Assembly (NCBI GenBank): GCA_003349885.1
Contig: QFXC01000007.1
Coordinates: 269,125-333,124 of the forward strand
Direction of reading: 5' to 3'
From: an endosymbiont of Galathealinum brachiosum
GTDB lineage: Bacteria > Pseudomonadota > Gammaproteobacteria > SZUA-229
Length of the DNA: 64,000 nucleotides
This document shows, piece by piece, positions 1 to 64,000 of this stretch (the stretch's first letter is position 1; each line of letters opens with the position of its first letter). The notes beneath the pieces were generated by a model. It searched no databases. It was not told the DNA's origin and saw nothing but the letters and a program-made list of their open reading frames with translations. The position numbers and the translations under genes were made by a program.

Positions 1-538
1 CTGCAAATGAATATGTCTCTGCGCTAAAACCACGCCCATCACCTACGCCATGAAATGCAAAGTCATCTAAACCACCGAATGCCCATAATAAATAGTATTC
101 ACCTATAGATAAATCGAAATCATTTATATCACCCGTAGAGAGCAAACGGGATAACTCCATTGTTGTAGTACCACCCACTTCTGTAGATGACTCTATCGTA
201 AAATCCTGAGATGCATCCACTGGTGGACCACTAAAACCATCAAATGCAAAACCATCATAGCCATACGCTCCTCCATCAAAACCACCCAGAAATACATCTG
301 TATTAGCCATTAACTGATCAAAAGAAAAACCAATACCAATCCAGCCGGTACTCGTATTACTTATTTCCATCTGCAATAAATTTCCTGCACAAACATCCCA
401 GCTTATTTCAAAACCAGTACCGCTTGAGAATGAATTAGCATAACCACCTGGTGAACAAGATGCAGAGTATGATGTATTAACTGATAGACTGAGGGGGACG
501 ACACATAAAGCAATCGCTATTTTTCTAGAAATATTCAT
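1..538 (-). CDS. Secreted DOMON-domain protein (5' part only; the C-terminus lies beyond the window start)
   Basis: Reverse-complement translation from ATG at 536-538 gives MNISRKIAIALCVVPLSLS..., a signal peptide. It is followed by a DOMON/DoH-like core (TGWIGIGFS ... LLWAFG). The ORF runs off the window edge. Confidence 0.5.
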   Translation of the reverse strand, partial: MNISRKIAIALCVVPLSLSVNTSYSASCSPGGYANSFSSGTGFEISWDVCAGNLLQMEISNTSTGWIGIGFSFDQLMANTDVFLGGFDGGAYGYDGFAFDGFSGPPVDASQDFTIESSTEVGGTTTMELSRLLSTGDINDFDLSIGEYYLLWAFGGLDDFAFHGVGDGRGFSAETYSFA

Positions 539-952
539 ATTAGATCCTACCTTTTACAGATTTATCATTTTTAAAATTCAAATTTCATAAATGAAATCGA
601 AAGTCACACTTTCAGAGCTCCCGTCCATATCATATAAACGATAACTCTTTGATGTTAGATAGTTTGTATTTACAAACATTTACGCTGTTATTTACAAAAT
701 TAAACTGTAAATAAAATTGAAATAGATCTTGATTATGTACTTAGCTTTAATAACAAAACTTATAATGAGATATTCATGGTACTCCAGCTATAGAGTATTG
801 TAAAACCCTGCATTGACTCGGATCAATAAAGAACCACTAACCTCATAAAACCAATTTATTAATAGCCATTAATATAAATTATTATTAATTTATAAAATTT
901 ACGAGAATTTAACCAGTAATATTTAATAAGCACATGTAATTCTTAACTATAG

Positions 953-1837
953 TTATAAACTGCTTCTCATTTCATCCAGTTCTGCGTGAATCATACCCGG
1001 TGTTTCCAGACTCATTTCACCTATTAGTTTGGCACGAAACTCATTGAGTAATATTTCTGAAACTTTGTGTAAATTCACTACTCCGCCCGCCTGCAGACAA
1101 CCACGTTTTTTAGCAATGGTTTCTAAAACACCCATTGCATCCTCAGGTATATCATCAAGCTTATAACGATTAAGCAATAATGATTTATACGCTGAAGAAA
1201 AATAACCCGCTGCATATAACGCAACATCTTCATATTCCATCGCTGTACTTTTTATTGCACCAGTAATAGCCAGTCTATAACCACTATTAATATTATGAAT
1301 TTTAGGCCACAAAAAACCCGGCGTATCCATTAACTCGATACCATTATCCAGAATGATTTTTTGCTGCCGTTTGGTGATAGCTGGCTCATCCCCCACTTTT
1401 GCAATAAACCGTCCAGCAAGAGTATTTATAACTGTAGATTTACCCACATTAGGAATACCCATAATCAGCACACGTATCGGTTTAACCGATACATTCCTTT
1501 CAGGAAAAAACTGACGGCACATTTTCAATGTCTGTTTTATTTTAGCGGGTTGCTCCTGTGTTACAGCAAGTGCTTTAATATTTCGTGATTCCTGAAAATG
1601 ATCTATCCATAACTGTGTAATACTGGCATCCGCCAGATCAGATTTATTAAGCAATTTGATGCACGGTTTATCACCACGCAGCTCAGCAATCAACGGATTT
1701 TCAGAGCTATAAGGAATACGTGCGTCCAGTACTTCTATAATTAGATCAATTTTAGGCATGACCTTTTTGATCTCTTTACGCGCCTTGTGCATGTGCCCCG
1801 GGAACCACTGAATTGCCATAAAACTATCCATTAACAT
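953..1837 (-). CDS. rbgA: Ribosome biogenesis GTPase A (RbgA/YlqF, circularly permuted GTPase)
   Basis: Carries MAIQWFPGHMHKARKE near the N-terminus. G-motifs are in permuted order (NKSDL before GIPNVGKSTVINTL before DTPG). The true start may be the internal Met at 1819. Confidence 0.85.
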   Translation of the reverse strand: MLMDSFMAIQWFPGHMHKARKEIKKVMPKIDLIIEVLDARIPYSSENPLIAELRGDKPCIKLLNKSDLADASITQLWIDHFQESRNIKALAVTQEQPAKIKQTLKMCRQFFPERNVSVKPIRVLIMGIPNVGKSTVINTLAGRFIAKVGDEPAITKRQQKIILDNGIELMDTPGFLWPKIHNINSGYRLAITGAIKSTAMEYEDVALYAAGYFSSAYKSLLLNRYKLDDIPEDAMGVLETIAKKRGCLQAGGVVNLHKVSEILLNEFRAKLIGEMSLETPGMIHAELDEMRSSL

Positions 1838-1924
1838 TTGATTAGCCGCATTTTAACCCAAAACAGCATCAAACTAGGCTAAAATTCATCTTAATTATTA
1901 ATAACTCTCACCCACTGGAAACCT

Positions 1925-3328
1925 ATGTCAAACCAGTACGATCTGTTAATTATTGGTGCCGGTGTTTCCGGTAGTGCACTGCTTTATCTCACCACCAAAT
2001 ATACAAATATTCAACATATCGGAGTTATTGAAAAATATTCAGCACCTGCTCGTGTCAACTCGTTATCCAGCAATAACAGCCAGACGTTGCACTGTGGCGA
2101 CATCGAAACAAATTATAGTCTGGATAAAGCACTGAAAGTTCAACGCGCAGCCAGCATGTTACGCAATTATGCTGTGGCGCAGCCAGATGCTCATCACATC
2201 ATATTTAAATACTCAAAAATGGTACTTGGTGTAGGCAAAAAAGAATGTGATCTTTTAAAACAACGATTCAAGCTCTTCAGCCCACACTACCCTTATTTAA
2301 AGCTTCTTGATAAAAAAGCCATAGCCCGCATCGAGCCCAATGTGGCGATGAATAATCACAAATTTCGAGAAGATGAAATAATTGCTCTGGGTTCAACCGA
2401 TGAATATACCGCTGTCAATTTCGAAGCCCTGTCCCGCTCTTTTGTCAGACAGGCAGAAATTATCGCAAATGAGCACCCTGAGAAATCCATCGACCTTCAT
2501 TACAATGAATATGTAGATCATATTAAAATCGATAAACACGGTTTTATTGTTGAAACAAACGGTGTCTGTTATCGAACTAAATCTCTTGTTGTCTGCGCCG
2601 GTGGCCACAGCCTTAAGCTGGCTCATGATATGGGTTATGGACACCACTATTCAGTACTCCCAATTGCCGGTAGTTATTATTTCACCCCACACGTTTTAAA
2701 TGGCAAGGTTTATACCGTTCAAAACGATGCACTGCCTTTTGCAGCAATTCATGGTGACCCTGACGTTCTCGTACCGGGTGCAACTCGATTTGGCCCAACA
2801 GCACTAGTCCTGCCAATACTTGAGCGGTATAACTTAAAAACCCTGCCAGATTTTCTTCAGGTTTTTCGGTTCGACAGTCGTGTAGCTAAAGTGCTATGGG
2901 ATTTATTAAAAGTAAGCGACATTAGAAACTATATGTTTAAAAATATGCTTTTTGAAATTCCTTTTATACGAAAAGTTCTTTTCTTAAAAGATGTTCGAAA
3001 AATAATCCCTTCATTAAATTTAAGAGATTTAAAGTTCGCTAATAAAGTTGGCGGTATTCGGCCTCAGTTAATAGATAAAGATCGTTGCGAATTATTAATG
3101 GGTGAAGCAAAAATAGATTCCGGTATCGGGGGAATTTTCAATATGACACCTTCACCCGGTGGCACATCCTGCATCGAAAATGCCGAAATTGATATGCGTA
3201 CCATTGTAAAACATCTTGGCGCCACAATTGATGAAGATGCACTTCAAAAAGACCTGCTTGTTGATGATGTTAAACATAATGCAGATGATTTTGCCGGGGT
3301 AGTAATTAGCGGTGATAATGCAAATTAA
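1925..3328 (+). CDS. FAD-dependent oxidoreductase, malate:quinone oxidoreductase (Mqo)-like
   Basis: N-terminal Rossmann FAD motif DLLIIGAGVSGSA. Length is 467 aa. The internal stretch NNSQTLHCGDIETNY loosely resembles the Mqo family, but the call is tentative. Confidence 0.45.
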   Translation: MSNQYDLLIIGAGVSGSALLYLTTKYTNIQHIGVIEKYSAPARVNSLSSNNSQTLHCGDIETNYSLDKALKVQRAASMLRNYAVAQPDAHHIIFKYSKMVLGVGKKECDLLKQRFKLFSPHYPYLKLLDKKAIARIEPNVAMNNHKFREDEIIALGSTDEYTAVNFEALSRSFVRQAEIIANEHPEKSIDLHYNEYVDHIKIDKHGFIVETNGVCYRTKSLVVCAGGHSLKLAHDMGYGHHYSVLPIAGSYYFTPHVLNGKVYTVQNDALPFAAIHGDPDVLVPGATRFGPTALVLPILERYNLKTLPDFLQVFRFDSRVAKVLWDLLKVSDIRNYMFKNMLFEIPFIRKVLFLKDVRKIIPSLNLRDLKFANKVGGIRPQLIDKDRCELLMGEAKIDSGIGGIFNMTPSPGGTSCIENAEIDMRTIVKHLGATIDEDALQKDLLVDDVKHNADDFAGVVISGDNAN

Positions 3329-3469
3329 CACTTCATATGTAGCAACCCACAGACATTAGAATATCGCCAACATCTTATAAATCATGTAATTGATGTGAAG
3401 CAATAACAAAAACAGCAGCCTTAACTAGGCTCTTAATTAAGAATATTTTTCTCTTAACTTTACGAAGAA

Positions 3470-3889
3470 ATGGAGCAAAAAATGACACTTAAAGAAGAGC
3501 TTCTTCAGGAAAATCAGGGTATATCCAATACCATTGAAATACTCGCACACTTACTTAATCATAATGAATTACGTAAAAATCCCGTTTTTTGCAACTTATT
3601 AAAAGATTTCTCAAGCTCTGTTAATGAGCACTTAAATCATGAAGGACGAACCGCAATTAAAGAGCTATTACCACAAAATGATAATGGTGCTCACGAAGTG
3701 GCTGTGCAGTTTATAAATAACACCAACCAGTTAACAGGCATTATGAAGTCATATGCCAAGCACTGGTGTAATGTGCCTCATGATTTTTCAAGTAATGAAG
3801 CCTTTGTGGAAGAGACAAAAAACATTTTTCATCTAGTGACGAAACGTATAAATCTGGAAGAGGATAAACTGTTTCCGTATATAAATTAA
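3470..3889 (+). CDS. Hemerythrin-like (HHE cation-binding domain) protein
   Basis: Spaced His/Glu residues and a C-terminal H..EE..LFP signature (HLVTKRINLEEDKLFP). The likelier start is ATG 3482, which is preceded by GGAG. Confidence 0.4.
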   Translation: MEQKMTLKEELLQENQGISNTIEILAHLLNHNELRKNPVFCNLLKDFSSSVNEHLNHEGRTAIKELLPQNDNGAHEVAVQFINNTNQLTGIMKSYAKHWCNVPHDFSSNEAFVEETKNIFHLVTKRINLEEDKLFPYIN

Positions 3890-4029
3890 TAATTTTATAA
3901 AATACATTATTAACGAACTATATTATTACATTCTCTGTCTGGAATCAGTTTTTACCTTTAGGATTTTCTGTGCATAACCGGCAGAGACAAGAATAAACTT
4001 ATCTTTTTAGGAGTAGATAATATTTTATT

Positions 4030-5160
4030 TCAGGTATCATCAATAATACTTTTAATATAATTTTTTACCGGGAGATCAACATCCAGTTTTAATAAATCTA
4101 ACATATCAGTCAGTAAAGACTTAATTGCCTTTTCCGGCTGTTCTATTAACGCATTTTCTTTTGCCACCTCAATCAACTCCTCTAACTGAGACAATACATT
4201 GATTGCAGGTGCGGGACTAAACCCTCCACCAGAACGTGATGCTACTGAATCATCAATCAATTCTGTTCGTTGATAAGTCTGCATTACTTCAACATAAGTA
4301 CTTTGCTGAAAATCTAAAGCAAAACTTTTCAATTCTTTATTATCAATACCCAGTTCCATTGCTGAATTAAATGCGGCCTGCACATCACCATTAAAAAACT
4401 GATTTGCTAAATCACCTACATTATTCAACAGTTCATTAATTGCCTGCTTCTCACCTTCATCAATATTACCCTGCACGCTAAACTGAAAAGAAGCTGATGA
4501 AATATTTGAATACTCAAATGAGGCTGATTCACCCTGTTGATTACTGCTATATTGCTGACTTGAAGCCGACTCAATAAACGCAGAATAACTCACTTCCACT
4601 TTATCACCATCCTGAGTAACTATTTCAATAGTAGCCTGACTACTCTGTTTGAACTGACTTGTTAAAGAGCCACTTTCTGAAATTATCCGGCCTATCTGTT
4701 GTTGTCGTGGAGTATCAATCGTTGTACTTCCAATACTCTCCAAACCCTTAAAAACCAGTGATTCTGTTTCATCAATCTGTGCAGCAATTTCATCTGTCAT
4801 CTGAGGCATAGCACTTAGTATCTCTCTAGCCTCTTCAAATCCCTGACTTATACCCTCTTTCGCCTGTTGCAACATACTCTGCGCTTCAAGCTCACTACCA
4901 GCCCTTTGATTAATTGCCGTTTCTACAAAACCCAGAATACGATCTGCAACGGCCTTGGGGGTAAAGTCAGCAGTATTTACCTGATTCACCGGTGCAAACC
5001 CGGAGAGTTTTTTATTAAGCTGGTTTTCCAGTAATTCAACTGGCGATTTAGATGGTGCTGAATGTTGAGAATAACCTTGTTTAAATTCAGGTTTATTTAA
5101 GGCGTGCAAATCTAACCCATTACCCGAACCGAATCCAGTGCCGTTAAATAGAGTATTCAT
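4030..5160 (-). CDS. Acidic, Gln/Ser-rich hypothetical protein
   Basis: 376-aa ORF that is divergent from the CbbQ/CbbO pair. It has no recognisable catalytic motif. Confidence 0.5.
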   Translation of the reverse strand: MNTLFNGTGFGSGNGLDLHALNKPEFKQGYSQHSAPSKSPVELLENQLNKKLSGFAPVNQVNTADFTPKAVADRILGFVETAINQRAGSELEAQSMLQQAKEGISQGFEEAREILSAMPQMTDEIAAQIDETESLVFKGLESIGSTTIDTPRQQQIGRIISESGSLTSQFKQSSQATIEIVTQDGDKVEVSYSAFIESASSQQYSSNQQGESASFEYSNISSASFQFSVQGNIDEGEKQAINELLNNVGDLANQFFNGDVQAAFNSAMELGIDNKELKSFALDFQQSTYVEVMQTYQRTELIDDSVASRSGGGFSPAPAINVLSQLEELIEVAKENALIEQPEKAIKSLLTDMLDLLKLDVDLPVKNYIKSIIDDT

Positions 5161-5380
5161 GATGACGTCCTTCTGATCTATTATTTTGGTAAATAACGAT
5201 TTCAGACATTGCAGTAAATAAGAGAGATAATTGTCATTTTAATTGCTTTCTAATTATCTATATCGGCTTACTATTGTATTTCTTAAGCACCACCTGTAAA
5301 TTCATGACGAATAGAAAAAATAACCAGTTTTCAAACAGTAACCAGCTAAAATTTCTGCCTGTTTGCCCCCGGAGCCATTA

Positions 5381-6199
5381 ATGAACGACATTGCCAAATC
5401 CCTCAAGCCAGAAGAATGCTTTATTACAGACGAGCCTTACTATGAAGCGGTAGGGTCAGAAATAGATATATTCCTGGCCGCATACAAGCAAAAAATACCT
5501 ATATTGCTTAAGGGACCGACAGGTTGTGGCAAAACCCGTTTTATGGAGCATATGGCCTGGCGCTTAAAAAAAGCCCTGATTACCGTGTCCTGTCATGATG
5601 ATTTAACCGCATCAGATCTGGTGGGGCGTTTTCTGATATCCGGTGGTGAAACAAAATGGATAGATGGCCCATTGGCACGCTCAGTCAGAAACGGTGCCAT
5701 CTGTTATTTAGATGAAATTGTTGAAGCCCGTAAGGACACGACTGTAGTTATTCACCCTCTGGCAGATGATCGCCGTGTATTGCCCATGGAAAAAGTAGGT
5801 GAAGTGCTTGAAGCAACAGATGATTTTTGTCTGGCAATTTCATATAACCCGGGATACCAGAGCGTACTAAAAGATTTAAAACAAAGCACACGCCAGCGAT
5901 TTGTAGCACTTGAGTTTGATTATCCGTCTGCCGAACTGGAAACCCGAATCATCAAAACGGAAGCTGACATTGATCAATCATTAGCTGAGCGTCTGGTTAA
6001 ATTTGCCCATATGACACGAAACCTCAAAGGCAGTGGTCTTGAAGAAGGAGCAAGTACGCGTTTACTGGTACATGCTGCTAAATTAATATCTGCCGGAATC
6101 TCTCCAGTTGATGCCTGCCATACATCTATTTCTCAGGCACTGACAGATGACCCAGAAATGCTTGCCGCAATTAATGAACTCAGTTCCTCACTGTTTTAA
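5381..6199 (+). CDS. CbbQ/NirQ/NorQ-family AAA+ (MoxR-class) ATPase
   Basis: Walker A motif GPTGCGKT, Walker B motif CYLDE, and a length of about 270 aa. The ORF track starts at a TTG (5363). ATG 5381 is preceded by GGAG and is preferred. Confidence 0.8.
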
Positions 6200-6208
6200 A
6201 ATAATACA

Positions 6209-8329
6209 ATGAGTTTACCCCCCTTTACATTTGCAGAAATCGAAGAGCGTTTCGATGATATGTTTGTTGAAGCAAATGAGTCAGTTATACAACACCTGAC
6301 CCAGTTTGATATTCAAACACAGGATGCTTTGCTGGTGATTGTTGAAAAAGCCGCCAGCACAAATAGCGGTCTTGCATTCCAGTTTTCCAATCGTCTGCAA
6401 CGTGCAATTGAATTAATGGAAGTTGACACCATTGAGATGTGGCTCGATCAGGCCATTGATGTATTTGACAGCAAAGGCCTTTACGGTGCAATAGAGAAAC
6501 TGGACGAACTGGAATCAGTAGCCAATCATGCAAAACAGAAACTCACTGGCATTGCCTTTGATGAAGTTTGCAATATGCTTGAGCATTTTGTTGTCGGCCT
6601 AAATGGTCGAAAACTTAAAATTGAAAGTGATAAAAAAACCTATACCGATACAGAAACCATTTTCCTCCCTGGCATGGTAAATCGTTTTTCCGAAAAAAAT
6701 GACAACTTTCAGTTATATAAATGCACTGTGGTTTTTTTATGGGCTCAAAACTGGTTTGGTACCTGGCACAATAATCTAACAGAAACACTGTCACAACATG
6801 ATGACCCGGCGCTTGCACTGCAATGGTTTCATGTAATGGAAATGATTCGCCTTGATCAAAAAATAAAACACGAATTACCTGGTATACACCGACAAATGCA
6901 ACGTTTATGTGAACTGGCTGGCCACACCAGAGTCTGCGATATAGAGATTACAGGTTTAGAGAAAAAAAACCTGGAAAAAACCATCACTCTTCAAAGCAGC
7001 GTTAAGGATGTACTTAAATTATTACCTCAGGTTGTTCATCAACAGGCTCCCGGGTTAAATTTTTATGCAGGCTGTTTACAGACTGAGCAGGTTGAACTCA
7101 GACGTGAAATACGTTTAATAAAAGAAAAGGACTTATTTCGTCAGGCTATAGCACATGTACTAGAAGAGAAAAAAGATAAAAAAGCCAGTGAATTCACCGA
7201 AGAAGAAAGACGTGAAATCAGTGCACATGAAATCCCTGACCCTGATATGCCTGAAGGTTTTAAGTATCGGTTAGAGCTTGATGGTCAGTCAATTGAACCG
7301 CCTGACGGTGTTGAAAGCTTAATGAGTTCTATAATTCAGGATCTAGGAGAAATTCCTGATGAATATCTGGTCGCCGCAGGAGATGGTAACTACAAAGTAA
7401 TAGCGGAAGCTGAAAAATCAGAAGATGAAAATGTCTGGGCAGGAACCTATCATGAAGAAGGCGCATATTTACATAAAGAATGGGATTACCGCAGACAAAG
7501 ATATAAGAAAAACTGGTGTGCACTGCGTGAAGTTAAGCTCACATCGGGTAACACTCGTTTTGTAAAAGATACTGTTAATAAATACGCCGGTTTAATAAAA
7601 AATTTACGCCGTACTTTTGAAATATTACGCGGTGAAGATAAAACATTAAAAAAACAGCCTTATGGTGATGATATTGATATTGATGCACTCGTTGAGGCCT
7701 GGGCAGATATGGCCAGCGGACTTGAAATGTCACAAAACACCTTCACCAAAATGCATAAAGAAGAACGTAATATCGCCGTAATATTTATGGTCGATATGAG
7801 TGGTTCAACCAAAGGATGGATAAATGATGCAGAACGTGAATCACTGGTTCTGTTAAGTGAAGCCCTTGAAACACTGGGTGATCGTTATGCTATTTACGGT
7901 TTTACTGGAAACACACGTAAACGCTGCGAAGTTTATCCGGTCAAAACATTTGAGGATGAGTATGATGATGAAACTAAAGGCCGAATAGGCAATATAAAAC
8001 CTCAGGACTATACTCGTCTCGGGGTATTTATTCGTCACTTCAATCAGATGTTTGAAACAGTTGAAGCTAAAACTAAAATCCTGATTACCTTATCCGATGG
8101 CAAACCGGAAGACTATGATGGTTATCGCGGTGAGTATGGTATTGAAGATACCCGAATGGCTCTGCTTGAATCACGACAACAAGGCGTTCACCCCTTTTGC
8201 ATCACTATCGACAAAGAGGGTCGGGATTATTTAAAAACCATGTATGGCAGTGCCAGTTATGTGGTACTTGATGACGTAAAACAGCTGCCCCTCAAAGTGG
8301 CTGATATTTATCGCAATATAACCAGCTGA
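6209..8329 (+). CDS. CbbO/NorD-like protein with C-terminal von Willebrand factor A domain
   Basis: 706 aa, with a 10-bp gap after the AAA+ gene. The C-terminal vWA MIDAS motif is VIFMVDMSGST. This is the standard Q/O (NorQ/NorD) pairing. Confidence 0.75.
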   Translation: MSLPPFTFAEIEERFDDMFVEANESVIQHLTQFDIQTQDALLVIVEKAASTNSGLAFQFSNRLQRAIELMEVDTIEMWLDQAIDVFDSKGLYGAIEKLDELESVANHAKQKLTGIAFDEVCNMLEHFVVGLNGRKLKIESDKKTYTDTETIFLPGMVNRFSEKNDNFQLYKCTVVFLWAQNWFGTWHNNLTETLSQHDDPALALQWFHVMEMIRLDQKIKHELPGIHRQMQRLCELAGHTRVCDIEITGLEKKNLEKTITLQSSVKDVLKLLPQVVHQQAPGLNFYAGCLQTEQVELRREIRLIKEKDLFRQAIAHVLEEKKDKKASEFTEEERREISAHEIPDPDMPEGFKYRLELDGQSIEPPDGVESLMSSIIQDLGEIPDEYLVAAGDGNYKVIAEAEKSEDENVWAGTYHEEGAYLHKEWDYRRQRYKKNWCALREVKLTSGNTRFVKDTVNKYAGLIKNLRRTFEILRGEDKTLKKQPYGDDIDIDALVEAWADMASGLEMSQNTFTKMHKEERNIAVIFMVDMSGSTKGWINDAERESLVLLSEALETLGDRYAIYGFTGNTRKRCEVYPVKTFEDEYDDETKGRIGNIKPQDYTRLGVFIRHFNQMFETVEAKTKILITLSDGKPEDYDGYRGEYGIEDTRMALLESRQQGVHPFCITIDKEGRDYLKTMYGSASYVVLDDVKQLPLKVADIYRNITS

Positions 8330-8440
8330 TAAATCAATTAAAATAGTCTATATATTAGTAATAAACAAATCTTGAAATAAATTTATAAGCTTTTGTTTTT
8401 AAATGAAAAAAAGACAAGAGTTTATTTTCGAGGCTAGATT

Positions 8441-10468
8441 ATGAAAATATTCAGCAAGCTTTCTCTTCGCAAACAGATATGGGCTGGTTTTATAAGCATA
8501 ATGCTGCTCATTTTACTCGTTTCATCAATCTCATATTTTAGACTCTTGCAGGTACAAAATCAGGCTACAGGTATTGCTGACTACGCACAACCGGCCATGT
8601 TATCCGCTCTAACGCTTAAAGAACATATTCAGTCCACCACCAGTCTTATGGGGCTTTATATAATAAATAAAACACCTGAATATTCTGAAAAATTTACTCA
8701 TGCTTTGAATACATTAGTAATCTCTCTAAAAAAATACAATGACTTACCTGCAGTTCAACAAGATGTAAATATGCAGAATGAGTCTCTTAAGCTTGAGAAA
8801 TTAATTAACCAGTTTATTAAACATCAGGAAAAGATTAATTTTCTTAATAAAAACTTTATTGAAAATTACCCTGCAATGAAAATAGCTAATTCTGAAATAA
8901 ACCCAAGGTATCAGGAAACACTACAGATATTTTCAGAAATGATTGAGTCAGAATTTGATGAAGATGCAACGAATGAACGTCGAGAACATCTTCAACAGAT
9001 AAATAATTTAAGACAGAACTGGATGAGTATTGTCGCATTATTACGAACATTTCTCGCCAATCCAAATCTTGAACGCACAAATCAGCTAACAATCTATATT
9101 GATCAGAATAAAAACATGATGGATGCGCTTAATAAAAACTCTGACTTATTCACCTTTGAACAGGAAGAAGGCATACCAAGACTAAATTTAATATCAGATG
9201 AATACTTCAAATACATAAATGTTATTTTTAATATTTTAAAAAACAATAAATGGCGAGAAGACGTGAGTTTAATTAAAAATGAAATAACTCCGTTAATGAA
9301 TGATATAAGCATTCAAATAGATTCCATGATTGATTATCAAAAATATCAGGTTGAATCTGGAAACAATGAACTTATTTCAAAAACTAAAAACACGTTAAGT
9401 TTAATTTCTATTGTATTAATAATTTCACTATTAACTGGTTTTATCACTGCGAAAATAACTTGTAAACAAATCAATACAGTCGTTCTGGAAATCAACAGTA
9501 TCTTAAAAAACATCCTGAGTGGAGATTTCTCATTACGCATGAATGAAAATCGAGCAGGTGACATTGGTCGTCTGGGGAAAACAGTAAATCAATTCAGCAA
9601 AAGTTTGAAATCAATTATCGATGAAATTAGATCTTCCGTGTCAGAATTACACGGCACTTCTAACAACCTGATTTCTGTCACTCAGGTAACAACAGAAAAT
9701 ATACAACAACAAAACAAGGAAACTGAACTCGTCTCAACTGCAGCAGAAGAAATGTCTTTAACATCAGAAGAAGTTGCTAAAAACACATCCGCAGCTTCTG
9801 AATCTGCAAAACATGCAGACATTGATACTCAAACCGGATCTGATAAATCTAATGCAGCACTAAATGGAATGAAGCATTTAATACAGAATCTTGATAATTC
9901 AGCAAAAGTTATTCATTCTCTGCAGGTAGATACTAATAACATTAGTATGGTACTGGATGTTATCCGTGACATTTCAGATCAGACCAATTTATTAGCCCTT
10001 AATGCGGCAATCGAAGCGGCTAGAGCTGGAGAGCAAGGCAGAGGTTTTGCTGTTGTAGCTGATGAAGTACGCACCCTGGCCAGCCGAACACAGGACTCGA
10101 CAGACCAGATTAAGGAGTTAATAGATAAATTACAACATGGCGCTGATAATGCGGTTACAGTTATGGCTTCATCTATAGACGAAGCAAACAACAATAGCGC
10201 CCAGGTGGAAGAAGTTGCAAACTCACTTAACAAGATTAAAGAAGAAATAAATAACATCAATAATGTTTTAGGGCAGGTAGCTACCGCGAGCGCACAGCAA
10301 AGCAGCACCTCCCATGAGATAGCTAATAATATCGCCTCTATCAGCACTATTGCAGAAAAAACCTCACTTAGCACAGAGTCCCTTCACACTGCAGAATCAG
10401 ATCTGGACAAAGTAACAGACAGGCTAGATAACGTTATATCAGTATTTAGAACTCAATTAACAGGTTGA
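8441..10468 (+). CDS. Methyl-accepting chemotaxis protein
   Basis: N-terminal TM plus ligand-binding region, a HAMP domain, and the highly conserved MCP signalling motif [31 protein letters not shown]. Confidence 0.9.
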
Positions 10469-10476
10469 TATTTATT

Positions 10477-10505
10477 GTATTGATATATATCAATACGGTT
10501 TTTTC
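10477..10505 (+). terminator. Rho-independent terminator of the MCP gene
   Basis: Perfect 10-bp palindrome gtattgatat/atatcaatac followed by a T-run (ggttttttc). Confidence 0.7.
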
Positions 10506-10601
10506 AGTACATTAATATATTAGACCTTACAAATTTAACTACTATTCTGGAAGTTGACACTCAACATTCCGGTTTATTCTCACGGAGTGTTACTAAAGAT
10601 G

Positions 10602-10832
10602 TCTGATACTATTCTACAAAAATTTAAACGTATATTTAGAATTAATATGTTAATTGGCCTGGTTATTACCGTTGCCGCTATATATATGATTATTACGGGC
10701 ACTTACGATGGTATTGAGACAAGACGTTCAACTGAAGCAATACTGGGCTGGACAGCAATAGCAGGCGTTTTATACACGGTGAGTTTCTGGTTTGCATGCA
10801 TGTTTAGAAAGCAGTTCTTCCAGAAAGGCTAA
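10602..10832 (+). CDS. Small two-TM membrane protein (hypothetical)
   Basis: The ORF track begins at a TTG (10554). The first ATG is 10602 (MSDTILQKF...). It has two hydrophobic helices. Confidence 0.35.
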   Translation, partial: SDTILQKFKRIFRINMLIGLVITVAAIYMIITGTYDGIETRRSTEAILGWTAIAGVLYTVSFWFACMFRKQFFQKG

Positions 10833-10846
10833 TTTAATACAACTCA

Positions 10847-10884
10847 ATCCGGCTGGATTAATTACACAGTTAATCCAGCCGGAT
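10847..10884. repeat. Perfect 15-bp inverted repeat (stable hairpin) with no U-tract
   Basis: atccggctggattaa - ttacacag - ttaatccagccggat, immediately downstream of the small membrane-protein gene. Confidence 0.5.
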
Positions 10885-11019
10885 ATCATAATATATCTAC
10901 CACATACTTACTGATATCTATTAATATCCACCCTACTTAAGTCAAATAACAATATCATTTGACACATCAATTTTATCAATTCAAACTCAGCTCTACTCCA
11001 TTAAAAAAATATAATAATC

Positions 11020-12468
11020 ATGCACTCCCCAAGTTTATACTGGTACGACTATGAGACCTTCGGTACTGACCCCAGAACTGATCGAATTGCACAGTTTGCC
11101 GGCATTCGTACTGATATGGACTTCAATATTATTGAAGAGCCTGTAGATATTTACTGCAGAGCAAGTAATGATATTTTACCTAATCCTGAAGCCTGCCTGA
11201 TTACAGGTATTACCCCACAGAAAACATTTGAGAATGGTTTAATTGAAGCCGAGTTTATTTCTCTTATTGAAAAAGAGTTTGCTACACCTAATACCTGTGT
11301 TGTTGGTTTTAATAGTATACGTTTCGATGATGAATTTACCCGTTACAGCCTGTACCGAAACTTTTTTGATCCCTATGCTCGTGAATGGCAGAACGGTTGT
11401 TCTCGCTGGGATATTATTGATTTAGTCAGAATGACCCGGGCTCTGCGTCCGGAAGGCATCGAATGGCCAGTTGATGAAAATGGCATTGCAAGCAATCGAC
11501 TAGAGCTTATTACGAAGGCAAATGGAATCAGCCACGAAGCTGCACATGATGCATTATCAGATGTATATGCCACGATTGCACTGGCTAAATTAATTAAAGA
11601 TAAACAACCCAGATTATTTGATTTCGTATTTGAAAATAAAAAGAAGCAGAAGATTTCTAAAATGCTTAATTTATATAAACCAGAGGTTGTTCTTCACACC
11701 TCCGGAATGTATCCAAGCACAATTTGCAATACCACGGTCGTTTACCCCCTTGCTCAGCACCCAACCAATAAAAATGGCATTATAGTTTTTGACCTACGAT
11801 TTTCACCTGAAGATTTGAAAAATCTCAGTGCCGAAGAAATTATAAAACGCCTGTATACACCCAGAGATCAATTACCTGAAGGCGTTGAACGTATTCCTCT
11901 GAAAACGATACACATAAACAAATGTCCGGTAATTGCACCCGTTAAAACACTTGATGAAGCATCTTCTAAAAGAACTGAAATCAATCAACAACAATATACA
12001 GAACACCTTAAAATGCTACAGGACATACCTGACCTGAATAAAAAGCTGAACCAGATTTTCAGTCACAACCCATTTTCACCTGAAACTGATCCGGATAAAA
12101 GTTTATATGGAGGTGGATTTTTTAGTCCTGATGATAAAAAACGCATGGATGATTTACGCCAGTTAAGAGAAGCCGAATTAGCGAATGTTGATTTTAATTT
12201 TAAAGATAAACGAATTCCTGAAATGATATTCCGTTATCGCGCACGTAACTACCCTGGCAGTTTGAGTAATGATGAAAATATCCGCTGGAATGAGTACCGA
12301 ACAAACAGATTCACTGATAATGAAACAAAAAATAATTTAAGTTTTGAAGTTTACAATAAATTATTAACTGAACGACTGGAAGACGATTCAATTGATAACA
12401 ATAAAAAGAAGATATTGCATGAACTGCAGGAATGGGGGCAGTCTATAACGGAAGACCTAAACGTTTAA
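11020..12468 (+). CDS. sbcB: Exodeoxyribonuclease I
   Basis: N-terminus YWYDYETFGTDPRTDRIAQFAGIRTD matches the ExoI DnaQ-like exonuclease motif. Length is 482 aa. Confidence 0.9.
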   Translation: MHSPSLYWYDYETFGTDPRTDRIAQFAGIRTDMDFNIIEEPVDIYCRASNDILPNPEACLITGITPQKTFENGLIEAEFISLIEKEFATPNTCVVGFNSIRFDDEFTRYSLYRNFFDPYAREWQNGCSRWDIIDLVRMTRALRPEGIEWPVDENGIASNRLELITKANGISHEAAHDALSDVYATIALAKLIKDKQPRLFDFVFENKKKQKISKMLNLYKPEVVLHTSGMYPSTICNTTVVYPLAQHPTNKNGIIVFDLRFSPEDLKNLSAEEIIKRLYTPRDQLPEGVERIPLKTIHINKCPVIAPVKTLDEASSKRTEINQQQYTEHLKMLQDIPDLNKKLNQIFSHNPFSPETDPDKSLYGGGFFSPDDKKRMDDLRQLREAELANVDFNFKDKRIPEMIFRYRARNYPGSLSNDENIRWNEYRTNRFTDNETKNNLSFEVYNKLLTERLEDDSIDNNKKKILHELQEWGQSITEDLNV

Positions 12469-12559
12469 CTCAATAGATATCTAACAACAAAAACTATACA
12501 AACATTATTTTATGGTAACGAATAAATCGTAAATTATAAAATATATATAGGTAACTTAT

Positions 12560-13174
12560 ATGCCATCTCTATCCTGTTTAAATTCTCACCTGTTTGATTT
12601 CAATACATATCGAGATGACAATAGACGACAAAAAATTGAAGATTCTATCTGGAAAGAATTTGGTAAAACCGGTGCTGTATGCGTTATAGATATGTGTGGT
12701 TTTACCCGGGCATCACAGGAAAAGGGCATTATTTACTACCTGTCAATGGTAAGAAGAATGCAAATTATCGTTGAACCTATTATTAAAGAACACAATGGAA
12801 GCGTCGTTAAGTTTGAAGCCGATAACTGTTTTGCCCGATTCAATACCGTAGAAGAAGCATTAAAAGCAGTAAAGTATATATTTGTTGCGATCGACGCGAC
12901 CAATAGAACAACACACGATGATCTTGATATAGATTTATCTATTGGAATTGATTACGGAAAATATTTATTACTTGAAGATACCGATTACTGGGGTGAGCCT
13001 GTCAATCGTGCAAGCAAGTTAGGTGAAGATATAGCCGATAAAAACAATATTTTACTTACTGACACTGCCTGGGAGCAGATTAAAAATACTGACAACTATC
13101 ATACAAAAATTAAACAACATGAAATTTCAGGCATCATGATTGATTCATATGAAATAATTAAGTTTAAAAACTAG
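12560..13174 (+). CDS. Standalone class III nucleotidyl (adenylate/guanylate) cyclase catalytic domain protein
   Basis: Metal-binding Asp lies in VIDMCGFT. The second Asp lies in KFEADNCFARF. The GEPVNRASKL motif matches the G-x-x-VN-x-A-x-R/K-L transition-state motif. The protein is only 204 aa with no other domain. Confidence 0.6.
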   Translation: MPSLSCLNSHLFDFNTYRDDNRRQKIEDSIWKEFGKTGAVCVIDMCGFTRASQEKGIIYYLSMVRRMQIIVEPIIKEHNGSVVKFEADNCFARFNTVEEALKAVKYIFVAIDATNRTTHDDLDIDLSIGIDYGKYLLLEDTDYWGEPVNRASKLGEDIADKNNILLTDTAWEQIKNTDNYHTKIKQHEISGIMIDSYEIIKFKN

Positions 13175-13175
13175 A

Positions 13176-13493
13176 TCAACTATCCTTAATATTATTCACA
13201 ATTTCACTTAATGTATAAAACTGTGCATTTCGCATAAAACCTGCAATAACTTCTTCTTTTAGGGTCAATGCCACACCTTTATCATCTCTCTCTTTTATCC
13301 AGCATTCAGGCAGTCCATCAAATAAATGCATGACGGATAATTCACCGTTACGGTCCTGTGAGAGATGTATATGCTGGTTCTTTAAATTTTTAAATGCCGG
13401 CATAAATCCAAAGCTGATATCGCTAAAAACGACGCCATTAAATTGATGGTAAGCACCCTGCTGTCGAACAGCCTGATGATGTGACATATACAT
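13176..13493 (-). CDS. Hypothetical protein
   Basis: ORF downstream of and convergent with the cyclase. The first ATG is at 13493 (the ORF track uses GTG 13508). No motif was recognised. Confidence 0.3.
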   Translation of the reverse strand: MYMSHHQAVRQQGAYHQFNGVVFSDISFGFMPAFKNLKNQHIHLSQDRNGELSVMHLFDGLPECWIKERDDKGVALTLKEEVIAGFMRNAQFYTLSEIVNNIKDS

Positions 13494-13578
13494 ATGAATA
13501 TCCTGCACTAATAGGCTACTTTTTAATATATCGGCCAGGACATGAGTTTCTTTAATACTAATTCAATAGATTAACTGG

Positions 13579-14172
13579 TTATTTTTTACTCAGAAGATCT
13601 TCGATCAATTCATTAGATATTGCCGTCAAAGCCGCCCCAAAGGCTTCTGCAGTACTATGCATATCAGTATTCTGTAACGCCTCATTTACTTTGTAACGCT
13701 TAGTCCAGGTGTCACCAGTGAGGCTTCCACTTTTCACAGATACTTCAAGTTCAATTTCTATATTTACAGTTTGACCATTAATTATTCGCTCAAAATGAAT
13801 AATTCGGGTATCCAGAACAAAGTCAGGTCGATTTTCTGTTAAGTCACGATTAACCTGATCAGCTATACCACTGGATACTACTCCCTGATATAACGCATTA
13901 TGTACTAACTCAGCAGGTGTGGTTGACCAGAAACTATAATGATAACGCTGTAGCTCTAATGGTTTATCACTTTCTATAAATAAAATAGCCCGCTCATGAT
14001 ATAAGCCCGTGGATTTTACCGCTTTAACCACTATCGATTTATAAGATGCAACCTGAGAATCCAGTGCAACTTCAGGTAGGCGATAAAAGTGATCGGTAGG
14101 TGCAGGGCCACCACCCAGACTACAGCTCCAGATACTACTCACTAAAAGGAGTAATAATATTAATCGAAACAT
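13579..14172 (-). CDS. PqiC/YmbA-like ABC-transport auxiliary lipoprotein (DUF330 family)
   Basis: Lipoprotein signal with lipobox (LLVSSIWSCS). It is the last gene of the MCE/ABC operon, the position the auxiliary lipoprotein normally occupies. Confidence 0.65.
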   Translation of the reverse strand: MFRLILLLLLVSSIWSCSLGGGPAPTDHFYRLPEVALDSQVASYKSIVVKAVKSTGLYHERAILFIESDKPLELQRYHYSFWSTTPAELVHNALYQGVVSSGIADQVNRDLTENRPDFVLDTRIIHFERIINGQTVNIEIELEVSVKSGSLTGDTWTKRYKVNEALQNTDMHSTAEAFGAALTAISNELIEDLLSKK

Positions 14173-14181
14173 TGATATTCC

Positions 14182-15036
14182 TTACTTATCAGTGGGTGGT
14201 TTACTGCCTAATATCACACCCGGATTATTACGTAATTCTCGACTGAACTCATTCATGTTCTGACTGGTTGCATCCAGATTATACATAACTGATTCAATGC
14301 GACTGGAAACAACATCAATAGATTTTTTAAGTTCTATTACGGTATAGCGAATATCTTCACTATTATCATTCAGGATCAGATCAGTTCTTGTAAGAATGCT
14401 ATCAAGCTGTTTATTGATTCTTGTAAAACCAGCAGCCAGTTCTGATAAACTTTTACCGGATGAATCGGCATGTTTGAATAAATTATTTAAATGTTGCACA
14501 TTATTATCACTCAATAAAAGCGACACCTTATCCGCAGAATAATTTAATTTTGCTATTAAATTATTTATATTATTTGTTGACTGGGGAATAAAATCATTTA
14601 ATTGAGAAGCAATTGAATCAACCAGCTCCATAATATCAACCGCTTCTGCACTTTCCAGTGTATCTCCAGGAGATAAATATTTTTTTGAACTTCCCTGAGT
14701 TATTTCTATTTGTTTATCTGAAATAATGGCTGGCATCACAATTTGAGCTGTACTATCAGCTGGTATTTTCCAGTCGGATTTCACCCATAAGGTTAATTTA
14801 TAAACCGTTTTATTGGTATCAAATATAGGTTCTACACCCTTAACTGCACCTATGGCATAACCTCCATACGTGACAACAATGCCATCTTTTATTCCGGTTA
14901 CGTTATTAAACTCAACAAAATATTCATCTGATTCTGATTGTCCACCCGTTATTTTATACAACATAACAAATAACATTATTAAACCGGTTAGAACAAAAAT
15001 TCCTACCATAAAATAATTCGTATTTTCTTTTTTCAT
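14182..15036 (-). CDS. MCE-domain (MlaD/PqiB-like) substrate-binding protein
   Basis: N-terminal TM anchor followed by an MCE domain (EFNNVTGIKDGIVVTYGGYAIGAV). It lies 8 bp downstream of the ATPase gene. Confidence 0.8.
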   Translation of the reverse strand: MKKENTNYFMVGIFVLTGLIMLFVMLYKITGGQSESDEYFVEFNNVTGIKDGIVVTYGGYAIGAVKGVEPIFDTNKTVYKLTLWVKSDWKIPADSTAQIVMPAIISDKQIEITQGSSKKYLSPGDTLESAEAVDIMELVDSIASQLNDFIPQSTNNINNLIAKLNYSADKVSLLLSDNNVQHLNNLFKHADSSGKSLSELAAGFTRINKQLDSILTRTDLILNDNSEDIRYTVIELKKSIDVVSSRIESVMYNLDATSQNMNEFSRELRNNPGVILGSKPPTDK

Positions 15037-15044
15037 ATTATTAA

Positions 15045-15902
15045 CTAATATCTTGAATGATTAGGATTAATTAAATTTGATTTTTCAGGTACCGAATCCA
15101 GACTTTTACCCGTCAATCTCTGCAAATATTCATCAACATCAACTATATCTCGACGCGGTTTTCTATGAAGTAAATTATAGATACGATGATTATCACTATT
15201 TTTCACCTCTTCTACCGTACCACACATCAATATATCCCCCCTGTCTAAAATAGTAATTCTGTCAGCAATATTAAATGCACTTTCCAGTTCATGGGTAACA
15301 ACTACAATCGTCATACCCATTGCATCTCTAAGGCGCAGAATTAATTCATCAAGCTCTGCAGACACAACCGGATCAAGTCCGGCTGAGGGCTCATCAAAAA
15401 ATAATAGTTTCGGATCAAGGATAATTGCTCTGGCTAATGCGGCACGTTTAATCATACCGCCGGATAACTGGGACGGCATTAAGTCTTCAAAACCGGCCAT
15501 GTTAACAACTTCCAGTTTCATCTGACTCATTATTCGCATGGTGTTCTCATCCAGGTTTGCATGTTCGCTTAAAGGTAACTGAATATTTTCAGATACACTC
15601 ATGGAACCAAACAAAGCACCACCCTGAAAAGACACTCCAATCTGCTTTTTCATTTGATGCAGCTGGTTAGAGGTCATTCTGGTAATGTCTTTGCCAAGTA
15701 ATTTAATACTACCTGCAGTTGGTTTATTAAGCCCTAACATATACCGTAAAAGAGTACTTTTACCTGAACCACTCCCCCCCATAATAACCATGATTTCGCC
15801 TTTATTCACTTCAAGGCTAACACTATTAAGTATTTTTTTACTTCCGTAATGCGTAATCAGATCACTCACTTCAATTACTTTCTGGTTGTTTTCAGCTTGC
15901 AT
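15045..15902 (-). CDS. ABC transporter ATP-binding protein (MlaF-like)
   Basis: Walker A motif GGSGSGKSTLLR, ABC signature LSGGMIKRAALARA, and Walker B motif LLFFDEPSAGLD. Confidence 0.85.
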   Translation of the reverse strand: MQAENNQKVIEVSDLITHYGSKKILNSVSLEVNKGEIMVIMGGSGSGKSTLLRYMLGLNKPTAGSIKLLGKDITRMTSNQLHQMKKQIGVSFQGGALFGSMSVSENIQLPLSEHANLDENTMRIMSQMKLEVVNMAGFEDLMPSQLSGGMIKRAALARAIILDPKLLFFDEPSAGLDPVVSAELDELILRLRDAMGMTIVVVTHELESAFNIADRITILDRGDILMCGTVEEVKNSDNHRIYNLLHRKPRRDIVDVDEYLQRLTGKSLDSVPEKSNLINPNHSRY

Positions 15903-15912
15903 AATAAATACT

Positions 15913-16704
15913 CTAAACTCTGGTTAAAAAGAAAGTAAAAATCATATCCGCAATTACAATAAGACTTATAGACATAACCACCGAACGAGTAGTTGCCAAC
16001 CCTACACCTTCAGCCCCACCTTTAACCTGAAAACCATTAAGCACACTGACAATAACAATCAGTATTGCAAACACGATGCTCTTAAAAATACCCTGCATTA
16101 AATCAAAGCGGGTAATCACATCAAAACTTCGACTCATATACACGTCTACAGGCATACCTAGTTCGTAAGATGTATATACTGCCCCACCTAACATTCCCAT
16201 TAAATCACCAAAAATAGTTAATACCGGCATCGCCACAAGCATCGCTACAAGTGCAGGTGCAGCAAGGTAGCGCACCGGGTTTATGCCTATCACTCGTAAT
16301 GCATCTATCTCCTGTGACTCCTTCATCGTCCCTATTCGTGCTGCGATAGCAGAGCCTGAACGCCCAGCTACAATAATACCGGTAATTAAAGCTGCGAACT
16401 CACGTGTCACTGAGACTGCAATCCCCGTTACAACCTGCGCCTGTGCCCCATAAGGTTTGAGTGTTTCCAGCCCCTGTATTGCAAGCATCATTCCTACTGA
16501 AAAACACAACACGATAACAATAGGTGATGCGGTTACACCTATCTGTACTGCCTGAGTAAAAATAAGATGCAAACTGACAGGCTGTTTATTAAACCAGCCC
16601 ATTATTAGCCAGTAAACTGATTCAATAAATAACATGACGCCATAGCCGAGCTCTTCAACCGCTCCAACCGCAACCTGCCCCAGTTTTTCAATTCGGCGTT
16701 TCAT
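15913..16704 (-). CDS. MlaE-family ABC permease
   Basis: 263-aa polytopic membrane protein with a typical MlaE/TTG2B layout. It lies 10 bp upstream of the ATPase gene. Confidence 0.8.
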   Translation of the reverse strand: MKRRIEKLGQVAVGAVEELGYGVMLFIESVYWLIMGWFNKQPVSLHLIFTQAVQIGVTASPIVIVLCFSVGMMLAIQGLETLKPYGAQAQVVTGIAVSVTREFAALITGIIVAGRSGSAIAARIGTMKESQEIDALRVIGINPVRYLAAPALVAMLVAMPVLTIFGDLMGMLGGAVYTSYELGMPVDVYMSRSFDVITRFDLMQGIFKSIVFAILIVIVSVLNGFQVKGGAEGVGLATTRSVVMSISLIVIADMIFTFFLTRV

Positions 16705-16722
16705 TTTGTACGCGTCATACCT

Positions 16723-17043
16723 CTATTCAACCTCATCCAGAGAATCATAAATAGTAAATACCGAATCAAGACGAGCCAGCTGTAAAACCTGCATCGCAGA
16801 ATCACTCACACCGACCAGTGCAAAGTTTATTTTTTTAGATCGAGCAGTCTGCAAACCTTCAACCAGACTCGCTACACCAGAGCTATCAATATATTCGACT
16901 AGTGATAAATCTATTAATAAATTCGAATTTTTCTTTATGTAAGCTAATATTTGTTTTCTTACATTTGGTGATTCATTCAAATCAATTTCACCAGACAAAC
17001 TGATAACCGAATAATTTAAATGCTGTGCAACTGGATACTTCAT
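16723..17043 (-). CDS. STAS-domain anti-sigma-factor antagonist (SpoIIAA/RsbV/MlaB-like)
   Basis: 106 aa. The phosphorylatable-Ser region is EYIDSSGVASLVEG. Confidence 0.75.
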   Translation of the reverse strand: MKYPVAQHLNYSVISLSGEIDLNESPNVRKQILAYIKKNSNLLIDLSLVEYIDSSGVASLVEGLQTARSKKINFALVGVSDSAMQVLQLARLDSVFTIYDSLDEVE

Positions 17044-17052
17044 TAAACTGCC

Positions 17053-17502
17053 TTATTTTTTACATTGTTCATCTATACAACAGACAACAGGATTATTTAA
17101 CTGTTTTCGCATTTCCAGTATATTTCCTGTACCACTCGGGTTGTTTTTATATTCCACACTATCCATTACCTGATTGATGATGTGCACACCTAATCCTCCG
17201 GGTCTTATATCATCAAGATCTCTTGAATGTATAGAATCAAGATCTACACCCTCTGCAAAATCAAATATTTTTACTAAAAACTCTTCTTTATCTTTCCAGA
17301 ATTCAACAATAATCTCTTCACTATCCTGCTCATGATAGGCGTGTTGCATTACATTCATACATCCTTCATTAATCGCCATAACCATGCAGTCCAGATTCTC
17401 AGGGCAACAGCCCTGTTTCTCAGCTAAATCACGCACAAAGTGTCGCAGTGGTTTCAGCTTATCAGCACGGGATAACAAATGAATACGTTCAAGTCTAATC
17501 AT
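17053..17502 (-). CDS. RsbW/SpoIIAB-like anti-sigma factor serine kinase (GHKL ATPase)
   Basis: 149 aa. HATPase_c G-box region is DIRPGGLGVHIINQVMD. Confidence 0.7.
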   Translation of the reverse strand: MIRLERIHLLSRADKLKPLRHFVRDLAEKQGCCPENLDCMVMAINEGCMNVMQHAYHEQDSEEIIVEFWKDKEEFLVKIFDFAEGVDLDSIHSRDLDDIRPGGLGVHIINQVMDSVEYKNNPSGTGNILEMRKQLNNPVVCCIDEQCKK

Positions 17503-17503
17503 C

Positions 17504-19213
17504 TTATTCAGACTTTTCTAATAGTAATAACGTCACATCATCACGTAATGGCTGAGCCGTATTCGTAAACTTATTAACTATTAACTTCAGTCTTTCAACT
17601 GGAGATAATTTTTTATCCATACTGGCTATCAGCTTAAACAACCCACCTAATTCAAGCATAGACTTTTCATTAACAAATCCTTCCGTTACACCATCAGAGT
17701 ATATATACAGACTGCCACTGCCTAATTTTATTATTGATTTTGTATAAAGCGTATCAGGCATCACACCCAATGGAGGTGCTGTTGCTTCAAATTCCTGACA
17801 GAATCCCTCTTCTAAAAATAACAATGCAGGCGGGTTTCCCGCATTTACCAGATGCACTTCATCTTTTGATGGCCTGTATAAACCTGCAACCATCGTTACA
17901 AACATGCCATGGATCGATGTTTCGCATAATTCATTATTTATTTCATACATCAACTGAGCCGGCTCATCAATCCGTTTACCCAGACACCTGAAAAGGCTAC
18001 AGGTTTTAGCCATTAATAATGCGGCATTCACACCTTTGCCGGAAACATCGCCAAGATTAAAATAAATATCACCATTATCCAGTTCAAAGAAATCATAAAA
18101 ATCACCAGATAAAATTTTTGCCGATATATTAATTCCGTTAACCGGAAAACCATCACCCTGACTCGCAGGTAATAAGCTTTGTTGTATTTCCCTCGCTAAA
18201 TTTAAATCGCGATTGATTTCTTTTGCCAGACGATCACGTTCATCCAGTGCCTGCTCAAGTCGTAATGTTAACTCTTGAAAATTAACATTATCTTCATTTA
18301 ACCTGATATTTGCTTCATATAATATTTGTGAAAAAGCGATATGTTCATGTACATGTATTCCCATCACCAATGCGGTTAAATCAACCTCATCCGGTATTGC
18401 CTCAAGTAACTCTTCTGCTCGATAGGGTTCCATGAAAAAATCGTCAGACAACATTTTTCTACATCTATTAATAACATAACTTTTATCATCAGCGGTATAA
18501 ACTGACGTCATCCAGTCTGCACAATGAACCACTTTGCAAAGCTGTTTATCCAGCTCTGTAAAACCGGCATCACTTAAATTTGATTTGCTACAATTGTGAT
18601 GATGAGTTAACTGGGTTTTTATTTGCGGAAATATACCCCACGCTTTCATAAAAATACTTAACTGTGCATCATGCTGTAAATTGAATATATTCTGTTCCAT
18701 ACTTAAGCGGGCTTCCGGCTCACGTTTTCGAAACTCAGACCAGAGCGCACCTTTGTCTGGCTGTTCTAGAAACAGCAACAGATACCCGATATCCTGAATG
18801 AATCCAGCGGTAAAGCACAGGCTGGCATCAAGCCCGATTAATTCACCGACCATTTTTGCACTAACAGCACGACGCAACGAGTCCTGCCAGAAAGCAGGCA
18901 TATCCAGACCAAAAATTTTATACTGATTTAACGTGCGATAAATAATCTGAATAATCGCTATTTGCGTAACTCGCTCAATACCCGACAAGTTAATTGCCTG
19001 ATAAATGGTTTGTACTTTTGTTGTTAAATTAAAATGATCTGAGTTAATAATTTTAAGCAACCGCTGAAAAAATTGCGGATATTTTTCCATCAACTGATTA
19101 ACCGCCTGCTCCATATCATCCGTATGTTGAGCTAATTCCAGAAAATCACGGGCAATAGCGGGCAAATCAGGCATACCCGGGGCATTTAAATTAACTGTTT
19201 TATGAGCAGGCAC
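17504..19213 (-). CDS. HDOD-domain protein fused to PP2C (SpoIIE/RsbU-type) serine phosphatase
   Basis: The N-terminus is an HDOD-like signalling domain. The C-terminus is a PP2C domain with metal-binding Asp motifs (SGDFYDFF, GDVSGKGVNAALLMA, IYSDGVTEG). The ORF track uses a GTG start; an alternative ATG lies at 19174. Confidence 0.75.
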   Translation of the reverse strand: MPAHKTVNLNAPGMPDLPAIARDFLELAQHTDDMEQAVNQLMEKYPQFFQRLLKIINSDHFNLTTKVQTIYQAINLSGIERVTQIAIIQIIYRTLNQYKIFGLDMPAFWQDSLRRAVSAKMVGELIGLDASLCFTAGFIQDIGYLLLFLEQPDKGALWSEFRKREPEARLSMEQNIFNLQHDAQLSIFMKAWGIFPQIKTQLTHHHNCSKSNLSDAGFTELDKQLCKVVHCADWMTSVYTADDKSYVINRCRKMLSDDFFMEPYRAEELLEAIPDEVDLTALVMGIHVHEHIAFSQILYEANIRLNEDNVNFQELTLRLEQALDERDRLAKEINRDLNLAREIQQSLLPASQGDGFPVNGINISAKILSGDFYDFFELDNGDIYFNLGDVSGKGVNAALLMAKTCSLFRCLGKRIDEPAQLMYEINNELCETSIHGMFVTMVAGLYRPSKDEVHLVNAGNPPALLFLEEGFCQEFEATAPPLGVMPDTLYTKSIIKLGSGSLYIYSDGVTEGFVNEKSMLELGGLFKLIASMDKKLSPVERLKLIVNKFTNTAQPLRDDVTLLLLEKSE

Positions 19214-19481
19214 AGGTTTTCAGATTAAAATTTTTATAAATTAAAGTGAATAGAGTATAGCTGCTGTTTGACACAAAAGTGATAGAAAACAGTGATTTAA
19301 TCGCAAGTAAGCTGAACAGAGATGAATCCGAACAATCGGCTTTCCGCTTTTTATATTCGTTAAGCGATACAACTAAATTCTTATATAGTACCTGTGAATA
19401 TTACTCCACTAAGCTCTATACTCATAAATGGAACCACACATCAAAAACACAGTCTTATAGCAATTATTATGAGAATTTTTT

Positions 19482-20429
19482 ATGCCTCAGCAGTCTAGTT
19501 TAAATATTGATCAACGCCAGCAGTTAATAAAACTTACTTCAAAATCAATTTCTTCTATTATTCTGGGTAAAGACAGGCAAATTCAACTCGCCCTTAGCTG
19601 CCTGCTAGCCGGTGGACATCTGTTAATTGAGGACTTACCTGGAGTTGGCAAAACCACTCTATCACTGACACTGGCTCGTGTTTTTGGGCTCGATTTTCAA
19701 CGTATTCAGTTCACCAGCGATTTATTGCCTTCCGATGTATTAGGTGTTTCTATATTTGATGCACACAAACAGTCATTCACGTTTCATCAGGGCCCCATAT
19801 TCACACAGGTACTGCTTGCTGATGAAATTAATCGCTCTACACCTAAAACTCAAAGTGCATTACTTGAAGCAATGGAAGAAAAACAGGTCACGCAGGACGG
19901 TGTAACCCGAACTTTACCCACCCCATTCTTCGTTATTGCGACTCAGAACCCGATGGAACAGGTAGGTACATTTCCTTTGCCTGAATCACAACTCGATCGT
20001 TTCCTGATGCGCATTAATATCGGTTACCCGGATCAACAGGCCGAAATGGAATTATTAAAAGGCAGTAACCGCCATGAAATGATCCAGCAACTTGAGACCG
20101 TTATCACACCTGAACAACTGATTGAAATACAGTTATCTGTAGAAAAAATACATATGTCACAGGCAATACTGGATTATGTTTTATCCCTTATACGCAGCAG
20201 TCGCCTGTCTCCCTGGTTTATTAGCGGTCTTTCTCCTCGCGCTGGCCTTGCATTACAACGATGCGCCCGGGCCTGGGCATTTCTTCAGAATCGTGACCAT
20301 GTATTACCTGAAGATGTACAGGAAGTGCTTCCCTGTGTGGCTGCACACCGATTACAAATACATCCTGAGCACCAGGGTAAGAATATCAATGATCTGATAA
20401 CGTTACTTGTAAAGCAGGTGCCAGTTTAA
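19482..20429 (+). CDS. MoxR-family AAA+ ATPase
   Basis: Walker A motif LPGVGKTTL, Walker B motif LLADEINR, and a length of 315 aa. Confidence 0.9.
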   Translation: MPQQSSLNIDQRQQLIKLTSKSISSIILGKDRQIQLALSCLLAGGHLLIEDLPGVGKTTLSLTLARVFGLDFQRIQFTSDLLPSDVLGVSIFDAHKQSFTFHQGPIFTQVLLADEINRSTPKTQSALLEAMEEKQVTQDGVTRTLPTPFFVIATQNPMEQVGTFPLPESQLDRFLMRINIGYPDQQAEMELLKGSNRHEMIQQLETVITPEQLIEIQLSVEKIHMSQAILDYVLSLIRSSRLSPWFISGLSPRAGLALQRCARAWAFLQNRDHVLPEDVQEVLPCVAAHRLQIHPEHQGKNINDLITLLVKQVPV

Positions 20430-21415
20430 TGGCATCCAGCCTGCCCTTAATTCCTCAGTTTTTTGAACGTTTTATACTCAAATGGGCAGAAAAACGTCAG
20501 CCCCTTACTCACCCTCAAATTACCATAAACCATCGTCAGTTATATATTTTGCCTACTCGTCATGGCATCACATATCTCTTTATATTATTGCTAATTCTGT
20601 TTGGCTCTATCAACTATGAAAACAGTCTGGGTTATATGCTGACGTTTCTACTGGTGGCACTGGGTTTTCTCGCAATGATCTATACCCACTTCAATATAAA
20701 CCAGCTTGTAGTAAAGCTGGGCCGCGCTGAACCTGTTTTTGCCGGGCAGGATATTTTATTTCCAGTCTATATTTCGCAAGTATCAAATATTACCCGTCCG
20801 AACTTAAAGCTACTTTCAGAAACCGGTCAAATATCAACTGCGCATTTAATTGAGACAACAGAAACCGAATGTAATCTTTCATTAAGCACACTTCATAGGG
20901 GATATATTTCACCCGGACGAATTAAGTTATCGAGTGAATACCCACTGGGATTATTTCATGCCTGGAGCTGGTTAAATCTTCAAAGCCAATGCCTGGTTTA
21001 CCCTGCTCCAGACTCACATCACCACCCTTTCAGTTTTTCAGAAGACGATAATCAGGGTTTAACTATTAGCGATAAGCAGGGTGTAGATGATTTTGCTGGT
21101 ATCAGACAATACCACGCGGGTGATTTACCTAACCATATGGCCTGGAAAGCAATCGCTAAAACAGGTGAACTACAGACAAAATTATTTAACCACGAAACTT
21201 CAAGAAAGATATGGATAAGCTGGAAAAACACCAGTGAAACCCTGGATATAGAGCAACGACTATCAATTTTATGTCGCATGATTATTGATGCCTGCGAAAA
21301 CAATACTGTTTATGGAGTAGATATACCGGGTACCAGTATTGCTCCATCTTCTGGCTTACAACATAAACACCAATGTTTAAAAGCGCTTGCCCTGTTTGGT
21401 CACAACGAACAATGA
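20429..21415 (+). CDS. DUF58-family protein (vWA-like partner of MoxR)
   Basis: Start overlaps the MoxR stop by 1 nt. It occupies the conserved middle position of the MoxR-DUF58-TgpA operon. Confidence 0.7.
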   Translation: MASSLPLIPQFFERFILKWAEKRQPLTHPQITINHRQLYILPTRHGITYLFILLLILFGSINYENSLGYMLTFLLVALGFLAMIYTHFNINQLVVKLGRAEPVFAGQDILFPVYISQVSNITRPNLKLLSETGQISTAHLIETTETECNLSLSTLHRGYISPGRIKLSSEYPLGLFHAWSWLNLQSQCLVYPAPDSHHHPFSFSEDDNQGLTISDKQGVDDFAGIRQYHAGDLPNHMAWKAIAKTGELQTKLFNHETSRKIWISWKNTSETLDIEQRLSILCRMIIDACENNTVYGVDIPGTSIAPSSGLQHKHQCLKALALFGHNEQ

Positions 21416-23391
21416 ATTTAAATAACCAGACAATAAATGCCCTTAGTCAATCGCCTGTATTCTGGGTTACATTGTCACTGGCATTTGTCATTACTCCTCA
21501 TCTGGGTCGGTTCCCAGCATGGTCAATTGTTCTTATAAGTGTTTTATTTTTATGGCGACTCGTATGCATAAAACATAAACGCTGGTTACCGCCTAAATTT
21601 TTTCTATTATTAATTAGTATATTATCATTAGCCGGAATATTTATATTTTTTGGCACGCTGATTGGAAAAACGGCAGGCTCTGTTGTGTTATCAATTTTAC
21701 TTGCCATTAAGCTACATGAAAGTCAGTCTCGCCGTGATTACATGTTATTAATATTTTTAAGTTTTTTTGTCATTGTTACTAATTTTCTGTTTTCACAAAG
21801 CATCCCAACTGTTATTTTTATGTTAATGGCTATAATATTTTTAATCATTAGCATGATTAGTATTAACCAGGGTTCAGCTCCCCTTAGTTTTAAATACAAA
21901 TCAAAATTCGCTGTAAAAATGCTACTGCAAGCTATCCCGCTCATGTTAATTATGTTTGTGCTATTCCCCAGAATATCAGGAACCTTATGGCAGCTTCCCG
22001 ATGACAATCTATCTTCTCAAAGCGGCTTGAGTGACAGCATGTCTCCTGGCAACATTTCTAACCTGATACAGTCAAACTCTGTTGCATTCCGGGTTAATTT
22101 TGAAAAAGAAATTCCCCAGCAAAACAAACTATACTGGAGAGCCCTTGTTTTATGGTATTTTGATGGTAAAACATGGGAACAGGGAAAACAAAATCTTTCA
22201 CCCGTTACGACATTATATCCACGGTCTAATGATTTAGTTAGTTACACAGTAACTATGGAACCACATCAGAAGAACTGGTTATTCGCATTAGATATCCCCT
22301 ACGATATACCTGACAATGCATTCTATACAAAAAACTATAATTTACGCACAAAGCAGAAAATAAATAGCCTTTATCAGTATAAAGTATCATCAATTTTTGA
22401 TTATATTATTCAAAGTAAAATAACACCGTGGGAAAAAAGTGCAGGACTTAAAATCCCCATAAATACAAACCCCCAAACTGTTCAGTTGGGTAAGCAACTA
22501 TCAAAACAATATAAGAATAAAGATGATATTGTGAATCATGTATTGAATCTTTTTAATAAAGAAAATTTTCATTACACGTTACGCCCACCATTAACGCCTG
22601 GATTTAATCCTGTCGATCAGTTTTTATTTAATTCACGCCGTGGCTTTTGTGAGCACTATGCCAGTAGTTTTACCTTACTGATGCGCGCAGCTGGCATACC
22701 GGCAAGAGTAGTTTTAGGTTACCAGGGGGGTACAGTAAACCCTTTAAATAAAGTAATGACCATTCGCAATAGTGATGCACATGCCTGGTCTGAAGTCTGG
22801 TTTAAAGACAGGGGCTGGGTACGTATTGATCCAACAGCAGCCATAGCACCTATGAGAATAGAACGTAACCTTGAGGCAGCATTAGCACCTTCTGAATATC
22901 GCCCATTTCATATGTTGATTAATAGCGGTTTCATTGAAGATGTTTTATTTTACTGGGATGCAGTCGATAATCAATGGAACGAATGGGTAGTTGGTTATGA
23001 TGAAAAAATTCAACAGGACTTATTAGAGGCGATAACCAGTAAAAAAATTAACCTTTCTGACATTATATTGATGCTGGTGATCAGTTTTAGCGTAATGATT
23101 ATTATTTTATCAATCATTATTTTCAAACCCTGGAAAAAACAGAAACTTGATCCTGTCGTGAAAACCTATAATAACTTCTGCAGGAAGTTAGACTCCAGAG
23201 GTATTCACAGAGAGATATATGAAGGACCATTAGATTTTTCAAAGAGAGCTATCAGGATATTACCGAACAATAAAAGTTCAATTGAGTTAATTACTCATTT
23301 GTATACAAAATTGAGGTATGAATCATCGAATAATGAAAAACAGTTTCACCAGTTCCGGCATCTCGTCAGAACGTTTAAACCATCTAAATGA
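21412..23391 (+). CDS. Transglutaminase-like membrane protein TgpA (DUF3488 + transglutaminase core)
   Basis: Catalytic Cys lies in RRGFCEHYAS, the His lies in DAHAWSEVW, and the Asp lies in RIDPT. It has an N-terminal polytopic region. An ATGA start/stop overlap with the DUF58 gene at 21412-21415 is preferred over the ORF-track start at 21373. Confidence 0.8.
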   Translation: MNLNNQTINALSQSPVFWVTLSLAFVITPHLGRFPAWSIVLISVLFLWRLVCIKHKRWLPPKFFLLLISILSLAGIFIFFGTLIGKTAGSVVLSILLAIKLHESQSRRDYMLLIFLSFFVIVTNFLFSQSIPTVIFMLMAIIFLIISMISINQGSAPLSFKYKSKFAVKMLLQAIPLMLIMFVLFPRISGTLWQLPDDNLSSQSGLSDSMSPGNISNLIQSNSVAFRVNFEKEIPQQNKLYWRALVLWYFDGKTWEQGKQNLSPVTTLYPRSNDLVSYTVTMEPHQKNWLFALDIPYDIPDNAFYTKNYNLRTKQKINSLYQYKVSSIFDYIIQSKITPWEKSAGLKIPINTNPQTVQLGKQLSKQYKNKDDIVNHVLNLFNKENFHYTLRPPLTPGFNPVDQFLFNSRRGFCEHYASSFTLLMRAAGIPARVVLGYQGGTVNPLNKVMTIRNSDAHAWSEVWFKDRGWVRIDPTAAIAPMRIERNLEAALAPSEYRPFHMLINSGFIEDVLFYWDAVDNQWNEWVVGYDEKIQQDLLEAITSKKINLSDIILMLVISFSVMIIILSIIIFKPWKKQKLDPVVKTYNNFCRKLDSRGIHREIYEGPLDFSKRAIRILPNNKSSIELITHLYTKLRYESSNNEKQFHQFRHLVRTFKPSK

Positions 23392-23455
23392 AATACAGGT
23401 AGCAGAAGTAGTGTGAAGATTTAGTTAAAAAATCCTCACACAGGGGCTCTTTGAA

Positions 23456-23857
23456 TTAATTAACAGCCTTACCCATTAAAGCAAAACATTTTACAAAGGC
23501 TGTAGATAAACGAGGGTCCTTTATCATTACAGCATAATCACCTTTCTTAAATTTAAGCTTACGTGATGTATATGCTAGCCCCAGTTTCATCAAACCAGGT
23601 GGTTTTGCTACAAGTGCCATCCAGTTTTCATTGGATGCTCGTAAATCCCAGTTAATTAGTTCCCCGTTAGGCGTGCCAGCAGTAATAATTTGACCATTGG
23701 AAATAGTTAATACTACACGAGGATCATCTTCCCCTTCTATTCCAAAAGCAACAACCGAATTGAAGTTTGATTGACCTAGTTCCTTCGCAATGCCATCGTT
23801 ACTGTTCCACAATTCTTTATAATTTGTAGCCCAGTCATTTGTAAATAATTCAGGCAT
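23456..23857 (-). CDS. Small SCP2-like or hypothetical protein
   Basis: 133 aa. There is a weak resemblance to SCP-2 sterol-carrier folds. This is low confidence. Confidence 0.3.
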   Translation of the reverse strand: MPELFTNDWATNYKELWNSNDGIAKELGQSNFNSVVAFGIEGEDDPRVVLTISNGQIITAGTPNGELINWDLRASNENWMALVAKPPGLMKLGLAYTSRKLKFKKGDYAVMIKDPRLSTAFVKCFALMGKAVN

Positions 23858-24044
23858 AAGCCATTGACCCCATTGTATTTTTCAACATTTTAAACGTATG
23901 CGGTGAAATTAGCAAAAAATGCTATTTGAATCCAGTAAATTCACACCACAGTCATCATTTAATAACAAATTATGTATATTAATTAGCAGAAAGCACTGTT
24001 TTCGGCTATGTTTAGCTAATATACGAACAAATAAGGAAAGAGTA

Positions 24045-24302
24045 ATGAAAGAAGTTAAGGGCGTGACCATTTACTTTAATGACGGCACAAAACTTGTGAT
24101 TGAATACCCTAAACAGGATGTCAATGAGTACGACATGGTCACTAAACTCAATGAAATGCTAGATAGCAGACACTTTCTGGTTGAATCAAACGGAGCCATG
24201 TTATTTATTCCCGTTGATAATATAAAATATCTTCAGGTATACCCTGCTCCCGAAAAGTTACCACCAAATACAATAACCGGTGCTACGATCCTGGAAGTAT
24301 GA
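24045..24302 (+). CDS. Hypothetical small protein
   Basis: ATG 24045 is preceded by AAGGAAAG. The longer ORF-track start at 23919 lacks an RBS. Confidence 0.3.
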   Translation: MKEVKGVTIYFNDGTKLVIEYPKQDVNEYDMVTKLNEMLDSRHFLVESNGAMLFIPVDNIKYLQVYPAPEKLPPNTITGATILEV

Positions 24303-24400
24303 TTTTTATAGCCTGATACTAGTTACTTCACAAGTATCTGAAACATAGATAAGAGTGTAGTAGCTATATTTTTATTAAATCCTGCCTAACTCAGCACCGA

Positions 24401-24979
24401 CTATTTAAGATCAGGAATAGAACTAAACAATTCAACCAGCAAACCATTTACTCTTTGTTGGCGACCATTGTCTGTATCTTCGATACCGGTAAAAACTTCT
24501 ACTGCACCACGCCACACCACATTATTTAACTGCGTATCAATCAGATCAACAATTAGAACGCCTTTTTCACGTGATTTTGCCTCTATACTATTTCCTCTCA
24601 AACCTGGAGACAGACCATATTTCAATGTCAGAGCAGTATCACTCATTTCAGATGCTAAAGACACATGGTACTGAATCATCATACTACTTTTAGGGCCCTG
24701 CTCCATCGGATAGGCTTTTTTACTGATTGCCTGAACAATCGCCTCATCAATTAATGCCGAAACGGAAAAACTGGATTTTTGAAGCCCTGCTGAAATATCA
24801 GCATGATTATCCGCCCATGAAAATGATTTCAGACTCGTCAATGAAAATTCAGGCTGAGCCACAACCACGACCGATGATCTCATTAATTCAGGGGTTACTT
24901 CCGCCTGAGCATTAAATGTGACTAAAGAAATACATACTAAATAAGCATAAATTGCCATTGCCATTTTTATTGATTTCAT
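24401..24979 (-). CDS. Periplasmic/secreted protein, possibly DUF4136-like lipoprotein family
   Basis: Cleavable signal peptide (MKSIKMAMAIYAYLVCISLVTFNAQA). Length is 192 aa. Confidence 0.4.
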   Translation of the reverse strand: MKSIKMAMAIYAYLVCISLVTFNAQAEVTPELMRSSVVVVAQPEFSLTSLKSFSWADNHADISAGLQKSSFSVSALIDEAIVQAISKKAYPMEQGPKSSMMIQYHVSLASEMSDTALTLKYGLSPGLRGNSIEAKSREKGVLIVDLIDTQLNNVVWRGAVEVFTGIEDTDNGRQQRVNGLLVELFSSIPDLK

Positions 24980-25084
24980 AAGTTGCCTTTTGAATGATTT
25001 ATAATCTTATCTAACTATATAATTCTGCTATTATGCCTAAATTCGGGTTCAACCTGAACCATAAAATATAATGGAACTATTTAT

Positions 25085-26203
25085 ATGAATAAACGCACTC
25101 GCCAGATACCCCACAAAACCCTGATTTGCCTACTTTCAGCTATTTCAGCTTTATCGCTCACTGCCTGTGGCAATGATAATAACGAAGTAAAAGCGGAAGT
25201 TATCAGACCAGCAAAAATTATTACGGTTGGTGACCCTCTTGCAGGTGTACAAAGAGTTTATCCCGGTGAGGTAGAAGCAGGTGACCGCTCTGAACAGGCT
25301 TTTCGTGTGGGGGGTGAACTGGTTAAGTTACCTGCGAAAGCCGGCTTAAAAGTTAAAAAGGGGCAACTGTTAGCTCAACTGGATGCTTCAGATTTTCAGT
25401 TACGTGTTGATGAACAACAGGCCAGATTTGACTTAACACAGGTACAGTTTGACCGAACCGAAAAACTGGTAAAGCAGCAATTAATACCTATATCCGATTT
25501 CGATACAGCAAAATCCAATCTGCTTGCAGCTAAAGCAGATCTAAGATTAGCTAAAGCCAATTTATCTTATACAGAATTACGTGCACCTTTCGATGGCGTT
25601 GTTTCAAAATTAAATGTAAAAAACCATGAAAACGTTAGAAAAAATGAAGTTGTTCTAGTTATTCAAACAGTTAATGATATTGATATTACCTTTCAATTAT
25701 CTGAAAACATCATCTCGAGACTAAAAAAAGGCAGTGATCAAAAAGCCCAACCAAAAGTTGTGTTTGATACCTACCCGGATAAGTCTTATGAAACATCCGT
25801 GAAAGAGTTTGACTCTGAAGCAAACGCGACAACTCGAACTTACAAAGTGACCCTCACAATGCCGTCTCCTAAAGATTTTATTGCATTGCCAGGCATGAGT
25901 GTAAATGTACATTTAAATTTCAACAAACTTGTGGAGTCTGAAACAGCTAAAATAGTCATACCGATTGAAGCCGTTTATTCTCCTGAAAATGATAACCTTA
26001 AATCACGCAGCTATCAGGTATGGAAACTTGATAATGACACAATGAAAACTCAGGCAACTAAAGTAACCATTGGGCAAATTACCAGTTCCGGAATTGAAAT
26101 AACATCAGGGCTAACATCAGGGGATCAGGTAATTACTGCGGGTGTTAACTTCATAAAAGAAGGCCAGACAGTAAAACCCTGGGTAAAAGAAGCAGGGCTT
26201 TAA
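25085..26203 (+). CDS. RND efflux periplasmic adaptor (MFP) lipoprotein
   Basis: Lipobox LSLTAC, with coiled-coil and beta-barrel adaptor architecture. It lies directly upstream of an RND permease gene. Confidence 0.85.
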   Translation: MNKRTRQIPHKTLICLLSAISALSLTACGNDNNEVKAEVIRPAKIITVGDPLAGVQRVYPGEVEAGDRSEQAFRVGGELVKLPAKAGLKVKKGQLLAQLDASDFQLRVDEQQARFDLTQVQFDRTEKLVKQQLIPISDFDTAKSNLLAAKADLRLAKANLSYTELRAPFDGVVSKLNVKNHENVRKNEVVLVIQTVNDIDITFQLSENIISRLKKGSDQKAQPKVVFDTYPDKSYETSVKEFDSEANATTRTYKVTLTMPSPKDFIALPGMSVNVHLNFNKLVESETAKIVIPIEAVYSPENDNLKSRSYQVWKLDNDTMKTQATKVTIGQITSSGIEITSGLTSGDQVITAGVNFIKEGQTVKPWVKEAGL

Positions 26204-26292
26204 AGAAATCTGTCAGGATTTTATAAATGGAAGATATTAAGTTTATAACTTTAATATCCCTTATTTCTCTACACTTAAAGTAATTCAACGCT

Positions 26293-29200
26293 ATGAATAT
26301 TGCAGAATTTTCTATACGTAACAAACTAATCAGCTGGTTAATCACCATCATTTTTCTTATTGGTGGCGCTTTTGCTTACAGCAAATTATCCAGACTGGAA
26401 GATCCTGAATTTACAATTAAAGATGCAGTTATTGTCACCCAGTATCCCGGTGCATCACCACAGCAGGTAGAAGAAGAAGTCACCTATCCTCTGGAAAATG
26501 CCTTACAGCAATTACAGTATGTAGATTACATTCGCTCAGTTTCTACCAATGGTCTTTCACAGATAACCGTGACCATGAAGCGTCAATACAATAGTAATGA
26601 CCTGCCACAGATCTGGGATGAATTACGACGCAAAGTAAACGACCTGGCACCCAGCCTTCCCCCCGGTGTCCAGCCCCCCTTTGTTAATGATGATTTTGGC
26701 GATATATTCGGTTTATTATTTGCTGTAATCGGTGATGGATATAGCTATCAGGAATTAAATGATTATGTCGATTACCTGCGTCGTGAACTGGTACTCGTTG
26801 AAGGTGTAGGTAAAGTCACAGTTGCCGGCAAGCAACAGGAACAGGTATTTGTTGAAATTGCCCTTAGTCGAATGACGCAACTGGGCATACCTTATCAACG
26901 CATTTATGAAATTCTTGCCACACAGAATATTGTTTCAAATGCCGGTGCCATAAAAATTTCATCTGAAAACATACGCTTTCACCCAACAGGTGAATTTCAA
27001 AATGTAAAAGAACTGGAAGACCTGTTAATCAGTAGCCCCGGTGACCAGAACCTGCTTTATTTAAGAGATGTAGCCACTGTTAGTCGTGGTTTTCAGGAAG
27101 TACCCACTCACCTTATGTCCCTTGATGGACGACAGGCCATTTCTCTAGGTGTTTCATTTGCCTCAGGGTTTAATGTTGTTGATGTTGGTAAACGCATCGA
27201 CGATAAACTGAAGGAACTTGAATATGCACGCCCCTTAGGCATTGAGTTATCAACACTTTATGACCAGCCAAAACTGGTTGAGGCATCAATTAAAGCTTTT
27301 GCTGTCAACTTGCTTGAAGCCGTTGCTATTGTAATTATTGTACTGCTTGTTTTTATGGGCATACGAAGCGGATTATTGATCGGTTTAATCCTCTTTCTTA
27401 CGGTTATTGGCACCTTTACCTTTATGAAATTACAGGGCATTGATTTACAGCGAATTTCACTGGGCGCGCTGATTATTGCTCTCGGTATGCTGGTTGATAA
27501 TGCCATTGTTATTACTGAAGGCATACTCATTGGTATACAACGTGGTAAAACAAAAATAGAAGCTGCAAGCGCCATTGTAAAACAGGCAATCTGGCCTCTT
27601 TTAGGTGCGACGGTTATTGCGGTTACTGCATTTGCACCCATCGGTTTATCACAGGATTCTACCGGGGAAATGCTCGGTTCACTGTTTTATGTTCTGCTTT
27701 ATTCATTACTCCTGAGCTGGTTTACGGCAATCAGTTTAACGCCTTTCTTTGCAGATATGATTTTAAAAGACAAGGATTCCGACACAGATGACTCTGACCC
27801 ATATCAGGGAGCATTTTTTAAAGCCTTTAAAGGTGTACTGGATACCTGCTTAAGACATAAATGGATAACAGCTGGCACCACGGTTGGTTTACTGGTGCTC
27901 TCTATTTACGGATTTCAGCAGGTCAAAGTTGTTTTCTTCCCTGCAATGACAACACCGATGGTACTGGTTGATTACCGTAAAGAACATGGTACGGATATAC
28001 GCCAGACATTTAAAGAAATTCAGGCTGTAGAACAGTGGATATTACAACAGGACAACGTTGTGAAAGTAAGCTCAAATACGGGCAAAGGTGGCACACGTTT
28101 TATGCTGACTTACTCGCCAGAAAAAATATTTTCCAGCTATGGTCAGCTTATGGTTGAGTTCGAAGACTATAAACAGATTGACCCATTCATCGCATCAATC
28201 AGTCAGCATTTAGATGACCAGTATTCAGATGTAAATTATGACTTTAAAAAATTCGAATTAGGCCCCAGTAAAGACGGCAAAATAGAAGCCCGATTCTCTG
28301 GACCTGACCCGGATGTTTTACGTCGACTTTCCATTCAGGCAAAAGATATTTTACATCAACAACCGAATGTTGTGGGTATCCGCGATGACTGGAAAAAACG
28401 CACCAAGGTCGTTAGACCCCAGTTTTCTGAAGCTCAGGCCAGACGTGCAGGCATTAGTAAACAGGATCTTGATGACGTGTTACAAATGAGTTATTCAGGA
28501 AAATCTATCGGACTGTATCGTGATGGCACAACCCTGCTTCCCATCATTGCACGCCCACCTGAAGATGAACGTTCAAATATTGATACCATTCACAGCCTGC
28601 AAATATGGAGCCCTGTTTATGAACGTTATATTTCAATTGAACAGGTAGTGAGAGAGTTCACCGTTGAATGGGAAGATGCGGTTATTAATCGACGCGATAG
28701 AAAACGTACCATTACGATTATCGCAAATGCAAACCTGTTAGGCGAAGAGACATCTAACGATTTATACAAAAAAGTTAAACCCGCAATTGAAGCGATTGAA
28801 CTGCCAAAAGGTTACAGTTTAGTCTGGGGCGGTGAAGCAGAAAGTTCTGCGGATGCAAATGGAGCATTGATGGGGGCAATACCCATGGGGGTGATCGTTA
28901 TGTTTATCATTACCGTATTGTTGTTTAACACGATTAAACAACCATTGGTAATCTGGTCACTGGCTCCTATGGCCATTATTGGCGTGGCGTTTGGTTTATT
29001 AATTACCAACTCTGCATTTACCTTTATGGCGTTACTTGGTTTCATCAGTTTAGTAGGCATGTTACTTAAAAACGGTATCGTTCTGGTAGATCAGATCAAT
29101 CTGGAACTTCATGAAGGCAAACACCTTTATCACGCCATTTTTGATTCAGCTGTAAGTCGTGTTCGCCCCGTATCGATGGCTGCTGCAACAACTATTTTAG

Positions 29201-29352
29201 GTATGATTCCATTACTGTTTGATGCCTTTTTCTCATCCATGGCAGTAACGATTATGTTTGGTTTAGGTTTTGCTACGGTATTAACATTAATTGTTGTACC
29301 GGCAATCTATGCCATCGTTTATAAGGTTGAATATATTCCATTAGAAAAATAA
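26293..29352 (+). CDS. RND efflux permease (AcrB/HAE-1 family)
   Basis: 1019 aa with 12-TM topology and two large periplasmic loops. Confidence 0.9.
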   Translation: MNIAEFSIRNKLISWLITIIFLIGGAFAYSKLSRLEDPEFTIKDAVIVTQYPGASPQQVEEEVTYPLENALQQLQYVDYIRSVSTNGLSQITVTMKRQYNSNDLPQIWDELRRKVNDLAPSLPPGVQPPFVNDDFGDIFGLLFAVIGDGYSYQELNDYVDYLRRELVLVEGVGKVTVAGKQQEQVFVEIALSRMTQLGIPYQRIYEILATQNIVSNAGAIKISSENIRFHPTGEFQNVKELEDLLISSPGDQNLLYLRDVATVSRGFQEVPTHLMSLDGRQAISLGVSFASGFNVVDVGKRIDDKLKELEYARPLGIELSTLYDQPKLVEASIKAFAVNLLEAVAIVIIVLLVFMGIRSGLLIGLILFLTVIGTFTFMKLQGIDLQRISLGALIIALGMLVDNAIVITEGILIGIQRGKTKIEAASAIVKQAIWPLLGATVIAVTAFAPIGLSQDSTGEMLGSLFYVLLYSLLLSWFTAISLTPFFADMILKDKDSDTDDSDPYQGAFFKAFKGVLDTCLRHKWITAGTTVGLLVLSIYGFQQVKVVFFPAMTTPMVLVDYRKEHGTDIRQTFKEIQAVEQWILQQDNVVKVSSNTGKGGTRFMLTYSPEKIFSSYGQLMVEFEDYKQIDPFIASISQHLDDQYSDVNYDFKKFELGPSKDGKIEARFSGPDPDVLRRLSIQAKDILHQQPNVVGIRDDWKKRTKVVRPQFSEAQARRAGISKQDLDDVLQMSYSGKSIGLYRDGTTLLPIIARPPEDERSNIDTIHSLQIWSPVYERYISIEQVVREFTVEWEDAVINRRDRKRTITIIANANLLGEETSNDLYKKVKPAIEAIELPKGYSLVWGGEAESSADANGALMGAIPMGVIVMFIITVLLFNTIKQPLVIWSLAPMAIIGVAFGLLITNSAFTFMALLGFISLVGMLLKNGIVLVDQINLELHEGKHLYHAIFDSAVSRVRPVSMAAATTILGMIPLLFDAFFSSMAVTIMFGLGFATVLTLIVVPAIYAIVYKVEYIPLEK

Positions 29353-29366
29353 AACTGTAATGCTTC

Positions 29367-29394
29367 TGTAGGTGCTCCTTCAGGTGCACCTACA
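29367..29394. terminator. Bidirectional hairpin between convergent RND permease and UvrA-like genes
   Basis: tgtaggtgctcc-ttca-ggtgcacctaca, a stem of about 11 bp with one mismatch. Confidence 0.5.
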
Positions 29395-29406
29395 AACTTA
29401 TTCACA

Positions 29407-32400
29407 TCAATTAATAAGCTCTTTCAGATAAACGCCAGTATGAGACTTCTTACGTTTACAAATTATTTCAGGTTTACCCTGAGCCACAACTTTACCCCCG
29501 TATTTTCCACCTTCCGGCCCCATATCAATTACCCAGTCTGATTCCGCAATAACATCAAGATTATGCTCAATAACAATAACTGAATTACCCGCATCAACTA
29601 AACGATGTAAAACCCGTAACAATTTTTCCACATCCGCCATATGCAAACCCACCGTGGGTTCATCCAGAATATATAAATTATGCTGGCGAATTTTTGCCGT
29701 TGGACTGGTATTGGCTTTGGCCAGCTCTGCCACTAGCTTAATTCGTTGAGCCTCGCCTCCACTTAATGTCGGGCTTTGTTGGCCTAATGTTAAATAACCT
29801 AAACCAACATCCTGTAATAACTGTAATGCATGGTGCAATTTCGGAATAGCTGAAAAATATTCTGTGGCTGTTTTTACATTCATGCCAAGCACTTCACCAA
29901 TATGTTTGTCTTTATAACGAACTGACAACGTTTCATCATTAAAACGCCAGCCATGACAAACTTCACACTCCACCCTGACATCAGGAAGAAAATTCATTTC
30001 AACCTTACGCATACCGTGACCACCACAGGCATCACATCGACCATCACCCGCATTAAATGAAAAACGCCCGGGTTTGAATCCTTTTAATCGCGCATCAACA
30101 GTATCTGAAAATAGTTTTCGAATTGTATCCCAGATACCAATATAGGTTGCCGGACATGAACGTGGCGTTTTTCCAATAGGCGTTTGATCGACCTCCAGAA
30201 TTCTTTGTATAGATTCCCAGCCTTTAATCTCTTTACAGCCTTGCCAGCTAATTTTTTTATTACGCCCTGCTTTGCTTCGTTGATTATTTATCGCCGTTTT
30301 TAAGTTTCCATGTAAAACCGATCTAATCAATGTGCTTTTACCACTGCCACTCACACCAGAAACACTAACCAGTTTTCGTAAGGGTATAACAACCTCTATA
30401 TTTGTCAGATTATTCTGAACAGCACCTACTATTTTAATTTTCTCAGCTTCCAGTAATGAACGTTTTTCATTATCACGTAAATCATTCATCGGGTGACGCA
30501 GCGGACTTGAAATAAACTGCCCGGTTAATGATTTTTTATTCTTTATCATCTGCTTCAACGTACCGTGCGCGACAACTTCCCCCCCCTCTATTCCGGCGCC
30601 TGGCCCCATATCAATGAGATAATCGGCTTCACGAATGGTATCTTCATCATGCTCGACTACTAAAACTGTATTGCCCTGCTGCTGTATTTGACGAAGTGTT
30701 TTAATCAACCGCTGGTTATCACGCGCATGCAGGCCTATTGTCGGCTCATCTAAAATATAACAGACACCTTGCAAGTTAGAGCCTAGCTGTGATGCAAGAC
30801 GAATACGCTGTGCTTCACCACCACTTAAAGTTGGTGCAGATCGATCCAGTGTTAAATAATTCAAACCAACACGCTGCAGAAAACTTAAACGACCTGACAT
30901 CTCCTGTAATAAATCACGCGCAATTATCTGTTCTTTTTGTGTTAACTTTAATTTAGAAAACCATTTCTCCGAATCATCAACCGACATGGCTGCCAGCTGT
31001 GCAATAGACATCTTACGAAAACGTACCGCAAGAGCAGTTTCATTTAAGCGTTGACCATCACAGGTTTTACACTGCGTAGAAACATCATCTTCATTTTCTA
31101 ACCATGCTCCTTCTTCACCTGTCTGCTCTTCGTCGAAATCTTTTATTGTCTCACCCGTGCCATAACAGGAATCACACCAGCCATGTTTAGAGTTATAAGA
31201 AAACAAACGCGGATCCAGCTCATCAAAACCTTTACCACATGAAGGGCAGGCCCGTTCAGTTGAAAAAAGTCTTTCACCTACCTGTTTCTTTGTTGCTTTA
31301 AGCGGCTCAACAATAACGATACCATTACCTACATCTAATGCCTGCTGTAATAAATCAGCACATTCTTTTTCTTTATTGGCGGCTATTTTTAATTTCCCAA
31401 TGGGTAACTCAATATCATGCTCTTTATAACGGGCTAATTTAGGCCAGTCACTGGTTGATACATATTCGCCATCAACCCGTAACTGCTGATAACCTTTAGT
31501 ACTGGCCCATTTGGCCAGTTCGTTATAAATACCCTTACGCGCAACAACCATCGGTGCCAGTAAAGTAACTTCACGCCCACGATAATCTTTCTGCACCATG
31601 GCCAGAATGGCATCTAATGACTGAGGCTCTATTGCCACTTCACATTCAGGGCAATACTGTGTTCCCAGCTTCACGTAAAGCAAACGCATAAAGTGATAAA
31701 TTTCTGTTAATGTTGCAACGGTACTTTTACGTCCACCCCTGCTTGTACGCTGCTCAATAGCAACCGTAGGAGGAATGCCATGAATAGCATCCACGTCAGG
31801 CCGAGATGCGGGTTGTACAAACTGTCTAGCATAAGCATTTAACGACTCCAGATAACGCCGTTGTCCTTCGCCAAAAACAATATCAAATGCAACCGTACTT
31901 TTACCACTGCCACTCACTCCGGAGATAACGGTGAACTTATTACGGGGTATTTCAATATCTACATTTTTTAAATTATTTTCACGCGCATGATGAATTTGAA
32001 TAGACTGATTTACTTTTGTTTCTCGTGTATTAACCGGCAACGCTTTTATTAATTCGGTCTTTGATAAATTAAACGAAGCTTCATATTCACGTAATGCAAC
32101 TGAGGTATATGAGTCACCCTGCACCGCAATCTGCTGAGGGTAACCCTGTGTAACTAACTGCCCACCACCATCACCACCTTCCGGGCCAATATCGATTAAC
32201 CAGTCTGCACTGCGTATCACATCCAGGTTATGCTCAATCACCAATAGTGAATTACCCGCATCGATCAACTGCTGAAATGCTTTCATCAAGGTAGAAATAT
32301 CATCAAAGTGCAAACCGGTAGTTGGCTCATCAAATAGAAAAAGTGTGCCCTTAACCGTTTTTTTCAACTTTGATTTTTTTCCCGTCTGTTTTTTCTTATT

Positions 32401-35004
32401 AAGATTTTTGGCTAAATGCCCGGCTAACTTAAGCCGTTGTGATTCACCACCACTTAACGTAGGCACAGACTGGCCCAATTGAACATAATGCAAACCAACA
32501 TCAACGAGTGGTTGTAGCGTTTTAATCACTTCCGGCTCATCCGCAAAAAATAACAGAGCTTCAGCAACCGTCATTGCCAGAATGTCTGCAATTGATTTTG
32601 CCTGCCTATCACCTTCAACTATTTCACCGAATAATTTAACCTGCAAAATTTCTGCACGATAACGCTTACCATCGCAATCCGGGCAACGAATGTACACATC
32701 ACTCAAAAACTGCATCTCAACCATTTCAAAACCATTACCAGAACAGGTTGGGCAGCGTCCATTACCCGAGTTAAAACTAAACGTTCCCGGTGTGTACTTA
32801 CGTTCTTTAGAGAGTGGTTCAGCAATAAACAGTTTACGTATCGCATCAAATGCACCCACATACGTTGCCGGTATCGAGCGTGTGGTTTTTCCAATAGGAC
32901 TTTGATCAACAAGAACAACATCATCAACTAACTGATGACCTTTAACTTTCTTACAGACTCCGGGTGTTTCAACTGTTTTACCTTTGTGTTTGCATAACCA
33001 GGGGTAAAGAACATCTCGCATTAATGTCGATTTACCAGAACCACTGACACCGGTAATACAAACCAGCTGATGTAAGGGTATATCCACATCAATATTTTTT
33101 AAATTATGTTCACTTGCACCTATAATTTGAATAACCTGATTCTGTAACTGTTTTTCATTTTCCCCTGCTGTTTTTTCAGCAGGCTTACTCACACTTTTTT
33201 TACCGCTTAAATACTGTGCAGTCAGTGATTTTTTATTTCGCAACAACTGTTTAGGGCTTCCATAAAAACAGATTTCACCCCCAAGTCTCCCGGGCCCCGG
33301 GCCAATATCTAAAATTCGATCTGCTGCCAACATCACCTGCGGGTCATGCTCAACCACTAATAAGGAATTTCCCGCATCTCGCAAACGATGCAACACGGTA
33401 ACCAGTCTATTGACATCACGAGGGTGTAAACCAATACTGGGCTCATCAAGAACAAACAGAGTATTAACAAGTGATGTACCCAGAGCCGTAGTGAGATTAA
33501 TGCGCTGCACCTCCCCTCCGCTCAAGGTGCGAGACTGACGATCTAAGGTTAAATAACCCAGACCCACTTCTAACAGATAATTTAAACGTGAACGCACTTC
33601 ACTCAATAATAACTGTGCCGCTTCATCAATCGCAGAGGGTAATTTAATCAACTTAAAAAACTCAGCACAATCACTCAACGGTAAATGCATAACATCATGC
33701 ACCGTCAGTCCTGGCAACTTCTCAATGTCTTTTTTAGATAAGTTCAAACCTTTAGGTGTTAATCGCCGATTAACATCGATGACTTTATTTGATAACTCAA
33801 GGCTACCCAGACGCCACCATAAAGCCGGTGCTTTTAATCTGGCACCATCGCAGGTACCACAGGGTGTATACGAACGATATTTTGAGAGCAACACACGAAT
33901 GTGCATTTTATAAGATTTACTTTCCAGCCATTTAAAAAATCGCTGAATACCAAACCATACGCCATCATCCCAGTCCCCCTCACCTTCGATTACCCAACGC
34001 TGCTGTTTTTTAGTGAGTTTTTTCCAGGGGATATCGATAGGTATTTTAGATTTTTTGGCAAACTTTATAAGCTCATCCTGAACTTCAATATAACTTGGTG
34101 TCTGAATTGGTTTTACCGCACCCTCTTTTAATGATTTTGATTCATCCGGAATAACCAGACCATAATCAACACCAATAATTCGCCCAAAGCCCTTACAGCT
34201 TTCACAGGCACCGATGGGGGAATTAAATGAAAACAGACTCGGGCTGGGTTCACCATAATCAATATCACAATCAGGACAATGATGATGACTTGAAAAACGC
34301 AGCGCTTTACCGGCTTTTTTATTTTCATCTAACGGAAATACATGCACCCGTCCATTTGCATGATTTAGAGACGCTTCAACGGCTTCTGTTAACCTGCCTT
34401 TATTTTCTTCATTAAGCTTGAAACGATCCTGAATAACCTCTAATAAACTTCCATCTCGTTTATGTATACGGGTATAACCCTGTTGATTTAATAAACCTAC
34501 GATTTCATCTTCAGTGAAGTTGTGGGGTATTTTCACCGGCAAACAAACCATTACCCTCTGGTTATCAGCCATCACCGCATACAAGCTTTCTACAATGCTC
34601 TGAGATGAATCACAGAGCACTTCACGACCACACCCTGAACAATACAACTGAGCCATACGGGCAAATAGCAGTTTTAAGTAATCATTTAACTCTGTCATTG
34701 TGCCAACAGTCGAACGGGATGTGCGAACCGGATTAGTCTGATCAATCGCTATCGCAGGAGGTATGCCCTGAATACTGTCTACAGATGGCTTGTCCATACG
34801 ATCGAGAAACTGACGTGCATACGCTGAAAAGGTCTCTACATAACGTCTCTGACCTTCTGCATAAATCGTATCAAATGCCAGAGTTGATTTACCTGAGCCA
34901 CTCACCCCTGTCACCACGATAAGCTCGTTAGTGGGCAATTCAAGATCGAGGTTTTTCAGGTTATTCTGGCGAGCGCCTTTAACAATGATAGATTCTTTGC
35001 TCAT
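29407..35004 (-). CDS. Tandem-fused double UvrA (two complete excinuclease ABC subunit A units in one 1865-aa chain)
   Basis: Residues ~1-900 and ~930-1865 each start with a UvrA N-terminus (VKGARQNNLKNLDLELP / IHHARENNLKNVDIEIP). Each has two Walker A motifs (GVSGSGKST, four in total) and two LSGGE signatures (four in total). Each retains Zn-finger Cys clusters and the region that aligns to the E. coli UvrB-binding domain. The linker is in frame and about 30 aa long. Confidence 0.85.
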   Translation of the reverse strand: MSKESIIVKGARQNNLKNLDLELPTNELIVVTGVSGSGKSTLAFDTIYAEGQRRYVETFSAYARQFLDRMDKPSVDSIQGIPPAIAIDQTNPVRTSRSTVGTMTELNDYLKLLFARMAQLYCSGCGREVLCDSSQSIVESLYAVMADNQRVMVCLPVKIPHNFTEDEIVGLLNQQGYTRIHKRDGSLLEVIQDRFKLNEENKGRLTEAVEASLNHANGRVHVFPLDENKKAGKALRFSSHHHCPDCDIDYGEPSPSLFSFNSPIGACESCKGFGRIIGVDYGLVIPDESKSLKEGAVKPIQTPSYIEVQDELIKFAKKSKIPIDIPWKKLTKKQQRWVIEGEGDWDDGVWFGIQRFFKWLESKSYKMHIRVLLSKYRSYTPCGTCDGARLKAPALWWRLGSLELSNKVIDVNRRLTPKGLNLSKKDIEKLPGLTVHDVMHLPLSDCAEFFKLIKLPSAIDEAAQLLLSEVRSRLNYLLEVGLGYLTLDRQSRTLSGGEVQRINLTTALGTSLVNTLFVLDEPSIGLHPRDVNRLVTVLHRLRDAGNSLLVVEHDPQVMLAADRILDIGPGPGRLGGEICFYGSPKQLLRNKKSLTAQYLSGKKSVSKPAEKTAGENEKQLQNQVIQIIGASEHNLKNIDVDIPLHQLVCITGVSGSGKSTLMRDVLYPWLCKHKGKTVETPGVCKKVKGHQLVDDVVLVDQSPIGKTTRSIPATYVGAFDAIRKLFIAEPLSKERKYTPGTFSFNSGNGRCPTCSGNGFEMVEMQFLSDVYIRCPDCDGKRYRAEILQVKLFGEIVEGDRQAKSIADILAMTVAEALLFFADEPEVIKTLQPLVDVGLHYVQLGQSVPTLSGGESQRLKLAGHLAKNLNKKKQTGKKSKLKKTVKGTLFLFDEPTTGLHFDDISTLMKAFQQLIDAGNSLLVIEHNLDVIRSADWLIDIGPEGGDGGGQLVTQGYPQQIAVQGDSYTSVALREYEASFNLSKTELIKALPVNTRETKVNQSIQIHHARENNLKNVDIEIPRNKFTVISGVSGSGKSTVAFDIVFGEGQRRYLESLNAYARQFVQPASRPDVDAIHGIPPTVAIEQRTSRGGRKSTVATLTEIYHFMRLLYVKLGTQYCPECEVAIEPQSLDAILAMVQKDYRGREVTLLAPMVVARKGIYNELAKWASTKGYQQLRVDGEYVSTSDWPKLARYKEHDIELPIGKLKIAANKEKECADLLQQALDVGNGIVIVEPLKATKKQVGERLFSTERACPSCGKGFDELDPRLFSYNSKHGWCDSCYGTGETIKDFDEEQTGEEGAWLENEDDVSTQCKTCDGQRLNETALAVRFRKMSIAQLAAMSVDDSEKWFSKLKLTQKEQIIARDLLQEMSGRLSFLQRVGLNYLTLDRSAPTLSGGEAQRIRLASQLGSNLQGVCYILDEPTIGLHARDNQRLIKTLRQIQQQGNTVLVVEHDEDTIREADYLIDMGPGAGIEGGEVVAHGTLKQMIKNKKSLTGQFISSPLRHPMNDLRDNEKRSLLEAEKIKIVGAVQNNLTNIEVVIPLRKLVSVSGVSGSGKSTLIRSVLHGNLKTAINNQRSKAGRNKKISWQGCKEIKGWESIQRILEVDQTPIGKTPRSCPATYIGIWDTIRKLFSDTVDARLKGFKPGRFSFNAGDGRCDACGGHGMRKVEMNFLPDVRVECEVCHGWRFNDETLSVRYKDKHIGEVLGMNVKTATEYFSAIPKLHHALQLLQDVGLGYLTLGQQSPTLSGGEAQRIKLVAELAKANTSPTAKIRQHNLYILDEPTVGLHMADVEKLLRVLHRLVDAGNSVIVIEHNLDVIAESDWVIDMGPEGGKYGGKVVAQGKPEIICKRKKSHTGVYLKELIN

Positions 35005-35364
35005 AAATACTCTGTGATAAGGTGTGAATTAACCAGCAGATAAATATACGGGATATTCACCAACTTTCATATATGAAAAAGTTGAATGATATCGTCAAAC
35101 TAGTGACGTCGTACAGCCAGTAACTAAATCCCCCATAAAACAGATGTCTTTATGTAGGCACTCCTTTAGGACACAATCAATACGCATAAATAACAATGAT
35201 ATTGCTCACCTAAAGAAACACCTACAATATACCGCATCCAGAATAAATCGATACAGTGAACAGTTATTGCTATTATTAGTGTATATTTATCTCTGATCAC
35301 AGATAAGTTCAATGAGGCACTGAAACAATTGACTAAAAAATAAAAAAGGCAATAAGCAGGCTCT

Positions 35365-36129
35365 ATGAACTTAAATAAAAAAGAACAGATATGTCAATTA
35401 TTGAAAGGTATAGAAACCGGTGACCCATCAGCGGTAGCTATAGTCAATGAAGATAAGTATATACAGCACAATCCACAAACGCATGAAGGCAGTGAAGGAC
35501 TAGCAGTACTTTTTAAGCGTCTATCTGAAACATCGCCTAAAGTAAATATTGTGCGCATTTTTGAAGATAATGATTTTATTTTCGGTCACACAGAGTATGA
35601 CTTTGCAACTCGGAATATAGGTTTTGAAATATTTCGATTTGAAGACGGCCAGGCAGTTGAACACTGGGATAATATCCAGAAAAGACAAGGACCTAATAGC
35701 TCTGGAAACACTATGGTCGATGGCATAACAGAAGCCACAGATCATGAGTTAACAGAAATTAACCGAACAATAATTATATCTTTTACTGATGATGTGCTTA
35801 TTCATAAACACATTATTCAACTGGGTGATTATATAAACCAGAAGCACTATACTGAGCATAGTCCACACCTTGGCAACGATCTGACCGAACTACGTATGGC
35901 CTTATCCCAATCCAATTCTAGTTGTTTTTCAATCAGTTATGAGAAATGCCATCGTATATTAGCTGAAGGCAATTTTGTTCTGAGCGTTTGTGAAGGTAAT
36001 GTTAATAAAATTTCATCATCTTTCTTTGACCTATACCGCTTAGAGAACAGAAAAATTGTAGAGCATTGGGGCACGATAGAAAAAATTCCAACTCGTAGCG
36101 AATGGAAAAATAACAACGGCAAGTTCTAA
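35365..36129 (+). CDS. Tandem SnoaL-like (NTF2-fold) polyketide-cyclase/ester-cyclase-like protein
   Basis: Two repeats, each ending in VEHWD/VEHWG, which is typical of the SnoaL_2 family. Confidence 0.5.
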   Translation: MNLNKKEQICQLLKGIETGDPSAVAIVNEDKYIQHNPQTHEGSEGLAVLFKRLSETSPKVNIVRIFEDNDFIFGHTEYDFATRNIGFEIFRFEDGQAVEHWDNIQKRQGPNSSGNTMVDGITEATDHELTEINRTIIISFTDDVLIHKHIIQLGDYINQKHYTEHSPHLGNDLTELRMALSQSNSSCFSISYEKCHRILAEGNFVLSVCEGNVNKISSSFFDLYRLENRKIVEHWGTIEKIPTRSEWKNNNGKF

Positions 36130-36178
36130 GCAACCATTATCGTAAAAAACTTGAGTAATAAATATAAGGAGCGGCTTA

Positions 36179-36541
36179 ATGATTAAATTTATTATGTGTA
36201 TTACACGTCACCCTGACATGTCACGCGAAGAATTTAAAGAGTACTGGATGAATAAACATGGCCCTTTCTTCATGGATAACGCAGAAGCAATGGGTGCAAA
36301 AAAATATGTGCAATCACACACTCTAAATACACCTTTGAATGAAGGTTTAAGAACCTCAAGAGGGATGTTACCTGAGTATGACGGTGTTGCTGAAGTCTGG
36401 TTCGAATCAGAACAGGCGCTTATGGATGGAATGAACTCTCCTGAAGGCCAGAAACTTGGTGTAGCATTAATGAAAGATGAAGGTAATTTTATCGATCATA
36501 CAAAATCTTCTGCTTTCATTGTTGAAGAACACGAATTCTAA
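36179..36541 (+). CDS. EthD-domain protein
   Basis: N-terminus is MIKFIMCITRHPDMSREEFKEYWMNKHGP. This is a characteristic EthD-family N-terminus. AAGGAG RBS. Confidence 0.55.
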   Translation: MIKFIMCITRHPDMSREEFKEYWMNKHGPFFMDNAEAMGAKKYVQSHTLNTPLNEGLRTSRGMLPEYDGVAEVWFESEQALMDGMNSPEGQKLGVALMKDEGNFIDHTKSSAFIVEEHEF

Positions 36542-36624
36542 ATGGCTAACATGATAAAATTTATGCTCGAGAAAAGTCATTTCGAACATTAGAGAATTTT
36601 TATCATTATTGACACAGTTAAAAA

Positions 36625-37047
36625 ATGAAAATTTTTATTAAACAATTAATAATCCCTGTCACATTATTTCTTTTCTCATTTTCAACCATGAGCGCAGATA
36701 GTGTCGTGCAACAATGGAAGCAGGGATTGAACGGAGCAAAGTTAACATCTTACACTGGCTCAGTTATTAGCTCTAATAGCACACTAACAGTAATAAAATT
36801 TTGCAAAAATGGCCGATATAGCTACAACAAGGAAGGAAGCTGGTCTGTTCCCGGCACTGCTGGAGGAGCTTCGAATAACACTATAAACGGGGTTTGGGAT
36901 ATTCAACATAATGCAAAACACGTCGTATTGGTATATACAACTGACAAAAAAGAACAGGGATTTTTTCCTATCTACTTACAGAGCAATGGACGGGTAAATA
37001 TTGGCGGTACTGCTTACGCTATTCAAAAAAATCAGGCTGGATGTTAG
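36625..37047 (+). CDS. Secreted hypothetical protein
   Basis: Signal peptide present. 140 aa. Confidence 0.4.
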   Translation: MKIFIKQLIIPVTLFLFSFSTMSADSVVQQWKQGLNGAKLTSYTGSVISSNSTLTVIKFCKNGRYSYNKEGSWSVPGTAGGASNNTINGVWDIQHNAKHVVLVYTTDKKEQGFFPIYLQSNGRVNIGGTAYAIQKNQAGC

Positions 37048-37212
37048 AATATTTTCTATGTGTAATAAATATGCAGCATCTAACAGATTAATGTAGAGAG
37101 CGGGGATTTATTAAAACAAACTGTGCCAGAGAACAATTATTATTAGAGGACTATTGATCTCTACTCCAACTAAATCCACAGTTTAATTTTATTTAAAATT
37201 TAATAGTTAATA

Positions 37213-37581
37213 TCAGTCATTTCTCTCAACCCAGTCATATGCCTTACTTAAGTCTTCAAATATCTCTACTTCCCAATTCGAACCTTTAAAAAATGATGTG
37301 AAATATTTAGCCCTTTGATTCTTTACATCATTGATTATGATGGCTGTTTTGATATAAGGGTTAGATAAAGCAGCAGCTTTATGCATGCAGGCTACAGTGG
37401 CAATTTCATTTGCGTCCATTTGAATAGTTACAACATCAGAAAAATCAACTAACTTATAACTTATTTCATCAAATCGTGAATCACTGTAAATACTAACTGA
37501 TGCGTCTATAACTTCTTTACCTGTAACATCCCCATGATATTTCCAGTAGACACCCTCAGATTCCCATATTAATTTATGCAT
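37213..37581 (-). CDS. Hypothetical protein
   Basis: The ORF track starts at GTG 37623. The first ATG is at 37581. Confidence 0.3.
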   Translation of the reverse strand: MHKLIWESEGVYWKYHGDVTGKEVIDASVSIYSDSRFDEISYKLVDFSDVVTIQMDANEIATVACMHKAAALSNPYIKTAIIINDVKNQRAKYFTSFFKGSNWEVEIFEDLSKAYDWVERND

Positions 37582-37960
37582 TAATTTTTCCTGCTTTATA
37601 TGAATGAAAATATCAGTTAACACTTTATTATATTTGAAGTCAGTCTGGAATTTTATAAATCGTAAACTGAGAATGCATGACTCTTACTCGCATAATGATA
37701 TGCGATGCAGCAACCCCACTATCCTAGATTTTCATCCTTAGACTGGTGGCTTTACGCCCTTGTCTTTCGAACAAGTTTGCCAAAAATTGATTTATACTTA
37801 TATCCTGTATTTAAGTCAAGAGGTTTTAAAAAAACATTGACAATAACGCCCTTCCACTCACCCGAATGAAGGATAAAGCAGCATTGAAAAACAACTAATA
37901 CAGGATTATTTTTCTCTTTAATTCTAAATTATTTCAAATGAAACCATAAATGAATATGAT

Positions 37961-39394
37961 TTAAGGTTCTACATCCATACCGTCATTATTAGAGTTATAC
38001 AGTACTCCGATAGCGACAAACTCTTCTATATTTGATATTAAAATATCCACAAGATCTGGATCAAAATGGGAACCACTTTCTTTTTCTACCCATGATATAA
38101 CATCATCCAATGGCCATGCTTTTTTATAATGTCGCTCTGATAACAGTGCATCATAAACATCAGCCAAAGCCACAATTCTTCCATATACGTGTATATCATT
38201 TTGCCTTAACCCCCAGGGATACCCACTACCATTCCATTTTTCATGGTGCTGATGCGCTATTATGGCTGCTGCTTTTAGTATGTCGCGTTTCGAATGTGAA
38301 AGCATCGAATAGCCAATGGCAGGATGGTTCTGCATGGTTTCAAATTCTTCAGTTGTTAACTTGCCCGGCTTAAAAAGTATTGAATCAGGAATTCCCAGTT
38401 TACCTATATCATGCAAAGGTGCAGCTGAAGCAATTAATTCTACATCTCTATTCGACAGACCTAATTTAGTTGCTAATAATTTACTGTATTCCGTTACTCG
38501 TCGAGTATGATTTTTTGCTTCTTTTGAACGCTGCTCTTCAATTACACCCATGGTAAAAACTGTTTCTCTTAAGGTGTCTTCAATTTCATTATTAAGCTCT
38601 AACAAATTAAAATTGAGCTGTTTAAGCATGTCCTGATTAGCAATAATATCTTTATTGAAATGATTTATTTCTTTTGCAACGTTTTCAAACTCAACCGTTG
38701 TAAATGTTTCTGAGTTGACCGGCTCATGTGTTACATAAGCATCTTTTGCTTTTACGATGAGGTTTTCAAGAGGATCTTTTATGTAAACCTGAACCGTTCT
38801 TAATGTATTAATAGCGATTAATAATATAATGGTTAATGAAGCTACCAGCAGCACCATTAATAACCATGAAGCCATACTGCGGTACTTGGTAATATCTAAT
38901 GTGATATCAACAGCACCCAATACAGTACCTTCAGAAACCTGATGACAATCAAGGCAGTTAAGTCTCCCCTGATTTGTAGCTATGTAAGGCATAACAGCAC
39001 GAATTGAAGGTATTATGCCGAAATCATCTATTATGAATTCCGGCTGTTTTGTCTCAAATACTTTTTTGACTATCTCACCTGCCTCTTTTTCGAGCTGACT
39101 AACACCAAATTGCCTGTTAACAGCAGGCGCCCGAATTATTTCAATCTCACTGATATCATGCACTGTTTTTATTTCATTTAAAAAGAAACTTCTTTTATCC
39201 ATAACATCTGCTTTCATATGGGCCGTTAAACCTGCTTTTATAATATCTGCAATGGATGTTGCTTCATTTTTAACAATATTATGAGAAAGCATTCTGAAAT
39301 TAAATGCAATAACAACAGACATCACAACAGCTGCCAACAATAGAAATGACAATAATCGACTTAAGGTAATGGTCTTAATGCTGGGTTTTATCAT
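37961..39394 (-). CDS. Membrane-bound HD-GYP c-di-GMP phosphodiesterase with periplasmic sensor domain carrying a CXXCH heme-c motif
   Basis: TM1, a periplasmic region of about 140 aa containing RLNCLDCHQ, and TM2. The cytoplasmic HD-GYP domain contains HDIGKLGIP ... HHEKWNGSGYPWGL. Confidence 0.85.
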   Translation of the reverse strand: MIKPSIKTITLSRLLSFLLLAAVVMSVVIAFNFRMLSHNIVKNEATSIADIIKAGLTAHMKADVMDKRSFFLNEIKTVHDISEIEIIRAPAVNRQFGVSQLEKEAGEIVKKVFETKQPEFIIDDFGIIPSIRAVMPYIATNQGRLNCLDCHQVSEGTVLGAVDITLDITKYRSMASWLLMVLLVASLTIILLIAINTLRTVQVYIKDPLENLIVKAKDAYVTHEPVNSETFTTVEFENVAKEINHFNKDIIANQDMLKQLNFNLLELNNEIEDTLRETVFTMGVIEEQRSKEAKNHTRRVTEYSKLLATKLGLSNRDVELIASAAPLHDIGKLGIPDSILFKPGKLTTEEFETMQNHPAIGYSMLSHSKRDILKAAAIIAHQHHEKWNGSGYPWGLRQNDIHVYGRIVALADVYDALLSERHYKKAWPLDDVISWVEKESGSHFDPDLVDILISNIEEFVAIGVLYNSNNDGMDVEP

Positions 39395-39752
39395 AATGAG
39401 TTTTATTTAGTCTGATCCCTATACCTTATAGCTGCTTCTTTAGACATATCAAGATCATTAACGAGCTTAAAACACTCTATATTAAGCTATATCAACTATT
39501 TATAGATAACCGGATCGTAACTGGCAAATCAACCGACCTAACTCATTGAAAAATCATATTCTAAGCAAAAAAGAGATAAACAAGCTATAACACCATATAA
39601 GCAGAAGTTATGATTATTAGATATCTCAGCTCTCCTTAAGTATACAGTTACACCTGAACAACGTTCCGAATAAAACAGGTGTATTTGAGTATTTAAAAAA
39701 TATAAATCCAGACCAGATCTTTGTAGTCACCAATAATGAGATGTAACTATTA

Positions 39753-41411
39753 ATGAAGTTATTTTTATGTTTTATACTTGTTTGTATAATCCACCCCGTT
39801 CAAGCATCACAAACACCTTTAGATTTATCAACCCCTCAACATAACATTGGACAATCAATGATCGTGTATGAGGATATTGATGCCGGGATGAATTTTGAGC
39901 AAATACGTTTATTAACTAATGATGATTTCTATAGATTAAAACAAAGCATCTTTAGCACTCCTTTTAGCCAGTCAGCCTACTGGTTTAAGCTCTCTTTAAA
40001 TAATACAGAAACATCTGCAGTTACGCGTCTGATTGTTTTTGAGCCACCCTGGCTTGATCATATCAATATAAGCATCATTTCACCTGGCGGCAATATCAAA
40101 CAGATTGAACTGGGAAATACATTTAATTATGAGAAAAGAGGAATAGACCATTCTTTAATTAATTTTAAACACATGTTCGAACCCGGTGAATCTATTGTTT
40201 TCATGCAGGTTAAAACACGGGATCCTTTTGTATTTGCTGTTTCCATACTTGCAGAGCGTGATTTTCTATTCGAACAGATGCGGGAATCTAAAAAAACTGG
40301 ATTTTTATATGGTGTAATGATCGCCCTGCTTTTATACAATTTATTTCTATATATTGGAATTAAAGAAAACTATTATTCTTATTATGTGCTTTTCGTAAGT
40401 GCTTTTTTAATCATGAACGCTTCATACAATGGTTATACTTTTAAGCTATTATTTTCACAAATCCCAGTATTGCAAACCTGGATTCAGAGTTTTTCTATTA
40501 TTCTATTTTCACTAACTGGCTTATTATTTGCTCAATCATTTCTAAATCTAAAAAAATTCCATCCTCAACTTAATACGTTAACTAAAAACATAATTATAGG
40601 CTACGCAGTTGTAGCTGTATTTTCTGCTGTTTTAAGCGGTTACACCTTAAATGTTATTATTGCTGTTTCATTCGCTGGTTTTATCAGTGCTTATATTTTT
40701 TCTATTGCTCTGTATTCATGGAAAAGTGGAAACAGATCTGCACGTTTTTTCATAATGGGATCAGCCAGCGGATTAATAGGTACTATAGTCACTTCTAGTA
40801 GCGTAATGGGAATAATTCCATTTAGCTACATTACCTATAAAGCACTCGATTTCGGCATGTTAATTGACGCCGTATTTTTATCACTAGCTTTAGCTGATCG
40901 TGTAAGAATAACAAATAATGATAAATTAAAAGCCGAGCAGGCGTCTCTCACTGATGTGTTAACCGGCCTGAAAAATCGTCGCTCTTACTATGAAACACGA
41001 ACACAGGAATTACATCGAATTGCCCGATACAAAAACAAACTTTCCATGATTACCCTGGATGTAGATCAGTTTAAACACTTTAATGATAATTTTGGACATG
41101 ATGTAGGTGATCAGGTTTTAAAACATCTGGCAACAATTCTGGAAAAATCTAAACGTCAGGATGACTATGTATTCAGAATGGGTGGTGACGAGTTTTTACT
41201 CTTATTACCCGAGACAGATAAAGAAGAAGCTTCTCAACTAGCGGAACGAATAGCGACTACACTTGAAAATGAACGCTTAATTATAAATGACACCATACAC
41301 AGAGTACATATATCCTCAGGCGTCGCTGAATTTTTACCCGATGACACCTCTATGAAAAGCGTAGAAAAAAGAGCCGATATTGCTCTGTATGAAGCAAAAG
41401 AAAGCACCTAA
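39753..41411 (+). CDS. 7TMR-DISM (extracellular DISMED2 + 7TM) diguanylate cyclase (GGDEF)
   Basis: Signal peptide, an extracellular domain, seven TM helices, and a C-terminal GGDEF domain (RMGGDEFLLLL). Confidence 0.85.
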   Translation: MKLFLCFILVCIIHPVQASQTPLDLSTPQHNIGQSMIVYEDIDAGMNFEQIRLLTNDDFYRLKQSIFSTPFSQSAYWFKLSLNNTETSAVTRLIVFEPPWLDHINISIISPGGNIKQIELGNTFNYEKRGIDHSLINFKHMFEPGESIVFMQVKTRDPFVFAVSILAERDFLFEQMRESKKTGFLYGVMIALLLYNLFLYIGIKENYYSYYVLFVSAFLIMNASYNGYTFKLLFSQIPVLQTWIQSFSIILFSLTGLLFAQSFLNLKKFHPQLNTLTKNIIIGYAVVAVFSAVLSGYTLNVIIAVSFAGFISAYIFSIALYSWKSGNRSARFFIMGSASGLIGTIVTSSSVMGIIPFSYITYKALDFGMLIDAVFLSLALADRVRITNNDKLKAEQASLTDVLTGLKNRRSYYETRTQELHRIARYKNKLSMITLDVDQFKHFNDNFGHDVGDQVLKHLATILEKSKRQDDYVFRMGGDEFLLLLPETDKEEASQLAERIATTLENERLIINDTIHRVHISSGVAEFLPDDTSMKSVEKRADIALYEAKEST

Positions 41412-41513
41412 TAACTAAACAACACCTTAATTATATTTTTAAGATTATTTTTTATACGCTGCCTTATTACAGTGTATTTATCACACGTTACAAACATACA
41501 GCCACCGGGTAAC

Positions 41514-44500
41514 TTATACCCTGTTACGCATCAACGCATAATACATAACCGGTATAACAACTAATGTTAATAAAGTTGAAACCAGAATACCGAAAATAAG
41601 TGATATAGCAAGCCCGCTAAATATTGGATCATCCAGAATAAAGAAAGCCCCTAACATTGCTGCAAGCCCGGTTAACACAATCGGTTTAGCACGCACTGCA
41701 CCCGCATTAATAACCGCTTTTTCAAATGCCATGCCCTGCTCAACCTGTTGATTAATAAAATCCACCAGTAAAATAGAGTTACGCACGATAATTCCGGCCA
41801 GCGCAATCATGCCGATCATAGATGTTGCAGTAAACTGCGCACCCAGTAATGCATGTCCGGGCATCACACCAATTATAGTTAGTGGAATCGGTGCCATGAT
41901 AATTAGTGGCACCAGATAAGATCTGAATTGTGCAACAACCAGAAAATAAATTAAAATCAAACCAACTGAATAGGCTATGCCCATATCACGAAATGTTTCA
42001 TAGGTAATCTGCCATTCACCATCCCATTTCATACTATATTGATAAGGGTTTTCTGGCTGATCAATCATATGTTGCTGCAATAAAGGCTTATCCTTCGTTA
42101 GCTTAGCCATAATATCAAACATGCCATAAAGCGGACTATCCAGATCACCTGATGTATCACCTGTTACCATTACTACCGGCAATAAATCTTTATGATAAAT
42201 TGCATATTCAATTTTAGTGTTTTCTATACGGACCATTTCTGACAGAGGAATCAGCTTGCCGTCTCTATTATGCACACGCAGTGATAACAGGCTATCAACT
42301 CTAGCTCTATCTTCAACTTTAAATTGTAATCGTAACGGTAACGGATACTTCATATTACCTGTGTGTAGATAACTGACATCCTGACCTTTAACCACCGTAG
42401 AAATCAAACTAACTATCTGCTGCTGAGTAACACCAGCCATCGCTGCCTTTTGCTGATCAACATGAATAATGATTTTATCCGCTTCGGCTTCAATCGTATC
42501 ATCCACATCAACGACATCAGCTGTGTTATCAAACACCTTACGAATGTCTTTCGCTACTTTATGTTGACCGCTGTAATTTAGCCCGTAAATTTCAGCAACT
42601 AATGGTGACATCACAGGAGGCCCGGGGGGCACTTCTACAATTTTAATATTGGCGTTATATTTTTTACCAATTAACTGTAATGGGTCGCGTAAATCACGAG
42701 CAATCTCATGACTCTTTTTATCCCGTTCTGATTTATCTAATAAATTAACCTGAATATCACCTTCGTTTGCCTGCTGGCGCAAATAATACTGACGCACTAA
42801 ACCGTTAAAGTTGATCGGTGCGGCATCACCGGCATAAACCTGATAATTTGAAACTTCAGGCACCTTCGCTATAACTCGCCCTAACTCACCTAATACTCTG
42901 GTAGTTTTTTCCAGCGTTGTGCCTTCCGGCATATCTACAATCACCTGAAACTCTGATTTATTATCAAATGGCAGCATTTTCAAAACGACCTGTTTGAAAC
43001 CAACCAGTGCGACTGAAGAAATCAGTAAAGCCAATATACCAATAAATAATTTTCGTCGATTAGACTGACCTTTTTCTCCACTTAAAAAGGGTGCCAGATA
43101 TTTATTAAAAAACACATATAACTTTGAGTCTTCTTCATTTTCTACCTCAGACTGTGAATGACTTTGACCGGCTAAAACTTTATAAGCTAACCAGGGAGTA
43201 ACCACAAAAGCCACCACCAGAGATATAAGCATGCCAAGACTGGCATTAATAGGAATCGGACTCATATAGGGCCCCATCATTCCGGTAACAAATGCCATTG
43301 GCAGAAGTGCAGCAATAACCGTGAATGTCGCGAGAATGGTCGGGCCACCCACTTCATCTACCGCTAACGGAATTGATTCTTTAAATGATTTTCCACCGAG
43401 TTGCATATGTCGGTGAATATTTTCAACTACAACAATGGCATCATCAACCAGAATACCGATAGAAAAAATTAACGCAAAAAGTGAAACCCGATTTAAGGTA
43501 AAACCCCAGGCCCAGGATGCGAATAATGTAATCGCCAGCGTAATAACAACTGCCAGCCCCACAATAATAGCTTCACGCCATCCCAGTGCAAATAAAACCA
43601 GTAATACAACAAATGTTGTGGCAAAAGCAAGTTTGCCAATAAGTTGTTTTGATTTTGCATCCGCTGTTAATCCGTAATTTCGGGTAATGGTAACTTCAAC
43701 ATTATCAGGAATAAAAACACCCTTTAACTGCTCAACCCGTTCAATGACCTGATTGGCAATTTCAACCGCATTCGTGCCTGGCTGTTTAGCAATTGCCAGT
43801 GTTACAGCTGGATACTCACCATGAATATTTTTCTGGTTTAAATCAGACCCTGCGCCTACACCAAACCAGCTTGTTTGCTCGGGATGTACAGCACCCCTTT
43901 TAACTTGCGCAACATCACGTAAATAAATGGGCTTGTCATTATGCATACCAACAACTAGATCTTTAACTTCTGACACTGAACTTAGAAACTGTCCGCTTTG
44001 AACTTCAACCTGATTGTTGTCACTAATAAGTTGGCCCGACCTATCTGAGCTATTACTCGCACGTAATGCATTCTCCAGATCACTGACCGATAATTTATAT
44101 GCAGCCAGTGTGGTTGCATCGAGTAAAATTTGCACAACATCATTTGCTGCGCCTTTAGTGTAGATATCACGCGTACCCGGCACACGTTTCAGTTCAGCTT
44201 CAATTGCATGTGCCACTTTTGTTAATTCATAACGACCATGGGATTCGTCTTTAGTCCACAAAGTCATAGCAACAATTGGCACATCATCAATACCCTTAGG
44301 TTTGATAATAGGTTGAGCTACACCTAACCCCTGTGGTAACCAGTCCTGGTTTGAATACACTGTGTTATACAAACGCACAATTGCCTGAGTGCGATCTTCT
44401 CCCACTTTAAACTGCACGGTTAAAACAGACATGCCGGGCCTGGAGACAGAATAGATATGCTTGATACCTTCAATTTCTGAAAGCACCTGTTCAGCCGGTA

Positions 44501-44714
44501 CACTAATCAATTGCTCAACATCACTCGCGGATGCACCGGGAAAAGCGATAAAAACATTTGCGAAGGTTACATTGATTTGCGGCTCCTCTTCACGGGGAGT
44601 AATCATTACCGCAAAAATGCCTAATAGAAAACCTAACAACGCGAGCAATGGAGTGATCTCGGTATTTAAAAAATACTGAGCGACCTTACCTGAGATACCG
44701 AGATTGTTATTCAT
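41514..44714 (-). CDS. RND efflux permease (second system)
   Basis: 1066 aa with 12-TM RND architecture. Confidence 0.9.
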   Translation of the reverse strand: MNNNLGISGKVAQYFLNTEITPLLALLGFLLGIFAVMITPREEEPQINVTFANVFIAFPGASASDVEQLISVPAEQVLSEIEGIKHIYSVSRPGMSVLTVQFKVGEDRTQAIVRLYNTVYSNQDWLPQGLGVAQPIIKPKGIDDVPIVAMTLWTKDESHGRYELTKVAHAIEAELKRVPGTRDIYTKGAANDVVQILLDATTLAAYKLSVSDLENALRASNSSDRSGQLISDNNQVEVQSGQFLSSVSEVKDLVVGMHNDKPIYLRDVAQVKRGAVHPEQTSWFGVGAGSDLNQKNIHGEYPAVTLAIAKQPGTNAVEIANQVIERVEQLKGVFIPDNVEVTITRNYGLTADAKSKQLIGKLAFATTFVVLLVLFALGWREAIIVGLAVVITLAITLFASWAWGFTLNRVSLFALIFSIGILVDDAIVVVENIHRHMQLGGKSFKESIPLAVDEVGGPTILATFTVIAALLPMAFVTGMMGPYMSPIPINASLGMLISLVVAFVVTPWLAYKVLAGQSHSQSEVENEEDSKLYVFFNKYLAPFLSGEKGQSNRRKLFIGILALLISSVALVGFKQVVLKMLPFDNKSEFQVIVDMPEGTTLEKTTRVLGELGRVIAKVPEVSNYQVYAGDAAPINFNGLVRQYYLRQQANEGDIQVNLLDKSERDKKSHEIARDLRDPLQLIGKKYNANIKIVEVPPGPPVMSPLVAEIYGLNYSGQHKVAKDIRKVFDNTADVVDVDDTIEAEADKIIIHVDQQKAAMAGVTQQQIVSLISTVVKGQDVSYLHTGNMKYPLPLRLQFKVEDRARVDSLLSLRVHNRDGKLIPLSEMVRIENTKIEYAIYHKDLLPVVMVTGDTSGDLDSPLYGMFDIMAKLTKDKPLLQQHMIDQPENPYQYSMKWDGEWQITYETFRDMGIAYSVGLILIYFLVVAQFRSYLVPLIIMAPIPLTIIGVMPGHALLGAQFTATSMIGMIALAGIIVRNSILLVDFINQQVEQGMAFEKAVINAGAVRAKPIVLTGLAAMLGAFFILDDPIFSGLAISLIFGILVSTLLTLVVIPVMYYALMRNRV

Positions 44715-44812
44715 TAATTTGTAACTCTCTTAAACATTGTCATATCTGAATATTTATATCTGGATTCCAGTTTGTATCAGGGGATGAGATACACACTGAA
44801 GCAACAGTCGTA

Positions 44813-45826
44813 TTAATTAGTAATATGATCTTTATAATAAATAGTCGCTTTAACTGGATCGATTGCTACCTGATCATTTTCCTGCAGGCCAGATAATATT
44901 TCGATATTGCCATTTATCTGCTGTCCGGGTCTTACCTGTAATAAACTCAGCTCTTTTTGATCATTCATTACATACACACCCGTCATTTCACTGCGATGTG
45001 TTATAGCTGAAGCCGGCACCAGTAACTTGCGCATTTGCCCAATTGAAAATGCAACTTTAACCGCCATGCCCGGATACAGGCCATGACTACCTTGCGGTAA
45101 ATTAACTCTGACTAAAAATGTATGACTATCAGCATCCGCATAAGGGCTTATTGTCATGGATTTTCCATCAACACTTTTACCGGCCACAAGCACTCTGGCT
45201 GCTTTAAATTGTCTGACAGGTAAAATAATATCCTGTGGAAGATTAACCGCGACCCTGAGTGACTCTAATGACAAACCGGTAAAAAGTGGTGCGCCCGTTT
45301 GAGCCGTTTCACCCACTTCAATATGGCGTTTAACTACAATACCGCTATAAGGTGCTCGCACGATCGTACGCTCAAGGTTTTCTTCAGCCTGATCTAAACG
45401 GGCGCGGGTTAACTTAAACTGAGACTCGGCTTTATCAACGGCCGATTTAGAAATCAGATTTTTACTGTGTAGCTGCTGCACTCGCAGAAACTCTGTTTCA
45501 GCCTGAGAAAAATCAGCCTGTGAGGCACGTAATTTTGCCTGCTGATCTTTATCACGCATACGCAGCAGAACATCATCTTTTTTCGCATAATCATTTACAT
45601 CAAAATATATCTGCTTCACACGCCCTGATGTCTGGGCTGTAACCGTCGCTTTATTCACCGCCTCAACCAACGCATCAATAACCCGCTCCTGTTGAACCTC
45701 ATGATATTGAGCGGCTGCCAGCTCAATGCCCTGCTCTTCAGCCTGTAGCGGAGCAGATGAAGCCAGTGTGTAAACACACAGCATTAATAATGGAATCTTC
45801 AAATCGGTAAAATCGAGAGTAAACAT
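44813..45826 (-). CDS. RND efflux periplasmic adaptor (MFP)
   Basis: Signal peptide plus coiled-coil and barrel adaptor domains. It lies upstream of the permease gene on the same strand. Confidence 0.8.
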   Translation of the reverse strand: MFTLDFTDLKIPLLMLCVYTLASSAPLQAEEQGIELAAAQYHEVQQERVIDALVEAVNKATVTAQTSGRVKQIYFDVNDYAKKDDVLLRMRDKDQQAKLRASQADFSQAETEFLRVQQLHSKNLISKSAVDKAESQFKLTRARLDQAEENLERTIVRAPYSGIVVKRHIEVGETAQTGAPLFTGLSLESLRVAVNLPQDIILPVRQFKAARVLVAGKSVDGKSMTISPYADADSHTFLVRVNLPQGSHGLYPGMAVKVAFSIGQMRKLLVPASAITHRSEMTGVYVMNDQKELSLLQVRPGQQINGNIEILSGLQENDQVAIDPVKATIYYKDHITN

Positions 45827-46381
45827 AGAATTCGTCTCTTTTATGCATTTAGGATGATGCTTTATAAGTGCGTATTAATATAGCACATATAATAAGAAAA
45901 TTTGCCAGTAGTATCTGAGTGTATTAACTGAGCCGAAACCTGAAACAGTCTGGCATAAAGACCTGAATTTAGCCTTCCTGTAAATAACATTAAATTTTTG
46001 TTTCTTATATGATTGCTTTTAACCTGTTTTTTTAATTAAGAGAAATTAATCACATGCGTATGCATCTCAATTTTTTCATTAATATTTGTAGCATGATGCT
46101 AATTTTTATCAGCGGCAACTGCAAAGCATCACCAACATCAAACGAATTCATTAAATGTAAAAAATGGCTGTTTCAATACTTGAGCATTGCCTGAACGAAA
46201 ACACTTATTACCAGAATGAATTTTGTTGGAAAAAATCAAATGATGTTTATAACTCATGCTCAAGGCAGGTTAAGCAAACTCATAACTCAAATGAAAGAAA
46301 TTCTAAAAGAAAGGCTGAGTTGAAGATTCATTTAGAACAAATTTATGATTACTTATTCTATAAATTAAACAAAGACAAAAA

Positions 46382-46466
46382 GGAGAGCGGTGACAATCGA
46401 GAATTATTAGCCTTTCCATTTGTCACCGACCCCTTCCCTCTTTTATGAAGGGCTGCCTCTCCGCCA
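46382..46466 (+). other. Degenerate tRNA-Ser-like element (pseudo-tRNA remnant) in inverted orientation relative to serT
   Basis: The 5' end GGAGAGCGGTGACAATCGAG resembles tRNA-Ser positions 1-22. The 3' end GGGCTGCCTCTCCGCCA is identical to the last 14 nt of the adjacent tRNA-Ser. Internal hairpins are ggtgacaa/ttgtcacc and cccttc/gaaggg. Confidence 0.35.
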
Positions 46467-46631
46467 GTTAACTACCATCTTTTAAATGAGTACTTAACTT
46501 TCGTTACGTACTAATAGAGGGATTGATGGCACACATCCCTTCGGGGCGCTGTAAAAGCATCGCGTCGAAAAAGCGCTGTCCTGCGCTTTTTTCGAAACTG
46601 GTTCGAACCAAATACTACCTTTCCACATACA

Positions 46632-46669
46632 TAAAAAAAGGCCCCCTGAAAAACAGGGAGCCTTTTTTT
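46632..46669. terminator. Bidirectional intrinsic terminator downstream of tRNA-Ser
   Basis: aaaaaaaggccccctg-aaaaa-cagggagcc-ttttttt. It has an A-run and a T-run on both sides. Confidence 0.6.
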
Positions 46670-46674
46670 ATGTA

Positions 46675-46764
46675 TGGCGGAGAGGCAGGGATTCGAACCC
46701 TGGGTCGGGATGAACCGACGCCGGTTTTCAAGACCGGTGCATTCGACCACTCTGCCACCTCTCC
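46675..46764 (-). tRNA. serT: tRNA-Ser (anticodon UGA), type II with long variable arm
   Basis: Minus-strand sequence GGAGAGGTGGCAGAGTGG...CCGGT-CTTGAAA-ACCGG...GGTTCGAATCCCTGCCTCTCCGCCA, 90 nt. Anticodon loop is CTTGAAA. CCA is encoded. Confidence 0.9.
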
Positions 46765-47006
46765 AGGTTCGAGCGCCCAATAAATGGGTGTTACATCGAG
46801 GTGGCGAATAATACTGGAAAATTATGTGTAAAACCAGTCTCTTGTGACTTTTTTATGCGAAAAAGCCTAATCACACCAAAGAAGTTGGTATGCACTTGAA
46901 AAATCACACAAATAGCCACACATAGTGAACTAAGAATGGCTTTGCCTTGTCTCAAACACAATGGTAATCTAACGCCAACCAAATAACTTAAACGTACGGG
47001 AATTTA

Positions 47007-47672
47007 ATGAACAATCCAAATATCTCAATAGGTCGCTCTCAGGAGTCGGTTCTTGCAACGAATAAAGTGCTTAAAAACACGTATATGTTGCTTTCTATAA
47101 CGCTGATATTCAGTGCTATTACTGCTTTTATCGGTATGCAAATGCAAATTGGTCAGGGCGTTGCGATGATTGCAACTTTTGGCGCTATTGGCATTTTGTG
47201 GTTTGTATTGCCTCGTACAGCTAATTCTGCTGCGGGTATTCCGACAATATTTGCCTTCACCGGTCTAATCGGCCTGGGCATGGCTCCAATGCTTAATATG
47301 TACCTTGCGGTTAATCCTAGCGTTGTTTCTACTGCACTGGGTGGCACGGGTGTGATATTCCTTGGTCTTTCAGGTTACGCACTGACTACACGTAAAGATT
47401 TCAGCTTTATGGGCGGATTCCTTATGGTGGGTATGCTGGTTGTGATCGTTGCAGCTCTAGCTAATATCTTCCTGCAGATGCCGGTTATGGGTCTGGTTGT
47501 TAGTGGCGCAATCGTAATGCTAATGAGTGGTTTGATTCTGTATGAAACATCTTCAATCATTCACGGTGGCGAAACTAACTATATTATGGCAACTGCTAGC
47601 CTGTTCCTTTCTATAATCAACCTGTTCCAGGCTCTATTGCACCTGCTTAGCGCTTTTGGTGGTGATGATTAA
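47007..47672 (+). CDS. yccA: Bax inhibitor-1/YccA family membrane protein (FtsH modulator)
   Basis: 221 aa with seven TM helices and the typical BI-1 C-terminus. It is adjacent to tRNA-Ser(UGA), as yccA is to serT in E. coli. Confidence 0.8.
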   Translation: MNNPNISIGRSQESVLATNKVLKNTYMLLSITLIFSAITAFIGMQMQIGQGVAMIATFGAIGILWFVLPRTANSAAGIPTIFAFTGLIGLGMAPMLNMYLAVNPSVVSTALGGTGVIFLGLSGYALTTRKDFSFMGGFLMVGMLVVIVAALANIFLQMPVMGLVVSGAIVMLMSGLILYETSSIIHGGETNYIMATASLFLSIINLFQALLHLLSAFGGDD

Positions 47673-47699
47673 TCATCACACCAACTGGTAACACCCTTC

Positions 47700-47730
47700 A
47701 CGCCCCGGTTATCCGGGGCGTGTTGTTTCT
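47700..47730 (+). terminator. Rho-independent terminator after yccA
   Basis: acgccccgg-ttat-ccggggcgt followed by gttgtttct. Confidence 0.65.
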
Positions 47731-47757
47731 AAACATTAAATATTAATAGAGATAAGT

Positions 47758-47937
47758 ATGGATTGGTTAAAAATAGGCAGTGCGGTCTTTCTAATCGCGA
47801 TGATCGTGTTTATATGGCCACGCATGAAACATGCGGTAGCAAACTCCCCTAAGGGAACCATGCAAGACTGGATGGGATATATTGTGCCACTGGCCGCAGT
47901 GATTGGTTTTGTATTTCTACTGATACAGATGGTTTAA
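47758..47937 (+). CDS. Small 59-aa two-TM membrane protein, not in the ORF track because it is under 60 aa
   Basis: MDWLKIGSAVFLIAMIVFIWPRMKHAVANSPKGTMQDWMGYIVPLAAVIGFVFLLIQMV. It sits between a terminator and the next gene, with codon-like periodicity. Confidence 0.35.
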   Translation: MDWLKIGSAVFLIAMIVFIWPRMKHAVANSPKGTMQDWMGYIVPLAAVIGFVFLLIQMV

Positions 47938-48074
47938 TGGCGACCAGAGCCTGAAACCACCAATAAATAGTTGATTTTGATGATTTAACCCCTATATATC
48001 CCATTCTTTATGGGTTTATAATTTACGATTAACCTTTAATATACTCCCCCAAACAACGATTATTTGAGATATTT

Positions 48075-49061
48075 ATGCAAGAAGAACATCCATTTGCCCC
48101 TTTTATACGCATACTTGGTAAAGGTAAAAACGGCTCACGTGGTTTAACCGCTGAAGAAGCATTTGAATCAATGAGTATGGTTCTGGAAGACAAGGTAACC
48201 GCCGAGCAGCTGGGTGCATTTTTAATGCTGTTACGTGTTAAAGAAGAAACGCCGGAAGAAGTTGCAGGTTTTGTTCGTGCGATTAGACACTTTCTCAAAC
48301 AGGATGGGCAAACTTATGCTGATCTTGACTGGTCGTCTTATGCAGGTAAACGTCGTCATTCTCCGTGGTACGTATTAAGTGCATTATTACTAGCCGATAA
48401 TGGTATCAAGGTTTGTATGCACGGTGCAGAAGGCCATACACCGGGTCGTATGTATACCTCTGAAGTATTAAAGCCACTTGGCATAGAAACCAGCACCACT
48501 CTGGATCATGCGAAACAGCAGATTGAAAAAAATAACTTCTGTTATATGCCTATATCAACAATTAGTGACCGGTTGAAGGATATTATAGAGCTACGTCCGT
48601 TTTTAGGCTTACGCTCTCCAATTCATACCGTTGGCCGAATGATAAACCCGTTAAAAGCGCCCCACTCTATTCAGGCTATTTTTCACCCGGGTTATCAATC
48701 AGTACATCAGCACGCTGCCAATATTATGGGTGAAGAACAGATTGCAGTATTTAAGGGTGAAGCAGGTGAAGTTGAACGTAACCCGGATACAAAATGCACC
48801 GTATCTTATGCCATTGATGGAAAAACATGGGATGAAGAATGGCCCGCCATTTTTGCCAAACGCCATGTAAAAGAAAGCACGCTGGATGAAAACAGACTGG
48901 GCCCTTTCTGGCGCGGTGAAGAAACAGACGAGTATGCAGAAGCGGCAATTGTGGGTACGACCGCTATTGCCCTGCGTTTATTAAATAAAGCAGAAACACC
49001 GGATCAGGCATTAGAACTGGCTCAGGATATGTGGACTAAGCGGAACAAAACAAAACATTAG
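48075..49061 (+). CDS. YbiB-like TrpD2-family protein (anthranilate phosphoribosyltransferase paralogue, DNA-binding)
   Basis: N-terminus ILGKGKNGSRGLTAEEA parallels E. coli YbiB EIGRGKNHARDL. Length is 328 aa. Confidence 0.6.
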   Translation: MQEEHPFAPFIRILGKGKNGSRGLTAEEAFESMSMVLEDKVTAEQLGAFLMLLRVKEETPEEVAGFVRAIRHFLKQDGQTYADLDWSSYAGKRRHSPWYVLSALLLADNGIKVCMHGAEGHTPGRMYTSEVLKPLGIETSTTLDHAKQQIEKNNFCYMPISTISDRLKDIIELRPFLGLRSPIHTVGRMINPLKAPHSIQAIFHPGYQSVHQHAANIMGEEQIAVFKGEAGEVERNPDTKCTVSYAIDGKTWDEEWPAIFAKRHVKESTLDENRLGPFWRGEETDEYAEAAIVGTTAIALRLLNKAETPDQALELAQDMWTKRNKTKH

Positions 49062-49152
49062 AAGAAAATTTATTTTCTCAAAAAACAGAAAGCATTAATA
49101 CGATGGAATGCCAGTCAGTAACAACGAAATAAATACAACTGGAGAAATATCA

Positions 49153-49371
49153 ATGACTATAGAACGAGCACTTTTTGCAATGGGCGGCATCATGGTTATG
49201 CTGACATCTTTATTAGCCATATTCCATCACCCTAACTGGACATGGGTTACCCTGTTTGTTGGCTTTAACTGTTTTCAAAGTTCATTCACAGGCTTCTGCC
49301 CACCGGCGTGGTTAATGAAAAAATTTGGCCTTAAATCTGAAGCTGAAAACGCGGCAGAAACCAATAACTAA
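49153..49371 (+). CDS. DUF2892 (YgaP-like) small inner-membrane protein
   Basis: Two TM helices and a GFCP motif. GGAG RBS precedes ATG 49153. Confidence 0.5.
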   Translation: MTIERALFAMGGIMVMLTSLLAIFHHPNWTWVTLFVGFNCFQSSFTGFCPPAWLMKKFGLKSEAENAAETNN

Positions 49372-49438
49372 ACTTTTATTATCATCCCTGATATTTTCCC
49401 CCGGGAATTTATTCAGGCGTGATTAATATTTCTCACTA

Positions 49439-50269
49439 ATGAAATCACACCTAACAACATTAATTATTGCTTTAGTCGTCGGTTATTTTGGCGGTTACAT
49501 GAGTAACACGGATTATTTCAATTCTGAAAAATCCTCTCACAAAAACAGCGCCAATAATAACAACCAGAAACCGAACCCATTTCAAACTCAGGCCGATTCT
49601 GATGATCTGGCATATCAGTTTGAATTGCTGCAATATAAATTTGACGGACTCCAGAACCAGGTCGAAACACTGAAAGTTTCTTTAAAAAATAACACTATTT
49701 CACAAAACGATGCTGAAGATTCTTCTGGTAAAAATAACAGTAAGAAAAAAATAAAATCTAATGTAACACCCAACGCTGAAAATCTAATTGCATCTGGTAT
49801 TAACCCGGATATTGCAGAAGATATTCTACGTCGCATGAGCCAGCAGGATTTCAGACGCCTTGAATTACAAAATATGATGAGACGCTCCAGCTCTACACAG
49901 AGAAGAGAATACAGCAAAGAACTGAGGGAACTGAATTCAAATAAAATTACACTGCGCTCAGAAATGGGAGATGATGCATACGATCAGTATTTATATGTAA
50001 GCGGACAGAATAATCGTGTAAAGGTAAGTTCAGTTATGGCAGGCTCACCCGCCGAGTCTTCCGGTTTTCAACCCGATGACATCATCTTATATTACGACGA
50101 TAAAAAAATACTAAGCTGGCCTGATGTCAGAGCAGCAACAATGCAGGGTGAAATAGGCAGTTATACCAGTATTGAAATTATACGTGACGGCACTCAAATG
50201 AGTTTGATGGTACCCAGAGGCACTTTAGGTGTTCAGCTTGATGCGGTGCAGATAGAACCCGCACAGTAA
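49439..50269 (+). CDS. Membrane-anchored PDZ-domain protein
   Basis: N-terminal TM helix, a low-complexity Asn/Ser-rich linker, and a C-terminal PDZ domain (VSSVMAGSPAESSGFQPDDIIL). Confidence 0.6.
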   Translation: MKSHLTTLIIALVVGYFGGYMSNTDYFNSEKSSHKNSANNNNQKPNPFQTQADSDDLAYQFELLQYKFDGLQNQVETLKVSLKNNTISQNDAEDSSGKNNSKKKIKSNVTPNAENLIASGINPDIAEDILRRMSQQDFRRLELQNMMRRSSSTQRREYSKELRELNSNKITLRSEMGDDAYDQYLYVSGQNNRVKVSSVMAGSPAESSGFQPDDIILYYDDKKILSWPDVRAATMQGEIGSYTSIEIIRDGTQMSLMVPRGTLGVQLDAVQIEPAQ

Positions 50270-50317
50270 TTTTTTACTCTGTTAAAAAATTAAATAATAA
50301 AGAGATCTTAGTTACTG

Positions 50318-52906
50318 TTATTTTTCATCAAGTAACTTACGTATTCTTTGTAGTAAATCTATAGAGCTAAAGGGCTTGTATAATATATTCTGTTGCAGAT
50401 TTTCATCAACCATAGTCATATTACGATTATCGGCAAAACCACTGGCAAGTTGAATTTTTATTTCAGGGTATTTTTCATTAACAATAGCTGCAAGTTGATA
50501 ACCATCCATTTCAGGCATAATGATATCGGTAATCAATAAATCAATTGTTTCATGTTCTAAAACGTCCAGTGCATTTTTAGCATTTTCAGCAGAGATCACA
50601 TTAAACCCATGTACAGTTAGTGTTTCACTACCTAAATTGAGTAATGCGGGTTCGTCATCTACTAGCAGAATAGTTTCTGTGCCATTAATGTCTTCAACAT
50701 TATTTTCTTCAATCAATTTTTTCTTATCTTTAGTTTCATGATAGCGAGGAAAATAAAGAGCAAAACGAGTTCCCTTATTGCGTTCAGAATAAACTTTAAT
50801 GGTACCTCCACTACGGCGTACAAAACCGTAAACTTGACTCAAACCCAGCCCGGTACCTTGCTCCCCCTTGGTGGAAAAGAAGGGTTCAAAGATTTTTTCT
50901 CTGGTTTCTTTATCCATGCCATGGCCTGTATCTGTTATGTTGAACAGAACATAATCTCCTGCTGTAAGACCTAGCGCCTGTGCATCCATCTGATTTATTG
51001 TTTGGTTACAGGTATGCATGGTTAATTTGCCGTTACCTTCTATAGCATGCATGGCATTAATGCTTATATTAAGGATGGCATCTTCAGTTTCGCTGTCTTC
51101 CAGGTAGATGGGCCAAAGATCTTTCTGTAAATCAAATACCAGTTTAATGCGTACTGTAAGGGTCTTTTCCAGCATATGCTGCTGACTCTTCAGTAGGGAA
51201 TTGAGATCTATATTAACGGCTTCAGAATTTTTTTCATTTTTGCGTGAGAAAGAGAGTAATTTTTTTGTCAAAATAGCGCCACGTTTACCCGCATGGTGTA
51301 TTTCATGAGCATATTTAGCCAGTTTGGGTTGCTTATTCAGTTCACTTTCTAATAACCCAGAATAACCCATAATAACCCCTAGCATGTTGTTATAGTCATG
51401 GGCTATTCCACCAGTCAGCTTACCCATGGCATCCATTTTCTCGGTGCGGCGTAGATTTTCTTCCAGTGTGATCTGTTCAGAGATATCATGAACAAAGGCC
51501 ACAAAACGGGGTGATTCGTTTACTGGTTGAATGTATTGTAGAAAAATGTTTACAGGAATAATCTGTCCATCCTTGTGTTGATGCACAGTATTGAACCTTA
51601 TAGAACGATTAGGCCCTTTTATCAATGGCGAGATAATCTTGCGGAATTCTGTTTCATCATATTTTGGTTTGATATCAACTGGAGTCATTTGCATCAACTC
51701 TTCATGATTGTAACCCACCTGCACCACAGCTCCCTGATTGACGTAGAAAAACTTCAAGGATTCTGGTTCAAACATAAACACACAGTCCATGGTTCTATCC
51801 AGGGTAGTCTTGAATCTGATCAAACCCTTCTCTGCTTCCTGATGCCGAATTTGGGCTCGCGCCAACCACCAGACACCTATCATCAATAACACAAACAAAG
51901 GTGCAGAAACCAAGAGTATTTCCTTGGCAATAGCATTGGCAGCAGCATTCAGATCATGACTTGAGACATGGGTAACTATTTTCCAGTAGTGTTTTTTATT
52001 CTTGTTCTCACCAGATTTCATCTCAAGGGCAATTGCTGTCTCGTCATTTGATTTCCACGCATCATGTAGAAAAGGGTAAACTGTGACAAAAGTGAATAGC
52101 CCGTTACTATTATAAAAGTGCCCCTCATCTGCATTTGTGATTTGTTTCCAGGCTTCTGGAAAATGTTCATGGATTGTATGATCGTTCTCAAGCATAAACC
52201 CCCATTCCAGTTCCTTAAGGTGAGTATGCAACCAATACCCATCGGCATTTAGGAGCATTGTATTATCCTTATTACCAGCCACCGGCTCCTTGAGTGCCTG
52301 TAACAAGTTTAAACCGAGATAATTAAGAAGAATAACACCCCTTTTTTTCTCCGGTCCGTAAAGTACTGGAGTTGCAAATCGTATAATTGGCTTAAACGGT
52401 ACTTCTACTTTTCCATGTTCAATATTCAGATCAAATGGAGAAATGAATATCTCTCCCTGTTTTAGACGTAGGGTATCGGTAAAATAATAGCGTTGACTTT
52501 TGTCTTGCAGCTGATCCTGCGCAACGATATAGGGACTCCCAGAAGCACTATTTACCCTGATAACCTCTCTTCCTGTTTCGTCAAGAAAGCGTATCTGGTC
52601 GTAGTAAGGTTTATTATGCGCAAATACGATGAATTCTTGTGCCAGGTTCTCCCATATATCAGAGTTATGGGGCGTACCAATTACATCATAAGCATTGTGT
52701 TGTGAAAGAATCCTCAAATCAGAAACTGTGGTTTCCAGCTCTTTTTCAAAAAATTGCTTTCCAAGCTTAACCTGCAAGATCTCATTCGCCTCAAGGACGG
52801 ATTTTTTCTTGTTTACTTCTGATAAATAGAAGTAACCGAGGATCAGCACAAAAACAGCTACTGTGAGTATAAATAAAAGTAAGAAACGTCTACCAATATT
52901 TTTCAT
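50318..52906 (-). CDS. Hybrid sensor histidine kinase/response regulator (periplasmic sensor-TM-PAS-HisKA-HATPase-REC)
   Basis: HisKA motif HDYNNMLGVIMGY, HATPase motif GTGLGLSQVYGFV, and a C-terminal receiver domain (LLVDDEPALL ... DLLITDIIMPEMDG). The first ATG is at 52906; the ORF track uses TTG 52912. Confidence 0.85.
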   Translation of the reverse strand: MKNIGRRFLLLFILTVAVFVLILGYFYLSEVNKKKSVLEANEILQVKLGKQFFEKELETTVSDLRILSQHNAYDVIGTPHNSDIWENLAQEFIVFAHNKPYYDQIRFLDETGREVIRVNSASGSPYIVAQDQLQDKSQRYYFTDTLRLKQGEIFISPFDLNIEHGKVEVPFKPIIRFATPVLYGPEKKRGVILLNYLGLNLLQALKEPVAGNKDNTMLLNADGYWLHTHLKELEWGFMLENDHTIHEHFPEAWKQITNADEGHFYNSNGLFTFVTVYPFLHDAWKSNDETAIALEMKSGENKNKKHYWKIVTHVSSHDLNAAANAIAKEILLVSAPLFVLLMIGVWWLARAQIRHQEAEKGLIRFKTTLDRTMDCVFMFEPESLKFFYVNQGAVVQVGYNHEELMQMTPVDIKPKYDETEFRKIISPLIKGPNRSIRFNTVHQHKDGQIIPVNIFLQYIQPVNESPRFVAFVHDISEQITLEENLRRTEKMDAMGKLTGGIAHDYNNMLGVIMGYSGLLESELNKQPKLAKYAHEIHHAGKRGAILTKKLLSFSRKNEKNSEAVNIDLNSLLKSQQHMLEKTLTVRIKLVFDLQKDLWPIYLEDSETEDAILNISINAMHAIEGNGKLTMHTCNQTINQMDAQALGLTAGDYVLFNITDTGHGMDKETREKIFEPFFSTKGEQGTGLGLSQVYGFVRRSGGTIKVYSERNKGTRFALYFPRYHETKDKKKLIEENNVEDINGTETILLVDDEPALLNLGSETLTVHGFNVISAENAKNALDVLEHETIDLLITDIIMPEMDGYQLAAIVNEKYPEIKIQLASGFADNRNMTMVDENLQQNILYKPFSSIDLLQRIRKLLDEK

Positions 52907-53207
52907 TATCAAACTCTATATTTTGAATATTGCTTACCGTTATTTATGGCTGTAGGCTAATGATAGCATTTCATTAACCTACATGTATTTTATAAATTGT
53001 AGTGTAAAACAACTGAATAATTGGCGTTTATCAAAATATTTAGGCAACATTTAAATAATCAGGTAAATGTCTGCTTTTGAGGTTTTTAAAGGATTATTTC
53101 GTTTTTGTTGAAGACTGCTTATGGCTAGTTGGAGAACCTGGCTTGCCGATACAAATTTAGAAATAACAAATAACTGCTTTCACCCTAAAGCAGAAGTTGA
53201 AGGCATT

Positions 53208-53238
53208 AAAAAAGGCGACTAAAAAGCCGCCTCTTTTC
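53208..53238 (-). terminator. Probable terminator of the PEP-CTERM gene
   Basis: On the minus strand this is a ggcggc/gtcgcc stem followed by a T-run. Confidence 0.4.
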
Positions 53239-53257
53239 TAACTAATGTGATTTAGTT

Positions 53258-54004
53258 TTAAGCTTTCTTTCGTCTAGCAAATCCAGCTAAACCAATTAAC
53301 CCAGAACCAAACAACCATGCCGCTGCAGGTACAGGTACTGGAGTAACATCAAACAAGGTGTTAAAAGTCACACTATCACCGGCTGAAAGCCCAAAGTTCA
53401 TGTGAATTGCAATTGTGTTATTTGCATCACCTGTGTACAAAGTAGGTCCTTCAGTCACTTCACCAATTGAAACAAAACAACCAGGACCACCCATACATGA
53501 GCCTTCAAATATAGACAGACTCATTTGTGATGTGCCATCAATTAAACCTTCCCAGGTATTCAGACTTAACATGGCTGTACCATCATTATTTGCATCAACA
53601 TAACTACCAGATAAACTGCCTGTCATATAACCATTTGTAAAACTCGGTGAAATCGGTAGTCCGAATGTAATATCAAATGTTTGCATCATTGAACTTGTAT
53701 TTGTAACAGTGAAATTACCTGAAATAAATGGGTCAGGATCACTCATCAAATTCCATGAATAATCCCAGACAGGGGTTCCATCCATCATCTCACCACTAAA
53801 TGATCCCATGGTAGAAGTAACATCACCTGTCTGTGTAACATTCGACATCATTGGGTTATTCAGATCCTGATCTGACCACGTCATGGTCTCAACACCAGTC
53901 ATGGTATTTGAGATTACAATATCGTTAATAAGAGTAGCTTGAGCTGAACTCATTCCAACGATCAATAACGCGCTTGGTAATATGTACATATTTCTTATGT
54001 TCAT
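53258..54004 (-). CDS. Secreted PEP-CTERM sorting-domain protein
   Basis: N-terminal signal peptide. The C-terminus is VPVPAAAWLFGSGLIGLAGFARRKKA, matching VPxP, a hydrophobic helix and an Arg/Lys tail. Confidence 0.7.
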   Translation of the reverse strand: MNIRNMYILPSALLIVGMSSAQATLINDIVISNTMTGVETMTWSDQDLNNPMMSNVTQTGDVTSTMGSFSGEMMDGTPVWDYSWNLMSDPDPFISGNFTVTNTSSMMQTFDITFGLPISPSFTNGYMTGSLSGSYVDANNDGTAMLSLNTWEGLIDGTSQMSLSIFEGSCMGGPGCFVSIGEVTEGPTLYTGDANNTIAIHMNFGLSAGDSVTFNTLFDVTPVPVPAAAWLFGSGLIGLAGFARRKKA

Positions 54005-54340
54005 TTGTAAAGTATTCCTTACAGAGTATGCTTATATCTATTATTACAAATATAACAAGCAGATTTCATGCCTAAATCAATAACTTACATAATATTAGTA
54101 ACCTAAACGGGGGATAGAGGCACCCTAAACTCTTATTCGTAAAATAAACCGTCATAACAGTCCAATGTTTCGATTTTATGCTCTGGATTTCTTTACATTA
54201 ATATAAACGAATAATTGTGCGTTTCAAAAAACACGCATATTCTAAGCATGTAGCTTGATTGATCTGATGAACATGTAGTAAATAGCTACTGAAGTTCACA
54301 TAGTGAAGTCTGGCTATTACTTGCATAGTTCCGCTTATGG

Positions 54341-54742
54341 CTAACAGCAGGTATCCTGAATATGCTGTTGGCAATTTTTCAGTCGCATACTATGGAACAC
54401 CTGTATATCGCAATTATTTTTTTGGTATAACTCATTGATGTAGTAAGACCCAACATTAACTAAAACAGACTCACTTTTTCCACTTTTTAATATCAGCTCA
54501 AAGTCATTATCGCCAGCCTGCACATTGGAAACTTTAGCAATAGGACATTCAGTATTACAAATTTCATTGCCCTGTAAATCTTTACCACAAAGCAAGTCGG
54601 CACATGATTGCCCTACCGCTTGACGATGAGAAAGCCCTAAAATATTTTCACAGCTTTTATTCCAGAAACGGATATTTCTGTTTTCATCAATACCAAAAAT
54701 AGCATCTGATGTATGCTCAAACAGTTCATGCAACGCACTCAT
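54341..54742 (-). CDS. Standalone Cys-rich PAS-domain protein
   Basis: 133 aa with a PAS-like N-terminus (FEHTSDAIFGIDENRNIRFWNKSCENILG). Confidence 0.5.
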   Translation of the reverse strand: MSALHELFEHTSDAIFGIDENRNIRFWNKSCENILGLSHRQAVGQSCADLLCGKDLQGNEICNTECPIAKVSNVQAGDNDFELILKSGKSESVLVNVGSYYINELYQKNNCDIQVFHSMRLKNCQQHIQDTCC

Positions 54743-55024
54743 TGATATCTCACTTCTTGATTTCTCATTTTCATAATCTTTATGATTTTCAAGTTACCAA
54801 TCAATTATAAAATAATCCAGATTACTGTTCGTCTACTTTCGTTCATTTTTCAAAATCTTAATTATTTCCTTTTATATCAATGCGTTAAAAAATGGACAGA
54901 TGGTGAACAAAAAAAATGAAAGAATACTCTTTAAAATAAAAAAGCCCGCCAAAATCTAGCAGCCTTTCTACTGTCAATATTGATTTAAATTCAAGATCTA
55001 TTTATAACTGAAGTTTATCCTGTG

Positions 55025-55060
55025 GCAATAAAAAACCCTCACCATAAAATGATGAGGGTT
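55025..55060 (-). terminator. Rho-independent terminator of the multiheme cytochrome gene
   Basis: On the minus strand this reads aaccctcatcattttatggtgagggtttttt. Confidence 0.55.
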
Positions 55061-55082
55061 GTTATACCTGCAACTTAAAATT

Positions 55083-57377
55083 TTAGTCTTTAGTTTCTAC
55101 GACAACTTCTGAACTATAAGCTTCATAGATAGCAAGCTTCTTAAGTGTTGATGCTGGCAGAGAAGTATTCAGGAAGCCATCAGCTGCAGTTGGGAACTTG
55201 CCGCTAGCGCCTTTCTTCATATAGTAAACTTTATATTTCACTGTTAATGGGTAAACCGCATCTTCAGTGTCATAACTTACTGTGTACTGCTCATTCTCAT
55301 TAGGCTTCAGACGATTGTCTGTTGCAATATTTGAGTCAAAACCAGGGCGTACTACATGAGTACCATCACCCATACGCTTACCTGTCTCACGACCATAGAT
55401 GCGTGTGAAGTGATCAGCCGTACCTTCGATGTCAGTAATTTTCTTCACTGTAGTTACACCTTTGACTGCCCAGACACCCGGCGCTGTTTCAACTGCCGAA
55501 CTACCAGTAACCGTTGCATCAGGTGATACCCAGTCAACTAACGTGCCATCCATAAACTGGCTATACACTGTCTCATTATTGCTTGAAAGATCAGCTGTAT
55601 AACCCTGAATATTTATCTCACGAGCCTCATCATAATCTACTTCAACTGTTTCATGCCCAGTTAAGATAGTATTACCCGGTAGAACCGCAACCTGGTTAGT
55701 AACATCGTAAAATTTCGACTTACCTTTTGCCTTCTTGAGTGACAGCTTATTACCATTTGCATCTGTCACAATAACTCGTGTTAATACACGACGCATTGGA
55801 TGCGCACCAGGGAACATATGTGCAGTCTTGTTCTGCAAATAAGTTTTAACTTTCAACTTATTATTACCTGCTTCAACGTCCATACCCGATTCAAAACCAG
55901 TTTTGATCTTGGTTAAACCAAAGTCAGCTTTGTTAGCACCCATAAAGGCATGGTTGTTTAAGTAACCTTCAGCAACCGGGCCTACACCACTAGTCGGATC
56001 GAAGTGCTTGGTTACACCATCTTCTGCTGTAAACAAAGAGTTTGTATCATCCCACTTATGCAATACAGTTTTATTTGCCAATGGCTCCATATGACACTTC
56101 TGGCACTTAGGTGATGTATTGGAATCTTCAAAGTTATTACCAACGCCGTCACTCATCGCTGTCCATGTGCTGCACAACTCAAGGAACTGGTCATCAGTTG
56201 GCTGAACACCAGAAATACCATTTGATTCAGGGTTAAGCATCAGGGATGAACGTTGATGACATGATAAGCACAGTGCTTTGCCATAAGCCGCAAACTGATG
56301 TTTGGATTCTGACTTGTCACCATCTGCTGCTTCCACTGCTGCCATGAATTCACCTTTAACTAAAGAGGCACGATCAGCAAGATCATCATCACGACTATTG
56401 TCCAGCCCCGTTACACCATGTGGGCCATAATAAGGACCGCCTGTGTAGTAACCACTAGTACAGTTGCCGTCTTCATCGGTTGTTTCACAACCTGTTTTCA
56501 AGCCCTTCATGGTATAACGACCATCAGCTTTTTTAGCAATATCAAATTCAGCTGCTTCTTTTGGTGTGTGTGAAATGCTCTGATATTTCTCAGGACCAAT
56601 TAATGCAAAGAATGCATTCATATCAGCTGTGCTAGCATCCGGGCTGTAGTGTAACGTATCGCCTGCACTACGAACCAGCGGACCAATAGGCCCCATCTTC
56701 ATTGGATTCTTCAGCGTATACTGACCAAGGTCACCATCAACATCATTCATCATGCGAACCGTTTCTACACTGTGGCAGTATGAACAGTTAATGCCTTCAC
56801 GGTTATGCTTGTTACCTACATGGTAACTAACGGTGTAAACCTTACCGGTTTTAGCCATTGAGGTTACTGTTGCTTCCAGATCTGCATTATAGGCAGGTGC
56901 CAGATTACTCTGTAATGATTTAGCCTCATCAAATGCATTTGCATTTTCATTCTGATCACCTACTTCAGTCAGCGTGATTTTATAATCACCCGAGTAGTAA
57001 GCCGTTGGTGCATGACACTTGATACAAACCTGCCCAGTTTTCTGGATAGTACCTTCTTTATAAACTCCAGTTGGACCAACAGCACCAATTTTGCTTGCCT
57101 GTAAACGTAGAAAATCCTGGTACTTAGACTGGAAAATAGGGTCTTTCCACGACTTGGCATGCATTGACGTTTTCCAGGTGTCATACAGATCGTTATGACA
57201 GTGCTGGCACTTATTATCAGCACTATCAAACAGTGTATGGGTATATCCCGTGCCAGCAATAACTTCCGCTTCACCCGGACCACTTAATTGGGTACGACCT
57301 TCATTTGCAAAACTTAACTGAGGGAATAAAAGGATAATACTCGTGAGAACAAACCCCACACTTTTCATTAACTTCAT
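55083..57377 (-). CDS. Secreted pentaheme c-type cytochrome with a haem-free C-terminal domain
   Basis: Signal peptide. Five CXXCH motifs (CQHCH, CIKCH, CSYCH, CLSCH, CQKCH) lie within the first ~430 aa. The remaining ~330 aa have none. Confidence 0.8.
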   Translation of the reverse strand: MKLMKSVGFVLTSIILLFPQLSFANEGRTQLSGPGEAEVIAGTGYTHTLFDSADNKCQHCHNDLYDTWKTSMHAKSWKDPIFQSKYQDFLRLQASKIGAVGPTGVYKEGTIQKTGQVCIKCHAPTAYYSGDYKITLTEVGDQNENANAFDEAKSLQSNLAPAYNADLEATVTSMAKTGKVYTVSYHVGNKHNREGINCSYCHSVETVRMMNDVDGDLGQYTLKNPMKMGPIGPLVRSAGDTLHYSPDASTADMNAFFALIGPEKYQSISHTPKEAAEFDIAKKADGRYTMKGLKTGCETTDEDGNCTSGYYTGGPYYGPHGVTGLDNSRDDDLADRASLVKGEFMAAVEAADGDKSESKHQFAAYGKALCLSCHQRSSLMLNPESNGISGVQPTDDQFLELCSTWTAMSDGVGNNFEDSNTSPKCQKCHMEPLANKTVLHKWDDTNSLFTAEDGVTKHFDPTSGVGPVAEGYLNNHAFMGANKADFGLTKIKTGFESGMDVEAGNNKLKVKTYLQNKTAHMFPGAHPMRRVLTRVIVTDANGNKLSLKKAKGKSKFYDVTNQVAVLPGNTILTGHETVEVDYDEAREINIQGYTADLSSNNETVYSQFMDGTLVDWVSPDATVTGSSAVETAPGVWAVKGVTTVKKITDIEGTADHFTRIYGRETGKRMGDGTHVVRPGFDSNIATDNRLKPNENEQYTVSYDTEDAVYPLTVKYKVYYMKKGASGKFPTAADGFLNTSLPASTLKKLAIYEAYSSEVVVETKD

Positions 57378-57547
57378 GACAACTCCTAATATCTTTTATC
57401 AATTTTTATTTTCTGGTAACCAAAAAAGTTACCGGATTATTAAAATGCAAACACCCATGATGCTGAAATAATCAGCCGTAGGAATTGAAGATCATGACTC
57501 GCAAGCCATGCAAAGAAATGACCTTTCACATTTATTGGTGAAAAATA

Positions 57548-57561
57548 ATTGATCCACATCA
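57548..57561. promoter_or_regulatory. Consensus FNR box TTGAT-N4-ATCAA upstream of the cytochrome gene
   Basis: ttgatccacatcaa, with perfect consensus half-sites, about 170 bp upstream of the cytochrome start. Confidence 0.45.
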
Positions 57562-58172
57562 ATTAGGCCAGAATACTGTTCGTTCATTTTCGTACACTTT
57601 TTTGAATAAATAATATATTTCGATATAAATCAGATAGTTAGGAGTTAATATTTATAATGATTTTATAAATAACTTGCCTGGTATCAAAACTAGCAGGGGA
57701 AAATAGCAACATAAATAACGCTTAACATCACTAAACGCTTCAGGTTATATACAGGTGTAAAATCAACGACTAGTTATAATTTCGCTTTTGGCTATGAGCA
57801 GAACTACACATAAGATTCTCTGGATAGCAGCCAACACCCTAAAGCCGAATTTGAATAGATTTTTACTCAGTTCAGAAAACGGCAAAAAGCAGACATGTAT
57901 ATAACTAAAACTAACTGCTACTTTCGCCCGTTGCCCCTGTAACAAACCTTATATACGATATTTACCAAGTCTCCTTCAGCTGAGCCAGCTGTCATTGAAG
58001 ATTTATTACATTTTTTAGATATTAAAATAATAAATCACCTAAACGAAGGTTTCACATTAAATTAATTCCTATTAGTATCCTAATCAAGTGGAGAAACATG
58101 GAGAATCAAGTCGACAGACTCGTCTATTATGTTTTTGTGGTTACACGAAGTAATCAAAATCAGGGGATACAA

Positions 58173-58442
58173 ATGAAAATACTAGCTAGCCTGTTTGGAA
58201 AAAGAAAATCAGAAGTTAATAAAGATTCTACTCGTAATGTGAATGAACTACTTCATTCATTAGATCAATATATTGATGTATATGAAGAAAACAACGGCCT
58301 GAAACCTGAAAGAATACTGGTCAAAAACTATATACATAAGTTGTTCGCACAAGAGGGGGTTTATAGCTCAAAACGCTTCGGTGATATGTTAGTCATACCT
58401 GCAAAAACGATAAAGGGTGAACTTGATTGGATGGCCATTTGA
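58173..58442 (+). CDS. Hypothetical protein
   Basis: ATG 58173 is preceded by CAGGGGA. 90 aa with no motif recognised. Confidence 0.3.
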   Translation: MKILASLFGKRKSEVNKDSTRNVNELLHSLDQYIDVYEENNGLKPERILVKNYIHKLFAQEGVYSSKRFGDMLVIPAKTIKGELDWMAI

Positions 58443-58710
58443 TACTGCCTACATTCATGCCACAAACTTAATGACATAGATAAAGAAGACTATTAGATTC
58501 TCTTTTTATTACAGATATCATCAATAAATAATCTTCATTTGTTTCTTTGTGCACCCAATAGCCATACTAATCCTGAATGGCATCCTTCATGGCCCTCCAA
58601 TTTTACGCCCACTCCTCACTATCCTTATAAATTATATAAGGACCGCTTTATCACGTATGGAGAATTCAAAAGAATATTAGGGTATTCCGCTTCTGACTAC
58701 ACCCAGATCT

Positions 58711-60060
58711 TCATATTAAGTCCGGCAATACGCCCTCACCCTTAACTGAAAAGTTATCCGCTATCCAATAACCTACTACCGCTACCAGTTCACCCTCTAC
58801 AAACAGCAATGGAATTCTGTCTCGCTGCCAGGTTGGTACTGACGACTCCTGAAATAAAGACTTGAGGTCATGCGAGCCATTTCTACCAGCAGGTTTAATT
58901 TTTTCACCGCCCTGCCTGAATCGAACCGTTACGTCTTGAGTTAATAAGGATTCATTAAGAACAAATTTAATATCATCACTGGTTTCACATTTTTCCAGTT
59001 TTAGTTTTTTATCAAGAGTCAGTAATTCAAGTTCATTTTTTACATTCCAGTTATAAACCTGTGATGCATCATGTGATATTTTTTTTAAACAGAATAACTT
59101 GTCTCTGAAACGCCTCACTTCTACATTTGCCCAGTTAATTAATACATGTGAATCATGAGAGGTATTATTTATTTGCTGCACAATCTGCTCTAACACGGCT
59201 CTTGAGGGAATCGGCTTTTGAAGATTTTTAAACCAGAAACGTAAAACATTTCTAAGGCGGGCATTTTCAATTTTATTTAACTGATTAATATCTAAACACG
59301 TATCTTCTAATAACGATGAGCTCAGGTCTTTTTCTGCCAACACCTCTAGTAATTCTGCATTTTCAGCCTGTTGTTGAGAAAACACTGACAGGGTTTTATT
59401 CAATGCGGGCCAGCGTTGCTGAAGTTGTGGCATAACTGAATGACGCAAATAATTACGATCATAATTCACCTGCTGATTACTTGGATCTTCAACCCAGCTT
59501 AAGGCATTTTGATTCGCATAATCTAAAATCACATTTTGTGAAATATCTAACAGGGGGCGTGCATGCCAGCCATTACTGAACGTCGCTATTTCAGGCATGC
59601 CAGCTAAACCCGCTGCACCTGCGCCACGTAATAACTGCAAAAAAATGGTTTCGCTTTGATCATCCTGATGTTGTGCCGTTAGTAAACAATCGCTCTTTTG
59701 AATGAGTTCTTTAAATGCCGCATATCGGGCGGTGCGTGCAGCCGCTTCCGGACTCTCACCTTTTGCTGCAGCCGCATTTACTTTAATAAGCTGAAATGGA
59801 ATATTAAGATTTTTACATTGAGCTTCACAATGTCTGGCCCAGTCAGATGACTGTGCCTGTAAACCATGATCGATGTAAACCGCTGAGACATTCAGCTTTG
59901 TAAGGTGTAACAAATGTAATAAAACCTGAGAATCTACACCACCACTGTAGGCCAGACACCAGGTTTTAATATTTTTTTCTTTTGCTAGTTTGCCGAGTTG
60001 CTGAAGTAGATAATCAGCATTCAGTTGATGGTCTGATTTATTATTCGGTAAACTGGCCAT
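58711..60060 (-). CDS. tilS: tRNA(Ile)-lysidine synthetase
   Basis: PP-loop motif SGGVDS near the N-terminus. Length is 449 aa. It overlaps the accA 3' end by 20 nt. Confidence 0.85.
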
Positions 60061-60997
60061 AACTCATCAGACGCTGATATCGAGCATCAAGCAACTTATC
60101 TGTTCCCATCTGATTAAGGTTATCCAGGCTATCTTTAAGCGCCTGACGAATATTTCGCGCGGTTATGTCCACATCACGGTAAGCACTACCAAGCGGCTCA
60201 TCTATAATTTGATCAATCAGCCCCAGCTCAAGTAAACGATCAGATGTGATACCCAGCGCCTCTGCTGCATCCTGTGCTCGCTCTGCACTTTTCCAGAGAA
60301 TAGAAGCACAACCTTCTGGTGAAATAACGGAGTATGTGCTGTATTTCAGCATCATCACTTTATCACCAACACCTATAGCCAGTGCACCACCAGAACCACC
60401 TTCACCAATAACCGTGCAAATAACGGGCACTTTAAGTGCTGCCATTTCAAACAGGTTACGCGCTATTGCTTCAGACTGACCGCGCTCTTCAGCACCTATA
60501 CCCGGATAAGCACCCGGCGTATCAATAAAAGTAATAACCGGCATTTTAAAACGCTCTGCAAGTTTCATCAGGCGTAATGCCTTACGATAACCTTCGGGTC
60601 GTGGCATACCAAAGTTACGACGTATTTTTTCTTTTGTATCACGACCTTTTTGCTGACCGATAACCATCACAGGTTTACCATCAAGTCTACCAATACCGCC
60701 TACCAATGCTTTATCATCAGCGTATGCACGATCACCGTGCAGCTCTTCAAAGTCTGTAAATATACGGTCAATGTAATCAAGTGTGTGGGGGCGTTGAGGG
60801 TGTCGGGCCAGCTGAGATGTCTGCCAGGAGGTCAATTTATTGAAAATTGACTCTGTTAGCGTTTTACACTTTGATTGCAGGCGAGTAATTTCCTCACCTA
60901 TATTAATTTCAGTATCATCACCAACATAACGAAGCTCTTCAATTTTAGCTTCCAGTTCAGCGATCGGTTGTTCAAATTCCAGAAAGTTTGGATTCAT
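60041..60997 (-). CDS. accA: Acetyl-CoA carboxylase carboxyltransferase subunit alpha
   Basis: [22 protein letters not shown] ... and full-length similarity to AccA. 318 aa. Confidence 0.95.
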
Positions 60998-61301
60998 TCT
61001 TAAATCTTATAAATAGTTGCTCAAGTACAGAGCATGACAATGGAAATACCTAGTGCGTAATGATAACCCGCAATCCCCCTGTAACCAAGTGAGATTCAGA
61101 CATTTTGTATCATTTTTACTGAAAATGGCGACAAAATCACAGCGAAATTCATACAAGTCACTGATTATTAATTAATCAATGATATAATTATATTCTATAG
61201 GAAGTACAATGTGCTAATAGATGCTGAAACTTGGAAGCATTTTAAAAATGTTGTGCTAGTCTTTTATTAAAGACACATATATACAGGAAGCCACACCAGC
61301 C

Positions 61302-62996
61302 ATGGATGCATCAGCCCACAAAGCCGGCAATATCATTATTGCTGATGATGACCCCTCAATTCTGCTTCTACTGCGCCATATTCTGTCAGAAGAAAATTAT
61401 GATGTAACCGAAGCTCGCTCTGGTATGGAAGCGATCGAACTTTGTCGGGAGTTCACCTATGATCTGGCGATATTTGACCTGGTTATGCCCGATGTTGATG
61501 GAATATCCGCCTGTAAAGAAATCACATTACAGGTTTCGAACCCTCCGCCTGTGCTTATTATTACATCATTAGATGATGACGCATCGGTCAGTAGTGCTTT
61601 TGATGCCGGAGCAATTGACTATATAACTAAACCCATTAACTGGTCTGTCTTTAAACAGCGTGTCAAACGCATCGTTGAAAGCGAACAAAACCGACAGAAA
61701 GTAAAACGCCTTGAGTTCCATGACTCACTAACCGGTTTACCTAACCGCACCCTTTTACTCGACCGACTTGAATCAGCCACTCTGCGCGCTCAACGTAATC
61801 AGTCAATGCTGGCTCTATTAATGGTTGATATAGATAACCTGAAATTAATAAATGAAACCCTCGGGCATAGTAATGGCGACAAGGTAATTATGTCAGTTGC
61901 TAACCGACTGGGTAAAACCATTCGTGATACCGATACCTTATCTCGCAGTGGTGGTGATGAATTTATTTTAATTATTGAAAATATTCAACAATTAGAAGAC
62001 GTGGGTTTAATGGCGGCAAAATTTTCCCGTACAATTGAACACAGCCTGACTATCATGGATCAGGATTTACACATAAAAGCCAGCATTGGTATTAGCATGT
62101 ATCCTCAGGATGGAACGGATATTGGCAGTTTATTAAGCCATTCAGATGCGGCACTTTATCGCGCAAAAGAACAGGGTGGAAATATATATGAATTTTACTC
62201 ACCTGATCTGGGACGACAGGCACGACGTCGATTAGAGCTTGAAAGCAATTTACGTCACGCTCTGGAAAATGATGAACTGGTTGTTTACTACCAGCCTAAA
62301 ATAAACCTGACAACAGGTATTGCTGAAGGCATGGAAGCACTGGTTCGCTGGAACCACCCTGAAAAAGGCATTATTCCACCTGATGATTTTATTCCTGTTG
62401 CAGAAGAAACCGGATTAATTATTCCACTGGGTAAACAGGTCATTGAAAAAGCCTGTGCACAATTCAAACAGTGGCAAGTTGATAATATCCCTGTAACAAA
62501 TATTTCAATCAATGTTTCAGGTCGTCAGTTTAAAGAACAAAATCTGGTTAGCCTGTTACAGGATGTATTAAATAAACATCAACTCGATGCTACCCATATC
62601 GAGTTAGAACTGACTGAAAGCACGCTATTAAAAAATGAACAACAGGCAGAATCTATATTGAATGAATTACATAATATGGGGCTGCAAATTTCTATTGATG
62701 ATTTCGGAACTGGATATGCTTCACTCTCATACCTGAAACGTCTGCCAATCGATATATTAAAAATAGACAAATCTTTTACCGATGGCATATTGCATGACCC
62801 GGATGATATAGCCATTGTAAATGCCATATATGGCCTTGCTAAAGGTTTAGGTTTGAAACTGGTTGCAGAAGGAATTGAAACCAGTGAACAGTTAGAAAAA
62901 ATCAAACAACTAGGGGTAGATTACGGTCAGGGATATTTATGGAGTCCACCTCGACCTGCCGAACAATACCTGGAATTACTTGAGAGCTTGAGTTAG
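61302..62996 (+). CDS. Response regulator with REC-GGDEF-EAL domains
   Basis: REC domain (IIIADDDPSILLL ... DLVMPDVDG), GGDEF domain (RSGGDEFILII), and EAL domain (EALVRW, DDFGTGYASLSYL). Confidence 0.9.
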   Translation: MDASAHKAGNIIIADDDPSILLLLRHILSEENYDVTEARSGMEAIELCREFTYDLAIFDLVMPDVDGISACKEITLQVSNPPPVLIITSLDDDASVSSAFDAGAIDYITKPINWSVFKQRVKRIVESEQNRQKVKRLEFHDSLTGLPNRTLLLDRLESATLRAQRNQSMLALLMVDIDNLKLINETLGHSNGDKVIMSVANRLGKTIRDTDTLSRSGGDEFILIIENIQQLEDVGLMAAKFSRTIEHSLTIMDQDLHIKASIGISMYPQDGTDIGSLLSHSDAALYRAKEQGGNIYEFYSPDLGRQARRRLELESNLRHALENDELVVYYQPKINLTTGIAEGMEALVRWNHPEKGIIPPDDFIPVAEETGLIIPLGKQVIEKACAQFKQWQVDNIPVTNISINVSGRQFKEQNLVSLLQDVLNKHQLDATHIELELTESTLLKNEQQAESILNELHNMGLQISIDDFGTGYASLSYLKRLPIDILKIDKSFTDGILHDPDDIAIVNAIYGLAKGLGLKLVAEGIETSEQLEKIKQLGVDYGQGYLWSPPRPAEQYLELLESLS

Positions 62997-63127
62997 CTTA
63001 AATCAAATATCTGCTTTCACTAGCAGATAAGTTTAATGCATATGTCGCATCGATATATCGAAGCCTTCTCCAGGAAAGACCTAAAACATAACGAGCGCAC
63101 TAAAAACACACTAGAGCTTGCCTTGCA

Positions 63128-63826
63128 TTACGCAGCTACTTCTTTTAACTGATTTACATTATGTATGGTTATTTCACTACCATTAACATCAATGAGATTA
63201 CGATTCCTGAGCGTCTTTAGTGTACGAGAAAAAGTTTCCGGTTTAATAAACAGGCAGGATGCTAGAATGTTTTTAGGCATCGTTAAATTTATAATATAAG
63301 TAGTATTAGTCTTATGATCGTCTGGCACTTGTTGCAACAGGTAATTTATCAGTCTGAAATCAGCATTTTGCAGCGCGAGGCAATCAACCTGGTCGATATG
63401 CTGTTGTAAGCACAAACTCAAATTAGACATTAACTGAAAGCAGGCGTCTTTAGATTCTTCAAGTATGGACTTAAAGACCTTACAATCAAAGGATAGTAAC
63501 TCTGTATCAATAAGCGCTTCTGCACCGAGAGGATATCTACCGTTTTCTAAAAACAGGTAACTTTCAGAAAAAACCTCTCCAGGTTGAATAACATCGACGA
63601 CACGTTCACTCCCTTCTAAAAAAATACGAAATAATTTTATCTGACCTGATTTAACCAGATAAAACTTGTCAGCTATATCTCCATGTTCAAACAAATGCTC
63701 ATTTTCTGCCAAATGAATAAGTTTCATGTGTTTTTGTATTTTGTTGAGCTGCGGCTCTTTAAACTGAGATAGTATTGAAATTTTATGCAATTCTGATAAT
63801 GAAATAGAGGGGGGGCATATACGCAT
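63128..63826 (-). CDS. CRP/FNR-family transcriptional regulator (cNMP-binding + HTH)
   Basis: A cNMP-binding-like beta-roll followed by a C-terminal HTH (KNILASCLFIKPETFSRTLKTL). No N-terminal Cys cluster is evident, so it is not clearly FNR itself. Confidence 0.7.
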   Translation of the reverse strand: MRICPPSISLSELHKISILSQFKEPQLNKIQKHMKLIHLAENEHLFEHGDIADKFYLVKSGQIKLFRIFLEGSERVVDVIQPGEVFSESYLFLENGRYPLGAEALIDTELLSFDCKVFKSILEESKDACFQLMSNLSLCLQQHIDQVDCLALQNADFRLINYLLQQVPDDHKTNTTYIINLTMPKNILASCLFIKPETFSRTLKTLRNRNLIDVNGSEITIHNVNQLKEVAA

Positions 63827-64000
63827 TTGATCATCCTTTTTATTATCATTTATTAATTAACCATATCAATGGTGTTATTAATTATAGAAGAGTTTTATAA
63901 AAAATCATCAAGCTTTAACATTAACTTATTTAATGTCTATTCATGTCCATTTATGTCCGCGAGCACATTTTTCAGTTAAGACATAATTTTAACCAATCGA

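Follow-up and report, generated by a model that had tools for sequence, protein, structure and literature searches.

The window, a stretch of 64,000 nucleotides, contains a minus-strand operon of seven genes, which we propose to encode an envelope lipid transporter of MCE type with Mla-Pqi chimeric architecture, together with a cytoplasmic STAS subunit. The STAS protein is probably a phosphorylatable equivalent of MlaB whose binding to the ATPase MlaF would gate the transporter; both this binding and the phosphorylation of STAS are inferred from gene context and homology. The preliminary description had suggested that a STAS protein switched by a kinase and a phosphatase controls an Mla-type transporter, and this is supported by the comparative evidence, namely the conserved linkage, the position of STAS as sole MlaB candidate, the gene fusions and the lack of a sigma gene near the related loci. 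In gene order, the operon encodes the phosphatase, the kinase, the STAS protein, the MlaE permease, the MlaF ATPase, the MCE protein and the PqiC-like lipoprotein, with intergenic gaps of 1, 9, 18, 10, 8 and 9 bp. The ORF map places all seven ORFs at 19213..13579 with the 1-18 bp spacing described before, and the earlier gene labels agree with the Pfam and NCBIfam domain calls for all seven products.

The four downstream genes form the transporter set. The permease (15913..16704, 263 aa) matches Pfam MlaE (E 2e-66), shares 28% identity with E. coli MlaE and has no STAS domain fused to it. The ATPase (15045..15902, 285 aa) is an ABC_tran protein with MlaF as its top NCBIfam match and 40% identity to E. 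coli MlaF. Its closest PDB matches are MlaF of A. baumannii, P. aeruginosa and E. coli, and the Walker A and B motifs, LSGGM and the H-loop are conserved. The MCE protein (14182..15036, 284 aa) is composed of an N-terminal membrane helix, one MCE domain (Pfam MlaD, residues 38-115) and a C-terminal alpha-helix of about 135 residues ('needle'). In its AlphaFold2 model, with a mean pLDDT of 66, residues 8-30 form a helix, 36-129 a beta domain and 135-270 helices, and the precomputed matches of its homologues include faint ones to Helical_needle. The lipoprotein (13579..14172, 197 aa; sequence MFRLILLLLLVSSIWSC) belongs to Pfam PF03886 ABC_trans_aux (PqiC/YmbA-type, E 9e-9) and possesses a signal peptide with a Cys at the lipobox position. 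Its gene closes the four-gene set in the relatives as well as in Azoarcus and Ruegeria operons. The label given earlier, Mla/MCE-type with a PqiC-like lipoprotein, is correct, and the set is more exactly described as a Mla-Pqi chimeric (Mpc) architecture. The same combination of MlaE-like permease, MlaF-like ATPase, needle MCE protein and PqiC-like lipoprotein, lacking MlaC/MlaA, constitutes the Mpc system MpcEFDA of Brucella abortus (PMC12436622).

The three upstream genes encode a partner-switching module. The phosphatase (17504..19213, 569 aa) contains an HDOD domain (Pfam, residues 14-207, E 2e-29), which is connected through a coiled-coil linker to a Ser phosphatase domain of the PP2C/SpoIIE family (residues 380-566, E 3e-36). 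Its metal-binding motifs GDFYD, GDVSGKG, DG and DD are kept across 119 relatives. The gene starts with GTG at 19213, or possibly with an in-frame ATG 12 codons downstream. The kinase (17053..17502, 149 aa) matches Pfam HATPase_c_2 (E 2e-26), with RsbW as both its top NCBIfam match and its closest PDB match (6m36_A), and 143 relatives retain its N-box, G1 Asp81 and G2 PGGLG motifs. RsbW-type kinases of the RsbW/SpoIIAB family phosphorylate their cognate STAS protein. Here, the RsbW-like GHKL serine kinase is predicted to phosphorylate Ser54 of the STAS protein, and the HDOD-PP2C phosphatase is predicted to dephosphorylate the product. The module resembles RsbU/RsbW/RsbV and SpoIIE/SpoIIAB/SpoIIAA in combining a sensor-linker PPM/PP2C phosphatase, a GHKL serine kinase and a DS(S/T)G STAS protein, but differs from them in being followed by ABC lipid transporter genes, with no sigma gene nearby.

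The STAS protein (16723..17043, 106 aa) is a single domain with matches to Pfam STAS and STAS_2, and the motif EYIDSSGVASL quoted previously is found in it. The phosphosite motif is D53-S54-S55-G56, with the Ser54 codon at 16884-16882. DSSGVASLVEG is invariant or nearly so across all relatives, and DSSG itself is invariant in 157 of 157 STAS sequences. Where helix alpha-2 starts, a conserved Asp precedes a Ser/Thr in this protein as in E. coli MlaB (S54 and T52, respectively), and when the STAS family is compared with E. coli MlaB by hhalign (probability 71%), D53-S54 pairs with D51-T52. In E. coli, the MlaB T52E variant binds MlaF more weakly, whereas T52A is non-functional with MlaF binding retained, a result that the authors found hard to square with simple phosphoregulation; they named phosphoregulation of MlaB an open question (PMC7367683).

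Unlike E. coli MlaB, the STAS protein is of the anti-sigma-antagonist type by HMM score: it reaches 75 bits against TIGR00377 (anti-sigma-factor antagonist, cut-off 53) and 31 bits against the MlaB model (cut-off 90), and within the PDB it is closest to TM1442, RsfB and RsbV. By sequence, it is a canonical anti-sigma-factor antagonist and not an MlaB equivalog. Together with the RsbW-type kinase, this would suit a classical partner switch, which we consider rather unlikely: the kinase would sequester a sigma factor (e.g. RpoS) or another regulator, unphosphorylated STAS would free it, and the transporter would merely be co-transcribed, for example within the same stress response, with STAS not touching MlaF. 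In one related locus (L054), the HDOD-PP2C phosphatase and the kinase are fused into a single protein, which also speaks for such a switch. Fused PP2C-kinase proteins of other Gammaproteobacteria are described as acting on RpoS, and the architecture of this fusion presumably recalls the RpoS-controlling HsbR partner switch of P. aeruginosa.

A search for sigma-70-family genes found none in the window and 167 related loci (168 sequences, 2.13 Mb, within about 10 kb), using RpoS, FliA and RpoE as queries, which detect each other and served as controls. Likewise, no sigma factor was found by Pfam scan among 30 further large ORFs of the window. This stands against the classical switch, and so do several features of the related loci that co-transcription fails to explain: STAS stays beside MlaF through exchange or loss of the rest of the transporter, canonical-type operons have no other MlaB, STAS is fused to MlaE in homologous operons, and among the cytoplasmic components conservation is lowest in the kinase. 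Across relatives, identity amounts to 51-83% for STAS, 61-85% for MlaF (setting aside the frameshifted copy of L082, 51%) and 28-75% for the kinase; STAS is conserved about as much as MlaF and more than its own kinase.

The preliminary description had proposed to look at the phylogenetic co-occurrence of the seven-gene arrangement; the gene order is repeated in >100 non-identical genome and metagenome loci, far beyond chance. Of 144 non-identical related loci that are informative, 130 (90%) carry an Mla gene immediately 3' of the STAS gene. The loci share phylogeny, being mostly from sulfur-oxidising Gammaproteobacteria, and are not counts of independent events. In 66 loci, the distance between the STAS and MlaE genes is 6 nt at the median and stays within 50 nt in 63, while the predicted MlaE start overlaps the preceding stop in 27; all these values are approximate, as the start codons are script predictions. 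The loci fall into three types, in which primes denote window-type, Mpc-like genes as opposed to canonical E. coli-like genes. Type A is STAS-MlaE'-MlaF-MCE'-lipoprotein, and type B is the canonical set STAS-MlaF-MlaE-MlaD-MlaA-MlaC. Type C (L037) carries both transporter sets, with MlaF and STAS present once each. In addition, L071 and L161 keep only MlaF of the Mla genes beside STAS, and in L163 and L165 MlaF is convergent, just downstream of STAS. MlaF is the Mla component kept beside STAS in all Mla-linked locus types.

The phosphatase sensor varies as well. GAF-PP2C stands in for HDOD-PP2C in other lineages, each of the two being found with both transporter types. The link between STAS and Mla outlasts exchange of the sensor and of the transporter type. 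The constant core is phosphatase-kinase-STAS-MlaF, whereas the sensor and the rest of the transporter are exchangeable. The HDOD/GAF swap agrees with the 'exchangeable toolkit' described for phosphatase sensor domains of partner switches, although HDOD is absent from the sensor domains given there (PMC12143880).

The type B loci have the full MlaF-E-D-A-C set of E. coli Mla after STAS. None of the 13 canonical-type loci has a STAS-like ORF besides the kinase-linked STAS, which makes this protein the sole MlaB candidate there. STAS-like ORFs were sought with the family HMM, for which E. coli MlaB served as a control (detected at 1.5e-5), and with phmmer using E. coli MlaB, whose best match is the kinase-linked STAS (4e-7). 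A different set of 13 among the 144 loci, from at least five lineages, contains phosphatase-kinase-STAS without any Mla gene within about 10 kb. The invariant STAS residues are not relaxed in these 13 loci, and either Mla genes elsewhere in the genome or another conserved STAS partner is therefore implied. They count in favour of the classical switch, and because these loci keep the module away from a transporter, it may have a second output, with a distant sigma factor among the possibilities. Nevertheless, the comparative evidence favours control of the transporter over release of a sigma factor encoded elsewhere, which the preliminary description had offered as an alternative.

We propose MlaF as the binding partner of the STAS protein. 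MlaF possesses a C-terminal extension (residues about 246-285, 15048..15167, minus strand) with the motif D-x-(D/E)-x-Y259-L-x-R-L263-T, which is nearly invariant in the family. MAFFT aligns this motif with Y261/L265 of the E. coli MlaF extension, which touch MlaB and are located in the MlaB-MlaF groove of the crystal structure (PMC7367683). As a sign of STAS binding the extension is suggestive, because Veillonella MlaF has a shorter C-terminal extension although no MlaB is present (PMC10665443). Inter-protein covariation between STAS and MlaF was not separable from negative controls.

Homologous operons show gene fusions of STAS with MlaE. The Azoarcus pAZKH and Ruegeria plasmids have the four-gene Mpc architecture, in which MlaE carries an N-terminal STAS_2 domain whose phosphosite reads D-T-x-G, and Brucella MpcE likewise has a STAS domain fused N-terminally to MlaE (PMC12436622). 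In all three, the fused STAS occupies the same position as the separate STAS gene here. The annotation beside the Azoarcus and Ruegeria operons contains neither kinase nor phosphatase genes, whereas in the window both precede the separate STAS gene.

The fusions, the sole MlaB candidate and the linkage would equally fit STAS as a constitutive, MlaB-like structural subunit, with the kinase and phosphatase targeting mainly other proteins (e.g. MlaF or MlaE), or with the kinase docking on the transporter and STAS titrating it away. The latter variant would accord with classical partner switching, in which the output protein is held by the kinase, not by the STAS protein. We regard this explanation as very unlikely, since the invariant DSSG and the conserved ATP-binding motifs of the kinase fit STAS as the substrate, as does the established activity of RsbW-type kinases, and there is no independent sign of another substrate.

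A further alternative arises from the GAF clade, whose gene order is EndoIII-DUF1841-GAF-PP2C-kinase-STAS-[transporter]-CHASE2 cyclase in some loci, while others have the same order but lack the transporter cassette. Here the module would belong primarily to a cyclic-nucleotide circuit (cyclase, cNMP, GAF-PP2C, STAS) that acts on a target other than lipid transport, and the four-gene cassette would have been inserted repeatedly at a permissive site between STAS and the cyclase; a small cyclase-domain gene is also present near the operon in the window. This, too, appears quite improbable. The linkage extends to the HDOD clade, where the CHASE2 cyclase is absent, and to the different, canonical Mla set with MlaF directly after STAS, and two different Mla cassettes are unlikely to have hit one site repeatedly by chance. 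Moreover, the overlapping or few-nt junctions suit co-translation more than passive insertion.

In the preferred reading, with STAS as a switchable MlaB equivalent, unphosphorylated STAS would bind MlaF's helical subdomain and C-terminal extension, stabilising or activating the ATPase on the permease as E. coli MlaB does. The RsbW-like kinase would then phosphorylate Ser54, which stands where helix alpha-2 has its N-terminus and corresponds in position to MlaB Thr52 in the middle of the MlaB-MlaF interface. Phosphorylation would presumably free STAS from MlaF and turn the transporter off. On activation of its sensor, for which a nucleotide second messenger is the probable trigger, HDOD-PP2C (GAF-PP2C in other lineages) would strip the phosphate and restore transport.

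The operon resembles that of E. coli MlaFEDB, which has MlaB as its STAS subunit (PMC5016091, Thong 2016; PMC7367683, Kolich 2020), in combining MlaF with a C-terminal extension, MlaE, an MCE protein and a small STAS protein. It differs in that the STAS gene is located upstream of the transporter genes, whereas MlaB is last in the E. coli operon, and in that MlaC and MlaA are missing, the MCE protein is long and a PqiC-like lipoprotein is added. A further difference is the dedicated kinase and phosphatase, which to our knowledge occur in no described Mla system, and a literature search found no paper on coupling of a kinase/phosphatase-STAS module to an Mla transporter. The presence of this wiring in >100 related genomes suggests that protein phosphorylation controls envelope lipid traffic, an idea raised earlier for E. 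coli Mla and never tied to actual enzymes.

Partner-switch-like modules with other outputs are known. SypE/SypA of Vibrio fischeri (PMC10120452) and HenR with a STAS-glycosyltransferase in Anabaena (PMC13555669) are non-sigma modules that regulate a polysaccharide or envelope function, and the work cited for HsbR/HsbA of P. aeruginosa concerns RpoS availability (PMC6482189). In these systems, as is predicted here, a dedicated kinase and/or PP2C phosphatase sets the STAS phosphorylation state, whereas the output proposed here is an ABC transporter ATPase. Unlike those outputs, MlaF has a STAS-binding site that is structurally defined in its E. coli homologue. In mycobacteria, the single ATPase MceG/Mkl serves several Mce transporters (PMC9947336), and the gene content of L037 suggests that one MlaF may similarly serve two permease/MCE sets; MceG differs in having no described STAS subunit or phosphorylation switch.

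Between the phosphatase gene and a divergent MoxR-like ATPase gene lies an intergenic region of 268 bp (19214..19481), the only space big enough for the operon promoter, which it presumably contains. Consensus scans revealed no convincing promoter in this region and no promoter-like or terminator-like sites between the operon's genes; they gave 21 promoter-like sites versus 28 expected from shuffled sequence, and 4 terminator-like sites versus 3.9 expected. At the other end, a conserved hypothetical protein is encoded 70 bp downstream of the lipoprotein gene (13176..13508, minus strand; probably 105 aa with a start at 13493), and its membership of the operon as an eighth gene is uncertain. It matched no Pfam or NCBIfam family, and its AF2 model (pLDDT 65) gave no fold match. 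The protein has 48 homologues, with synteny confined to the closest clade.

The operon comprises seven consecutive minus-strand ORFs in the arrangement read earlier in the preliminary description, and the domain labels proposed there for all seven genes are matched by the Pfam and NCBIfam assignments. The first gene encodes a phosphatase with HDOD and SpoIIE/PP2C domains (19213-17504), followed by a HATPase_c_2 kinase whose best named match is RsbW (17502-17053) and a STAS protein scoring above the cut-off of the anti-sigma-factor antagonist superfamily model (17043-16723). These three genes form the module. Downstream lie the genes for an MlaE permease (16704-15913), an ABC ATPase with MlaF proteins as its top NCBIfam and PDB matches (15902-15045), an MlaD/MCE-domain protein (15036-14182) and an ABC_trans_aux lipoprotein of the PqiC/YmbA type (14172-13579). 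The measured gaps of 1, 9, 18, 10, 8 and 9 bp agree with the claimed spacing of 1-18 bp. In addition, the STAS motif that had been quoted is found in the sequence, with Ser54 as the predicted phosphosite. Consensus scans for promoters and terminators returned sites no more frequently than in shuffled sequence, and are therefore uninformative on transcript boundaries.

Motif conservation in the phosphatase, kinase, STAS protein and MlaF was profiled over 115-157 relatives. The phosphatase (SpoIIE domain, E 3e-36; HDOD, E 2e-29; Pfam) conserves the metal-binding motifs GDFYD, GDVSGKG, DG and DD, and it combines a PP2C/PPM domain bearing metal-binding aspartates with an N-terminal sensor, as expected of a partner-switching phosphatase. 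A helical stretch at about residues 305-345, predicted by eye from the sequence, precedes the PP2C domain. The kinase (HATPase_c_2, Pfam E 2e-26) has RsbW (6m36_A) as its sole PDB match and retains intact ATP-binding boxes (N-box, G1 Asp81, G2 PGGLG); this GHKL serine kinase gene adjoins the STAS gene across a gap of 9 bp. In the STAS protein, D53-S54-S55-G56 is invariant in 157 family members and follows the D-S/T-x-G pattern, with the predicted phosphosite at the start of helix alpha-2. The protein scores 75 bits against TIGR00377 (cut-off 53), and its nearest solved relatives are TM1442, RsfB and RsbV, with weaker matches to the MlaB chains in Acinetobacter MlaFEDB structures.

The transporter contains an MlaF-family ATPase and an MlaE-family permease, as canonical Mla systems do (Pfam; MlaF proteins are the best PDB matches). 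MlaE (Pfam E 2e-66) has 263 aa without a STAS domain, and the Walker A and B, signature and H-loop motifs of MlaF are intact in the conservation profile. Both proteins are family members and not E. coli-type equivalogs, because their scores lie under the NCBIfam equivalog cut-offs (MlaF, 208 versus 441; TIGR00056, 210 versus 212). The canonical set of short MlaD, periplasmic MlaC and outer-membrane MlaA is not found in the window. The MCE protein has 284 aa, whereas E. coli MlaD has 183; MlaC is absent from the 64-kb window by tblastn, and none of the 39 window ORFs scanned with Pfam belongs to the MlaA family. The AlphaFold2 model of the MCE protein, used for secondary structure alone because the mean pLDDT is 66, comprises a membrane helix, an MCE beta domain and about 135 helical residues in the C-terminal region. 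A Mla-Pqi chimeric (Mpc) architecture has been described for Brucella (PMC12436622). The long-helix MCE protein and the PqiC-type lipoprotein, with MlaC missing from the window, identify the window transporter as having this architecture, and the window holds the complete Mpc four-gene set of MlaE-like, MlaF-like, helical-needle MCE and PqiC-like lipoprotein genes, without MlaC or MlaA. The same four-gene set is confirmed in Azoarcus and Ruegeria operons.

Related loci were surveyed by tblastn with the window proteins and reference proteins. A STAS-alignment scan of one genome per species gave at least 582 relatives and a STAS metagenome scan at least 588, the best 80 of each being kept, and seven further contigs were looked up directly. 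Removal of identical STAS genes left 144 loci with enough downstream sequence to be judged. The association of module and transporter noticed in the window recurs among them. A Mla gene lies directly after STAS in 130 of the 144 loci (90%), counts that are not phylogenetically independent because most hosts are Gammaproteobacteria that oxidise sulfur or live as symbionts (Thiohalobacter, Thiogranum, Methylohalomonas lacus, Thiodiazotropha, Endoriftia, Acidiferrobacteraceae). The window order, MlaE'-MlaF-MCE'-lipoprotein (type A; primes denote window-type genes), accounts for 111 loci. Ten loci have the canonical set MlaF-MlaE-MlaD-MlaA-MlaC after STAS (type B), two have MlaE-MlaD-MlaA-MlaC with a convergent mlaF just downstream (type B'), and one locus, L037, has both transporter sets (type C). 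In six further loci (type D or truncated), MlaF is followed by unrelated genes (three, among them L028, a type A locus with a degraded MlaE) or by the contig end (three), and one 1.2-kb contig (L117) holds an MlaC fragment. With start codons predicted by script, the median phosphatase-to-kinase gap in the relatives is -4 nt and the median STAS-to-MlaE gap 6 nt, and the latter does not exceed 50 nt in 63 of 66 loci and is an overlap in 27. The window MCE protein, used as query to reach distant transporters that lack the module, gave just 189 matches, none under 48% identity, and both of the contexts inspected have the same arrangement.

The remaining 13 loci, which fall in at least five places on the STAS tree, have the module but no Mla gene next to it; a CHASE2 cyclase lies directly after STAS in 5 of them. 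Their STAS proteins retain every invariant residue, and no relaxed conservation was detected in these transporter-less loci, the residues conserved in transporter-linked loci being equally conserved; the comparison outlined no MlaF-binding surface. Module-only loci with an unchanged STAS imply either Mla genes elsewhere in the genome or a further conserved partner of the module. They thus lend some support to the alternative that the output of the module is a distant sigma factor or another conserved partner, and not the adjacent transporter. We regard this alternative as unlikely. In classical sigma-B and sigma-F modules the sigma factor is encoded beside the kinase, and no such gene accompanies the kinase here. 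E. coli RpoS, FliA and RpoE, queries that detect one another in control loci, gave no tblastn match with E of 0.01 or less across the window and 167 loci (2.13 Mb), and Pfam assigned no sigma or anti-sigma family to 30 further large window ORFs.

Control of the adjacent transporter, the reading that we prefer, directs attention to the parts of these loci that stay constant. The sensor of the phosphatase is HDOD in the clade of the window and GAF in another clade, and each of the two is found with both type A and type B transporters. Exchange of the N-terminal sensor via a helical linker is an established theme of PPM phosphatases (PMC12143880). In type B loci, MlaF comes directly after STAS and is 56-68% identical to the window MlaF, while the MlaE that follows is nearer to E. 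coli MlaE (39-42%) than to the window MlaE (about 30%) and precedes short MlaD, MlaA and MlaC. The two type B' loci (L163:2196-6216 and L165:2850-6915) have canonical MlaE-MlaD-MlaA-MlaC after STAS and a convergent mlaF, 64-67% identical to that of the window, just past mlaC. Two loci with unrelated genes next, L071 and L161, still keep kinase-STAS-MlaF. The type C locus (L037:7876-16439) has eleven genes in the order HDOD-PP2C, kinase, STAS, MlaE', MlaF, MCE', lipoprotein, canonical MlaE, MlaD, MlaA and MlaC; its two permease/MCE sets are accompanied by one MlaF and one STAS only. No MlaB follows MlaC in this locus, the next approximately 1.1 kb being devoid of operon-strand ORFs of at least 80 aa, which suggests that the ATPase and STAS pair is common to two MCE systems. 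The exchange of sensor and transporter across loci leaves phosphatase-kinase-STAS plus MlaF as the constant core. This constant pair of STAS and MlaF has its counterpart in the interacting pair of MlaB and MlaF in E. coli (PMC7367683). Part of the module is fused in one locus (L054:7860-10001), where HDOD, PP2C and RsbW-like kinase form a single 713-aa ORF. This fusion is followed by a STAS gene and an overlapping 169-aa ORF without family; the locus contains no Mla genes and has a BLUF-domain protein 1.4 kb downstream.

Four lines point to the kinase-linked STAS protein as the probable equivalent of MlaB. First, it is the sole STAS-like ORF in all 13 loci of types B, B' and C, among stop-to-stop ORFs of at least 55 aa. 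This search used a family HMM, for which E. coli MlaB served as positive control (detected at 1.5e-5), and phmmer with the E. coli protein as query, whose best matches in the 13 loci are the kinase-linked STAS proteins, down to 4e-7. Second, hhalign of the STAS-family profile against E. coli MlaB gives a probability of 71% and aligns D53-S54 with D51-T52; the homology is detectable but weak. The window protein scores 30.9 bits against the MlaB equivalog model NF033618 (cut-off 90), and it is proposed to function like MlaB, not to be an MlaB equivalog. Third, the MlaE proteins of the Azoarcus and Ruegeria plasmid four-gene operons (378 and 374 aa) carry an N-terminal STAS_2 domain with D-T-x-G, and a STAS domain is likewise fused to MlaE in Brucella MpcE (PMC12436622). 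Unlike this N-terminal fusion, the window STAS is a separate gene; lying 18 bp upstream of MlaE, it is collinear with the fusion, and the window arrangement is a split version of it. Fourth, MlaF's C-terminal extension contains a nearly invariant motif, D-x-(D/E)-x-Y-L-x-R-L-T, that MAFFT aligns with Y261/L265 of E. coli MlaF, residues that insert between MlaB and the neighbouring MlaF in the crystal structure (PMC7367683). Veillonella MlaF has a shorter C-terminal extension and no MlaB (PMC10665443). We therefore downgraded this extension as proof of MlaB dependence and treat it as suggestive. Covariation between proteins (mutual information with APC correction, 90-143 paired sequences) was no higher for STAS with MlaF than for STAS with the MCE protein or the lipoprotein, the periplasmic negative controls; the positive control, STAS with the kinase, did not stand out, and phylogenetic signal dominates.

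The observed gene content, motifs and linkage are, in our judgement, probably best explained by a phospho-switchable STAS protein that gates the MlaF transporter; that STAS binds MlaF, which way the switch works and what signal sets it are inferred, as follows. Unphosphorylated STAS would bind MlaF and support assembly or activity of the transporter; in E. coli lacking MlaB, MlaF fails to associate with MlaE (PMC7367683). The RsbW-like kinase would phosphorylate Ser54, releasing STAS and turning the transporter off. A phosphomimetic substitution in E. coli MlaB, T52E, at the position of Ser54, reduces MlaF binding (PMC7367683). The sensor-linked PP2C phosphatase would reverse the phosphorylation of Ser54.

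As for the signal, a CHASE2-adenylate/guanylate cyclase gene often adjoins the module in the GAF clade, encoding a protein of 747 aa in the GAF-PP2C loci L061 (13617-15860) and L042 (10370-12616). Its position beside the module points to a cyclic nucleotide signal, and the nearby cyclase genes hint at a cyclic-nucleotide input. The window has a stand-alone 204-aa protein with only a class III adenylate/guanylate cyclase domain (12560-13174, plus strand; E 1e-6), encoded convergently with ORF8, a possible eighth gene of the operon, with one base between the stop codons; this cyclase gene was not found at the same position in relatives. The window also contains genes for an HD_5 (HD-GYP-like) protein (37961-39394, minus strand), a 7TMR-DISM GGDEF protein (39753-41411, plus strand) and a REC-GGDEF-EAL protein (61302-62996, plus strand), a cyclic-di-GMP-type cluster that may be relevant to HDOD sensing. 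A broader and more tentative possibility, which we hold with some doubt, is that one phospho-switchable MlaB-like STAS on a shared MlaF acts as a master valve for MCE-type lipid traffic in this sulfur-oxidising/symbiotic gammaproteobacterial lineage. Such a valve would gate both the trans-envelope Mpc-like bridge and the canonical MlaC shuttle, as L037 suggests. Its setting would depend on phosphatases that sense second messengers, namely HDOD-PP2C in the clade of the window and, in another clade, GAF-PP2C supplied by the neighbouring CHASE2 cyclase.

Mla/MCE transporters have roles in outer-membrane integrity, vesicle formation, antibiotic tolerance and virulence, and to our knowledge no post-translational regulation of these lipid transporters is known. 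The study of the E. coli MlaF-MlaB structure poses MlaB phosphoregulation as an explicit question, with no kinase known (PMC7367683). Partner-switching-like modules with non-sigma outputs are known from SypE/SypA, HsbR/HsbA and HenR (PMC10120452, PMC6482189, PMC13555669). Full-text searches of the open-access literature returned no description of an RsbW-type kinase or PP2C phosphatase coupled to Mla/MCE genes, the E. coli structure study with its question on MlaB being the one paper to come up, and a phylogenomic survey of Mla systems makes no mention of kinases. All parts of the operon come from known families, namely partner-switching triads, Mla/Mpc transporters and STAS subunits of MlaF; the feature for which the open-access literature gave no description is their combination, in which the STAS subunit of an Mla-family transporter has a kinase and a phosphatase dedicated to it. 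In this family a single operon brings the missing parts together, namely a STAS protein placed as MlaB would be, its own kinase and a phosphatase linked to a sensor, and the MlaB phosphoregulation question becomes directly testable with a handful of purified proteins. Confirmation of STAS-gated transport would broaden partner switching beyond sigma factors, to an ABC transporter under its direct control, tie envelope lipid homeostasis to the sensing of second messengers (HDOD, GAF, nearby cyclases), and show how chemosynthetic symbionts, including relatives in Endoriftia and Thiodiazotropha, may tune their envelope. The master valve, if true, would give the first case of an Mla-family transporter phosphoregulated in nature, and the first of an ABC ATPase as the output of a partner-switching module.

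ORF8 (13176-13508, minus strand) lies 70 bp downstream of the lipoprotein gene and encodes a conserved hypothetical protein, probably of 105 aa with its start at 13493. Among 5.8 billion proteins 48 are homologues, no Pfam or NCBIfam family matches it, its AlphaFold2 model (pLDDT 65) gives no significant fold match, and its synteny is restricted to the closest clade of the window. Divergent from the operon are genes for a MoxR-like AAA ATPase, a DUF58-like 328-aa protein and a 672-aa transglutaminase-domain membrane protein (19482-23391, plus strand), and on the other side lies exonuclease I (11020-12468). Both flanks are syntenic with the operon in its closest relatives (L001, L004, L006 and L086). 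Elsewhere in the window, a 1865-aa ORF (29407-35004, minus strand) contains UvrA interaction and DNA-binding domains together with several ABC ATPase P-loops; at about twice the normal UvrA length, it looks like a tandem or duplicated UvrA-like protein. Two RND efflux pairs, each composed of an HlyD-family adaptor and an AcrB-family pump, are located at 25085-29352 (plus strand) and 41514-45826 (minus strand). A CbbQ/NorQ-type AAA ATPase gene (278 aa) is followed by a 706-aa ORF without a Pfam match at E 1e-5 (5363-8329, plus strand), and this pair looks like a CbbQ-CbbO-like activase, plausible for a chemoautotrophic symbiont.

Follow-up and report, generated by a model that had tools for sequence, protein, structure and literature searches.

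A single ORF is located at positions 29407–35004 of the window, which is the whole 64-kb stretch of DNA that was analysed. According to the ORF list and the translation, it lies on the minus strand, runs from ATG to stop and encodes 1865 aa plus the stop codon. The number of stop codons inside the ORF is 0 over 5595 nt. The complete ORF was assigned as a single-chain double UvrA from its translation, its UvrA equivalog scores and an identical GenBank entry. That entry, 'MAG: excinuclease ABC subunit A [endosymbiont of Galathealinum brachiosum]', is 100% identical to the window protein. UvrA unit 1 (aa 1–975, 32080–35004, minus strand) was delimited by its motifs and by alignment to B. stearothermophilus and E. 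coli UvrA. Besides both ABC modules and three zinc modules, it has a UvrB-binding-type domain of reduced length and the protein's sole insertion domain. UvrA unit 2 (aa 1002–1865, 29410–32001, minus strand) was delimited by HMMER alignment, AF2 and Foldseek. Here, too, both ABC modules and three zinc modules are found, together with a UvrB-binding domain of full length, but there is no insertion domain. An earlier note on this DNA had put the second UvrA N-terminus after about 930 aa. The actual start is at aa ~1002, and the two N-terminal peptides that it quoted are present, VKGARQNNLKNLDLELP at aa 8–24 and IHHARENNLKNVDIEIP at aa 1004–1020. The two units are not identical and share roughly 36–42% identity with each other. 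They are joined by a linker of 26 aa (aa 976–1001, 32002–32079, minus strand), placed by alignment of relatives. In the relatives this linker is about 25–45 aa long and has no conserved sequence; on average it is 14% identical to that of the window protein, while the ABC cores reach 71–89%. The linker is likely a flexible tether.

The Walker A motif GVSGSGKST was found at aa 33, 652, 1029 and 1550, and the LSGGE signature at aa 494, 850, 1393 and 1747. This agrees with the four copies of each that had been reported in one 1865-aa ORF, for which the strand (minus) had not been given. There are also four Q-loops, four H-loops and 12 CxxC pairs. The latter correspond to six zinc modules, three per unit, and bear out the Cys clusters described for both halves; zinc module 1 is present in each. 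All four ATPase sites are intact in Walker A, Q-loop, signature, Walker B and H-loop. The four Walker A motifs, four signatures, four Q-loops, four H-loops and 12 CxxC pairs are invariant in 34 relatives from three phyla, and the Walker B Asp-Glu and the H-loop His are present in both units of nearly all of 100 double UvrAs. The whole protein scored 2113 bits against the NCBIfam UvrA equivalog NF001503 (cutoff 1147) and 2044 bits against TIGR00630 (cutoff 729.8). Unit 1 alone gave 943 and 942 bits, and unit 2 alone 1146.8 and 1078.8 bits, respectively. The UvrA equivalog matches of both halves had E = 0 or ~1e-283, and a chance match is therefore excluded. Unit 1 aligns in one stretch with residues 22–865 of B. 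stearothermophilus UvrA. Its identity to E. coli UvrA is 40–44%, and that of the units overall is 40–49%. The AF2 model of unit 2 (pLDDT 78, pTM 0.69) matched class-I UvrA structures in Foldseek with TMq of 0.74–0.78. For both units the PDB bit scores were 730–870 for class-I UvrAs, 532–546 for D. radiodurans UvrA2 (2VF7) and about 440 for Ecm16 (7SH1). By these alignment scores, both units appear closer to class-I than to class-II UvrA. Class-II UvrA is without the UvrB-binding domain and zinc module 1 (PMC9328131). Both units of the window protein, unlike class II, keep a UvrB-binding-type domain and zinc module 1. The possibility raised before, that the halves are class-II proteins lacking the UvrB-binding domain, is not borne out. 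The claim that each half looks like a class-I UvrA stood in terms of the PDB scores; it did not hold in full, as unit 2 is without the insertion domain and the UvrB-binding domain of unit 1 is shortened.

The asymmetry begins with the UvrB-binding domains. In unit 1, a short UvrB/Mfd-binding-type domain (aa 126–240, 34285–34629, minus strand) was identified by Pfam, alignment, AF2 and Foldseek. Its alignment to E. coli UvrA shows a 16-aa deletion, and Pfam UvrA_inter matches it only partially (33.8 bits, profile positions 71–105 only). The domain is modelled by AF2 with pLDDT of 88–94, and Foldseek gave a TM of 0.72 against the isolated UvrB-binding-domain chains of UvrA, 4dfc_B and 3fpn_A. 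In the alignment, R204 and E210 are the equivalents of R216 and E222, which form the UvrB/Mfd interaction surface of E. coli UvrA (PMC3025350). Across 31 sequences, R204, L205, E207 and E210 do not vary. The UvrB-binding domain of unit 2 (aa 1128–1234, 31303–31623, minus strand; Pfam and alignments) matches UvrA_inter with 103 bits over profile positions 1–106 of 109. At the positions of E. coli R216 and E222, R is replaced by E and E by Q, and both positions are variable across the family. The earlier note had claimed that the UvrB-binding segment is kept in both halves. The peptides on which this relied, CLPVKIPHNF (aa 154–163) and LLAPMVVARKG (aa 1148–1158), are present and the fold is found in both units, but in unit 1 it is shortened by 16 aa. 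As a separate observation, the UvrB-binding domain of unit 2 is well conserved despite the missing canonical contact pair.

The second difference concerns the insertion domain. The sole one in the protein lies in unit 1 (aa 272–381, 33862–34191, minus strand), as judged from the alignment and from Pfam UvrA_DNA-bind at aa 280–344, and its mean family identity is 74%. Deletion of the insertion domain lowers damage discrimination (PMC3025350). Insertion domains also coordinate and melt DNA in an interplay with the UvrB-binding domain (PMC11985968). In unit 2, target residues 308–424 of C. thermocellum UvrA have no counterpart in the HMMER alignment, and the insertion domain of about 110 aa is replaced by an acidic loop of about 25 aa. 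This loop (aa 1284–1311, 31072–31155, minus strand; family alignment and AF2) carries the motif FDEEQTGEE..W, which is kept in the members from Gammaproteobacteria and Spirochaetota, with a different sequence in the Lentisphaerales member. F, Q, G, E, E and W of the loop are invariant in 31 sequences. The loop is predicted to be disordered because its AF2 pLDDT is 41–57. The conserved difference between the two units, rather than the fusion itself, is the standout feature of the protein.

The fused protein belongs to a large family. More than 120 clusters of 1835–2055 aa showed 66–86% identity over the full length with 100% coverage, and several of them are from closed contigs of 3.6–5.6 Mb of isolates. 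These are homologues of about 1850 aa of the kind for which a survey had been suggested; the neighbourhoods of the genes were not conserved. Among the 150 best representatives at 50% identity, about 130 have lengths of 1550–2343 aa; they come from several bacterial phyla and Heimdallarchaeota. The layout with both domains in unit 1 and unit 2 without an insertion domain is shared by 34 of the 82 scored 50%-identity representatives, and the insertion domain is missing from unit 2 throughout the window protein's own family. Both insertion domains are retained in 32 double-UvrA representatives of other lineages, and some other double-UvrA lineages are without one or both UvrB-binding domains. In the unit tree, the unit-1 and unit-2 clades match, which is consistent with a single old fusion followed by co-evolution. 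Across double UvrAs as a whole, the fusion of UvrA units seems to have arisen more than once. A 'uvrA' on the Ralstonia solanacearum megaplasmid has 56% identity to the window protein. This homologue in GMI1000 (1945 aa) matches the window protein in architecture and residue pattern, and canonical uvrA is absent from the megaplasmid that carries it. The Ralstonia chromosome presumably carries the canonical uvrA. The databases already list some related entries as 'Excinuclease ABC subunit A, dimeric form', and within that large, known but uncharacterised family, in whose members the fusion is conserved, the window protein is typical. The single-chain tandem double UvrA described in the earlier note is genuine, while the novelty that it implied did not survive; an identical protein is in GenBank, the name is in use and double UvrAs are abundant, so the fusion is not new. 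The full-text literature search found neither a fused UvrA nor a 'class III' UvrA described, and no experiment on any fused UvrA. UvrA homologues have reportedly been classified beyond class II by Goosen and Moolenaar (2008) and by Marszalkowska et al. (2013).

The gene is placed between RND efflux genes at 25085–29352 and 41514–44714, and it adjoins a SnoaL-like gene (35365–36129) and an EthD gene (36179–36541). Other window neighbours include c-di-GMP genes. These coordinates confirm the position that had been described, flanked by two RND efflux operons and adjacent to the SnoaL-like/EthD genes. The upstream intergenic region (35005–35364), shared with the divergent SnoaL-like gene, was scanned for LexA boxes and promoters. 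As had been noted before, it has no match to CTGT-N8-ACAG with one mismatch or fewer, and by this measure the gene does not belong to the SOS regulon. The promoter/terminator scan found only weak promoter-like sites at chance level in 35005–35364, and nothing above chance. A canonical uvrA was not found in the 64-kb window. An all-against-all ORF comparison of 30 related loci showed synteny within close clades only. The neighbours in relatives are TauE, acyl-CoA dehydrogenase, histidine kinase, cellulase and aldo-keto reductase, and those of the Ralstonia homologue are cytochrome oxidase genes and DctA. Neither uvrB, uvrC nor any other repair gene was a conserved neighbour among the related loci. 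The efflux/SnoaL setting is considered incidental because the gene neighbours are not conserved in relatives. A functional link to the neighbours was rejected, since the synteny is confined to close clades and the neighbour genes are unrelated. The accessory, drug-tolerance reading that had been drawn from the efflux, SnoaL and EthD genes falls for the same lack of conservation.

Taken as a protein of the UvrA type, the product is probably a functional single-chain UvrA, namely an ATP-driven, intramolecular pseudo-dimeric damage sensor that would work with UvrB. Most probably, the two diverged units fold back on each other to give a head-to-head assembly like that of two canonical UvrA protomers. 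In such a pseudo-dimer, all four ATPase sites would be active, and there would be six zinc modules and a single composite DNA-binding groove. The halves may be specialised because exchange between them is no longer possible. Unit 1 would provide the only insertion domain, for damaged-DNA discrimination and melting, and the compact UvrB/Mfd-docking domain with the Arg/Glu contact pair. Unit 2 would have lost the insertion domain and gained the acidic disordered loop instead, next to a full-size domain of the UvrB-binding fold in which the contact pair is not conserved. Damaged or distorted DNA would be recognised in an ATP-dependent manner and then handed over to UvrB, probably with one UvrB per molecule. 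UvrA2UvrB1 complexes exist (PMC11985968). In that case, nucleotide excision repair would have an additional, stand-alone sensor in this protein. The sequence data show the architecture, the intact motifs, their conservation and the asymmetry; we infer the intramolecular packing, the engagement and stoichiometry of UvrB, and the status of a paralogue rather than the sole copy.

A bolder proposal is a division of labour fixed by the fusion and impossible in a homodimer. According to it, unit 1 would hold the single insertion domain together with the only canonical UvrB/Mfd docking surface, and unit 2 the remodelled docking-fold domain and the acidic loop. This proposal is speculative and we consider it doubtful. 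If true, exactly one UvrB would be loaded per molecule in a fixed orientation, and a natural asymmetric UvrA could reveal how the symmetric UvrA2UvrB2 picks the UvrB and hence the strand. The acidic loop of unit 2 might serve for DNA mimicry, auto-inhibition or the recruitment of another partner.

Among the other explanations, the protein could be a UvrB-independent DNA protector like DrrC/Ecm16, which would bind DNA distorted by a ligand or intercalator, displace the ligand with ATP and be linked in function to the neighbouring efflux pumps. In its favour, two RND efflux operons flank the gene, which adjoins the SnoaL-like and EthD genes, a LexA box is absent upstream and the canonical UvrB contact pair is lost in unit 2. 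Moreover, Ecm16 gives echinomycin resistance without UvrA, UvrB, UvrC and UvrD (PMC9328131). However, both units retain what class II has lost and give far better scores with class-I structures than with DrUvrA2 or Ecm16, the equivalents of R216/E222 are invariant in unit 1, the efflux/SnoaL context is missing in relatives and there is no biosynthetic cluster nearby. A protector of this kind is unlikely.

It is rather unlikely, too, that the protein is the organism's only UvrA, a fused replacement as in Chlamydia that performs housekeeping nucleotide excision repair. NCBI curates a UvrA equivalog of 1809 aa, NF001885/PRK00635, and double-length UvrAs are therefore accepted as genuine UvrA. We take this model to represent Chlamydia, where the double-length protein is presumably the sole UvrA. 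The whole window protein is above the canonical UvrA cutoffs, and the 64-kb window is without a canonical uvrA. On the other hand, the window is less than 2% of the 3.77-Mb genome, the gene lies outside the usual uvrA-ssb setting, and the location of the Ralstonia homologue on a megaplasmid suits an extra copy if the chromosome has the canonical uvrA. NF001885/PRK00635 is likewise a double-length single chain and is colinear with the window protein across the junction (aa 431–1029 against model positions 417–968). Nevertheless, the window protein is of a different lineage, and membership in the Chlamydia-type equivalog was rejected by score, as its 1149 bits fall short of the 3054 required. 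The cutoff is also missed by five other representatives, 1783–1809 aa in length.

That the protein acts in anti-phage defence, within a system akin to MADS, whose mad3 and mad8 are UvrA-like ATPases, is very improbable. PADLOC models match the protein (mad3 500 bits, mad8 240 bits), but the matches are confined to the shared ABC modules. The three neighbours tested gave 0 defence matches, the remaining ones are RND, SnoaL, EthD and c-di-GMP genes, and no multi-gene island is conserved around the relatives. Membership in such a system, which would call for a multi-gene mad cluster around the UvrA-like ATPase genes, was rejected. Finally, an artefact, in which the assembly was wrongly joined or an overlooked stop or frameshift merged two adjacent uvrA paralogues, has a negligible probability: two relatives (L021 and L016) look split, but the split in L021 (Spirochaetota) is a 1-nt frameshift in the linker beside a C run, past which the linker frame resumes, the window ORF is open throughout, 21 of the 30 related loci hold one ORF of 1836–1981 aa, and because the fusion is conserved in the more than 120 independent clusters of the same length and full coverage, several on closed isolate genomes, both an assembly join and two adjacent genes were rejected.

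Canonical UvrA is a symmetric homodimer. The roles of its two protomers, four ATP sites and two UvrB docking sites are hard to separate because of this symmetry. Compared with canonical class-I UvrA (E. coli; 2R6F, 3PIH, 3ZQJ, 9GXK), the window protein has the same two-module ABC core, three zinc modules and UvrB-binding fold per unit. In contrast, a single chain of 1865 aa takes the place of the homodimer of polypeptides of about 940 aa, and the window protein has one insertion domain per assembly, where E. coli has residues 290–400 in each protomer. Of its two counterparts of the UvrB-binding domain (E. coli residues 131–248), one is shortened and one is without the R216/E222 pair. The ssb neighbour and the LexA box of the canonical gene are absent as well. 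Class-II UvrAs (D. radiodurans UvrA2, DrrC, Ecm16) are similar in being UvrA-derived ATPases additional to, or apart from, the classical uvrA locus, and their role is likewise uncertain. They are single units of about 750–840 aa, whereas the window protein has two. ArsA-type pseudo-dimers also arose by a tandem duplication that turned a homodimeric nucleotide-hydrolysing protein into a single chain with halves free to diverge. The likeness is an analogy only; their ATPase family is unrelated to UvrA.

The window gene alone adds little, as the exact sequence is deposited and fused UvrAs are widespread. The single-chain UvrAs nevertheless form a large, diverse group, for which the literature searched gave no experimental study. 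In many of them the asymmetry is conserved, with a single insertion domain and a single canonical UvrB/Mfd contact pair. Such a natural covalent heterodimer is a direct handle on the problem of protomer roles. Experiments are practical because the 56%-identical homologue of the same layout is carried on the megaplasmid of Ralstonia pseudosolanacearum GMI1000, a model bacterium that is genetically tractable.

Two further segments of unit 1 were compared among relatives. The Lys-rich insertion claimed for the second ABC module is present as a loop between signature II and Walker B (NLNKKKQTGKKSKLKKTVKG, aa 867–886, 32347–32406, minus strand). It is not a conserved feature; in relatives the loop has 10–32 aa with a K+R fraction of 0.15–0.43, and it was rejected as a functional feature since both its sequence and its length are variable. 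A lineage-specific insertion of about 31 aa lies after zinc module 2 (aa 398–432, 33709–33813, minus strand), with a mean family identity of 30%. It is missing from the Pseudomonadales, Spirochaetota and Lentisphaerae members and is found in the closer gammaproteobacterial relatives.

The double UvrA was encoded on the minus strand of the window (29407-35004) by one ORF of 1865 aa, running from ATG to stop. Against the NCBIfam models, the whole protein scored 2113 bits on NF001503 (cutoff 1147) and 2044 bits on TIGR00630 (cutoff 729.8), while its score on NF001885 (1149) missed the cutoff of 3054. When the halves were scored separately on the UvrA equivalog NF001503, unit 1 gave 943 bits and unit 2 gave 1147 bits, which confirmed the claim of the earlier note that one ORF holds two UvrA units. 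The peptides quoted there were all found in the protein. The four Walker A motifs (aa 33, 652, 1029, and 1550) and four LSGGE signatures (aa 494, 850, 1393, and 1747) were likewise located by position. Neither these motifs nor the four Q-loops, four H-loops, and 12 CxxC pairs vary among 34 family members, which represent three phyla. However, the second UvrA N-terminus, which had been placed at about 930 aa, actually starts at aa ~1002. The protein consists of unit 1 (aa 1-975), an inter-unit linker (aa 976-1001), and unit 2 (aa 1002-1865). Its four ATPase sites are all intact, it has six zinc modules, and most of the signature-II DNA-binding positions are occupied by basic residues. By curated score it qualifies as a UvrA and is expected to work like one.

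The best structure matches of both units were the class-I UvrAs 2R6F, 3PIH, 3ZQJ, and 9GXK (730-870 bits). Scores with the class-II structures were lower for both units, namely 532-546 bits for 2VF7 and about 440 bits for Ecm16 (7SH1). The identity between the two units is about 36-42%, no closer than that of either unit to E. coli UvrA (40-49%). The proposal that each half is class-I-like was thus borne out by the structure scores but not by the accessory domains, because unit 2 has no insertion domain and the UvrB-binding region of unit 1 is shortened. Unit 1 aligned to B. stearothermophilus UvrA in a single stretch and contains the sole Pfam insertion-domain match of the protein (UvrA_DNA-bind, aa 280-344). 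A 16-aa deletion shortens its UvrB-binding region, and the Pfam match covers the last third of the model only (33.8 bits). Despite the deletion, this region is conserved among relatives; its AF2 pLDDT is 88-94, and it superposes on the isolated UvrB/Mfd-binding domains of UvrA, 4DFC_B and 3FPN_A, with a TM of 0.72. R204 and E210 of unit 1 are invariant and correspond to R216 and E222 of E. coli UvrA; when both of the latter are substituted, the surface that interacts with UvrB is disrupted (PMC3025350). Unit 2 has a full UvrB-binding domain (aa 1128-1234, Pfam 103 bits), with E and Q at the equivalent positions, which are variable across the family. In the wider lineage, the contact arginine is kept by unit 1 in 16 of 19 representatives and by unit 2 in three of 19. 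At the place of the missing insertion domain in unit 2, the HMMER alignment jumps residues 308-424 of C. thermocellum UvrA. The gap is occupied by a short loop that carries FDEEQTGEE..W, an acidic stretch (aa 1290-1298, window 31111-31137) with a Trp behind it. This motif is kept in gammaproteobacterial and Spirochaetota members, although disorder is predicted for the loop (AF2 pLDDT 41-57). The whole unit 2 model matched class-I UvrA structures with TMq values of 0.74-0.78. The loss and retention of accessory domains are complementary between the units, and this pattern is conserved. The linker has a mean identity of 14% versus 71-89% in the ABC cores and a length of roughly 25-45 aa among relatives; it is an unconstrained, free tether between the units. 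The Lys-rich insertion described in the first half is present as a stretch, but the loop it forms is variable in relatives, with 10-32 aa. Only the closer gammaproteobacterial relatives share a 31-aa insertion that follows zinc module 2 in unit 1.

Our analysis moderately favours a repair sensor as the role of the window protein. By analogy with known UvrA, the two units would pair intramolecularly as in the UvrA2 dimer, and distorted DNA would be sensed in an ATP-dependent manner. UvrB or Mfd would then be recruited, most probably via the domain of unit 1. The resulting complex would be intrinsically asymmetric and comparable to the UvrA2UvrB1 intermediate observed by cryo-EM (PMC11985968). 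Having a single insertion domain, the protein may discriminate damage differently from the canonical enzyme; E. coli UvrA discriminated less well once its two insertion domains were deleted (PMC3025350).

[quoted passage not shown] A role as the sole housekeeping UvrA of the organism is also considered unlikely. The window protein departs from class-I UvrA, a homodimer of a ~940-aa chain with an insertion domain in every protomer, in being a single chain of 1865 aa whose unit 2 has none. A component of a MADS-like defence system was suggested by PADLOC matches to mad3 (374 positions, 500 bits) in the first ABC module and to mad8 (314 positions, 240 bits) in the second. However, the matches are confined to the shared ABC modules and the three neighbours tested gave no defence hits, so there is very little chance of this role; the UvrA-like ATPase of MADS seems to be split over two proteins and to be devoid of UvrB-binding and insertion domains. 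Separately, many plasmids of Enterobacter, Klebsiella, Acinetobacter, Pantoea, lactic-acid bacteria, and Streptomyces carry a single UvrA-like gene of ~1.9-2.3 kb (H32-H70), annotated merely as 'excinuclease ABC subunit UvrA'. The match of these genes begins near aa 258 or aa 323, and they look like the class-II type without a UvrB-binding domain.

Among about 5.8 billion proteins searched, a GenBank entry with 100% identity was found. The published assembly of the Galathealinum brachiosum symbiont is 3.77 Mb long with an N50 of 726.6 kb and 38.9% GC (PMC10300362), and the GC content of the window is ~0.38. Apart from this entry, at least 120 clusters (90% identity, 1835-2055 aa) matched at 66-86% identity along the entire length, including isolates on contigs of 3.6-5.6 Mb (Maricurvus, Marinimicrobium, and Gilvimarinus). 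In GTDB species genomes, 30 loci were recovered, 21 of which have a single ORF of 1836-1981 aa. The gammaproteobacterial loci belong to Cellvibrionaceae, Teredinibacter, Thiotrichaceae, and Pseudomonadales; identities were 59-61% for Spirochaetota, 51-53% for Lentisphaerae, and 46% for a truncated Desulfobacterales copy. Two loci appear split, both in Spirochaetota MAGs whose isolate names contain MFD and which we take to be nanopore-based. In L021 (12830-12940), a 1-nt frameshift lies in the linker beside a C run and the linker frame resumes past the break, and in L016 (near 14500) a single frameshift breaks the protein at aa ~1500. Both are probably sequencing errors or pseudogenes rather than an unfused ancestor. 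An artefact of assembly or annotation is hardly conceivable, since closed genomes conserve the fusion. Several entries from vent metagenomes bear the name "Excinuclease ABC subunit A, dimeric form", and the window protein is a typical member of this fused family in GenBank and SEED-style annotation. The gene is real, conserved, and already catalogued, an ordinary example of a type that is known but uncharacterised. Experimental or descriptive papers on fused UvrAs were not found in the full-text literature searched. Older reviews are said to list extra UvrA classes.

With aa 430-1560, which spans the junction, as the query, an exhaustive HMMER search covered 1.84 billion representatives at 50% identity. 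About 130 of the best 150 matches are 1550-2343 aa long. Layouts were scored by aligning each unit to E. coli UvrA (U, UvrB-binding domain; I, insertion domain; i, partial insertion domain; units 1 and 2 stand left and right of the bar) in the 82 scorable representatives, leaving out a ~1600-aa set. The layout of the window protein, UI|U-, was found in 34 and UI|UI in 32, followed by UI|Ui (five), U-|UI (four), UI|-I (four), and singletons including -I|-I. Named carriers include Heimdallarchaeota, "bacterium HR30", Ozemobacteraceae, and Planctomycetes. The Heimdallarchaeota MAGs (P0134 and its cluster) carry a 1916-aa double UvrA with both domains in both units; therefore, fused UvrAs occur in Asgard archaea too. 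In a rough neighbour-joining tree of the separated units, the unit-1 and unit-2 clades of the window lineage match, which points to one old fusion with both the UI|U- and UI|UI layouts inside it. Other double lineages were placed elsewhere, so fusion is probably recurrent. The representatives P0127 and P0128 (2334-2343 aa) have two complete units and ~400 extra residues; their units group with E. coli UvrA, which suggests a separate, more recent fusion.

By tblastn against plasmids, 134 megaplasmid records from the Ralstonia solanacearum complex gave a full-length homologue with 56% identity, and a further homologue was found in Caballeronia. Where annotated, the Ralstonia homologue is called "uvrA", and none of these 134 records bears a canonical uvrA. 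The homologue of Ralstonia pseudosolanacearum GMI1000 (L033, 1945 aa, NC_003296.1 1248556-1254393) has the layout UI|U-, as in the window protein. GMI1000 is a genetically tractable plant pathogen. The conserved asymmetry between the units and this tractable homologue are worth keeping.

The neighbours were correctly described as RND efflux, SnoaL-like, and EthD genes, and HD-GYP-type and GGDEF genes follow. None of them recurs beside the genes of relatives, in the related loci or in Ralstonia, so the supposed accessory block between efflux operons looks incidental. Neighbourhoods are conserved within close clades only, with unrelated genes, and the window gene behaves as a stand-alone unit. 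As noted before, no LexA box lies upstream of the gene, even with up to one mismatch allowed. The promoter and terminator scans were at chance level, as were the CTGT-N8-ACAG matches in the window (23 observed versus 19 expected). The only perfect one (50932-50947) is within the ORF of a hybrid histidine kinase (50318-52912).

The remaining window is ordinary chromosome with ylqF, sbcB, a chemoreceptor gene, accA, tilS, and signalling genes. Only one further clear gene of DNA metabolism was found there, that for exodeoxyribonuclease I (sbcB, 11020-12468, plus strand, 668 bits). A TrpD2/YbiB-like protein (48075-49061, plus strand) reached 420 bits with NF006564 and 149 bits with the model of the DNA-binding protein YbiB; ybiB is LexA-regulated in E. 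coli. Signalling by c-di-GMP is represented by a cluster at 37961-41411, with an HD-domain (HD_5) protein and a 7TMR-DISM GGDEF cyclase, and by a response-regulator GGDEF-EAL protein (61302-62996). Weak matches below the curated cutoffs were obtained for a GvpN-like AAA protein (5363-6199, plus strand, 71 bits) and, with multihaem cytochromes, for a 764-aa protein (55083-57377, minus strand).
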